The notes beneath the pieces were generated by a model. The model ran no database searches. It was not told where the DNA came from and saw only the letters and a program-made list of their open reading frames with translations. A DNA stretch of 45,295 nt from a virus (lineage: Duplodnaviria; Caudoviricetes). Positions 1 to 45,295 of this stretch are shown here, piece by piece. Made by a program: the position numbers and the translations under genes. Location of the stretch: the IMG/VR virus record IMGVR_UViG_3300035392_000082, positions 1 to 45,295 of that record; one strand, written 5' to 3'. Every line of letters begins with the position of its first letter. Position 1 is the first letter of the stretch.

Positions 1-2436
1 ATAAGTATTACCATTAGTAGCTGTAAATGTATAAGGTGATACTACACCAGTTGTTTCGTAACCGTTTATTGTGATAGAGTAACTAGCTACAGCACCACCA
101 ATTGTAGACGGATACCATGTGGCAACTGCTTGATTAGTTGACCCAGCAGTAATTGTATTTAATGTAGGTGCTCCTGGAGCAACAACATTTACAATACTTG
201 TGGTAAATCTGGTATCTGCAGAACTAGATGTACCTTTAGTGTTTGTAGCTGTAACTGAAGCTGTATATTGAGTGCCTGTACTTAAATTACTTACAATTTG
301 CGAATAATTTGATGTAGCTGCATAAGTTAAACCATTGCATGTTACTACGTACGTAAATGGTGGCGTACCTATAGCCGGAGAATCCCAGTAGATAGTAGCT
401 GATGTTGTTTGTATATTTGACGCACGCGCATTCATAGGTGCCGTTGGTATAACAACAGCTACACCAAGTGTATTTAGTATACAACTAGAAGGAGAACTTG
501 TAGATGTTCCGTTTGTAGCCGACACAAGTATAGTGTAAGCTGTGCTAGCTGTCAATCCAGTTACCCTCTGAGATGTAGTATTGCCTGGATAATAAGGTGT
601 TCCGTTACAAGTAAAGTTATAACTGATTGCTCCAGTTACTGCATCCCAGCGTATAGTGCCTTCATTTGTTAATGCTGTTTCAACTCTTAAGTTTGTTACT
701 TGTGATAAAGTTGCAGTTTGAGTATTTACTACGCAGTAACCAGCTGGACCAGTGCCGCCAGGACCTGTTGCAGTAACGGTGGTAGTATATTGTAAACCTG
801 GCGATAAATACATAATATCTATAAGTCTAGAACCATTATCAACTACGTATGTTCTATTATTACATGTTACAGTATAAGTAAATGGTGTTGAGCCTGTATT
901 CGGTGCATCCCATGATACTCTTGCTGTAGTAGTTGTTGATGAGTTATTAATAACATTTAATGGTGCCGATGGTGCTGTCTTTGTCGTATCTATTGTCATG
1001 AAATTAACTAATCCATACCCGATACTTTCACCGGCAGTGTTACTTGCATAAACATACGCTGTATATGATGTATTGGCTAATAATGAAGACACGTCTCTTT
1101 GTGGTGTTGTAGATGTGTAGTTTTTACCGTCACAAGTTGTTCTGTAACTAGTGGCACCAGTTACTGGATCCCATCTAATAGTGGCGTATGTTGTATATGG
1201 TATAACTGTAATATTTGTAGGAGCCAAAGGTCTTACCGGTACAGCAACTTTTGTAATAACCTGTACAAATCCTGAAGATGCGCTATCGCCACCACCATTG
1301 GAAGCTACGACGTATGTTGGATATGTAGTACTTGCAGTTAGGTTATCTACGGTTTGCGATGTGGATGTCGTTGTATATGTTCTACCATTACACGTGACTG
1401 TATAGCTTGTTGCAGTAGATACAGGTCCCCAAATAATAACTGCACTAATATCTGTGCTAGTGTAACTTACATTTGTTGGGGCATTTGGTTTCACAATGGC
1501 CGCATCTTTTGTATCAAACTCAGCAAATCCAGAACTACCGACACCAGCTGTGTTTACGCCTGTAACAGATACAACGTAATGTGATTTAGCTGTTAAATTA
1601 GTAATTGTGTAAAAAATACTAGATGTTGTATATTCTCTGTTGTTACATACAAGTTTGTAACTAGTAGCGCCAGAAACAGCGGCCCACATTACGTTTGCAG
1701 TTGTTTCTGTTATAGCTGAGACAGATATATTAGTAGGTGTAGTTGGTTTTACTACTTCATTATCTGGTGTGTTAAAAGTGCTATTACTAAAACTTTCACC
1801 CATTGAGTTAATGGCGTATACATATACAGGGTACGATGATTTTGCAGTTAAACCGTATATGTATTGCGATGTACTGGATGTTGTATATGTTTCATTATTA
1901 CACGTTATCCTGTAACTAGTTGCGCCTACTGAAGCAGACCAACTGATAGTAGCTGAAGTTTGTTTTAAATTTGAAATGATAATGTTTAATGGCGCATCTG
2001 GCTTTACTATGGGGACATTATTTGTATTAAAACTTATATACCCTGAATTTCCAGGACCAACGCTATTTACCGCATTAACGTATGCTGTATAAGGTGAGCT
2101 AGCGTTTAGCCCATAAACAACTTGTGTTAAATTACTTGTACTGTATGATTGTTGACCACCACAGTTTATTGTATAACTTTGTGCACCTGTAACTGCACTC
2201 CAAGTTATAGTTGCTCCATTGTGTGAAATGTCTCTAACACTTACATTTTGTGGAGCTGCTGGTAAACCAGATACAAAAACTGCACTTTTTCTATATGCAT
2301 CTCTCAGAGAAATTGTACCAGATGGTTTACCTAATAATGTTCTTACGGTTGTTAAATTTAAACTAGTAGTTCCTGATGCATTTAGTTCTCTTCTGACATC
2401 CCCCATTGAAATAGGGCCTGCTGATTGAAGTGTCAT
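1..2436 (-). CDS. Fibronectin type III repeat protein, probable tail-fibre adhesin (runs off window, 3' partial)
   Basis: Not in the ORF track. ATG at 2436 with an AAGGA RBS; I translated both ends and they share one frame. N-terminus MTLQSAGPISMGDVRRELN...ISLRDAYRKS, then about 9 repeats of about 85 aa (P.aP.N....i....AtI.W.av.gA.sY.vtC....Y...L...t.Y...V.A.N..G), a typical FN3 pattern. Confidence 0.8.
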   Translation of the reverse strand, partial: MTLQSAGPISMGDVRRELNASGTTSLNLTTVRTLLGKPSGTISLRDAYRKSAVFVSGLPAAPQNVSVRDISHNGATITWSAVTGAQSYTINCGGQQSYSTSNLTQVVYGLNASSPYTAYVNAVNSVGPGNSGYISFNTNNVPIVKPDAPLNIIISNLKQTSATISWSASVGATSYRITCNNETYTTSSTSQYIYGLTAKSSYPVYVYAINSMGESFSNSTFNTPDNEVVKPTTPTNISVSAITETTANVMWAAVSGATSYKLVCNNREYTTSSIFYTITNLTAKSHYVVSVTGVNTAGVGSSGFAEFDTKDAAIVKPNAPTNVSYTSTDISAVIIWGPVSTATSYTVTCNGRTYTTTSTSQTVDNLTASTTYPTYVVASNGGGDSASSGFVQVITKVAVPVRPLAPTNITVIPYTTYATIRWDPVTGATSYRTTCDGKNYTSTTPQRDVSSLLANTSYTAYVYASNTAGESIGYGLVNFMTIDTTKTAPSAPLNVINNSSTTTTARVSWDAPNTGSTPFTYTVTCNNRTYVVDNGSRLIDIMYLSPGLQYTTTVTATGPGGTGPAGYCVVNTQTATLSQVTNLRVETALTNEGTIRWDAVTGAISYNFTCNGTPYYPGNTTSQRVTGLTASTAYTILVSATNGTSTSSPSSCILNTLGVAVVIPTAPMNARASNIQTTSATIYWDSPAIGTPPFTYVVTCNGLTYAATSNYSQIVSNLSTGTQYTASVTATNTKGTSSSADTRFTTSIVNVVAPGAPTLNTITAGSTNQAVATWYPSTIGGAVASYSITINGYETTGVVSPYTFTATNGNTY

Positions 2437-2446
2437 AAAAAATCCT

Positions 2447-3040
2447 TTATCTTTCTAATTTTTCAACACGAGATTCCAATACTTTAATCACAGAAAATAA
2501 TTGGTCTAGCATATTCACATATTTTACATTGGCTTTTGCTAACTCTACCACTGATACCATGGCTGCATTGCCATAAGCTACTGACAACGTATCTTCACCT
2601 ATAACAGCTTCAGGTAATATCTTTTTTAAATCTTGTGCAGATACGCCTGATTGTCTAGTGCCTGTATCAATTCTAGTATATATGCCTGATTTTATATTAG
2701 ATAATTGTTCAATAAAGTTATTAGGTAAAGTAGTCCAATCTTTTTTCAGCTTTTCATCTGAAAAAGCAGTTACATTACCATTAGTACTTAGTATGTCACC
2801 GTTAGCCGTTAATGTTCCAGATACAGATAGATTACCTGTAATATTATCACCGGCTTTATTAACAGGTGTGAAACCTAATGCATTTGTAATTTGACTTGAA
2901 GTAAGTCCACTGGAATTCTTATTATCTAAATAAGCTTGAACTAAAGTATTCACTTTAGTGTTAATATCTATACCCATAATTTTTAAACCGTCTTGAAAAT
3001 CAAACGGTTGACGATTTCTGGCTCTGACTAGATTTGACAT
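2447..3040 (-). CDS. Short tail-fibre protein with C-terminal peptidase S74 intramolecular chaperone
   Basis: ALGFTPVNKAGDNITGNL fibre motif; SDEKLK..., GVSAQDL.KILPEAV, LSVAYG and a terminal coiled coil match the S74 autocleavage domain. Confidence 0.8.
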   Translation of the reverse strand: MSNLVRARNRQPFDFQDGLKIMGIDINTKVNTLVQAYLDNKNSSGLTSSQITNALGFTPVNKAGDNITGNLSVSGTLTANGDILSTNGNVTAFSDEKLKKDWTTLPNNFIEQLSNIKSGIYTRIDTGTRQSGVSAQDLKKILPEAVIGEDTLSVAYGNAAMVSVVELAKANVKYVNMLDQLFSVIKVLESRVEKLER

Positions 3041-3091
3041 GAGTTACCCTTTTAAAAAAATTAAATAATCGACGTATCATAGAATTTAAAT

Positions 3092-3745
3092 CTATGTTTG
3101 TGAATCCAAGTGTTCATTCTTTCTTAAAAATACAGTATTATATAAATCTTGTATTTTTCTTTTCTCTTCATCTGTTTGATTACTACCTTGGTTACTAATT
3201 ACATTAGTAAACCCAGGTGGTAATTGTGGTAATTTTGGTATTGGTTCCAATACCTCTAAATCAATCTTTACCCATTCAGAAGTATCGCCATCCGGTGTAA
3301 TGAAAACATCTACTTCCCATTTGAGTATTGAATTTTCTATAGGAAATATATATCTTTTTTTATTCATACCTGTAGTGGCTATCAGTTTAAATTGATTAAA
3401 CATATCCTCACTGGCCATTATTTCTATTTCTTTATTACCTTCTGATACTTTAATTTTAGTAGCTAATACATAATTAATTTTATCACCACTTGTTGTTTTT
3501 CTTACTCTGATTCTGCCACTTGTAAAGTTATCAAACATTTTAGGCACTTTAACTTCCCATTGTTCTTGTAAGCAAAAACTTTCCGCTTTATCTAAAATAG
3601 CGATATTTGCTATTTTAGCATATAAAACATATTCTTTTTCTATAAACGCTTTACCGTCTACAATTGGCGGCGGTGTGTTTACTACTCTAGCTACCACTTC
3701 TTCATGTAGCGATTCTTTTGAATAACTAAAAATGTTAATTCTCAT
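3092..3745 (-). CDS. CYTH / triphosphate tunnel metalloenzyme-like protein
   Basis: EKEYVL, RIRVRK, TKIK, EIE, KKRY, WEVDVF and DLEV motifs in CYTH order. Confidence 0.65.
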   Translation of the reverse strand: MRINIFSYSKESLHEEVVARVVNTPPPIVDGKAFIEKEYVLYAKIANIAILDKAESFCLQEQWEVKVPKMFDNFTSGRIRVRKTTSGDKINYVLATKIKVSEGNKEIEIMASEDMFNQFKLIATTGMNKKRYIFPIENSILKWEVDVFITPDGDTSEWVKIDLEVLEPIPKLPQLPPGFTNVISNQGSNQTDEEKRKIQDLYNTVFLRKNEHLDSQT

Positions 3746-3752
3746 TATACCC

Positions 3753-4601
3753 TCACTGAGTAAATTTAAGCACTACTTTAGATATTGCAATATCTACTTT
3801 AGTGGTATCTGTAATATCTGGATAAATATCACTTAAATGTTTTCTTATAACTAATAGTGGATTTTTTACACCATCGTAAGATAGCGTTGTTAGCCCTACT
3901 AAATCTTCAGCTATTTGCTCTACATACCCAGTACTTGTATCCTGTAATAAACCAGCTTTATCAACAATGTATTGTTTAATATAGTCTATGTATGGTAAAC
4001 CTATACTACTAGCTTGATCAAAGAATTTATCACTATAACCAGAATTATGTTTAAGCACTAACTCTTTAAATCTAGTATAGGCATCAACGTGTTCTTTAAT
4101 TTTATCTAAATCAGCATAAGTTTCTCTAACAATAATTACTTGTTTTTTAAAATTATCTATAAACATTTCATTCAGTTTGTACAACATACTAAGAACTTCT
4201 TCAACAGTAAATACTGTTTGTAAATTCATTAGTTGGCAGAACTTAATATCATCCGATTCATCGGATTCTAAAACGTCTTGTAATATTATTTTATCGTTAT
4301 AAAAAGGTATTTCGTATAAAGCGTCTGTTATTTCAATTAACTGAAATAACGTGCAATCATCGTTTAATATTACGCCTTGTAAATCTAATAAACTTTCTAA
4401 AATACTTTTTAATTTAAATCTTAATTTATCTAGATGTACGACTGAGTCATCTTCGCTATTATTATTAATTATGTTATTAAAATCGTTCATGTAATCTTCA
4501 ACATTGTATTTATCAAAAACATGAGTAGCTTTATCAAAAAGTTCCACAATGTCATCACTCGTGATATATATAAGATAATTTCGTAATTCTGAGTATATCA
4601 T
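3753..4601 (-). CDS. Hypothetical phage protein (acidic, helical)
   Basis: 282-aa ORF with GAGAG RBS; no recognised motif. Confidence 0.6.
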   Translation of the reverse strand: MIYSELRNYLIYITSDDIVELFDKATHVFDKYNVEDYMNDFNNIINNNSEDDSVVHLDKLRFKLKSILESLLDLQGVILNDDCTLFQLIEITDALYEIPFYNDKIILQDVLESDESDDIKFCQLMNLQTVFTVEEVLSMLYKLNEMFIDNFKKQVIIVRETYADLDKIKEHVDAYTRFKELVLKHNSGYSDKFFDQASSIGLPYIDYIKQYIVDKAGLLQDTSTGYVEQIAEDLVGLTTLSYDGVKNPLLVIRKHLSDIYPDITDTTKVDIAISKVVLKFTQ

Positions 4602-4627
4602 CGTTCTCTCTTTTCTAAAAATAAATC

Positions 4628-4645
4628 CAGTTAGTAATATATTCT
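4628..4645 (-). promoter_or_regulatory. Putative early-type promoter (TATATTAC core)
   Basis: Minus strand reads TATATTACTAA about 30 nt upstream of the 4601 ATG; partial match to the repeated motif in this window. Confidence 0.45.
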
Positions 4646-4730
4646 GTACCAGTAAAACGGTAAATTCATATTAGGTTTGTCAAATGATTGACAAAAATAA
4701 AACTAATTAAATATTTTTGGAGTATAGGTA

Positions 4731-5303
4731 ATGTCAACTAAATTAAGTAAAGTGCATCAACGTGTATTAGATAAAAACAGGATAGCTCATGATGAGGAAT
4801 TGAAAGCTAAACAAGAAGCAGATAAAGCAGCATTAGTTAATAATTTTTGGGATGTAGCTCATGAACATTACAATAGTAGCATGGAGGCAATTGCACATGT
4901 AGAAGGTACTCTGAGAGATGTGTTGGTTGAATTTGTAAAAGATGGCAGTAAAGTTAAGAAGGTTAAAGATCATGTTGCTTTAGCTGATAATATTAATATA
5001 TTATCAAAAGATTTGAATGAACATGTTGATCGTTTAAATAATATATATTCTAAACATTCTGATAAAACTGGAGGAACTAGTACTGCTGACGAGCATATGT
5101 CATTACTACAAATTCACGGTGAATACGCTGAAGCCTTAGAGGTATATGAAGCTAATATTATTCCAACTGTTTCTTTTATTTTAGAACAGATTGGTACAGT
5201 AGAGGAATTGCTAGTAGCTGAACAACAAGCTACAGACGTAAACGTAATAACCGATGTAGAAGTTAAAACACCTACAGAACAATTAACTGAAAGTGCCCAA
5301 TGA
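4731..5303 (+). CDS. Hypothetical helical protein
   Basis: 190-aa ORF, GGAG RBS, ATGA overlap with the next gene. Confidence 0.65.
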   Translation: MSTKLSKVHQRVLDKNRIAHDEELKAKQEADKAALVNNFWDVAHEHYNSSMEAIAHVEGTLRDVLVEFVKDGSKVKKVKDHVALADNINILSKDLNEHVDRLNNIYSKHSDKTGGTSTADEHMSLLQIHGEYAEALEVYEANIIPTVSFILEQIGTVEELLVAEQQATDVNVITDVEVKTPTEQLTESAQ

Positions 5304-6811
5304 GTGAAATCAAAACTGAACCATTAGTGTTGGACGATGAACCGGTTGCTAAACCAATTGAACAAATTGCTAAACCAATTATTAATCCAACCCCAGTTCC
5401 AGAAGTAAAGAAAGTAATTAATAAAGTAAACTTTACTGAACAGACGCCATATTCATCTAAGCTAGAAGACCCATTTGAATATGGTGTTGAAACTGCTTTT
5501 ATGCCAAGCAATACTACGAAGGTAACGGAATCTCTTATTAAAGATATACCTAGAACAAGGCTAGCAGAAACACAACAAGGTAAAGAATGGATCGGTGCTG
5601 TTAATGCTGGATTAGAGACAGTGGTATATAGTAATGGTTTAAATAGAACAGTGTATAGAGATGATGCAAACTTTGTACAGGGTGTGGATTCACAACAAGG
5701 TATTTTGACAGCATCTGCTCCTGTTTTTAAATCTAATGAAGCTAATAAATTTACTGGAGAAAGAGCTAGATTACGAATTCGTCAGGCTCTTAAATTAGGC
5801 GTAATTTTTAATGTTCCATTGTGGCATAGTGGATTCTGGATTAGAATTAAAGCTCCTAGTGAAGGTGATCTATTAGAACTATATAGACAGATTACAGCTG
5901 AGAAAATTACATTAGGTAGATCGAGTTATGGTTTATTATTCTCTAATAATACATCATACACATCTAAAATTATTTTAGATTTTTGCATTGAAAATATGTA
6001 TGAGTCATCACTGGTTATTAAAGATGGTGATAATATTCGTAAATATATTAAGACTCCAGATCTGCCTATTTTATTATGGGGTTTAGCTTGTAGTATTTAT
6101 CCTAATGGATTCCAATACACGCGGCCATGTATTTCTGATCCAGAAAAATGTAATCACATTGTAAAAGAAAAGTTAGATTTAACTAAACTTCTTTGGACCG
6201 ATACATCATCACTTACGCAATTTCAAATTAACCACATGACTAAACGTCAGCGCGGTAGTATGGATACGGATAGTTTAAAACGATATGGTGATGAATTTAT
6301 TCGTGGGCAAAAGAAAAAAATTACATTATCTGATCAGGTAAATATTACAGTTAAAATACCTACAATAGTCGAGCATATTGATTCCGGATATCGTTGGGTA
6401 AATACTATTGAAGAGAGTTATGGTAAAGCTTTGATTCAAGACGAATCCAAACGAGATGATTATTTATTATCTCAGGGTAAAGCTACTGTCATGAGGCAGT
6501 ATTCTCATTTTGTAGAATCAATTGAAGTAGCTGGCGATGTTTATGATGATATTGATACACTAGAAGAAGTATTAAATGATCTTACGGCTAGTGATAAAAT
6601 TCGAGTATCTTTCATGGATAAGGTAGCAGAGTATTTAGATGAGTCTATAATTTCTTTGATTGCTATTCCTACATTCACTTGTCCAAATTGTGGAGGTGAA
6701 CAAGTTCCTACTAAAGAATATGTTCGTCACCCAAATCTGATTCCATTGGATATTGTCCAAACTTTTTTTACCCTCTTAATAGCAAGACTCAGGAAGATCG
6801 AAGCGCGCTAG
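5300..6811 (+). CDS. Putative tail/baseplate-hub assembly chaperone with Cys motifs (G-like product)
   Basis: 503 aa with CISDPEKC and CPNCG; slippery heptamer near the 3' end. Function is inferred. Confidence 0.5.
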   Translation: MSEIKTEPLVLDDEPVAKPIEQIAKPIINPTPVPEVKKVINKVNFTEQTPYSSKLEDPFEYGVETAFMPSNTTKVTESLIKDIPRTRLAETQQGKEWIGAVNAGLETVVYSNGLNRTVYRDDANFVQGVDSQQGILTASAPVFKSNEANKFTGERARLRIRQALKLGVIFNVPLWHSGFWIRIKAPSEGDLLELYRQITAEKITLGRSSYGLLFSNNTSYTSKIILDFCIENMYESSLVIKDGDNIRKYIKTPDLPILLWGLACSIYPNGFQYTRPCISDPEKCNHIVKEKLDLTKLLWTDTSSLTQFQINHMTKRQRGSMDTDSLKRYGDEFIRGQKKKITLSDQVNITVKIPTIVEHIDSGYRWVNTIEESYGKALIQDESKRDDYLLSQGKATVMRQYSHFVESIEVAGDVYDDIDTLEEVLNDLTASDKIRVSFMDKVAEYLDESIISLIAIPTFTCPNCGGEQVPTKEYVRHPNLIPLDIVQTFFTLLIARLRKIEAR

Positions 6812-7260
6812 AAAGAGTACATGTTAGTGATCAAAACTTCGGTCTAGAGATTAAAGAAGATAGTTTATTAGTCAGAGTTTTAAAAGAAGTAAAAAAGACT
6901 GATAGTGTATCTAGTAAATCACTGTTACATCAGGCATATGAAAACTCACAAGGTATTCATGATTATATTGCTCAGGAAATGTATGAGCAATCCGTGTTTG
7001 ACCCTGAACTTAAAAGACCTTTAAGTTCAGTAGCTTTACATGATGCCGAGAATGTATGTGATCCAAGTAGGTTGTATGAAGTAATCAAACTGTATGCTGA
7101 TAGAAAAGTATATACTCATTACGGTTTATCATTGACAGATTATCTTGACTTACCTCACGATATCGCTGTTTACATAATGACAGACTGTACTACTAGATTA
7201 CAAAAAGAATACAACACTACTAGTGAAGTAATAGATTCTTTAAACATGACAAAAAAATAA
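6763..7260 (+). CDS. -1 frameshift extension (GT-like C-terminal part); includes the tracked 6979..7260 ORF
   Basis: T TTT TTT at 6763-6769 in correct phase; the -1 frame is stop-free from 6700 to 7257 with no ATG until 6979; YGLSLTDYLDLP resembles gpGT T-domain motifs. Confidence 0.6.
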   Translation, partial: FFYPLNSKTQEDRSALERVHVSDQNFGLEIKEDSLLVRVLKEVKKTDSVSSKSLLHQAYENSQGIHDYIAQEMYEQSVFDPELKRPLSSVALHDAENVCDPSRLYEVIKLYADRKVYTHYGLSLTDYLDLPHDIAVYIMTDCTTRLQKEYNTTSEVIDSLNMTKK

Positions 7261-7347
7261 ATTCATTGTCTCTAACTACTTTGACACAAAAAAAAAATCC
7301 GTAGATCTTTTTTAACCATTGTACAACGCCCAATGGTAGGCGAATTA

Positions 7348-7431
7348 TCAATCAGGGAGGCGGATGAATCGGCCTAGGCCGATATGTTTATAAAAAGACC
7401 CATCCACGAAAAGTATATAGCCAACTGCCAT
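7348..7431 (-). CDS. Unannotated 27-aa ORF MAVGYILFVDGSFYKHIGLGRFIRLPD
   Basis: GGAG RBS 7 nt upstream of the ATG; lies just downstream of a copy of the repeated promoter. Confidence 0.5.
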   Translation of the reverse strand: MAVGYILFVDGSFYKHIGLGRFIRLPD

Positions 7432-7506
7432 TTTTCAACTCCATTTAGGAAATAGGCACTTTAAAGGTGTACCAAATACCTTGAGTTCGTAATACACATA
7501 CTTGCT

Positions 7507-7541
7507 CAAATTAGTTATATGTGACTGAAAAAATCTGGAAT
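7507..7541 (-). promoter_or_regulatory. Repeated early-type promoter
   Basis: caaattagttatatgtgactgaaaaaatct is identical to the copy at 32229. Confidence 0.7.
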
Positions 7542-7572
7542 TGAATATTTTAATACAAAAGAAATAACCACT

Positions 7573-7614
7573 ATCATACACCCTAATACCAAATACGGTA
7601 TTAGGGTGTATGAT
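7573..7614. terminator. Long hairpin, probable terminator of the helicase operon
   Basis: Inverted repeat atcatacaccctaatacc / ggtattagggtgtatgat. Confidence 0.7.
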
Positions 7615-7629
7615 GTAAGTTCAAACACA

Positions 7630-9153
7630 TTAAACTACATATCCACTATATATTTCATTAAATGTAGCACATCTTTCTAACAACATTGTTTTCTTTGAAT
7701 AATGGTATTGTACACTTTTATCTATATCGTCACTAACAAAGTAATAAAAGTTTACAGGGGTACCATCTTCTAATTTTCTTAATCTACCTAACCCTTGCAC
7801 GTTCGACTGTATTGAGTTTACGCTAGTTGTTAATATCACAGTAGTTAAATCTTTAATGTCTACGCCAGTTCCACTTGATCCTAATGTAGACACACAGATA
7901 TCAGCTTCCATTAAATTAGAATATTCATCTTCGCTTACGTATCTCCTGATATCAAATTGAGGATATTTCTTTTTTAAATATATGACAAGATCAGATATTA
8001 AATCAACAGAATAAGCAAATATTAACATTCTTTTATTCTTTCGTTCACACATTAAATAACTAATTTCAATTGCATAATTTATTAAATCGAAATAGTTTTT
8101 CATAGTGGGAAAATGTTTCATGATGCTTTTTTCTACAGCACCCATAGAAAAATTATTACTACCGTATTCAGTAGTTTTAATTAGGTCTGGTTTTTTAAAC
8201 CGATAGTGTATTGCGTGAGAATGTATATATTTAATTAGTTGTGTATCCTTGTATCTATTTCTAACAGGGTATGCTAACTCATGCATTCTTTCAATAAACG
8301 GATCATCGGAGATCATGGTAGCTGATAAAGCTATTGATTGAGGAACATGTGTAAAAGTGTCTGTTCTGAAACACCCATGAAAATGTTGATGGATCTCATC
8401 GATCAGTCGTACACCAATTTGAAGTCTTTCAAAAAATTCAAACGGGAGAATATCGTATCCCATGTCAAGTGTATCTTCTTGAAATTTTTCATATTGCTTC
8501 ATCCAGTTGTTAAAAGTCATATTACTGATAATGATAATTTTAGCAGTAACTCTATTTTCTTTAGCCATCATTAATAATTTCATTAATGATGGGGTGCCTT
8601 GGATCAGTAAGATATCTTCTTTATTGATTTCATAAGTAGCTAATATTTCTTCTACCCATTTTTCAACATATGAAGCTCTAACTATAATGCAAACTCTTTG
8701 ACCTATTTTTGACATAGCCATTAAACTAACGAATCCTTTGCCCCTACCTGTAGCTATACCGACTAATTTAGAAACTGGTAACTGTTGTTGGAGATATTCA
8801 ATAATTGGTACCTGATAATCTCTAGCCACCCACTGTGGTTTCATAATCAATTCTACTTTAGCTGGTTCGTACATTGGAACTTCAATTATCTCATACATGA
8901 ATTCAGTCCAATTTTTTGTAACTAAATTTTGTTTAAAGTTATTTAAACAATTTATATGAAATCTAAATTCACCTCTATCAACAGTAGCACTAGCAAATAC
9001 TTTTACAGGTGTTCTTACCATTGTTCCTTTTACAGGTACAAATCCATATTGTACAAACTGTCTACAAAAAGCTAAACATAATTGTTTAGCTCGCTCAGTT
9101 AAATCGGTTACCGAGAAATGATGAGAATATACAGTAATTTTTAAATGTTTCAT
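7630..9153 (-). CDS. SF2 DExH helicase (phiKZ gp75-like)
   Basis: ATGRGK, DEIH, SAT, GTGVD and QGLGRLR motifs; synteny. Confidence 0.9.
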   Translation of the reverse strand: MKHLKITVYSHHFSVTDLTERAKQLCLAFCRQFVQYGFVPVKGTMVRTPVKVFASATVDRGEFRFHINCLNNFKQNLVTKNWTEFMYEIIEVPMYEPAKVELIMKPQWVARDYQVPIIEYLQQQLPVSKLVGIATGRGKGFVSLMAMSKIGQRVCIIVRASYVEKWVEEILATYEINKEDILLIQGTPSLMKLLMMAKENRVTAKIIIISNMTFNNWMKQYEKFQEDTLDMGYDILPFEFFERLQIGVRLIDEIHQHFHGCFRTDTFTHVPQSIALSATMISDDPFIERMHELAYPVRNRYKDTQLIKYIHSHAIHYRFKKPDLIKTTEYGSNNFSMGAVEKSIMKHFPTMKNYFDLINYAIEISYLMCERKNKRMLIFAYSVDLISDLVIYLKKKYPQFDIRRYVSEDEYSNLMEADICVSTLGSSGTGVDIKDLTTVILTTSVNSIQSNVQGLGRLRKLEDGTPVNFYYFVSDDIDKSVQYHYSKKTMLLERCATFNEIYSGYVV

Positions 9154-9205
9154 AATTAAAAAAGAGTAGATACTAAACTGAGGTATCTGCTCAGTTTAGT
9201 ACGCA

Positions 9206-11245
9206 TTAAAACGTATTTGCTATTAGGCTATCAAAAATATGATCTGGTCTATTTATATTGATATAGTTACTTGGTGAAGTGATTGCTGTCTTGTGTCTTT
9301 CATAAGCCATGGATGGTGCCAAACTTCTATTGCTCAATAATAATCTCATTACCCCTAAGCCTGAATCTGTCCATGGTTTTGGTAAACTGTAGTCATTATT
9401 ACTAGCTGATACAATCATGCTACTATATATAACTATTTCTAATATAGCTAAGTTAATTGACAACCTTCTATTTACTAAGTCATGAAATTCAATTAACATC
9501 GCAGTAGGTGACACTACGCTATCTCTATATTTCATATCTTTCACAGTGGCCTCTAGCATTTCTGCTATCTCATGCATATGGTCACCCATAGAAAAATGTC
9601 TCATTGGTAATGAAAGTATAGGCAAACTATAATCCCAGCCACTCATATCAATTAAGTATAGACCATCATCTGTTACACTCCAACCATTGTCTTTTATATG
9701 CTTTAAAAGATCATGTGTCATATTAGCTAATCGTTTACCGATACTAACTCCTAATGTAATTATATCCGTACCTTTATTATCACTGGTAGATACAGTTATA
9801 CTTTTAAATTCAGATATTCTAGATATATTTAAAGATTCAATATCATCTACTAAATTAATATCTGTTAAACCAAACGCCCCTTCAGGATTAATAATTATGC
9901 ATGGCTTTTTGTCTCTAATATCTTTATTTAAGTAATAGAGATTACTATTAAATGTAGTCGTTAAATATTTTCTTTCATATGGTTTTAATACTATACCTTC
10001 GACAGCAGCATTCCCATCTAAATGTTTAATAGATAAAACAATTTGTGAGATTTTTTCAGTCATAGATACGCAAGTAGCGTGACCTAGATTTGTTTTAGCC
10101 GGTATAGCTAATGACGTTTCACCAAAACAAACCTCACAAACACCCGATGGATCAGGATGCATACATCCAGCTACAACAGATCTTATTTTAATTGTTTGCC
10201 CAATTAAATGTGCATCTGATTTCTGAATTACTTTTAAAGTATTACTTGATTCATCTAAATAATACTTTCCAGCTATTGTAGCTAAGTCGCTTTGATTTGT
10301 TTTATTAAAATACTCGTTTTCTTTTGCATCTACATCAAAAACTTGATCAATATCATCTTCAGCAGTTTCTGGTTTAGCATCTCTAACTTTCCATAATAAA
10401 TAATGAGTGCTACCACAGTCTACCATATGTAAATTTTTAACATTTTGGCAAATCAATTGTTGTCGTCTCGAAAAGTATTCGCTCTTTTCTAAAGTGCCTG
10501 TGGAAAATGCTAGACTTTTAGATGCTGATCTAGATTCAACTGCACTGTCGTGTAAAGATCTAAGCCCATGAACGTACCCACGCATGATTGGTTTCTTAAA
10601 TTGATTCGAATCAATATCTGTTAAAAATCCACGTGGGCCTATACATTGCATTACTTGATTTGCATCTACGATGCTGGATCGTGTAGCTTTTATAAGCGGG
10701 TTATTATCTAAAGATATATCTTTGAATAACACATCTTTAATTTCAGAATACACGTAACTAATTGAATTTTGTGTAGGTTCTACTTCATTCATAGCTTTCA
10801 AAATTCTAGGATGTTTAGCAACATTAATAAAATCTATAATATCAATTGATGTTACATATTCCTCTAGACGATAAGTCATATCGTTATACATATGGTTAGT
10901 TATTTCATATGCTAGTCTAGCTAAATCATCTAATAGCTTTACGCGATCAACGGTATTAAATTTATACGTATCGTAAACCGACCATAGACAATTACCAATT
11001 AATTTCAAATGTGTTTTACTACTAATCCTATCATTACCAATTACTGATCTAATGTGATGTTTCTTTAATAGAGGTGTATTAGGATATCTTCTATGATAAT
11101 CCCATGTATAGCTGGAGTAAATTACTTCTTTTTCATTTGTTAAAAATTCACCATCATCAAATGAAATTATAAATACACCTTCTAAATTTTCCCATAGATA
11201 TTCAGTTGAAAACTTTAAAAACTTATTTGCATTTATCTTTAACAT
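9206..11245 (-). CDS. Non-virion RNA polymerase beta'-like subunit, C-terminal part (phiKZ gp74-like)
   Basis: QCIGPRG, bridge-helix-like SEYFSRRQQ, DCGS, RSVVAGC...VCEVCFG Zn site, LSIKH trigger-loop-like motif. ATG 11245 preferred over TTG 11260. Confidence 0.85.
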   Translation of the reverse strand: MLKINANKFLKFSTEYLWENLEGVFIISFDDGEFLTNEKEVIYSSYTWDYHRRYPNTPLLKKHHIRSVIGNDRISSKTHLKLIGNCLWSVYDTYKFNTVDRVKLLDDLARLAYEITNHMYNDMTYRLEEYVTSIDIIDFINVAKHPRILKAMNEVEPTQNSISYVYSEIKDVLFKDISLDNNPLIKATRSSIVDANQVMQCIGPRGFLTDIDSNQFKKPIMRGYVHGLRSLHDSAVESRSASKSLAFSTGTLEKSEYFSRRQQLICQNVKNLHMVDCGSTHYLLWKVRDAKPETAEDDIDQVFDVDAKENEYFNKTNQSDLATIAGKYYLDESSNTLKVIQKSDAHLIGQTIKIRSVVAGCMHPDPSGVCEVCFGETSLAIPAKTNLGHATCVSMTEKISQIVLSIKHLDGNAAVEGIVLKPYERKYLTTTFNSNLYYLNKDIRDKKPCIIINPEGAFGLTDINLVDDIESLNISRISEFKSITVSTSDNKGTDIITLGVSIGKRLANMTHDLLKHIKDNGWSVTDDGLYLIDMSGWDYSLPILSLPMRHFSMGDHMHEIAEMLEATVKDMKYRDSVVSPTAMLIEFHDLVNRRLSINLAILEIVIYSSMIVSASNNDYSLPKPWTDSGLGVMRLLLSNRSLAPSMAYERHKTAITSPSNYININRPDHIFDSLIANTF

Positions 11246-11247
11246 AA

Positions 11248-12186
11248 TTATATTTTCCAAAATGGCATGTATGATTTATAATGAAATGACCATCCGCCAA
11301 TAATTGCATAATGTCCAGCAATAGACAATGGTTTAGATCCACCATATGGTATTACAGATCTATCTACTAAGCTTTTTATGTTAGTGGGTTTATCTGATTT
11401 AATAAGATTATTAATCATGTGTTTATGTGTTTTAGGACTATTGTTTCTATCCATAAGTTCTGCTGTGAATTTCTCACCGCAGTAAGATGAAAATATTCTC
11501 ACCTCAGCTTCTCCGGCTCCGCGTACTGCTTGATTGCGACTTGGTTTACTAAATTTATCTATTTTAGTTAGTTGACTTAATACACCAAAATGAGACAGTT
11601 TACATGAAGATACAGCTGCCCAATCGTCTCCAGTTTTCTCTAATAAAATGAAATACATAGAAGCAATTCTAACTGGGTTTTTAGTCGTCACTAATTTACC
11701 CGAATTACCAATATATGAAACAGGGCCATATGTTGGTTTATAAATACTATTTTCAATTTGTTCCACGATGTCAATTGACTCTGGTTGGTTATCTGGTGGT
11801 AGATGTAAATAAACACCATGTTCTACTATATGTGATAAAACTTCTATATGGGATTCAGTTACTTTACCTTCTATATACCAGTTGTACATTACTGGTGTTA
11901 TTATTTTATAATAATCCAATAAAGTATTAAAAGCATTATTGATTACGGATATATCTAGAGTTTTTAAAATATTAATCGCATTTTTGGAAAAAGTTTTTAC
12001 ACCTAATATTTTACAAATTAATTTGTGAGTGTCTCTATTAGCGGCATTTGTATAAATCTCATAAATCCTACCTAAATTCATCCGTGAAATAGTAGAGTTT
12101 GGATCCATTATAATATCGGCTCTGTTACCCTCGCTATCTACGGGCATGCTGGCAGCTGGATATAGTTGGCATATAATCCCTTTTCC
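11248..12186 (-). CDS. nvRNAP beta-like subunit, exon 2 (phiKZ gp73-like)
   Basis: GKGII...MP...ADIIMDP.STISRMN.G...GEAE beta motifs; joined to exon 1 it gives KMTCLHG|GKGII. Confidence 0.85.
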   Translation of the reverse strand, partial: GKGIICQLYPAASMPVDSEGNRADIIMDPNSTISRMNLGRIYEIYTNAANRDTHKLICKILGVKTFSKNAINILKTLDISVINNAFNTLLDYYKIITPVMYNWYIEGKVTESHIEVLSHIVEHGVYLHLPPDNQPESIDIVEQIENSIYKPTYGPVSYIGNSGKLVTTKNPVRIASMYFILLEKTGDDWAAVSSCKLSHFGVLSQLTKIDKFSKPSRNQAVRGAGEAEVRIFSSYCGEKFTAELMDRNNSPKTHKHMINNLIKSDKPTNIKSLVDRSVIPYGGSKPLSIAGHYAIIGGWSFHYKSYMPFWKI

Positions 12187-14085
12187 CGATGTGTTCAATT
12201 AGGTTCGTTATTCCTAACCCGCTACAGCGACTCTCACGAGCGGCTAAGCTGCTGCATGTCTCCATGCACGTCCAGACTATATCTTCATCCTATTATTTCT
12301 AAGATAGGATGCTTTCCATTTCGAGATCACTAGATCCCTACACCGGCATAACTCGGTTAGTCGTTGAGCTTTATCCATGATAATAATATATTACTGTAGG
12401 ATCTTAGTTGCGGATTGTCTAATTCATTTCTTTGTTACTATACCCAGGTAATTATTCTGGCCACTAATAAATTTCTAATATTAGTTTAGTAGAAATGACT
12501 CTCAAGATGTTCCCGTCAGTTAGAAAAGATTACTTTAACTATTACTAATTAAAGTGGCTCAGCATATAAGTAAAACAATATAACTATTTTTCAATTTCTT
12601 TAAATACCCAAAAACGGTAAGGCGTATTTGTTTTTAAACGATTTTTTATACGTGATTTATCGATATCAAAATACTTCGATGCTTCACGTAATGATGAAAA
12701 TGTCAAAACCTTATTTGTTTCTAAGTGAGTAGCGGAAATGCACTTCGCACTACATTCATACGTGGTAAAATTTGTATTCCATGGTTTATCGCTTTTATAT
12801 CTAAAAGCAAAACCTTTACTAACGCGCGTTTCCCCATTTTTTAATGCGTTCACTATGTAGTGTCTAGCTACATTAATTATTTTAGACATTTGAATTACAC
12901 TATTATTTTCAAATATTTCTCTAGTATCTACTTTGTAAGCTTGGATAGGGCCCACATTGTAATTATCGATTATTTTTATTTGATATTCCGGATATAATTC
13001 TTTAAAACGATCAATGTGATCTTGAATGTTACTCACATTCCAAATACCAAATGTTTTTTTGAATGTTCTTTGATCCGGGTGCGATTCTACTTTGCCATCC
13101 GGATACGTGACTATGAAATTAAATCTACCTGATTTTGTTCCTAATTCATGGTTTTCATAAAACCATGGTGAATCGTCAAGTAGGTCTTTTACTTCGTATT
13201 TATTGCAAACTAATCTATGTTTTGTCTTTTTCTTTAAATTAAATAATTTTGTAGTGATGTCTATTTTCATATATTCACATGCATCTCTAACCGAAGTAAA
13301 ATTTACAACTTCTTTAGTATGAACATTTCTTATTTTACATTTAATGTTATCTGATCGTAATCCATTTTTATATGCATGTACTGAATTATGTTTATAACTG
13401 CACCATTCTAGGTTAGCATAGTAACAATTATTCTTATTTCCATCTAAATGATTAACAATTGGTTTTTCAATGTGATCTTTATTTGGAACCCATGCAAGTG
13501 CAACTAATCTATGCACCATTGTATTACATATTGAATTAATATCTGGATTATAAATTTTAATTGATAAATAGTGAGACAAGTCACGGTTATCAGGTATGAA
13601 TATTAATTTAGATGTCTTTGTATCGTATATTTCACCATATTTACTTATTCCGTATCTTACAAAACCTGGAATGATTCTAAATTCATTTAGAATCATTTTA
13701 GATGATAATGTTTTAAAAGATATTGCTGGTTTTATAATCATTGTTTTACAAGATAATGTGCTTAAGTATTTAGCATTTTTATCCGTGAAGGAAATATTTA
13801 ATATTTTATCCCTGAATATTTCATGTAATTGATCGATTTCAAAATGTGCTAACAAACTTAACCAGGCAGTATCCAATTGCCTAATTATATTCCACATTTC
13901 AACAACTACTTTATTATTGACGATTTCCAGAGTGCATTCCGTACTATCGTTATTTACTATTTTACCACTTAAAGAAATTTTAAAATCATTATTACCAGGT
14001 ATTTTTTTATACATAATACGTGTCCTTTGAATTAACTACATATTATATACTACACTGGCGAGTTTTACAGATATTAGATTTTTGA
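12187..14085 (-). mobile_element. Group I intron with HNH homing endonuclease in nvRNAP beta-like gene
   Basis: 5' site after GGU, terminal G at 12187. P-like AACUGACGGGAAC, Q AAUCCGCAAC, R CUCAACGACUA, S AAGAUAUAGUC. P1 UGGU|UCA pairs with UGAGCCA downstream of the ORF. Confidence 0.9.
12584..14014 (-). CDS. Intron-encoded HNH homing endonuclease (NUMOD4-like + HNH + NUMOD1-like repeats)
   Basis: VHRLVALAW...VNHLDGNKNN...NLEWCSYKHNSVHA; IPGF..Y.IS..G; FTSVRDAC and FSSLREAS repeats. Confidence 0.92.
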   Translation of the reverse strand: MYKKIPGNNDFKISLSGKIVNNDSTECTLEIVNNKVVVEMWNIIRQLDTAWLSLLAHFEIDQLHEIFRDKILNISFTDKNAKYLSTLSCKTMIIKPAISFKTLSSKMILNEFRIIPGFVRYGISKYGEIYDTKTSKLIFIPDNRDLSHYLSIKIYNPDINSICNTMVHRLVALAWVPNKDHIEKPIVNHLDGNKNNCYYANLEWCSYKHNSVHAYKNGLRSDNIKCKIRNVHTKEVVNFTSVRDACEYMKIDITTKLFNLKKKTKHRLVCNKYEVKDLLDDSPWFYENHELGTKSGRFNFIVTYPDGKVESHPDQRTFKKTFGIWNVSNIQDHIDRFKELYPEYQIKIIDNYNVGPIQAYKVDTREIFENNSVIQMSKIINVARHYIVNALKNGETRVSKGFAFRYKSDKPWNTNFTTYECSAKCISATHLETNKVLTFSSLREASKYFDIDKSRIKNRLKTNTPYRFWVFKEIEK

Positions 14086-15246
14086 ACCATGTAGGCAAGT
14101 CATTTTGTATCCTTTTCCAGGTGTGTTTGTATACTCAATTACAAACTCAACACGGAAATCGTCTAATGGTGCTTTTCTATATAGCTTACTAATTTTTTGT
14201 CCAGTACCTTCACTCGTAACAGATAAAGCCTCAACGATTAATCTTTGAAACTCTGGAGTAATCTGTAAAGCATCGCCTCGCTCCCTATAAAATTTTCTCC
14301 ATACAGAAACAATATTACTGTAAAACTGTCTTCTAGCTAAATCATATTTGAGTGCCTGTTTATCCATATGCATATCAGCGTAGTTAGTCTTAGACAAATC
14401 GTGATATATTTTTATATCTACTACTCTACCCCCTGGACCAGCAACATAAGTAGTGCTGTCAAATATAACATCTACCAACATAGTGTCTCTAATACTTTGC
14501 TCTACCGGTGACAAAATATCTGGATCAAAACTACGTAAAGCCATTAATATACCATCTTTTCTTACAAAATCACCTATGTCAGGAAATGGTTTATAATTAT
14601 TTTCATCGCCGTATAAATTCAAAGCAAACTTCTTGTTACCCCATTCAACGACTCTGTGTTCATATGTCTTAAACCTTAGTTTAGGTAAGACATCATCGCT
14701 AATTAGAATGCTATCTTCTGATGATGCTGGATGTGTCATTAATGCGATGTTTAATTCAATACCGTATTTATAATTACTGTCATCTGTAACATTTGGTGAA
14801 TCTAAAAAAACCGTATCTTTCGGTATCATTGCTCCAACATGTAATTGATTTAAACCATTCTTATTTACGTATTGAAATCCAAAATATTGATGATTTGTAC
14901 AATATCTAACTAAACTAATTATACCTAATTCTTTAGTATTAATATCTTCATATATTACAATGATCTGAGGATTTTCATTAATCGAATCTTCACCAAGCGT
15001 AGGTTTGTATCTATCAATAATTTCTACAATCTGTCCATCTACTGGCATTTTAACATTAAAAGTATATTTGCCATATTCCCTTTCAAAACCAGTTTGACAT
15101 TTTCTTTCAGTGGCCCCATCTATAACAAGCATTTGTCCAAGATGAGAACTCACCATATGTAAACGCCCAGAAGAGTCGTGTTGAATCCATGGATTAAAAC
15201 CACTAATGGACATTAAATCTAGGTGTAATTCATTTGGTTGGTTCAT
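14086..15246 (-). CDS. nvRNAP beta-like subunit, exon 1 (phiKZ gp71-like)
   Basis: PWIQHDSSGR.HM.SSH..Q, TGFE, EDSILIS, GRVVDI, GYKMTCLHG. Confidence 0.88.
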
Positions 15247-15281
15247 GTTTTTACCTTTCAGTTAAGTAGAAATAATTCTCA

Positions 15282-15310
15282 CATTTTAGTAATATGTGAT
15301 CACAAAAAAT
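15282..15310 (-). promoter_or_regulatory. Repeated early-type promoter upstream of beta-like subunit
   Basis: ttagtaatatgtg core (minus strand CACATATTACTAA). Confidence 0.65.
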
Positions 15311-15324
15311 TAAAAGGAAATTTA

Positions 15325-15666
15325 ATGGATATTTACGATATGACAATAGATTCTGGAGATGATTTATTTTATTCAAAAAGTTTTATGGATACATTGGAAA
15401 CTCATTTAGATTTTTTTAGAAAAAGCACTAGCACAAGAGTAGTTTCTGTAGATGCAAAAAAAACAGCCATATACGACGGTGATCTATTTGGGTTATTAAA
15501 TGAACTTAATGTAGAACAACGTTATCATTGGTTAATTATGCGAGTAAATAATTTTTACAGTAATTATGATTTTGGTCCAGGTATTACTTCTCTATTAATA
15601 CCGTCTCAAACAGAAATAGAAATTATAAGAAGTTCATATATTTCTACAGGCGTAATGTCTCTTTAA
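15325..15666 (+). CDS. Small protein resembling T4 gp53/LysM-type baseplate wedge proteins
   Basis: AAAGGA RBS before ATG 15325; YHWLIMRVNN...DF...LLIPS pattern. Confidence 0.45.
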   Translation: MDIYDMTIDSGDDLFYSKSFMDTLETHLDFFRKSTSTRVVSVDAKKTAIYDGDLFGLLNELNVEQRYHWLIMRVNNFYSNYDFGPGITSLLIPSQTEIEIIRSSYISTGVMSL

Positions 15667-15673
15667 AAAAAAC

Positions 15674-15705
15674 TATATCCCCTACCAGCTACGGTAGGGG
15701 ATATA
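15674..15705. terminator. Hairpin between convergent genes
   Basis: tatatcccctacc / ggtaggggatata. Confidence 0.7.
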
Positions 15706-15715
15706 TGATGCTTAT

Positions 15716-16972
15716 TTAAATCCTACAAAATCCAACATTTTGTTGATATGGTTGTGGGTATTGTGGCTGATTAAAACCACCCATACCGTACTGACTTGGG
15801 TCAAAAGACCCCCTTAATTGGCTAGGTCCAGGTTGTTGATAATTCATCATTGGGTTACCGATGTTTGCTACACCTGGGTTATTGCGAAGAGATTCGGACC
15901 AATTTAATGTTCCGGTTTGATTAATCACTTGTCCATGGTTAGGTGCCGGTTGTTGCTGCTGGTACTGTTGTTGATATGGTTGCTGATACTGCTGTGGTTG
16001 GTATTGCATAGGTAGTGCTGGTTGCGGTTGTGGTTGTGGTTGAACTGGATTTACTGCATATGTTGGTGCAGTTGCAGGTGGAGGTTGCTCTTTAACGTTA
16101 CCTTCATTACCTGCTAACATTGGAATGGACCTAATTTCATTTTCCATTTGCCCCAAGTTTTCAAACATAGGGACCCAATCATCCTCGTATAAATATTCTT
16201 CTGCATTTACTGACATGTAATCTGAATACACATTTACTACTGTATTAATTCTACACGCAATATTCATTACGCCATGCATTAGAGAATCCAAGAATGGTGC
16301 AATTTGTGACTTACTTCCATAATCCATTGAATTTTCAATTTCGATATCTGGAATAGTGTATTCAAGCAAATGCATTATAATAAGCCTGTCTTTATTCCTT
16401 AGCGTTACTCCGTATGTTTGCTTATCATTTTTTACTAATTCATTATAAAGAGGAAACGTAACAATGACAGCTCGGTTTGATCTAATGCCTTTTACAACAG
16501 CACTTCGTTTTAGATATAACCTAACAATGCATTTCTCTTGATTATCTTTAGACATTGCACTAATTAAAGAAATCAATGCATTCTTAGTTTTCTCATCCGC
16601 ATCTTTAATGCTTGTTAATAGCTCAGCCTGATCAGGTGTTAATTTAGGATGAATATCTACATTTAATACAATCTCCAATAATTCAGTCAATAATTGACCG
16701 ATTACCATATTGAATTTTGTATTAACAGCACTTCTAAATTTAGCCAGTACTGTACTTTCTGGACGCATTGCATTTTCGCTTAATGGATGAAAAGCAATTC
16801 TATTAGACCAATCTCCGTTTTTTAAATGTTCTCTAGTTGGTAAAACTAATCGTTTACCGTCTACAGAAAAAGGCATTGCTGTACCTCGAATGGATGCTGA
16901 TATATATCCTTCATCATCTGATACTAAACTACCTGCTGATAATATTGATTTATAAAAATCTATAATATTCAT
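15716..16972 (-). CDS. Conserved chimallivirus protein (phiKZ gp70-like) with Q/P-rich tail
   Basis: GKRLVLPT and AFHPLSEN motifs; synteny; low-complexity C-terminal about 125 aa. Confidence 0.6.
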   Translation of the reverse strand: MNIIDFYKSILSAGSLVSDDEGYISASIRGTAMPFSVDGKRLVLPTREHLKNGDWSNRIAFHPLSENAMRPESTVLAKFRSAVNTKFNMVIGQLLTELLEIVLNVDIHPKLTPDQAELLTSIKDADEKTKNALISLISAMSKDNQEKCIVRLYLKRSAVVKGIRSNRAVIVTFPLYNELVKNDKQTYGVTLRNKDRLIIMHLLEYTIPDIEIENSMDYGSKSQIAPFLDSLMHGVMNIACRINTVVNVYSDYMSVNAEEYLYEDDWVPMFENLGQMENEIRSIPMLAGNEGNVKEQPPPATAPTYAVNPVQPQPQPQPALPMQYQPQQYQQPYQQQYQQQQPAPNHGQVINQTGTLNWSESLRNNPGVANIGNPMMNYQQPGPSQLRGSFDPSQYGMGGFNQPQYPQPYQQNVGFCRI

Positions 16973-18435
16973 TAAATATCTCCGAAATTAAAATTATTCA
17001 CTATTGACAAATTTGGTTTACTGTCAGATACTTGTGAAAGTATGTTATTAAAATCATTTGCAATTCCAACGCTGTTTAAATAATTATTTGTCACCATCGG
17101 TGTCATTAGTGCGTCACAGAAACTAGGTGTAACATACATTACAAAAGGTCCTGAATTTAACGATAAATTAATCCAAGTTTCTCCTAGTAAATCACATTTA
17201 ATATCAATTGCAAAATCCATTTGACCATTAAACGATAAGTCACGCAATAACTCGTACTCTACTTTAAACAGTACAGATTTTACGTAACTCGTAATATCCA
17301 CATTCTGCATAAAGCTTTTTACATCAATTACCTGTATAGAAACTTTTCCTCCAAAATCTCTATTAGTAGCTTGAATATGTATTAAGTTTATACAAAAATC
17401 TAACATATAACCTGGTAAAGACTGGCTCACGCATGTAGCGAAAACTGTTTCATTGTCAGCTGCAGCCCAATCGGATGTTAAGCCTGTTTGATGTAATGTA
17501 GCCCTAGTTGTAGTTGTTAGTGGTAATACTTTCGTTGTATTAACAACATTGTTATCAATGCCAATTAAATCACCGTAACAAAAACTATCACCATTACCAT
17601 TGTACTTACTTCTTAATATCGCCATGAATGGATCTTCACTAACGCTATTAGAGCTATTAAGGCTACTAGCTCGATGCAAAATCTCCTCACGCGTATCATT
17701 AATACCTTCATTAGGTTTTACTTTCATATAGCTGTCAATGATACTAGATACGTATACTGGCGCAATAGCGTTTGTTCTTTTTGACTTTATAGGAATTGTA
17801 GTTAACAGTGTTTGAGTATCTAGAAAATCAGTTAAACCTTCCGATACTTGTATATCTGCTGTATCCATTTGTAAATAAATATCTTCTGGTCGCATTACAA
17901 AAGAATTATTACCGGACTGTACTGTGGAATATTGGTTATTAATCAATACGTGACTAGCATCAATACTATTTTGATACAACTGCGTACCTAATGGTGTCGT
18001 ATGTGACATGTAGCGTGTAGCATTAATCCCGTTAATAAAGAACCTCATATTAGGATCTAATTGATTACTCAAACTAACTCCTGCATAATCAGTATAACCC
18101 ACTACGTATTCTGTAATAATGCACCCCATTTGTTCTTCGATTTGTAGCTCTAAGAAAAATCGTAGTCTACGCTCATTCCACCCGTTTGGAATATAGAGGT
18201 GACTTTCAGGTTGAGCACTAGGGTGTAAAAATTGACTAGCCACACCTGTCAAATTACTAGCTAAGACTTCTTTACTACCGACACTCTTTTCCACAATAGT
18301 GTTAAATGTCTTATGATTCATGCTACTTACAAATGGCCGTTTCCATTGTTGGTTATATGTTCCAGTTTCCTGGATAATAAACTTTACTACACGCATTTGT
18401 TTCATGCCATACATTGTTGTTTGATGAAAACTCAT
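16972..18435 (-). CDS. picA: Probable phage-nucleus protein importer PicA/Imp1 (phiKZ gp69-like)
   Basis: Position directly after the gp68-like gene, similar size. Mainly synteny; start uncertain. Confidence 0.6.
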   Translation of the reverse strand: MSFHQTTMYGMKQMRVVKFIIQETGTYNQQWKRPFVSSMNHKTFNTIVEKSVGSKEVLASNLTGVASQFLHPSAQPESHLYIPNGWNERRLRFFLELQIEEQMGCIITEYVVGYTDYAGVSLSNQLDPNMRFFINGINATRYMSHTTPLGTQLYQNSIDASHVLINNQYSTVQSGNNSFVMRPEDIYLQMDTADIQVSEGLTDFLDTQTLLTTIPIKSKRTNAIAPVYVSSIIDSYMKVKPNEGINDTREEILHRASSLNSSNSVSEDPFMAILRSKYNGNGDSFCYGDLIGIDNNVVNTTKVLPLTTTTRATLHQTGLTSDWAAADNETVFATCVSQSLPGYMLDFCINLIHIQATNRDFGGKVSIQVIDVKSFMQNVDITSYVKSVLFKVEYELLRDLSFNGQMDFAIDIKCDLLGETWINLSLNSGPFVMYVTPSFCDALMTPMVTNNYLNSVGIANDFNNILSQVSDSKPNLSIVNNFNFGDI

Positions 18436-18457
18436 TTTTCTTTCCTTTTAAAAAATG

Positions 18458-19987
18458 TTACCGACTCTTTACTAACTCAATAATTAACCGTGCTAATAAT
18501 ATTTTAATATCTGGTGGACAACTAAATCTCCTATTCCCGTCTTTTCCTGTTACTTCTAAAACAAATTCATCACCGATAGTTAATAACCAATCTCTTTGAC
18601 TTAATTCTTTTTCTATTTCATCTATAGCGCTAATTATTACATTCGCTACCTTACCTTTTTTTCTTTGAGAATTAATTTTATTAAATGGATACCATTTATT
18701 AAGTTCATTCATTAAGTCTGCAGGTATGCGTGTTCTAGAATCAATGCCACTCAACATTGCATCGTCACCACTAGTAGCAATGGCGCTCATTAAACAAGCT
18801 AATACTTTATGGTTACTTTCCCATAATAAAGTTTGAGCTATTGCAATTGCATTTATAACATGTTTTTTACTTAAATGATCAATTCCCCTAGGAGATACGA
18901 CTGGTTTTAAAACGTACTGAGCAATAGCTACTTGTGGTTTCCATATTTGTTGATCATTTAAAGCTAACCTACTATTGTTGATAAAATACTCTAATAATTC
19001 CAAATTAACATTCGGTTTTAATTGCAATGCAACATTAACCGGGTTATCCATGTAATGCTCAAGAATTACAATATCGCCTAAAGGTAATTCTGTTTTTATC
19101 TTATATGTTTCTAATCTAGAAGCATTATGTTCATTATAAGAATCTCCACTCTCAAATTCTTTAGCCTTTACCATATTAGCAAAGTTTCCAGTATTTGAAT
19201 TATTTACTTTATGACTTACAAAATTCCATATGAAGGTAACTATAGAAGATGTTTGATTAATGCCTGTGATATCGCCTATACAAAGTTTATTTATTAATAC
19301 TTTTGCAAGCAACCAATCAGGATATGTTTCGCTTCCAATTCCATTTATAATAGACTGATATAATGGTTTATCAGATAAAATATTATTTGATACATATACC
19401 CTCAATTTTTCCATTGGCGGCGAGTTTATTATATTGGATTTAGCCAATAATTGAAAAGCAAAAAACTCTTTGAATAACGTATCTGTTTCTCTTTTTGTTC
19501 TATAAATAAATTCTCCCCATACAGGTATCATTATTCTTAAACATATTGTCATTGCTAATAATTCAACATAATCAGATTTCAAATATGTTTTTTCTCTACT
19601 ACCTGGTTTTTCATCTGAGGCAATATATACATCATCCATTTCGTAAACAAATGTTATATCTGAATGAAAATTCATCCAATGGTTAACATCGTCTAATAAA
19701 TGATCATCAAATAAATCTTTCACTAAATCCGATAACCCGTATATTAGTAAAGAAGGTTCATATATCTCCTCAAGCATATTTTTAATCTTACTAAACGTAA
19801 TAAAGATTTTCTCTTGTTTATATCCAGGTAAAAAACACCAATACTGATTTATATGTTTGAATACATCGTAACCAGATCTAAATACTTTTTTATCAAAACA
19901 AGATATGCTCCAATTAATAACATCGTTGTTATTAAACATATGCAATATACCATCTTTTAAACTATCTTCAGAGATTTCGATTCGCAT
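18458..19987 (-). CDS. nvRNAP fifth (sigma-like) subunit (phiKZ gp68-like)
   Basis: TYLKSDY.EL...IPVWGEFI; synteny. Likely start ATG 19987 (AAGGG RBS). Confidence 0.65.
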   Translation of the reverse strand: MRIEISEDSLKDGILHMFNNNDVINWSISCFDKKVFRSGYDVFKHINQYWCFLPGYKQEKIFITFSKIKNMLEEIYEPSLLIYGLSDLVKDLFDDHLLDDVNHWMNFHSDITFVYEMDDVYIASDEKPGSREKTYLKSDYVELLAMTICLRIMIPVWGEFIYRTKRETDTLFKEFFAFQLLAKSNIINSPPMEKLRVYVSNNILSDKPLYQSIINGIGSETYPDWLLAKVLINKLCIGDITGINQTSSIVTFIWNFVSHKVNNSNTGNFANMVKAKEFESGDSYNEHNASRLETYKIKTELPLGDIVILEHYMDNPVNVALQLKPNVNLELLEYFINNSRLALNDQQIWKPQVAIAQYVLKPVVSPRGIDHLSKKHVINAIAIAQTLLWESNHKVLACLMSAIATSGDDAMLSGIDSRTRIPADLMNELNKWYPFNKINSQRKKGKVANVIISAIDEIEKELSQRDWLLTIGDEFVLEVTGKDGNRRFSCPPDIKILLARLIIELVKSR

Positions 19988-20010
19988 GAATACCCTTTCA
20001 AAAATATATA

Positions 20011-20040
20011 CCAGATTAGTAATATGTGGTTTAAAAAAAG
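20011..20040 (-). promoter_or_regulatory. Repeated early-type promoter
   Basis: ccagattagtaatatgtggttt, near-identical to the 30401 and 40204 copies. Confidence 0.7.
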
Positions 20041-20064
20041 TAGATAGTTTATTAGTTATCATTT

Positions 20065-20099
20065 CTGTACATTAGCAACAAATAGTTACTAATGTACAG
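20065..20099. terminator. Hairpin downstream of ChmC-like gene
   Basis: ctgtacattag / ctaatgtacag. Confidence 0.55.
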
Positions 20100-20110
20100 T
20101 ATGATTAATG

Positions 20111-20770
20111 TTAAAAAGGTAAATCGGTTATATCATCATTTGTTGGTTTGTTACTATGGTAATTGCTACCTGATTGTTTATTTGAATTGTATGGTAGCGG
20201 TGGCACATAGTTAGCGACCAGTACGTTACCCATCAATTCGCTTAATAAATTATAATGTGCTCTAGCATAAATTACAGATATTTCTGCTTTTGTATATTGT
20301 GTTCCGTCAGAATGAAAGAATTTATGCCAACGATCATCGCCAGGACCAAATATAAATTTAACTACAGGGCGCTCTTCTTTTTTTGAAATGACGGAAATAA
20401 AAACACATCCATCTTTGTCTTTACCAATCCACGTGTCTGTTAAATGTACAGGGTCATTACTTCTTTGACCTTGTACATATTCATTTCCATAGTTTTCAAT
20501 TTTATATTTCACTTCTTCCATTGACTCGTATGTCATTTTTAGAAATTCTAAGAATGTGTAAAAAGCCAAACTATCCATTGCAGCAGTAATCATTCCATAA
20601 TTATATTGCTCATCACCTGGGTCATTTGTCCTTACAATAATCCTGGGATTATTCATGTAAATATCCCAACGTAATTGGGAGAATTTACCATGTGCAGTTG
20701 GACAAGGTGAGCTAAGCGATAGCTTAGAGTTATTTAATGCAGTTTTAACTTTCTCAGTTTTTTCAGCCAT
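20111..20770 (-). CDS. chmC: Probable ChmC/Imp6-like nucleic-acid-binding protein (phiKZ gp67 position)
   Basis: Synteny immediately before the gp68-like gene; N/S-rich tail ending DDITDLPF. Confidence 0.55.
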   Translation of the reverse strand: MAEKTEKVKTALNNSKLSLSSPCPTAHGKFSQLRWDIYMNNPRIIVRTNDPGDEQYNYGMITAAMDSLAFYTFLEFLKMTYESMEEVKYKIENYGNEYVQGQRSNDPVHLTDTWIGKDKDGCVFISVISKKEERPVVKFIFGPGDDRWHKFFHSDGTQYTKAEISVIYARAHYNLLSELMGNVLVANYVPPLPYNSNKQSGSNYHSNKPTNDDITDLPF

Positions 20771-20827
20771 TTTAGTTTCCTTTTAAATTAATGTCGGTGC
20801 ATTACATTGTTAAAGTTTATCTTTTTT

Positions 20828-21685
20828 CTACTTTAGCATTTGCAACAAAATCGTAATAGTGTATGGGTCAATTAGATTTTTAATATTTAACTTTATTCTT
20901 TCTTTATTTGTTACATTTGTCCATTTGTTTTTTTCTGCTAGTGCAATTATATTTTCCCTAGTTTCTTTAGGCCATGGTAAGAATGTAGAACTATCACCAA
21001 AAACTTGTAAAAATGTTTCATTAAACGGTATTCTCGTTAGATTTTTGTGATCTAAATATTTAGTATTCCACGTGTCTTTCTTTTTAAGTACACCAGTATG
21101 TGATTCTAGTAAATCTAACTCTAAGAAATTTTTCTCGCTTAATAAATCATACGCATAGCTAGTCATTGTCAGCACTTTATTTTTTACTTTAGGTTTTATT
21201 TCTAAATGAAAATGTTTTACAAAATCTGATTTAGCTTGTTTCTTAAAATACGCTCCTATACTTTTTACAAGTAAAGCAGTGTATATCTTTTGCTTTTCAG
21301 TAGTATCGTTCCGTAATCTAGAATGCGGATACTTTCTTTCTAACCCAGCATAATCAGATGCATAGATTACTACTTTAGTTTTCTCATACGTGATATCCTT
21401 TACTAATTGTTTAATTATATCAACTTCAAATTCAATTATATCACAAATGTCATTTGGCATCACTCCATTAAAACCATTCTTTGGTAAGGCTCCAATTATA
21501 TTCCTAAATAGCGTTAAACTATTTACCCAGAATTCATCGTACTGACTCAAATCAAATCTGGTCGGTATTAATCTATTTGGGTCATATGGTTCATTGGGCC
21601 CATCAGCTAATGTTTCTAGTGCTAAACTGGTCCCAATAGAAACTGGGAAAGCTGACATAGTTCTATCAGCTAACACAATAGTCAT
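20828..21685 (-). CDS. Conserved chimallivirus protein, possible PIN/5'-nuclease-like fold
   Basis: PVSIGTSLALE, N.LTLFRN and LLESHTG motifs; ATG 21685 overlaps the upstream stop. Fold is a guess. Confidence 0.5.
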   Translation of the reverse strand: MTIVLADRTMSAFPVSIGTSLALETLADGPNEPYDPNRLIPTRFDLSQYDEFWVNSLTLFRNIIGALPKNGFNGVMPNDICDIIEFEVDIIKQLVKDITYEKTKVVIYASDYAGLERKYPHSRLRNDTTEKQKIYTALLVKSIGAYFKKQAKSDFVKHFHLEIKPKVKNKVLTMTSYAYDLLSEKNFLELDLLESHTGVLKKKDTWNTKYLDHKNLTRIPFNETFLQVFGDSSTFLPWPKETRENIIALAEKNKWTNVTNKERIKLNIKNLIDPYTITILLQMLK

Positions 21686-22821
21686 GTTAATTCCTTCAAG
21701 TGTAACATACATCTATCTAGTACATTACTATCAATGTTCATTTTATTAATCCTGTCCGTCACTAATGGAATAATAGTATCTTTACTAATTATCATTGGTG
21801 TATAAATAGATTCATCAATTACATTTACTGTGTCTTCTTTTTCATCCTTATCTTTTATTAACATGCTCCAATTTAATAAAGGCCATCTTTTTCTAACTGT
21901 ATCTAAACTACTAGTAATAGCATTTCCTTGCTTAGATGTTATTCTGACATAAGACCCAGTATTGAGTAGTTTTACTTTTTTATCTATTCTTTTTAAGTTT
22001 ATTTCTACATCTTCGTATGGGCAATTTATAGTTAAAAACTTTCTAGCATTAGTATTCTCTATAAACGAAACGGTGTAGCTATAATCAGGATTTAATGTAG
22101 CATCTAAATACCCTTTACTTTCTTCTTCACCGTGAGCTAATCTATCAAAGCTACCACCGGCATAAATTCTATCTAAAGAAGAATGTTTATGAATATGTCC
22201 AATAAATATTAAACCTTTTACTAGCTCTAAATACTCTTTACTATTATGTTTGATATTATCCTTTATCATTCCATCCATTTGATAATCAAAAAGACCATGC
22301 ATTATTGCGATGTCTACTTTATCAATATCCTTACTTTGAAGTAGTTCTTTAACCTCTGTTAAAGTTACAGAAGTTTCATGATTCCATTCATCAGGAACGT
22401 ATAACACATTAATATCAAATTTTTCAATGTACTCCACGCTTAACGTTTTAATGTATGCAATATCTACATAAGAGTGAGATACATTACAATGTATATTTGC
22501 TATGACGTCAAATCTAACTGATTGTTGTCTATCGTGACTAGGTGTACCTTCTAGCACTCTTACAACAATATTATACTTATTACATTTCTTCAAAAACCTA
22601 GAAATCCACATATCAATTAACCCAGCGTCTACGCTTGGATAGGTTAAGAGGTCATCAAAAAAATCTCCTGCAATAAATACAATATCTAGATTAGATAAAT
22701 GTAAATCATTAGAAAAACAATTATATAAATTTTCTAAAATGTATTTGGTTTCATTTCTCTTACTGCCGACATGCACATCAGAAATGACCGATATTCTAAG
22801 TGGTTTAGAATTCAAATTCAT
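21682..22821 (-). CDS. SbcD/Mre11-like metallophosphoesterase nuclease
   Basis: SDVH, AGDFFD, GTPSHD, MHG, GHIH, GSFDRL.HGEE..KG. Confidence 0.88.
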   Translation of the reverse strand: MNLNSKPLRISVISDVHVGSKRNETKYILENLYNCFSNDLHLSNLDIVFIAGDFFDDLLTYPSVDAGLIDMWISRFLKKCNKYNIVVRVLEGTPSHDRQQSVRFDVIANIHCNVSHSYVDIAYIKTLSVEYIEKFDINVLYVPDEWNHETSVTLTEVKELLQSKDIDKVDIAIMHGLFDYQMDGMIKDNIKHNSKEYLELVKGLIFIGHIHKHSSLDRIYAGGSFDRLAHGEEESKGYLDATLNPDYSYTVSFIENTNARKFLTINCPYEDVEINLKRIDKKVKLLNTGSYVRITSKQGNAITSSLDTVRKRWPLLNWSMLIKDKDEKEDTVNVIDESIYTPMIISKDTIIPLVTDRINKMNIDSNVLDRCMLHLKELT

Positions 22822-23347
22822 ATTGATCATCACTATCTAATTCTTTAGATTTTTTGTTAATCGTAATTTTTCCATAGTACTGAAATAATTCAATCCATTC
22901 CTTTTCCAGCGTACTTGAATCATGATCAGCTGATAAATTATTTAATCTATTATTCAATTCATCATTTACAATGTTATTAGCTAATCGTGGACTTAAACTA
23001 GCTTTTTCTCTAGCTAGTTTAAATATATAAGACAAATCTTCATTTCTATTCACTATAGGAGAGATCACATCTCTATCATGAATAGGTGGTACTCTTGCTA
23101 TAACCTTACCATTATTATCTAGGATATTAACAGCGCTATATGTGGACCCAGCAATATTAATCCAAGTACTTAATACCTCATTATCACTATCTTCCATTTC
23201 TCCAGAAAAATACGGTAAGAAATATGTTCTGAACATAATGTCTGGAATATTACGTACATTATATTTTTCCATTGATGCAAAACCTTCCTTCAAGAATTCT
23301 AGCCTTTCATCAAACTGTTTTTCCATTAAACTTTTAATTTCATTCAT
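22805..23347 (-). CDS. Hypothetical conserved phage protein
   Basis: 180-aa ORF in operon. Confidence 0.65.
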   Translation of the reverse strand: MNEIKSLMEKQFDERLEFLKEGFASMEKYNVRNIPDIMFRTYFLPYFSGEMEDSDNEVLSTWINIAGSTYSAVNILDNNGKVIARVPPIHDRDVISPIVNRNEDLSYIFKLAREKASLSPRLANNIVNDELNNRLNNLSADHDSSTLEKEWIELFQYYGKITINKKSKELDSDDQYEFEF

Positions 23348-23349
23348 TT

Positions 23350-23757
23350 TTAATTTCCTGTATTATTGATTTTTACAATTTTTTGCATTTTACCATCTAC
23401 AGCTTCTAGTAATCTCATAAAGGTATAACTAGATCCAGCTTCCGTTACTGTTATACTAATAGTTAATTCAATATTAGAAACTTCCGTATCAGGTGTTGTA
23501 ACTTTAACATCGGCATCAAGATAATAGCGTTTAAGATAATCCTTTAAACCGTTAGTTAAACCAAGTATAGTTGATTCAATATGGTTACCACTATTTTCTA
23601 TAATCCGAGTTAAACTAGTTACATGGCCTTTGTATAAATACGTTTGATTATAATCAGATAAGAAGAAATGACTCAATAAGAAATCAAATTTTTTTACAGC
23701 ATCAGTGATGTAGCCTAGTGTTGATAAAGTCGGTACTGGGGTTATTTGATCTGACAT
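23350..23757 (-). CDS. Hypothetical conserved phage protein
   Basis: 135 aa, AGGAG RBS. Confidence 0.65.
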   Translation of the reverse strand: MSDQITPVPTLSTLGYITDAVKKFDFLLSHFFLSDYNQTYLYKGHVTSLTRIIENSGNHIESTILGLTNGLKDYLKRYYLDADVKVTTPDTEVSNIELTISITVTEAGSSYTFMRLLEAVDGKMQKIVKINNTGN

Positions 23758-23778
23758 ATTTCTCCTAGTTACAAAAAA

Positions 23779-23804
23779 ATGGTAGTGCGTTTCTGCACTA
23801 CCAT
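23779..23804 (-). terminator. Rho-independent terminator
   Basis: atggtagtgc / gcactaccat stem followed by a T-run on the minus strand. Confidence 0.7.
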
Positions 23805-23807
23805 ATA

Positions 23808-24440
23808 TTACATCATTCCTCCATCGGAATGTGTTGGATCATCTCTACATAGAGCTAACAGATATTCCAATTGTGTCCAACCAGATAATATATCAGTTTT
23901 TTCATAAAGTAATAAATCTCTATCACCTTCCTTTAATTGATCCATGTACTGAACGATTTTATAATCATCTTCAGATACTTGTACCATACAATCCATTACG
24001 CGTCTATAATCGTAATGGTTTTCTCCAATATCACCTGGACTCATGTCTACATAGCTAGTAGAATATCCATCAATTCTTTGATTATGATACATTTCTCTAG
24101 TAGTAGGATTAGCCATTAGCCATCTCTGCATTACTAATCCGGCATCTTGAAAATCACATAAAACAGATAGTTCTCTGATATTATCTATTCTAATTTCCGT
24201 AGTCCCCATTACTCGATTTACTACATCTCTAGCAAATCTCATTGCGTCACTATTATGAAAATACTCATATAACTCTCTACCTTTTTCCATAAATTGTTTA
24301 GCTGGCTCTGTTAAAGTATTACTTAAATTATCAAATTGACTTCTAAGATAATTCAAGGTAGATGGATGAGTTTCGCCGTATAATAAAGCATTAAATTCAT
24401 CAGCCGCTCCCATGTTTGTTAACGGAAAAGCGTAACTCAT
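23808..24440 (-). CDS. Conserved chimallivirus core protein
   Basis: 210 aa, AGGAG RBS, MQRWLMANP and HYDYRRVMD motifs; function unknown. Confidence 0.65.
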   Translation of the reverse strand: MSYAFPLTNMGAADEFNALLYGETHPSTLNYLRSQFDNLSNTLTEPAKQFMEKGRELYEYFHNSDAMRFARDVVNRVMGTTEIRIDNIRELSVLCDFQDAGLVMQRWLMANPTTREMYHNQRIDGYSTSYVDMSPGDIGENHYDYRRVMDCMVQVSEDDYKIVQYMDQLKEGDRDLLLYEKTDILSGWTQLEYLLALCRDDPTHSDGGMM

Positions 24441-24453
24441 TAATTACTCCTAT

Positions 24454-24684
24454 TTAATTAAAAGCTAATTGTTCCAAAAAGTTTTGTTTAATTGGATTTA
24501 TTTCACGATTACTGATATCATAGTGCATGTAGTTACTAATGGTAGATACTACAGGACTAGGTATAGATGCGCATTTTGAAAGACCGCGATGTTCATTAAT
24601 GTCAAACATATTTTTATGCGGTGCTAACGATTCTGCTTCATCTATAGTGTCATTATCCATTAACAGTATTAAGTTCATCTGATC
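24454..24684 (-). CDS. nvRNAP beta'-like subunit, exon 4 (DQMNLILL...)
   Basis: Begins GAT CAG ATG AAC right after the intron-terminal G; supplies the last Asp of NADFDGD. Confidence 0.88.
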   Translation of the reverse strand, partial: DQMNLILLMDNDTIDEAESLAPHKNMFDINEHRGLSKCASIPSPVVSTISNYMHYDISNREINPIKQNFLEQLAFN

Positions 24685-25033
24685 CAATTGATTCAATTAG
24701 GTTCGTTATTCCTAACCCGCTACAGCGACTCTCACGAGCGGCTAAGCTGCTGCATGTCTCCATGCACGTTTAGACTATATCTTTACTATGTAAATAGTAA
24801 CTTCCATTTCCACTCACTTGAGTGTACTCGCTTGCGCGTTAGTCGTTGAGCTTTATCCATGGTAATAATATATTACTGTAGGATCTTAGTTGCGGATTGA
24901 CTAATTCATTTCTTTGTTACTATACCCAGGTAATTATTCTGGCCACTAATAAATTTCTAATATTAGTTTAGTAGAAATGACTCTAAAGTGTTTCCCGTCA
25001 GTTAGAAAGTTTTAATGACAGCGTTCAAATTTT
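24685..25033 (-). mobile_element. Group I intron 3 (ORF-less, 349 nt)
   Basis: P1 GACGGU pairs with GCUGUC (U-G at the splice site); P10 AUUUGA/UCAGAU; P, Q, R and S elements; terminal G. Confidence 0.9.
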
Positions 25034-25045
25034 ACCGTCGAAATC
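25034..25045 (-). CDS. 12-nt micro-exon 3 encoding DFDG
   Basis: Minus strand aaaag|GAT TTC GAC GGT|aaaatt between two complete group I cores. Confidence 0.88.
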
Positions 25046-25376
25046 CTTTTGTCCAATCAATTCGTTAAATTGACCCGGTATGTTGTACCTGCTATATGTC
25101 TCCATACAGAACAGACTATATCTTCTACCAGTTTGTAAACTGGTAGTCCACTGCTTCGGGGTTACTAACCCCTACTCGCTTATGCGTTAGTCGTTGAACC
25201 TTACTCATATCTTTCGACTTAGAGTCTTGGCTGCTGATTGTCTCTACTTAATATTTTTCAAACTATCATAATCTCTTTTCAGGATTATTGTAGTATATTA
25301 GTCTAGCGAGAGTTTCCAGCAATTCAATGGATTTTACATATGTCATTACTGACATAGTAGCCTACTTTTTCGGTCA
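25046..25376 (-). mobile_element. Group I intron 2 (ORF-less, 331 nt)
   Basis: 5' site after AAU GCU; P AAUUGCUGGAAA, Q AAUCAGCAG, R GUUCAACGACUA, S AAGAUAUAGUC; P10 CGAAA/UUUCG; terminal G. Confidence 0.9.
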
Positions 25377-25468
25377 AGCATTTTGGATTCTAACCGATAA
25401 AATAGATAAAGTTAATGTGGGGTCATCTGGGTCCGTCTTTACCTTAGTAATCCTCATTCTCTGGCATG
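25377..25468 (-). CDS. nvRNAP beta'-like subunit, exon 2 (92 nt)
   Basis: Joins exon 1 as RNPSLVRG-S-CQRMRITKVK...SVRIQNA, keeping the frame. Confidence 0.85.
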
Positions 25469-27207
25469 CCTTGTATTCACATGTGTCGTTAATACATGCA
25501 GTTCTCTCTGTTATTATAAACAGGAACTTCCCTAAAATTTCTCTAGGATAGTAGATCATGTCTTCATCCTCAGTATTAGCTGTTAGGATGTCCACCGTTT
25601 CACACATCACTTGATGGCTACGAGACCGACGTCTCTGATCGTTGAACTTTCTCGCATATTTGCAACATTAAGATTTTTTGATCAATAAATGCAAACTTAG
25701 GAGCTTAGCTGCATAGTTACCCAATCCAAATCGTTTTCAAACATTCGCTTTGACTTTCGTCTCGCAGTAGTGATTTGGCTCTAAGGGACTCCTAGCAATT
25801 AAATGGATTATCTTTTACAATTACTTGTAAAAGGGACATTTTTATATTAACTAAACAATATATCTAACTTTATACCCGTCTATTATAGCCGCGCCGTTAT
25901 TACTGTACAAACAATCTGACACGTACCGGTTCCCTTTTGATAGAAACCGAGAAAATTCACGCGGGCTACAATACACTTTCACGCTACCGTTCGGATCAGT
26001 AACATGAATGGGATTTTTAATACCTCTTTTATTTTTAAAAGCAATTATTTCATCTTCTGTATACTTTCTATCTGGTTTAGGGCTACTTAAAAATCCAAAT
26101 ACTAATCCTCTAACTGGCCACGCGAACGGTGATTCGACGGCTGTTCTAACTTCATCTTTTGTAAAGTTTAAAACGTTAGCTAGTTTAGTAGGTGAGTCAG
26201 CTAAGTATTTCATACCTGTAACAATATCTTTAGCATAGCACTTTAAATCATTTTTATGCAAATTATAGATTTTCTCAAATGCTTCTAATTCTGTTTTTTT
26301 ATACAATGGCCAATCATTATCAACAATTTTAACAAAGTATCTAAATTTAATAAGCGATTGTTTTTTTAGAAAATAGTGCAGTGTACCACTATTCATTTCT
26401 AGATAATTAGCGCCATCAGTTAAACTATTAAATCTATTTACGGTACCTGTATGATAATCTTTAATAAAAATTTCAAGTTTAACATCCCTTAATTTAGTAT
26501 TCATTGCGTGTATGTTATTATCACTATAGGTAACCCATTCTAAATTAATTAAATCATTATTAAACTTATTTCCATCTATGTGATTAATGGTTAGTTGATT
26601 TACATTAGGGGTATATTCTATAAATGCTAAACCTATTGCGCGATGGACACCTAATACTGTTCTGTATCCATTATCACATTCAATATTAAAATTGATATAG
26701 GTGTTTTCAACTCTAAAGTTTGCTTGCCTAGTACTTACATAAAAATTTCTTTCTCTATTATAAACAACACCGTATCTGTTTATACAATATTTACTAAAAC
26801 CAGGTATGATTTTAAAACCGTTTAAAAATGGGTCATCTTGTCCACCTAATGGTGGTTTCCATATTAATTCAGCTAAATCAAGTTTATTTTCACTATTTTT
26901 TAACACTGTCCAGTTTTTTATAAAAACACTTGAGTTATAAACAGGTTTAAAAGTTATAGCCATTAACCAGGTTATATCATATTTAGAAAGGCAATTAAAT
27001 AATTTTAATAAATATATTCCGTTTTCTTCTGGTTTAACAATTTCTCCAGTTAAAATATTTTTTATTATACCTTCAACGTTTATTGTGTAAACATTGTCCG
27101 AATAAGGTATAGTTAATTCGTTAGTTTTGATATATTGTCTTAGCATGAGTAATTCCTATTAGTTTATCATACTATGGTTACTCACACCAGTTAATGGAGT
27201 ATTGTTT
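25469..27207 (-). mobile_element. Group I intron 1 with HNH homing endonuclease
   Basis: 5' site GGAU|AA; P1 GGAU/GUCC; P AAUUGCUAGGAG; R GUUCAACGAUCA and S AAGACAUGAUC; terminal G at 25469. Confidence 0.85.
25851..27146 (-). CDS. Intron-encoded HNH homing endonuclease
   Basis: VHRAIGLAF...INHIDGNKFNN...NLEWVTYSDNNIHA; IPGFSKYCINRYG; FNSLTDGA. Confidence 0.92.
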   Translation of the reverse strand: MLRQYIKTNELTIPYSDNVYTINVEGIIKNILTGEIVKPEENGIYLLKLFNCLSKYDITWLMAITFKPVYNSSVFIKNWTVLKNSENKLDLAELIWKPPLGGQDDPFLNGFKIIPGFSKYCINRYGVVYNRERNFYVSTRQANFRVENTYINFNIECDNGYRTVLGVHRAIGLAFIEYTPNVNQLTINHIDGNKFNNDLINLEWVTYSDNNIHAMNTKLRDVKLEIFIKDYHTGTVNRFNSLTDGANYLEMNSGTLHYFLKKQSLIKFRYFVKIVDNDWPLYKKTELEAFEKIYNLHKNDLKCYAKDIVTGMKYLADSPTKLANVLNFTKDEVRTAVESPFAWPVRGLVFGFLSSPKPDRKYTEDEIIAFKNKRGIKNPIHVTDPNGSVKVYCSPREFSRFLSKGNRYVSDCLYSNNGAAIIDGYKVRYIV

Positions 27208-28345
27208 ATCCGCGTACTAATGAGGGGTTTCTTGAAAACAGACAATATATACATTTATCAGGGGACTCGTCAATTAACTCTTGAAATAATTTATCAATTA
27301 ATTCATTATATTTACAAGTCATTTCCTGTAATAATGCAGCTGCATTTGTAGGATTAAAACCTAACTTTAACAATTTGTTTGTTAAATGAATTTTAAACAT
27401 AGTAACGCCTACGCCCCATGAAATATGTAATTCGTCATATTCATGCGCTACTGTATTTGATGAAATTACTGCTCTAGCAGAAAAGTAATTTCTACTACCA
27501 AAAATATGTTTTCTAAATAACCCTCCTTTACTAGCCATGATATCTTCGTATACATTATTACAAAAATCAGCTAGAATAAATAAGGTTTTAGCAGTTCTGT
27601 TTTCTCTTTGTTTCTGGGTGAATGTACATAATTTTGTATCAATACCTGTAATTGTTCTAATAGCATCTACTGCTCCAACAACAATTGGGTCTACGAATAT
27701 TCCAACTTCAGTATCCTCAATAACCAACAAAGATTTGTTTGGTAAAGGAAGATGCCAACTCAAACAACAACTTCTATTTTGTAATAAATGTTCTTGTAAA
27801 TATTCTCGAACACCTTTCTTAGGTCTAAAGTGTTTTAATGAGAATAATATTTCTATATATTGATCAAAGTTTTTAACAAAATTATTATAACCTCTTTGTA
27901 CCCCCAGATTTAATAGCTGATCTAATTCGATCGGTCTATTATAAGCTGACCTGTAATCCGTATTACAAAGCCATTCAATTATATTAAATTTAGCTTTTGT
28001 AAATTTGGCACTCAGTTGTATTAATACCATTGGATTTATTAATTTCTCTACACCAACAGGTGATCTCATCCATATTAGTGTTTGTAATTCCTGATCAAAT
28101 AATTCTTTAACAGGTGTTTTACAATTACTACAAACTAACCCAAGATTATAACCGCTCTTTAGTTTACCGCATTCACAAGACGGTTCATTACTCATTAACT
28201 CACTTTCTGTTCTAGTAGAAATTAAATTATCTACATAATCTCTTTCGGTTTCAGTCACTGTGCTAATATCGTTAACTACAATAGGCGTAACTGTGGATTC
28301 ATTAAAAAGATCGTCGCCATTATTTAATGCTAAATAAACACCCAT
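27208..28345 (-). CDS. nvRNAP beta'-like subunit, exon 1 (phiKZ gp55-like)
   Basis: CECG...CSNC Zn ribbon, GLFRKHIFGSR..FSARAVI, RNPSL; directly downstream of chimallin. Confidence 0.9.
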
Positions 28346-28381
28346 TTAAATTCCTTTAAAAAATTAATAGAGGTCAAATAA

Positions 28382-28409
28382 CAGAGATCGCTTTTAAAGG
28401 CAATCTCTG
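28382..28409. terminator. Hairpin after chmA
   Basis: Imperfect stem cagagatcgc / gcaatctctg. Confidence 0.55.
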
Positions 28410-28424
28410 ATTATTTTTTTTTAA

Positions 28425-30335
28425 TTAATAGATACGGTTTGAGAACATTGTGGGTCGCTGTTGATTGTTTTGCTGACCACTAAAACCAGGACTAAATAGA
28501 CCAGTGTTACCTGGCATTACTTGTACCTGACTCATATACTCAGCTCGTGCTCGTTGTGCAAAGTAATCGCCACTGACGCTTGGATTAATAGTCCGTAGAT
28601 CCAAACCTGCTTTAACACAAGCTTTAGTTAGACTCTCAATAAAACGATTTGTAAATGTTACGATACGTGCAAAACCAGTATAACGAATCTCACCAGAAAT
28701 CACAGACTCAATCATTTTACGACGAGTCGACAGTCGTAGCGGTAGAGACTTACCTTCAAACAAGAATGTATTTTGCCACATGCTACCAGCTTTATTGTCT
28801 TTCTTACCTACAATATTCATAATAGCCAAATAATCGATGTCACTAATATCACGTTTTGTTCCATCTGAATCAATATACCACCCCGTATGTACCCGTTCGT
28901 TATTAATTAGAACTGGTGATTCGTTGGTACTGTAGAACTGGCTAAAGTATCCGCCAGTTAATTTGTCAGCTCCCTTCAAGATACTATTGATAGCGCCCGG
29001 ATGATTAGATGATGCTAATCCAAATGGTGAATTATACCATGTATCAGCTCCGCATTCAGACACTTTTAATGAAAAGTAAATACCTGGAATGAATGTAGAT
29101 TGAATTAAACGACCTAATTCTAATGGTGTAAAACTAGCAGCTTTGGTATCTACGCATGGTCCAAATCCAGATGGGTCATTGAACACATTCCCTTCAATAT
29201 TAATGGCACCAATGTCTCGGATATCTACATCTTTTTTTACAGCGCTCTTAGGACGTGGTGAAAAATACGGGTACCAATTATTGTTCTCACGTAAAACTGT
29301 ACCTGCTACTAGTGCTAACAATTGAGCAGGAATAGTCGTGCGTGTTTTATTTTCCAAGTCAGTGATTACAAACCGCGCAGCAAATTTTGGTTGAGGCGCG
29401 TTGTACATTTGCATTGGTGCAAATCCACTATTATCTAAAGGTGCCCAAATTGGATCAATATAACCACCGATGCTAGCAATCATTTTTGTTCTGTCTTGAC
29501 TATTCAGAGAATAGTTTTGCTGATTACGATTAATGCTGCTAGCGGTCAGTGCAATATTGATATCATTACGAGATGGCAGTCCGGCATAATCAATTCGTTG
29601 TGGCTCGTTGAAACTGATACGTACACCTAATGTAGCATCTCGTTCTAATTGAGTTAAATCAATTTCCTGGAAATCATTTTCTTGAGATTCTATGTATGTG
29701 TAGCAAGGTAGTTGTGCATTCAAAGCTAATGCATGTAACAAATCTTTATTTTCTAGATCAAATCCACGTGGAACAATTTGTGCATCAATTGTCGTCATCG
29801 CGGTATTTGGATATGCGCGACTAACAATTTCACGAACAGTGTTATCGTACAAATCGTTATAAGCATCGCAAGCTGCTCTTTGCTCTTCAAACTGTGTAGA
29901 TGTCTGACCATCGTTGTATGTTTGAATAATTGGAGGGATAGGTTCTCCAGATTCTTCTAAAATCAACGTATGATAAGCTACACCAGTTTGGGGTGATGCT
30001 GTTTTCTTCACGCAAACAATGACTCCAGAAAACGCAAGATTAGTTTCTTTGCAATTATCTACTGGTAACAAAACAACTTCCCAACCTTTTTCAGTATTTG
30101 CTTTATAATACTCGCCTAGTAAATTGATTGTTTTCTGAAGTATTTCAGAACTAGGTGAGCGTGAGAGTCCACCCAGTGATCCGAGTTTCATGAAACTCAT
30201 GCGTGGCATAGATGGTGCGGTTTGTGTTGGAGCGGTTTGCGGATTAGTCTGAAAAATTGGCTGTGCTTGATATGTTGAAGATGCTGGAATAGATGCAGAA
30301 GATTTTGCATTTGGAATGTTACTATTGATAGCCAT
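28425..30335 (-). CDS. chmA: Chimallin, major phage nuclear shell protein (636 aa)
   Basis: Lies between the DNA polymerase block and the gp55-like gene; size matches; low-complexity N- and C-terminal arms; own promoter and AAAGGA RBS at ATG 30335. Confidence 0.82.
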   Translation of the reverse strand: MAINSNIPNAKSSASIPASSTYQAQPIFQTNPQTAPTQTAPSMPRMSFMKLGSLGGLSRSPSSEILQKTINLLGEYYKANTEKGWEVVLLPVDNCKETNLAFSGVIVCVKKTASPQTGVAYHTLILEESGEPIPPIIQTYNDGQTSTQFEEQRAACDAYNDLYDNTVREIVSRAYPNTAMTTIDAQIVPRGFDLENKDLLHALALNAQLPCYTYIESQENDFQEIDLTQLERDATLGVRISFNEPQRIDYAGLPSRNDINIALTASSINRNQQNYSLNSQDRTKMIASIGGYIDPIWAPLDNSGFAPMQMYNAPQPKFAARFVITDLENKTRTTIPAQLLALVAGTVLRENNNWYPYFSPRPKSAVKKDVDIRDIGAINIEGNVFNDPSGFGPCVDTKAASFTPLELGRLIQSTFIPGIYFSLKVSECGADTWYNSPFGLASSNHPGAINSILKGADKLTGGYFSQFYSTNESPVLINNERVHTGWYIDSDGTKRDISDIDYLAIMNIVGKKDNKAGSMWQNTFLFEGKSLPLRLSTRRKMIESVISGEIRYTGFARIVTFTNRFIESLTKACVKAGLDLRTINPSVSGDYFAQRARAEYMSQVQVMPGNTGLFSPGFSGQQNNQQRPTMFSNRIY

Positions 30336-30400
30336 TTTAAATTTCCTTTTAAAAAACTGACATGAAAAACTTTGCAAAGTTTTGGATAAATTAAGTATAT

Positions 30401-30437
30401 CCAAATTAGTAATATGTGGTTTTATTAATCTAGAATC
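30401..30437 (-). promoter_or_regulatory. Repeated early-type promoter of chmA
   Basis: 37 nt identical to 40204..40240. Confidence 0.78.
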
Positions 30438-30665
30438 GATTACACGTTTTCTTATCCGTACAAATGAATATCTGTACAAAATATAGTTCGATCTAATTAT
30501 TTTTAACAACAGGTATTATAGCTCTATGTAAACTAAAAATCTTATTAGGACTTTTAGTGAAGTGATAAGTAAATATCTCTCTACATTATATACTGTCTCT
30601 TTTATTTTTTTACTAATTTAAATATTGTGTAGCAATTTCTAATTAATTAAAATAGGACCACATTC

Positions 30666-31763
30666 ATGTTTGAGCTTTTTACAAATGCACCATTAGTAGA
30701 AGTAGGTGTAATGAAGCCACAGGAGTGGCCGTTTATACAACGAGGATTTAATAAAAATATAAACAAAGTAATTGAGTATCATAAAACATATCCGAAGGCA
30801 GTAAAAAGTAATCACTTTTTAGTTAGGCTATTACAAAGTATCGGTGTTCCAAAATCATTAGAATTAGAACGGTATTATGCATCTGTAGATTCTGTGGCTA
30901 TGAATATTTCCATGCTAATGAAAATGACATCTCCAATTTATAAAGGGTATTTTCATAAAGGAACTTTCTATGGAAACGATAGCCCTGAGTTATTAATAGC
31001 AACCGATGATTATTTTGACTTTGAAGAAGTAGATAGAAACTGGATGAATGTATCAGCTATTACTCCATTGTTACATCCAAAATCTGATCTAGATATTCAT
31101 CTTCCAAATGGTGAAGCATATTCAGCTGAAGCTGGATTATCGGTAATTCTAATTAACATACCGATGTTAGCTGTACAATATAGAGCGTTTAGAAGAGCGC
31201 AAAGATTAAAAGAATTCCCTAAACCCATTACTCAATTCATCGGTGGTTATGTATTACCAAATATGTTATACAAACAAATGGATCTGTGTTTGTTTAACAG
31301 ATTGACAAAAAAATTTTATGATATAAATGATGGTAAGAATGTTTCATTTAGAAATCATTCATTTGTGTTAAGTAGTTATGATTCTTTTATTGACCTAGCA
31401 ATAGTAAAGATATTAAAAAATATAACTAAGACTAGTTTACGATTTGATGTAGCTTTAAAACAAATACCGTCATTTTACAATGAAGATATATACGCTACAT
31501 TAATGTTACCTGACATGGCGCCTACTTCACAAATAGCTTGGGGTTTAGTTTTAACTAGATTGAGTACAGTTAGCTTTTTATTTGATCTGTGTAAAGATCA
31601 TTTAAAAGCCAGAAACCAATCTACTATAAATCAGATACTTAGATCGTTTAGACAAAACAATACATACCAAATGTTAGACATAATGTTACCTGATGAATTA
31701 TATAATGAAGCTCAGGTATACATAGATAATATCTTAGATGCTGTTCATCGAAATACATTTTAA
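30666..31763 (+). CDS. Conserved chimallivirus protein between polymerase and chmA
   Basis: 365 aa, AGGA RBS; synteny only. Confidence 0.6.
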   Translation: MFELFTNAPLVEVGVMKPQEWPFIQRGFNKNINKVIEYHKTYPKAVKSNHFLVRLLQSIGVPKSLELERYYASVDSVAMNISMLMKMTSPIYKGYFHKGTFYGNDSPELLIATDDYFDFEEVDRNWMNVSAITPLLHPKSDLDIHLPNGEAYSAEAGLSVILINIPMLAVQYRAFRRAQRLKEFPKPITQFIGGYVLPNMLYKQMDLCLFNRLTKKFYDINDGKNVSFRNHSFVLSSYDSFIDLAIVKILKNITKTSLRFDVALKQIPSFYNEDIYATLMLPDMAPTSQIAWGLVLTRLSTVSFLFDLCKDHLKARNQSTINQILRSFRQNNTYQMLDIMLPDELYNEAQVYIDNILDAVHRNTF

Positions 31764-31770
31764 AACAAAA

Positions 31771-31819
31771 AAAGAAACCCGTGAGGATTTCTTTACATGG
31801 CACCCTAGGGTGCCATGTA
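31771..31819. terminator. Tandem hairpins between convergent genes
   Basis: aaagaaa...tttcttt stem plus the perfect 26-nt palindrome tacatggcaccctagggtgccatgta. Confidence 0.65.
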
Positions 31820-31821
31820 TT

Positions 31822-32160
31822 CTAGCGGCGCTGCTTCATCCAGCGCTGGAGCCTTTCTTGACCGGACGTCGATGTCCGGTAAATGGCCATCAAGATTGGC
31901 GTAGCGGTGGCGATCAAGCTTGCCAGCTTGATGTACATCGGTGCCAGCACATCGACGACTGCGTCGTCGATTTCTAGTGTATACTCCGCATTGTCAACCC
32001 GTAGGCTGACATTTTTGAACTGCTTCTGGATAGAGCAGTCAACCGCTCTATCCAGTGTCTCTTTCACGGACTTGTCGTCCACGAGACTCAGTTCCACGTT
32101 CATCTTGACGCTCAATGCGTCAATTGAAGAAACGGCGGCGCGGGAAATGATGATCTTCAT
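31822..32160 (-). CDS. GC-rich hypothetical early protein (112 aa)
   Basis: AAAGGA RBS before ATG 32160; visibly higher GC than neighbours; own promoter. Confidence 0.6.
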   Translation of the reverse strand: MKIIISRAAVSSIDALSVKMNVELSLVDDKSVKETLDRAVDCSIQKQFKNVSLRVDNAEYTLEIDDAVVDVLAPMYIKLASLIATATPILMAIYRTSTSGQERLQRWMKQRR

Positions 32161-32228
32161 ACGAAATCCTTTCGTCCACTGTGGGACTGTAAATAAAAGC
32201 ACTCCCAGACGTTCTGAGTATACCTATT

Positions 32229-32266
32229 CAAATTAGTTATATGTGACTGAAAAAATCTAGAATCGA
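32229..32266 (-). promoter_or_regulatory. Repeated early-type promoter
   Basis: Matches the 7507 copy. Confidence 0.7.
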
Positions 32267-32272
32267 ACTATT

Positions 32273-32312
32273 TCATACACCCTATTATCTTAATTGATAA
32301 TAGGGTATATGA
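32273..32312. terminator. Hairpin terminator
   Basis: tcatacaccctattatc / gataatagggtatatga. Confidence 0.65.
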
Positions 32313-32319
32313 CATTTAA

Positions 32320-32994
32320 TTAGAATCTATTTTCACGCATCCATTTAACAGCTATCCATTTTTCACCTATAATAACTGGATCACCGGAGTGTAATGATAA
32401 TGGGTTAACTTGACCTAAATCATTAAAATATTCAAAGTAAGCAGCGCTTCCCTTTTTAGGGATTATTGTTAAATTTAGTTTTGGAAATGTAGTGCCACCA
32501 CCATCTTTTACATCATTCAAATACATTACAAGCGTGCTAACCCTTTGTCCGCTATTAGCTAAATGTATTTTACTACCTGGAATTTCAGGTGGAAAATAAT
32601 CAAAATGCGGTTTATATTCACCACCTGTTTTGTAATATAATACTTGTAAGCCTTCTCCATTTTCCACAGGCCAGTTCATAATTTCAGAAGTTCTTTTTTC
32701 TATATTAATTATAAAATCACTTTCGGTCTTATTAAAGAAAGCTCCTTCGCTAGATCTATTAGTGATAGTTTCCGGAGTACCTGTATCCATATTTACAGTT
32801 GTAGATTTATTGAGTCTATTTTTAGATAATTCAATTAATTTATCACATTCTTCCATTGATAAAAAGTTATCAAATATAGCAGTAACTGGCTCACTCATGT
32901 ACATTGTTAGTTTAACATCCCTATCAAATGTTTTAATGATATTAGTATTTTTACATACACGGGGTTTACTATAAATATAATTAAGCATAATCAT
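32320..32994 (-). CDS. 2OG-Fe(II) oxygenase, prolyl 4-hydroxylase-like
   Basis: EGLQVL.Y..GGEYKPHFDYF, QRVSTLVMYLNDV..GG.T.FP, LHSGDPV..GEKW. Confidence 0.9.
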   Translation of the reverse strand: MIMLNYIYSKPRVCKNTNIIKTFDRDVKLTMYMSEPVTAIFDNFLSMEECDKLIELSKNRLNKSTTVNMDTGTPETITNRSSEGAFFNKTESDFIINIEKRTSEIMNWPVENGEGLQVLYYKTGGEYKPHFDYFPPEIPGSKIHLANSGQRVSTLVMYLNDVKDGGGTTFPKLNLTIIPKKGSAAYFEYFNDLGQVNPLSLHSGDPVIIGEKWIAVKWMRENRF

Positions 32995-33009
32995 TCCTTT
33001 TTAAAAAAA

Positions 33010-35148
33010 TCAATAAAAATCACTCGCATACCTTTTGACTTTATTATCTTGCATATATACGCCAAGGCATTCCAACAAAATATAATATATACTATTTATG
33101 TCACCCATAATCTTTCTGTAATCAATTACTAAGTTAATCTCTTTTGGCATACCTTTATCTGATAATATTTGAGCAGGTATATTAAAAGTAGTAATGTTTG
33201 TTTTACTATTCTTTTTCATATACACAGCTAATCTATTAGCAAAATCTTTATCAACAATATCGTTTAACCATTTCTTCATCTTGGATGGTGAATCTAAATC
33301 AACAGATACTTTAATAGTGTTATAAGGTGGTTCATCCATATAACCATAACTAGGTCCAAATACCTGATTCCACATTACGTGATTTTGATATGGTGATAAA
33401 CTACCTTCTTTAGTATAACTGCCCGGATCTTTAATACTACCAGTTCTAAGATAGGTAAAGTCACCTCTATGAATAGAAGCTACAATTTCTCTTTCAATAT
33501 CAGCTACCTGTTTTAAATATTTTACAGCCGATATCTTTTTACCATCGATTACTGTTTGCATTATTTCATCCATCATTTTTACAGCTGTTTGATTTATAAT
33601 CTTAGGTGCATTTGATGATTTTAAGTATACTCCTTTAATCTCCATCTTTCTTTTTTCAAATACATTTCCCTCTTGACAACTGATAGTAGCAAAGTAATGT
33701 TTACCTAATTGTGTTGGTACAAATACATCAAACTTGAATTCATTTTTCATTTCAATTTGGTGTATTCGCTCTTTTACTATTCCAAAGTTAGCAGACATAA
33801 TTGCTAAGATATGTGCAATTGTAGACGATGCTAAAAAGATTAAAGTAGCCGCCACAGCTGTAGCCTCATCATCAAAACTTACTCCACCTTTATACCAAAT
33901 TACCCAGTCCTGTACAGTAAAAATAGTGGAATCAGTATCCCCAGTTAAAGCAGATCGTCTAATACTTTCAGGAAAATATGCCATACTAGCTGGCATGTTA
34001 TTTGATACAAAAAATACTTTTATGAAATCAGAATATTCGGTTACTACATTTTCAATATTTCTAACCGTGGCAGCTAATGTGATATAAGCTTGTGTACCTT
34101 TTATACCGTTATATTTTTTACCGATTCCTTTTGTTTCATTTGTGCATATTTGGTGAGCTAAGTTTAAATGAGATTCTTGAGCATACTTAATTACTTCATC
34201 TGGATTATCTACAGTAGTTTTTTTAGCTGATAATTTCATTATAAAGTTTCTAATTAAATCATTGTTTAATTTCTTTAAATGATGTAAGTCACCTGTATAT
34301 ACAAATGCGGCTCTCTGTAATGGTTCTAATTTATTTACTAACGATTCTATTTCTTTAAAATAATTTCTTTCCCACCAATATAAATCAGTAGAGTATTTAA
34401 TACATTCTAATGTTTCAATTATACTAGGGATATGTAAATTATATTTATCAATTACTAAACTTAATTGCTCATAGTCAGTATGTGTTACTATTGAAACAAT
34501 ATTATTTAATACAATATCGTGACTCCAATAATGTCTGTTACCACTTAACAGTTTTTCATTATTAGCATTCCCATATCCAGATGTACTTCTACAATTGCTA
34601 GTCAATGTAGAATGTGCAGTAGGATTATATAACGGGTTACTAGGTGAAACGTGTGCTCCAGAAATTGAATTGTTAGCTAATTTTTTATTAGTTTGTTCAA
34701 TCTTTTTTATACTGGCTAATTCCATGTTACCTTCTGCTTCAGCTGCAAACATTGCTTTCTTAGCTACACTTCTTGCCTTTACGTTTCCATCAATATATAA
34801 AGATAATAGAGATGTATTAACGTACGGGTAGACATATGTAGTTAATGTAGGTGCAATTAATTCTTTTTCTTTAATAGCATCATTTAAATATACTGATAGC
34901 TTTGTTTCTACTCGTTCTCTATCACCGTTTTCTTGTCTAACTAAACACTGCACAGTTGGGTCTTTAAATGGAAACTTTCCATCTCTACCTAGCGTTTGGT
35001 GTATGAATTCCATACACTCTTCTAGAGGGCGACCTGTGCTAATATGTAAAAAATTTACAGAATCTTTTACATAGTGATCTAGGATATTTAAATCTCTTTT
35101 ATATTCATCTGGTTTTTTCACAAATGGGTCTACAAATTCTGTATTCAT
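33010..35148 (-). CDS. Family-B-like DNA polymerase subunit (split polymerase, phiKZ gp50-like)
   Basis: KKLANNSISG, GDTDSTIF, KHYF, EIKGV; no exonuclease motifs seen. Confidence 0.88.
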   Translation of the reverse strand: MNTEFVDPFVKKPDEYKRDLNILDHYVKDSVNFLHISTGRPLEECMEFIHQTLGRDGKFPFKDPTVQCLVRQENGDRERVETKLSVYLNDAIKEKELIAPTLTTYVYPYVNTSLLSLYIDGNVKARSVAKKAMFAAEAEGNMELASIKKIEQTNKKLANNSISGAHVSPSNPLYNPTAHSTLTSNCRSTSGYGNANNEKLLSGNRHYWSHDIVLNNIVSIVTHTDYEQLSLVIDKYNLHIPSIIETLECIKYSTDLYWWERNYFKEIESLVNKLEPLQRAAFVYTGDLHHLKKLNNDLIRNFIMKLSAKKTTVDNPDEVIKYAQESHLNLAHQICTNETKGIGKKYNGIKGTQAYITLAATVRNIENVVTEYSDFIKVFFVSNNMPASMAYFPESIRRSALTGDTDSTIFTVQDWVIWYKGGVSFDDEATAVAATLIFLASSTIAHILAIMSANFGIVKERIHQIEMKNEFKFDVFVPTQLGKHYFATISCQEGNVFEKRKMEIKGVYLKSSNAPKIINQTAVKMMDEIMQTVIDGKKISAVKYLKQVADIEREIVASIHRGDFTYLRTGSIKDPGSYTKEGSLSPYQNHVMWNQVFGPSYGYMDEPPYNTIKVSVDLDSPSKMKKWLNDIVDKDFANRLAVYMKKNSKTNITTFNIPAQILSDKGMPKEINLVIDYRKIMGDINSIYYILLECLGVYMQDNKVKRYASDFY

Positions 35149-35383
35149 GACTTCTCCAATTGGTTACATCTCATGTTTGTTTTCTATCTTTTTTACGGCA
35201 TAGAGCCGTATAGACTTTTTGAAGGTCTATACGACTATAACACATAACGACACAAACAACATCTAAAATATTTAAGTATATGCCTGTGGTCAAAAGGAGA
35301 AAATATCCACCGCACATAAAAAAACACTCTAAACGTAATTTGTAAAGAGAAACAACTTCTCTCACAACATATGCATTATTTCT

Positions 35384-35779
35384 TTAAACTGTAGAAATTG
35401 AAATGTCTGGAAAACCATTCATTGCTAAGATGTCTCTAATTTGTGAAATGCTATCTATTGTTACATTGCTAATAGCTACATTAATATTAGTCGTTGTAAC
35501 TATTACTGGTTGATAAGCTATCCAATCCATGGCTAATACTTTAATAGTACCTTCCACAGTTTTGATTTTTACATATATTAAATCTTCAGCACTCCTAGGT
35601 ACACCTGACGGTAAATCCGGATAGACTTGTGCATGAATAGCCACTATATCGTCTACTAATTTAGCAGATGAAAAATCCATAATACCTAGTACAGTTGAAT
35701 TATCATATCTGTATCCTAGTATTCCAGGTGCTCTCATTAAAAAATTATACGATTGCTTAATATTTAAATTATACTGCAT
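35384..35779 (-). CDS. Hypothetical conserved jumbo-phage protein
   Basis: 131 aa, AAGGA RBS. Confidence 0.6.
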   Translation of the reverse strand: MQYNLNIKQSYNFLMRAPGILGYRYDNSTVLGIMDFSSAKLVDDIVAIHAQVYPDLPSGVPRSAEDLIYVKIKTVEGTIKVLAMDWIAYQPVIVTTTNINVAISNVTIDSISQIRDILAMNGFPDISISTV

Positions 35780-35789
35780 GAAATATCCT

Positions 35790-36170
35790 TTAGAAATGTT
35801 TTAGAATTATTTTACCACCTACTAATTTTTTAAAGTAATATGGGTAAATTTCGTTATTATCAATATGATCTATCATCGGTGATATGTTCAATATTCTAAA
35901 CTGCTCTAATAAACTTTGACATAACCATTGATGATGAATCATTAATATCTCTAGATTATTTGAATTTAGGTTTCTAGATCTCAGCAATTGCTCTTTTATA
36001 TGTGACCTAACTTCATCATCACAAAAATAACTATCAGTTATATAATCTATTGCTTGATTGAATAATTCAATTATATCTAGTTCGTTATTAAATAAATCAT
36101 CACATCTAGATTTAAACTCCGAGTATATTGCTCTAACGTTTATTATTATATAAGTCGGAGTATTGTCCAT
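35790..36170 (-). CDS. Hypothetical protein (small acidic cluster)
   Basis: 126 aa, overlapping operon. Confidence 0.6.
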   Translation of the reverse strand: MDNTPTYIIINVRAIYSEFKSRCDDLFNNELDIIELFNQAIDYITDSYFCDDEVRSHIKEQLLRSRNLNSNNLEILMIHHQWLCQSLLEQFRILNISPMIDHIDNNEIYPYYFKKLVGGKIILKHF

Positions 36171-36591
36171 TTTTTATTAATTCCCGTTTAATTTGATCAT
36201 ACAAAATATCCTTTCTCATAAAGTGTATTGAGTCATATCTTCTTTGTTTATATACAAAAGGAAATATACCATTTTGATATAATCCAATTGTTTTTATTTT
36301 ATGAAATATTTCATTTCCATAATATATTAAAAACTTTAATACAGAATCTAACTCACCATAAATGTTACCATTACAAAATTTACTTACTATATCTAAACAA
36401 TAATACTCTATTTCTGTAATGGCTAAATTTTCTTCAATTATACAATTGCAAATTGCATTTAATGTTTCATCATCATTTATTATTAACCCGGTATTATACT
36501 CTAATTCCAATATACCGTAATTTAGTTTATCTATACTTATAATTATATTAGCAGGTGGAATGTAGACCTGTTTTGCATTTAAGTAGAACAA
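36133..36591 (-). CDS. Hypothetical protein (small acidic cluster)
   Basis: 152 aa; start uncertain. Confidence 0.55.
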   Translation of the reverse strand: MFYLNAKQVYIPPANIIISIDKLNYGILELEYNTGLIINDDETLNAICNCIIEENLAITEIEYYCLDIVSKFCNGNIYGELDSVLKFLIYYGNEIFHKIKTIGLYQNGIFPFVYKQRRYDSIHFMRKDILYDQIKRELIKNGQYSDLYNNKR

Positions 36592-36931
36592 TATTACCGC
36601 TCCTTCGTTTAAGATAACCGTACTTAAAATAATCTTTACCTGACATTTTTAGCTCACATAACTTATTTTTTACACTAGTTAGTAATTCACATATCAATGT
36701 ATTTAGATTTACAAAATCATTTGTATCCATTTCCATTCTGTCATTTAATATATTAGATTTCATTATTTCATTAGTATACGTATTTACGTCTGTATTAATT
36801 TCATTTATGAATTTATCTATTACTACTTCTAATAGAGCATCTATATCAATTATTGGGAAATTAGATGTCTTTTCAATATAAGCTAATAAATTATCTAAAT
36901 CATGAAAAGACAATATAATTACTTTATCCAT
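36548..36931 (-). CDS. Hypothetical protein (small acidic cluster)
   Basis: 127 aa, GGAG RBS. Confidence 0.6.
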   Translation of the reverse strand: MDKVIILSFHDLDNLLAYIEKTSNFPIIDIDALLEVVIDKFINEINTDVNTYTNEIMKSNILNDRMEMDTNDFVNLNTLICELLTSVKNKLCELKMSGKDYFKYGYLKRRSGNIVLLKCKTGLHSTC

Positions 36932-37349
36932 CTATATATAACTCCATGTATATTTTTGTTAATCTATCATACGAATTAAAATTTTTTACAATAAAGAACT
37001 TAGATGTTAATAGATTATTCATGTGATCGTTTATAACATTATAAAGACTATTTATGTAACAGCTAAATTCATAAGAATATAACTCTGTTATTGCTGCATC
37101 GGAATGTACGGACTCAACTTCATATACTTCACTGTATTCTGATATGCATGTATCAATAACGTTCATCACTTCTTCAATGAAAATGAGTTGATCATGTTCA
37201 GTCAATTCATAAATTGTCATTAAACAATCTATTAAAGAATTTAATCCATTCGATACAAACATATTAATATATGGAAACTTTTCTTGTAAAATAGTATTTA
37301 AATATCTTAACTCGGATATATTCACTAATAGTTTAATCGAAGTAGTCAT
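36924..37349 (-). CDS. Hypothetical protein (small acidic cluster)
   Basis: 141 aa, overlapping operon. Confidence 0.6.
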   Translation of the reverse strand: MTTSIKLLVNISELRYLNTILQEKFPYINMFVSNGLNSLIDCLMTIYELTEHDQLIFIEEVMNVIDTCISEYSEVYEVESVHSDAAITELYSYEFSCYINSLYNVINDHMNNLLTSKFFIVKNFNSYDRLTKIYMELYIDG

Positions 37350-37728
37350 ATAACTGCCTTTGTATTTTAATCCTAACCAAAGCCCGTTTTACCATTTTAA
37401 ATGTGTATTTGCCTCTACATCTATCATCAGCAAAGTCTGGAATAATTTCAGTTATCTTAGACAGAATTAAACTCACTGATGTATCACAGATCTCTGTTAC
37501 AAATACTTCATTAAAATGATATACGGATAATAATTCACATATTTCTTTGATTCCTGTACCGTAATCTTTATTCGTATTTAATAAAGACTCGACTAACATG
37601 TCTAATACACTCGATACCACATTAGGCTGGTATTCTATATTAGGTGAGTGTAAACTTTTCTCCAGATAAGTGTAAACATTTTCTAATGAAATTAAATAGG
37701 TAAATTCTTTCATTTTAATTACATCCAT
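37333..37728 (-). CDS. Hypothetical protein (small acidic cluster)
   Basis: 131 aa, overlapping operon. Confidence 0.6.
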   Translation of the reverse strand: MDVIKMKEFTYLISLENVYTYLEKSLHSPNIEYQPNVVSSVLDMLVESLLNTNKDYGTGIKEICELLSVYHFNEVFVTEICDTSVSLILSKITEIIPDFADDRCRGKYTFKMVKRALVRIKIQRQLYDYFD

Positions 37729-38413
37729 CTAACCCATCAAATTTATCTTCTTTGATTTTGTCTAATCTCTTTTGCTCCATTAGTGCCCATTGATAAGCCC
37801 TCCAATCTATTGATTTTTCAATTAATATTTTGGCATCGGTTATTTTTGTAAAATATAAATTCCAGTTAGCTAAACCTAAAAAGTTCTTTATAGATTCAGA
37901 AATATTATCATCGTAAATATCTATAATTTTAGAAATTGTTTTATTTAAAACGCTTTTATCTAATTTTATTAAATTACTTTTTATTACATAAGTATCTGAT
38001 TTGCTAGATTTTCTGTATTTAACAAAACAATCGATTTGGTGATTTATTAGACCTTCTAATATTTTTATACCTCTATACGCCATCACAGGTGATGTGCCTA
38101 AATACTTTTCTTTCTTTAGCATGTATATTTTAGGTATAACTGTTTTATCACAATCATTAACCGATGTATACACACAACAATTCAAATCTGTAATATCTGA
38201 TACAGGTATTCTTTTTATGTTACCAGCTTTGTCTATTTCAATGATGTAATACAATAATCCATCTTTCATTACTGGTTCGACTTTATTAATTACATATATA
38301 CCTTTTGGTGCTGGCAATAAATAATCAGCAAATTCATATTCTATTCTATTAGCAGAATCCTCTAGATCAATTTTCAATTTAGATTCTACAATTAACTCAG
38401 AAACATCTGACAT
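37715..38413 (-). CDS. Hypothetical protein
   Basis: 232 aa, GAGG RBS. Confidence 0.65.
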   Translation of the reverse strand: MSDVSELIVESKLKIDLEDSANRIEYEFADYLLPAPKGIYVINKVEPVMKDGLLYYIIEIDKAGNIKRIPVSDITDLNCCVYTSVNDCDKTVIPKIYMLKKEKYLGTSPVMAYRGIKILEGLINHQIDCFVKYRKSSKSDTYVIKSNLIKLDKSVLNKTISKIIDIYDDNISESIKNFLGLANWNLYFTKITDAKILIEKSIDWRAYQWALMEQKRLDKIKEDKFDGLDGCN

Positions 38414-38501
38414 TTAAAACCTCAGTTAGTTTAAAAAAATAAGCTCTAATATAACTCTCAACCATCATTAGTCAAATGATGGCTGAGGTTTATATATTTT
38501 G

Positions 38502-38699
38502 TTAGCCTGTAGATTTGCTGATATCCAACTTCAATCTTTCGATTCTAGTGGTATGATATAACACCATGCTTTTTGCGTACTCCATTCCAGATTGCGCTTT
38601 CAGCAAGTTAATTTCCGCTTCTAACAGTTCTTCAGCTTTCATTCTCAAAACATTCGGTTTACCAAAGGCGTTTTTAATATCCTTTAAAAAGTTCAACAT
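38502..38699 (-). CDS. Small coiled-coil hypothetical protein downstream of phuZ
   Basis: 65 aa, AAGGA RBS, followed by a hairpin at about 38457-38488. Confidence 0.6.
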   Translation of the reverse strand: MLNFLKDIKNAFGKPNVLRMKAEELLEAEINLLKAQSGMEYAKSMVLYHTTRIERLKLDISKSTG

Positions 38700-38714
38700 T
38701 TTAATCCTTAATAA

Positions 38715-39725
38715 TTAAAGAATAATCCCTACGTCTGTTTTATTGTCATTTTTATCTAAGATACTTTTTCGTGCATTTCGTGATTCAAAGACGTCATTGA
38801 CATCGGTTAGCATTTTATTCAAACGCGTAACATTGTCTAGAATGAAATCATCGCTAATACAAAAATGCATTGCATTGTCACCAATGACACGACTATTCTC
38901 AAGAGTTTTATCACCCCAAGATGCAGGCGGATAACCAACACATTGATATGCTGGTGTCTGACCAATACATGTTTCCATACCTGGCATAGCTAATGTAGCT
39001 ACCGATACTACCGTACCTACGCTATTTAATTCCTCTGTGGTAACGGCCATATTGATAGAAGCTAACCGTGGTTGACCGCCCGTGATACTGGTATAATTCA
39101 ACCAATTTTTCAAATCAGCTGTATCAAGTTCGTCATTCTGGCCAGAATACAAACCCATTAAAGATTGAATAAACTTCCTAGCCTGGCGATTAATTTCACC
39201 ACGAGGTTCTAGGCGAGTATTCTCTAGATAATGTAGAACCACAGATGAATCACGTTTTTCTGAAATTGATTCATATGACTTTAAAGTCTTGATGGTGTTT
39301 TCAATTTCAATACGCGTATCCGTACTACCAATCAAAACTACGATTACTTGATGCCCGCGAGCTTTTAGTTCAGATACCAGTACGCTTCCAATAATTCCTC
39401 CACTACCGCCACTAGCTGAATGTAGAATAATATTGATCGGTGTCGGTTTAAACTTCAGCAAAATTTCTTTTGTCTTCTTAGAGATGTCGTCGTAGTTCTG
39501 ACTACGTACTTTTCCTGAACCATCAATACCTTCAAATAGATACAAGTTTTCATCAGGAATTTGTTTATTCCTGAGATTACTCATACTAGTATCAACGTAG
39601 CATGGAATCACGCGTGCAAAACCAGGCAGATCAGTCACACCGATCTTAGAAAATTCTGCTAAAATATTGGTGCCTGCGCCTCCGCAAGCGATTACTTGAT
39701 TAGCGTTTTTAGAAATTGACGTCAT
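38715..39725 (-). CDS. phuZ: PhuZ phage tubulin
   Basis: CGGAGTNI, VDTS, DGSGKVR, SASGGSGG tubulin signature, ELDTADL, acidic/hydrophobic C-tail. Confidence 0.93.
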   Translation of the reverse strand: MTSISKNANQVIACGGAGTNILAEFSKIGVTDLPGFARVIPCYVDTSMSNLRNKQIPDENLYLFEGIDGSGKVRSQNYDDISKKTKEILLKFKPTPINIILHSASGGSGGIIGSVLVSELKARGHQVIVVLIGSTDTRIEIENTIKTLKSYESISEKRDSSVVLHYLENTRLEPRGEINRQARKFIQSLMGLYSGQNDELDTADLKNWLNYTSITGGQPRLASINMAVTTEELNSVGTVVSVATLAMPGMETCIGQTPAYQCVGYPPASWGDKTLENSRVIGDNAMHFCISDDFILDNVTRLNKMLTDVNDVFESRNARKSILDKNDNKTDVGIIL

Positions 39726-39734
39726 ATTAAAATC

Positions 39735-40151
39735 TCAAAAGTTTATGTAAAAAGAAACTAGCGGCTTTTTAAAGTCTACCGAAAAGACTTCCCTATACTC
39801 TTCAATATAATCCATAAATGCTTCATACGTATTAAAAGCATTATTGAATCTAAACCAAAGTTTTGAATAATAAAACCAATCTGTTTTAGTATCCACGGTG
39901 TCAGTAGAATCGATAATTTCAAAAATGGTAATTCTACATTTTAATTCTCCTTCAGTGTTTGAAAATTCACCCAAATAAACTATATTTTTATCGATATGTC
40001 CTTTTATAACATTTGCAATATCGTCTACAATTAAAGCATTGAACATTTTTTTAATGTCCGAATAATGTACTTTGTCCATTAAAAATCCAGTAGGCGTAAA
40101 TGCTGGAGGTTTATCTAATATAGTATCGCTAATTGTTGTACTGAGTTTCAT
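39735..40151 (-). CDS. Hypothetical early protein
   Basis: 138 aa, AAGGA RBS, just downstream of promoter. Confidence 0.6.
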   Translation of the reverse strand: MKLSTTISDTILDKPPAFTPTGFLMDKVHYSDIKKMFNALIVDDIANVIKGHIDKNIVYLGEFSNTEGELKCRITIFEIIDSTDTVDTKTDWFYYSKLWFRFNNAFNTYEAFMDYIEEYREVFSVDFKKPLVSFYINF

Positions 40152-40203
40152 ATTAAAAAATCCTTAAAAAGTAATACTATAGGTAGCTAAACCAAGACAT
40201 ATA

Positions 40204-40240
40204 CCAAATTAGTAATATGTGGTTTTATTAATCTAGAATC
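40204..40240 (-). promoter_or_regulatory. Repeated early-type promoter of the phuZ operon
   Basis: 37 nt identical to the chmA promoter. Confidence 0.78.
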
Positions 40241-40254
40241 AAAAAAGGAACAAA

Positions 40255-41088
40255 ATGTCAGCTATTAGTTATGCTCTTGATCAAGTTAAACATAGAATAC
40301 CTAAAGCAATTTTAGAAAAAACTTTTATTCAAAAGTATTATGATTATAGGTCTACACCAAATACAAATGTAGATGATCAAATATTAAATACAGTTATTCG
40401 TGCTAGGGTGTTAGTGGATTGTAATTTAGTAGGCGGTACAGAAATATTAATTCCATTAGAGCAATTACCATTTGATAAACCAAATGATTTCACTACAGTA
40501 ATTCATATTCCTAAATCTAGAACACAGGGTAGAAGCATTAACTCCGTATTGCATGTAGCATTTCTAAATCAAAGTTTAGTATCCTCATATGCGTCTACAA
40601 GTTCAGTAGGTGGTAATAACCAATACAATTCAGGAGAAAATTCTGCACTCATGGGTGCAGCTGTAGGGATGATGGCGGCATTAGATAAAATACCAATTAC
40701 TTCTACAGCTAATGTTCAGTTAATATCTGAAAATACTATCATGATAAAAGATGTGGTGAGCATTCCATCCAATGGATATTTAAGATGTATATTGGCTAAT
40801 GATGAAAACATGAATCACATTCAACCTAGAAGTTATCCGCAATTCGCAAAACTAGTAGAGCATGCAGTCAAAGCTTATATTTATAATGAATTAATTATTC
40901 AAATGGATGTAGCTGAACTACAAGGCGGCCAAACTTTAGGTATCTTCAAAACAGTAGTAGAAGCGTATTCTGAATCAGAACAAAACTACGAAGACTATCT
41001 AAAAGACGTATGGCAGGCAACTGCTTTCGCCAATGATTCTTCATTAATGCGCCGTCTAGTTAAGCTTACCCTAGGTGGCCATAGGTAA
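40255..41088 (+). CDS. Putative virion structural protein
   Basis: 277 aa at the start of a + strand operon; function inferred from context. Confidence 0.5.
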   Translation: MSAISYALDQVKHRIPKAILEKTFIQKYYDYRSTPNTNVDDQILNTVIRARVLVDCNLVGGTEILIPLEQLPFDKPNDFTTVIHIPKSRTQGRSINSVLHVAFLNQSLVSSYASTSSVGGNNQYNSGENSALMGAAVGMMAALDKIPITSTANVQLISENTIMIKDVVSIPSNGYLRCILANDENMNHIQPRSYPQFAKLVEHAVKAYIYNELIIQMDVAELQGGQTLGIFKTVVEAYSESEQNYEDYLKDVWQATAFANDSSLMRRLVKLTLGGHR

Positions 41089-41111
41089 TTTAATCAATAA
41101 TAGGAATAATC

Positions 41112-41825
41112 ATGCGTAATATTAGTTTACAATCAATTCAACAAAATCCATATTTAGATGAAATTATTCAAATTACATCTGGTAAAAATATGATTGCTGA
41201 TGGTCCACTTAGTCTTCAATATACAAAAGCATTAAATGAAATATATAAAAAAGACACCGATGATGAAACCGGTATCACATTAGAATCACAAGTAAATGAT
41301 GCAATAGTATCTAAGAGCCTATGGGTAGCAGCTACAGGTACCAGAAAAGAATTATCTGAACAAGGTCAAGAAGTTGGTATGCTTTATGGCGTCAAACAAT
41401 CAGAAGTAAATACATCTGATGTTGTTACTGTATCTGATGCAATAACCGGAATGACTCCAGAAGAAAAAGAAAACTCTGCCATAGTTATTGATACAGTATC
41501 ATTAGAAGATAATGATGAGATTGAAAAAAACTTTTGGGCGTTATCACAAGAACCAGATGCAATTAACACAAATCCATTTGCGGCCACATTAGAATCCTTA
41601 GCTAATGAAAATAGTATTGAGCTATTTAATAGTTTAGAAGCATACGTAAATTCTAATAAAATGGTCGATGGAAAATACCATGGGACTATTACTGGTAATA
41701 AAGTATCATTTAAAATTGGTAATAAAACCCATAAATTTACAAACGAAGAAGGTGTAAAAGGTAAAAGTGTTTCATGCACAGTAGTAGTTAAAAATAACGA
41801 TGTCTACCAAATTAATGTGGGTTAA
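41112..41825 (+). CDS. Putative head protein with candidate prohead-protease sites
   Basis: Acidic; repeated TLES/SLE motifs resembling phiKZ gp175 S/A/G-X-E sites. Confidence 0.45.
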   Translation: MRNISLQSIQQNPYLDEIIQITSGKNMIADGPLSLQYTKALNEIYKKDTDDETGITLESQVNDAIVSKSLWVAATGTRKELSEQGQEVGMLYGVKQSEVNTSDVVTVSDAITGMTPEEKENSAIVIDTVSLEDNDEIEKNFWALSQEPDAINTNPFAATLESLANENSIELFNSLEAYVNSNKMVDGKYHGTITGNKVSFKIGNKTHKFTNEEGVKGKSVSCTVVVKNNDVYQINVG

Positions 41826-41828
41826 CTC

Positions 41829-43055
41829 ATGGATTCAATTAAATCAATATTTGAAGAAGAATGCGCGCATATAAAGATAGATAAAATTCTACTCAAAAAA
41901 GTATCTGTAATGGAAGCTAGTTTTGTAAACAAGAAACAAGAACATATAGAATTTTTTGGTGGATCTTTAACTGGAGTTCAGACAGTTAGATTTACTGATG
42001 ACGATAGAGATAAATTATTCATAGATATTTTAGAAGTAGACGACCACATATTGGAGGATAGATTACATGCTCTCAAAGACATTGAAGCTAGTAGAATTAT
42101 TTCTAGTGATGTTTTTAATTTGTCTTGTATCTGGCTCATTCATGCTTTTGATAATAGCAAACTATTAGATGAAGAACAAAGAAATGAAGGAAAGCTAAGA
42201 GTATGTTTATACTTACAATATAAATTCTTAACATCAATTTTATTTAGATTTTTTAGATATCCAGCTGACCCAGAAGTAGCTGCAGCTACATATGCACAAC
42301 TAAGTTATAAATATGTATTAAAGCAACAAGGTAGTTGGGGTGGCGCTCTGAAATTTAGAGCTAATGAAGTTATAGCCATGCACTCTATATGGGCTACCAC
42401 AATTAAGAAGCTAGATGATGACTATAGAGTAGTGCAAATGTTGAACGATGTTCAGGGTAGAGTAAAAGATATGCTCAAGAATATCATGGCACTACACATG
42501 AAAGTATCTGAACAAGGTACTAGAATATCTAGTAATAAAGCATTAGTGGAAACTGATGGCGAAATTGTTTTAAAAGACAAAACAAAAAACATTGGAATTT
42601 ATACTAGATATATACGAAGCATAATTCCTGATAAGAATTCTTTTATTAGACAGGAATTAGTAGACGTAGTAGCAAATGCAATGTTGACTATGCCTCCAAA
42701 ACTATTAGTGCAAACATTAGAATGGTGCAGCACTAATTATCGACATTTAGATAATAATATTGTAGAAGAAGCCACAGATTTAATCATGGAATATTCTTTT
42801 GATTACTTATCAGAACATAAAGAATTACTTAGATCAAAAGGCGACTTAGTTACTTTTATTACTAAACTCAGAGGGTCGTATATGAGTTCTAGATCCACTG
42901 ATGAGAAGTTAATGAGAATTAGAGATTTAAGTGAGCAAATAGTAAATAATGCTACCAAAACTAAAAATGAATCGGTGATAGCTTCTGTAAGAACGGGATT
43001 TATGCTATACATAAATTTACGGGCATTTTGCCGATCTCATTACTCTAAGGAATAA
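41829..43055 (+). CDS. Conserved jumbo-phage protein (probably virion-associated)
   Basis: 408 aa, HIEFFGG.LTG and YAQLS.KY.LK..GSW motifs. Confidence 0.55.
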
Positions 43056-43057
43056 AT

Positions 43058-44926
43058 ATGCCAACCACTCTTTCTCCAAATTTAGGATTTCCAATTCCGG
43101 ATACTACATCTACAGGTGATCGTCAAGATGATTTAGTAGCAATTAAAGATGCTTTAATATTCTTAGATGGTTCTATTGGAAAGTACATTGAAGATAATAC
43201 AGATTCATCATCAGTACCAAAAATTACTGAAATATATTGTAGTGTTCACGATAGAATAGATTTAGATTTAAATCTACCAAAACAACTTACAGTAACAATA
43301 TATACAGAAAATGTTCCAGATAATTCATATTTACAATGGGTTCTATCTTCTTCAAATATGGATAAATTCCATCAATCCAGTGCTCAACCAATAGCATTTA
43401 CTATAGAGAATCAAGATAGTGTAATTATTGGTAATCAAGGTGGAATAAACATAACAGTTACTCATTTATCTAACAATGACCCAGTTTGTTTTTTTTGTGT
43501 AAAAGTTTGGGGTTCCGGTACTTATGAGGATAATACAGCATTTAGTTTGGGATTGGAAAGAGCTGAATTTGAGTTATATTATAATATTTTAACAGTAGCA
43601 CCTACTCCTACGCCTACTCCAACTCCTACGCCAAGCCCATCTAACACACCTATAATAACTAGTTTAATTTCAAATAATGCACCCAATACTAGTGGTACTG
43701 GTGGTGTATTAGTTACAATTGATGTACATACATTAAATATTCCAAATGGTACTGAATTAACTTGGGGTATAGCTGATACTAATTATGTTGGTCTAGTTAC
43801 TATTAATAATAATATTGGTGCATTTGATGTAATTGTTGATAGTAATTTTCATAATACATTTTTTAATTCAATAGCATTAGGTTATTTTGATCAAATAGTG
43901 TATTATTATGTAGGCGGTAATAGAGTATATAATTATATTGATGGCACTCTTATGTGTGATAAACGTATTAGGGTATATGTTGTACCGACTTCTACTCTAG
44001 AATTACCGCGATTTGTAGGCAATGTACTTTTTGATAAATCAAATTTAATTAGCTATAGTACTGGTCCTGGTTATACTGTATTTGATATAGCACCACCAGG
44101 CACAACAATAACTTTTACTATTAATACTAGTAATACTGTTGATGGTACAATTGTTAATTGGAATATACACGATATTACTCAAACAGGTAGTACATACTTT
44201 GATCTAATATCTGCATCTAATGTAGATAATGTTAGCGGTAATTGTACAATAATGAATAATACTGGAACGTTTACAATAAGCATATTAAATTCAAATGGAT
44301 TAGCTCAAAATATATTATTTTCTGTTGATGCAAATGCAAATAATGTTATTGAATGGGATCCTTTAGGACTAGAAGCTCATAGTGGCTTTATTTATATTAA
44401 AGAGAGTAATTACGATAATTCTAAACTAACACCAACTCCTACACCTACACCAACTCCTACACCAACTCCTACACCTACTCCATCTCCGACTCCAGAACCC
44501 ACACCATCTCCAACACCTACACCTACTCCATCTCCGACTCCAGAACCCACACCATCTCCAACACCTACACCGACTCCAGCTCCTACATCATACATTACTA
44601 ATATTGGTTTATCTGGTACGTATAATGCAGATACTGGTATGGTTGTTTTACCCGACCAATTATGGGTTAATGCAACTTGCCATAATATAAGTATTGATAC
44701 TGTAATATATATGTATGCGACATTTCCAAGCAGTACACAAGAATCCGATCCGCTTTTAAATGGTAATTTTACAGGCGCAGGTATGATGTCAGGCACTGGT
44801 AATGTAAATGTATACAATACAGCTACAATAAATATAGGTCAAGGAACAACTATTACTAAACCATATCAGTGGGCTATAGCAGGTAATCCATCTAAAGGGA
44901 TACCTTGGTATTCTAAAGCTATCTAA
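43058..44926 (+). CDS. Putative virion fibre/decoration protein with Ig-like modules and Pro-Thr linkers
   Basis: Repeated T.N.P.G/T.L.W beta modules separated by (PT)n tracts. Confidence 0.6.
44428..44587 (+). repeat. Pro-Thr/Pro-Ser tandem repeat including a 48-nt duplication
   Basis: (TP)n; actccatctccgactccagaacccacacc... recurs at 44477 and 44525. A shorter tract is at about 43601-43640. Confidence 0.9.
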
Positions 44927-44954
44927 TACACAATTTTATTTATAATTCTAAAAT

Positions 44955-44990
44955 CATAATACCCACTACTAAAACGTAGTGGGTATTATG
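44955..44990. terminator. Hairpin between convergent genes
   Basis: cataatacccactac / gtagtgggtattatg. Confidence 0.75.
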
Positions 44991-44994
44991 CTAT

Positions 44995-45294
44995 CTACCA
45001 ATATTTCTTACCAGCTAATGGTTCACTGCTTAATCCATTTACATTGATGCCATTATCGTATCTGTATCCTATTTTTTCATAATAATTTTGTCCGCTACCT
45101 TTTATATTATTGTGTCTTTTTTTCTTAGATTCCCTAGCCTCGTTAATAATTGCATCTACAGAATAATATTCTCCATCTGCTAAGACTATCTTTGAATCTA
45201 AATGTCTTAATTCTCTTTCAATTTTTTCAGATATAAATTCATCTGTTTCATTCGATAGATTATTGTATAATTCTTCAATCCTTTTTCGTATACT
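44995..45294 (-). CDS. C-terminal end of a gene entering from the right edge (identity uncertain; possibly large terminase tail)
   Basis: Open frame ...IRKRIEELYNNLSNETDEFISEKIERELRHL...EPLAGKKYW*. The product guess is weak. Confidence 0.45.
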   Translation of the reverse strand, partial: SIRKRIEELYNNLSNETDEFISEKIERELRHLDSKIVLADGEYYSVDAIINEARESKKKRHNNIKGSGQNYYEKIGYRYDNGINVNGLSSEPLAGKKYW

Positions 45295-45295
45295 A

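Follow-up and report, generated by a model that had tools for sequence, protein, structure and literature searches.

Inner modules shared by a pair of group I introns in jumbo-phage RNA polymerase genes, likely homogenised by ectopic gene conversion

Two near-identical repeats in a jumbo-phage genome are, judged by family-model matches and gene homology, modules common to a pair of group I introns, one in the beta and one in the beta' gene of the non-virion RNA polymerase (nvRNAP). We infer that they are most likely the inner modules of introns sitting at old sites, homogenised by non-crossover ectopic gene conversion. The window, that is, the whole stretch of 45,295 nt analysed (IMGVR_UViG_3300035392_000082), appears, by its genes, to belong to a nucleus-forming, Chimalliviridae-like jumbo phage. 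It carries a nuclear shell protein gene beside nvRNAP beta', PhuZ, and split RNAP genes (PHROG 4795, 4733, 2987, 3295, 3015).

The beta gene is divided by a single intron, I-beta, with the following features.

11248..12186, minus strand: nvRNAP beta exon 2 (PHROG and splice alignment)
12187..14085, minus strand: group I intron I-beta, 1899 nt, site HG|GKG (RF00028, 88.7 bits)
12194..12271, minus strand: shared module 2 in I-beta, with P9, P9.1 and P9.2
12272..12355, minus strand: unshared I-beta segment with P7.1, P7.2, the P3 3' strand and P8 (CC:GG), then the conserved J8/7-P7 3' strand
12356..12502, minus strand: shared module 1 in I-beta, with P5a/b, P4', P6, P6a and the P7 5' strand
12584..14014, minus strand: HNH/NUMOD1 endonuclease ORF within I-beta, 476 aa (PHROG 59)
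14086..15246, minus strand: nvRNAP beta (phiKZ gp71-73-like) exon 1, ending in His-Gly (GGU; PHROG 3295)

The HNH ORF is intact, with Pfam NUMOD1 above the cut-off and HNH_3 just under it, and P1 of I-beta is predicted to close around it. A promoter scan upstream of the HNH gene found nothing. The exon end forms a predicted duplex of -9.5 kcal/mol with the P2-proximal guide. An alternative 5'-proximal guide pairs equally well (-9.6 kcal/mol), and we tentatively prefer the former because it is kept in the relative G003.

The beta' gene contains three introns, one of which, I3, carries the second copy of the repeats.

24454..24684, minus strand: beta' exon 4, beginning with the last Asp of NADFDGD (PHROG and splice alignment)
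24685..25033, minus strand: group I intron I3, 349 nt, ORF-less, no P2, site DFDG|D (RF00028, 76.4 bits)
24692..24769, minus strand: shared module 2 in I3, P9-P9.2 (self-comparison)
24770..24837, minus strand: site-typical I3 segment with P7.1, P7.2, the P3 3' strand and a short P8 (83% identical to the same-site intron of G002)
24838..24984, minus strand: shared module 1 in I3 (self-comparison)
25004..25033, minus strand: site-typical P1/guide and P3 5' strand of I3
25034..25045, minus strand: exon 3, 12 nt, encoding DFDG with two of the three catalytic aspartates (top-scoring splice)
25046..25376, minus strand: group I intron I2, 331 nt, ORF-less, site NA|DFDG (RF00028, 91.2 bits)
25377..25468, minus strand: beta' exon 2, 92 nt (splice alignment)
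25469..27207, minus strand: group I intron I1, 1739 nt (RF00028, 54.6 bits)
27208..28345, minus strand: nvRNAP beta' (gp55-56.1-like) exon 1 (PHROG 2987)

The original prediction had missed that beta' has three introns, that one of its exons is just 12 nt long, and that the 3' module occurs a third time, on another contig. I1 holds an intact HNH ORF (25851-27146) in its predicted P1 loop, as I-beta does, and shares no tract of at least 13 nt with the other five introns. For I2, a 5' splice site after SV scored 232 against 255 for NA|DFDG and was rejected. The 12-nt exon is also present in G002, G003, L048 and L068 (DYDG).

The catalytic core P3-P8 of I-beta and I3 lies above the RF00028 cut-off of 50 bits. 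The splice scan was restricted to U|...G| joins, which restore gap-free proteins with 511/701 (beta) and 341/490 (beta') residues identical to the intron-free relative L001. P1 duplexes are predicted, at -7.8 kcal/mol for I3, in agreement with the end rules of group I introns. All the introns would splice, with the exon joins placed by homology. Intron-free alleles exist in L001 and FLC9. Subgroup IA2 (the phage td/sunY/Twort type) has P7.1 and P7.2 between P7 and P3' and extended P9.1/P9.2. By these features I-beta and I3 would both belong here: each folds two hairpins before P3' and P8 and possesses a 3' extension. The whole-intron minimum free energy fold has a weak z of -2.07, P3/P7 being a pseudoknot.

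Positions 12194-12271 equal 24692-24769 in 78/78 nt, and 12356-12502 matches 24838-24984 in 145/147 nt with two mismatches (self-BLAST of the window, E 9e-112); a further exact tract of 17 nt links 12510-12526 to 24992-25008. The near-identical core in two RNAP genes was thus described correctly. The unlike P1/IGS and P7.1-P8 segments also stand, the latter mapped between the near-identical tracts, and so do the HNH ORF found only in the beta intron of the pair and the GGU Gly codon before both insertions. Outside the window, the best that 50,697 phage records offer is partial matches of roughly 70-80% identity, and a distant search against the DNA of named phages likewise matched the core only in part. 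When viral contigs were scanned with a 20-nt core pattern, two near-identical loci came up, whose introns are only about 70% similar.

The outer parts of each intron tell a different story from the modules. The guide-P3 stretch of I3 is identical to the same-site introns of G003 and G002 in 26/31 and 21/30 positions. The guide/P2 of I-beta is 76% identical to its G003 counterpart, and its HNH protein is 69% identical to the HNH of that intron, the host proteins being 71% identical. Together with the P7.1-P8 segment, this likeness to same-site introns suggests that I-beta and I3 are old residents of their sites. In trees over 19 introns, built on short segments (146 and 248 columns) chosen after the window pair had been seen, P1-P3 and P7.1-P8 join I3 with the same-site intron of G002 (100/99), and forcing I3 and I-beta together there is rejected (p-AU 0.0016). 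The P4-P7 and P9 segments place I3 with I-beta (100/99) and reject its union with the same-site introns (p-AU 1e-5 and 1e-6). I-beta and its G003 counterpart are not firmly grouped on the site segments (44/70), so that the residency of I-beta rests on the guide/P2 and the HNH. The 3' module gave no resolution in a tree of its own. Comparing intron phylogeny with insertion site, as had been proposed, therefore yields conflicting trees along the sequence. Tracts shared within the genome are closer than those of orthologs, as expected of ectopic conversion. Of the two origins first suggested, gene conversion between introns is the one that these data favor. The acceptor scan misplaced many beta sites and was relied on solely where the sequence had been checked by eye.

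A third intron shares part of the same material. A virion-RNAP intron on L005, a contig that appears to come from the same phage as the window, has 60-62 nt of the 3' module in common with I-beta and I3 (62 nt identical in shared module 2 of I-beta) and a 60-nt exact core tract in common with I2. Between I2 and either I-beta or I3, the common tract is only 14 nt long. This patchwork among four introns points to ectopic gene conversion. The virion-RNAP site is empty in the related record L186 (80% identical) and filled in L187. Against the five partial records G002-G006 the L005 virion-RNAP protein gave no match, a negative that carries no weight.

The same pattern recurs in other genomes. Exact tracts of at least 50 nt occur in 20/193 within-genome intron pairs and in 0/3293 between-genome pairs. 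A shared 40-nt tract is reached in 8/22 genomes; in 9/22, PhiPA3 and G002 among them, sharing does not extend even to 30 nt. L077 has introns at both of the sites occupied by I-beta and I3 with a different 82-nt tract in common, which stops before P3'/P8, and phiKZ introns share 29 and 83 nt flanking an unshared P3'/P8. Within-genome tract sharing is therefore general in jumbo phages, and the window locus is a clean but not a unique example. The earlier concern that unrelated phage introns might routinely be this similar fails between genomes, where the longest exact match among the 3293 pairs is 42 nt, but such sharing is common within jumbo-phage genomes.

Both introns might instead be mosaics of pieces from introns of co-infecting relatives, the two sites having taken the same pieces without mutual contact. 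The nearest outside relative of the core is indeed the beta intron of G002, 3 nt downstream (HGG|K; 95/93), the G003 intron at the site of I-beta has another, unlike P4-P5 core, and many related intron pieces occur in run X4. There, a joint 12292-24814 was considered as a deletion junction; both sides are separated by other letters, and we read it as the intron of another phage. Mosaic alleles are also known for the yeast mitochondrial omega intron, where Wu and Hao 2014 (PMC4059233) describe conversion between alleles of one site across strains, unlike the exchange between different genes of one genome considered here. However, the same donor would be needed twice, over two tracts, and long exact sharing is confined to single genomes. 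We regard such a donor as unlikely; it would still be ectopic recombination, by another route.

Less likely still is a recent transposition, in which reverse splicing or relaxed homing copied the I-beta ribozyme to the active-site codon of beta' and the copy then lost the HNH and evolved another guide. Such a jump would account for near-identity over 225 nt, for the GGU before both sites and for the missing ORF of I3. The re-targeted guide it requires is at odds with the resemblance of the I3 guide and P3/P8 to the same-site introns of G002 and G003, and with the AU test on the site segments; together these largely refute it. Near-identity is not uniform either, since P7.1-P8 cannot be aligned between the near-identical tracts, which is unexpected for a recent copy. 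Nor is the site a new one: DFDG|D, with its 12-nt exon, is old and widespread, being occupied in G002, G003, G005, G006 and L077, and HG|GKG is occupied also in G003 and L077.

Improbable, too, is an old duplication whose shared parts were held identical by purifying selection on the ribozyme fold. Cores are conserved across all group I introns, and both mismatches of module 1 keep the predicted pairing (U-A versus A-U in P5, G-U versus G-C in P6a). However, the identity extends to the peripheral stems and loops P5a/b, P6a and P9.1, which average only 44-51% identity between genomes, and same-site orthologs are far less alike.

Read depth bears on the assembly. In run X1, possibly the source sample of the window, the shared 122-nt unitig has a depth of 56.1x compared with 26.3-30.2x for its unique neighbours, both alternative middles are present (169 nt at 29x, 153 nt at 26.3x), and a 60-nt unitig of the 3' module reaches 76.6x, nearly three-fold. 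Repeat collapse or misassembly, named beforehand as a possible refutation, is thus contradicted by the twofold depth. Pieces of both intron copies were also recovered in runs X2 and X3, from other studies. No unconverted allele was seen in the contigs of X1, X2, X3 and X5, which drop rare variants. An artefact, arising from double use of one intron's reads or from the merging of strains, is very improbable: repeats of 78-147 nt do break k=31 unitigs and cannot be phased by contigs, and X1 and an identical second record (L004/L006) are maybe not independent of the window, but the depths, the pieces in X2 and X3, the pairing-preserving mismatches, the better pairing of native than of swapped P3, the likeness of both the 5' end and P8 of I3 to same-site orthologs, and the same pattern in the isolate genomes of phiKZ and AR9 all argue against it.

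The inter-repeat stretch (12503..24691, ~12.2 kb, 13 ORFs) includes beta exon 1, gp66- and gp68-like genes, an SbcD-like nuclease and beta' exon 4, in the gene order of phiKZ. A single crossover between the direct repeats would delete ~12.5 kb with all 13 ORFs, among them beta exon 1, the gene of the gp68-like subunit and beta' exon 4, and can soundly be expected to be lethal. Short conserved core stretches may seed strand invasion between non-allelic introns while phage DNA is being replicated or broken ends are repaired, perhaps at an HNH cut. Crossovers, removing the polymerase genes, would be lost, and conversions would persist only where folding of the RNA is preserved. P4-P6 and P9, which form the L9-P5 contact, would then be free to move. 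The guide, P8 and the two P3 strands would remain in place, since they depend on the site, on one another and on L2. The conversion probably ran from beta to beta', a direction we hold with some reserve.

Which parts are shared is consistent with such a filter. Swapped P3 strands pair worse (-1.7 versus -4.3 and -5.1 versus -6.5 kcal/mol), one of the swaps costing just 1.4 kcal/mol. We counted regions covered to 80% in 40 within-genome pairs with a tract of at least 25 nt, 28 of the 40 pairs coming from AR9 and 23/84 introns escaping anchoring. The P3 5' strand and P8 were never covered (one AR9 pair reached 74% for P8), as compared with 7 pairs for P6a, 7 for P7.1, 12 for P9 and 20 for P9.1. 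Baseline divergence is similar across the compared regions. Covariation of L2 with P8 is weak (34/45 versus 5/12, p 0.037), being scored on crude patterns in related sequences. Tentatively, jumbo-phage group I introns may evolve in two parts: a scaffold locked to its site and passed on with it (guide, P2, both P3 strands, P8) and exchangeable cassettes (P4-P6, P7.1, P9-P9.2) continually homogenised among the non-allelic introns of one genome, with tertiary contacts selecting the surviving tracts.

Known systems offer partial parallels. Bryk and Belfort reportedly found in 1990 that recombination between the non-allelic T4 td and sunY introns gives functional hybrids, revealing modularity; these were said to be laboratory single-crossover deletions between roughly 60% identical cores, whereas a natural, non-crossover homogenisation of modules is proposed for the window. 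PhiKZ (GenBank AF399011) has the same two genes in the same order, with group I introns near NADFDGD and HGGKG. Its sites N|ADFDGD and HGG|KG lie 3 nt from those of I2 and I-beta, each nvRNAP gene has one intron compared with three in the beta' gene of the window, and its nvRNAP introns, unlike the window pair, are not near-identical to each other; the 83-nt tract of its gp55 intron recurs exactly in another intron at 186 kb. A preprint (bioRxiv 10.64898/2026.09.21.753271) presents gp55/gp56/gp56.1 and gp71/gp72/gp73 as spliced fusions. In the Bacillus phage AR9 (KU878088), RNAP genes are likewise split by group I introns: g270 is joined from two pieces around the HNH gene g271, and its exon match ends at DYDG. 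AR9 contains many 46-81-nt exact tracts in a patchwork among non-allelic introns; its 14 scored introns belong to one family and often share P7.1-P7.2, which the window pair does not. One described gene of another phage family has three introns, short exons and similar sequences, as in beta' here. PhiPA3 gp210 also pairs an HNH-bearing group I intron with an RNAP gene in a nucleus-forming phage, in passages of Birkholz et al. 2024 (PMC11620839) that concern competition and not intron-to-intron exchange; the four PhiPA3 introns have no more than 28 nt in common. A literature search that reached few subscription papers yielded no publication on tracts shared between non-allelic introns of jumbo phages.

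That jumbo-phage RNAP genes carry group I introns was already known. Near-identical introns at different sites are easily taken for recent jumps, the least understood step of group I intron spread, and the same-site orthologs described here indicate that such identity can arise by overwriting the insides of old introns. Should a larger sample confirm that P3 and P8 are avoided, RNA folding would leave a legible imprint on the tracts of DNA recombination, and phage trees built on whole introns would need to be split by module. If the division into scaffold and cassettes is true, ORF-less introns could be repaired from their neighbours and whole-intron phylogenies would mislead.

The sequence is part of the genome of a nucleus-forming jumbo phage, as indicated by its shell protein, PhuZ, split RNA polymerase genes and phiKZ-like gene order. 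Within the window, Rfam identifies four minus-strand group I introns, in the β and β′ genes of the non-virion RNA polymerase (nvRNAP). Exon limits were set by comparison with an intron-free relative (L001).

15246–14086 and 12186–11248, minus strand: β exons, joined at HG|GKG
14085–12187, minus strand: intron I-β
28345–27208, 25468–25377, 25045–25034 and 24684–24454, minus strand: β′ exons
27207–25469, 25376–25046 and 25033–24685, minus strand: introns I1, I2 and I3

The spliced products align to L001 without gaps (511/701 identical for β, 341/490 for β′). The β′ catalytic motif is split as NA|DFDG|D, with DFDG forming a 12-nt exon (25034–25045, minus strand) flanked by I2 and I3. The same exon is found in two related phage records (G002 and G003) and in loci L048 and L068; exons of 9–21 nt are observed at this motif in L091, L142, L073, L071 and L127. 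Skipping of the 12-nt exon would delete two catalytic aspartates while keeping the frame. The labels P1–P9.2 and IA2 and part of the gp names are presumed assignments. The β exon end can form a 9-bp pairing with sequence just inside the 5′ end of I-β (14040–14095, minus strand; −9.6 kcal/mol); at a distance of 1.5 kb, it can also pair with the P2-proximal guide (−9.5 kcal/mol). The former is possibly an alternative or decoy P1 close to the HNH start.

Elsewhere in the window, an 11-nt motif inside 37–42-nt repeats occurs at 7511, 15286, 20016, 30406, 32233 and 40209 (minus strand), mostly upstream of genes. The motif resembles the phiKZ early promoter consensus, and P6a of G002 and G003 introns contains a similar word. 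Hairpins of 40 nt, perfect or nearly so (7574–7613 and 32273–32312), follow a common 60-nt intergenic repeat and may act as terminators or processing sites.

I-β and I3 share two modules. The P9–P9.2 stretch is identical (78/78; 12194–12271 and 24692–24769), and the P5a/b–P7 5′ strand matches at 145/147 positions (12356–12502 and 24838–24984), both as originally noted (self-BLAST E 9e-112). I-β carries the HNH ORF and I3 is ORF-less, also as noted. Neither mismatch breaks a pair: in P5, where the partner is the unshared P5 5′ strand, U-A stands against A-U, and in P6a G-U against G-C. The repeats are real, and ectopic conversion between old introns is their best, and a probable, explanation.

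An assembly artefact through repeat collapse is contradicted by run X1, perhaps the source sample, where the common 122-nt unitig has a depth of 56.1, about twice that of unique unitigs (26–30), and either version of the unshared middle is present, as well as by fragments of both copies in runs of other studies (X2 and X3). A second assembly record equals the window over 17.5 and 20 kb, and may lack independence. Unitigs cannot phase these repeats; their phase is taken from P3, where native strands pair at −4.3 and −6.5 kcal/mol and swapped strands at −1.7 and −5.1 kcal/mol, and from the match of both I3 ends to same-site introns elsewhere.

Intron matches are present in 46/126 related loci, some of them from one contig. 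In G002 and G003 (70–82% protein identity), NA|DFDG and DFDG|D are both occupied by introns; an HG|GKG intron is also found in G003, and one in G002 lies 3 nt off (HGG|K). We compared 19 introns by segment, 3 being dropped since anchors failed, with a partition chosen when the window pair was already in view. I3 is closest to I-β in P4–P5 (0.95), P4′–P7 (0.98), P9 (0.94) and P9.1–9.2 (0.95), but its P7.1–P8 is closest to the G002 same-site intron (0.83), and the intron-only part of its P1–P3 matches the same-site introns of G003 (26/31) and G002 (21/30) better than I-β (15/30). This argues against the recent transposition with a re-targeted guide originally proposed. The two segment sets give conflicting trees, and each grouping is rejected on the other set (AU p 1e-5, 1e-6 and 0.0016), in favor of the other original proposal, gene conversion between introns. 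The HNH of I-β is 69% identical to that of the G003 same-site intron, whose core is unlike that of I-β. Because outer parts and HNH follow same-site introns and cores do not, I-β and I3 appear to be old residents with replaced interiors. The shared core is nearest to the G002 β intron (support 95/93), and the cores of the other DFDG|D introns compared (four) differ. This suggests that transfer ran from β to β′, though weakly, as the core of I-β looks imported too.

The G003 DFDG|D intron has an ORF after P9 (L176/L182, G003 22290–22610 onward), whereas I3 and the G002 intron at this site are ORF-less; an HNH ORF occupies the 5′ part of the G002 NA|DFDG intron. A group I intron lies in the gp74-like β′ C-terminal gene of G003 (L123, 16360–16760), which is uninterrupted in the window. 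In L132, both RNAP genes are in several frame-shifted pieces, probably from sequencing error, without intron matches.

The near three-fold depth of the 60-nt 3′ unitig (76.6 in X1) pointed to a third module copy on L005, another contig from the assembly of the second record, which codes for virion RNAP subunits. The copy lies in an intron at DD|PKR that has no ORF. In P9.1–P9.2 this intron has 62 and 60 exact nt in common with I-β and I3, and in P4′–P7 60 exact nt with I2, whereas I2 shares only 14 nt with I-β or I3; no single tree accounts for this. L005 is probably from the same phage as the window: GC is equal (32%), tetranucleotide correlation (0.979) is the highest among 8 sequences compared (next 0.966), depths are comparable across three runs, and L005 is ~80% identical to a record sharing G002's assembly number, a relation paralleled by the window and G002. 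L005 has a second virion RNAP β intron (4500–6448, minus strand); it falls under the Rfam cut-off, carries a 485-aa DUF723-repeat endonuclease ORF and has no 13-nt tract in common with the other five introns. L005 1490–1613 matches a region of window ORF 43058–44926, which contains Pro-Thr-rich tandem repeats (43586–43642 and 44418–44596, plus strand).

We surveyed 84 introns, drawn from 22 genomes or loci that each have two or more, taking one locus per near-duplicate and leaving out two AR9 fragments and other weak matches. Exact tracts reach 30 nt in 43, 40 nt in 25 and 50 nt in 20 of 193 within-genome pairs, against 15, 3 and 0 of 3293 between-genome pairs, so that phage introns of different genomes are not routinely as similar as the window pair. 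Thirteen of the 22 genomes reach 30 nt and eight reach 40 nt; PhiPA3, LucasX and G002 have no within-genome tract of 30 nt. AR9 introns share many tracts, and L077, with introns at the window's same two sites, has a different common tract of 82 nt. Among 40 within-genome pairs with tracts of at least 25 nt (28 of them from AR9; 61/84 introns anchored), P6a reached 80% coverage in 7, P7.1 in 7, P9 in 12 and P9.1 in 20, whereas the P3 5′ strand and P8 reached it in none, nor did they in the 12 pairs left without AR9. On re-examination, the P8 window was 74% covered in one AR9 pair, and the P3 window half covered in one L091 pair.

The data show the anatomy, the tracts, the conflicting ancestry and the recurrence. 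The process is inferred to be homologous recombination of introns at non-allelic sites, for which the conserved core would serve as the seed, in a phage replicating many genome copies. An HNH cut might, at a guess, trigger the exchange. A crossover product would lose 13 ORFs, among them β exon 1, β′ exon 4 and the gene for the gp68-like subunit. In phiKZ, nvRNAP activity is described as essential (10.64898/2026.09.21.753271), and therefore only non-crossover products would persist. Tract ends may be set by selection on RNA folding, with P3′ constrained to fit the site-bound P3 5′ strand. L2–P8 and L9–P5 count among the recognised contacts of group I introns (PMC11571812). P5 and P9 travel together; I-β combines a GUAA-capped P2 with a CC:GG P8, and I3 lacks both. 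The L2/P8 association is modest (34/45 versus 5/12, p 0.037, 57 scorable introns).

Introns in the phiKZ β and β′ genes, AR9 and PhiPA3 are already known, and hybrid T4 introns were reportedly described by Bryk and Belfort in 1990. By eye against phiKZ (L007), P7.2 of I3 (24795–24825) is like its equivalent in the gp71 intron, and P7.2 of I-β (12310–12345) like its equivalent in the gp55 intron, the opposite of the gene assignment. One Twort gene is described as having three similar introns (PMC3073962), and omega introns as mosaics from gene conversion between alleles (PMC4059233). A literature search of incomplete coverage found no account of tracts common to non-allelic jumbo-phage introns. 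The clean test using same-site orthologs is new, as is the apparent exclusion of P3 and P8 from shared tracts. Insertion sites in phiKZ lie 3 nt from two window sites, and its introns at AF399011 50168–50489 and 186396–186717 (L021 and L013) share 83 and 29 exact nt flanking an unshared P3′/P8, making this pair a ready laboratory model of the proposed exchange. Intron tract sharing recurs among jumbo phages with several introns and is not peculiar to this genome.
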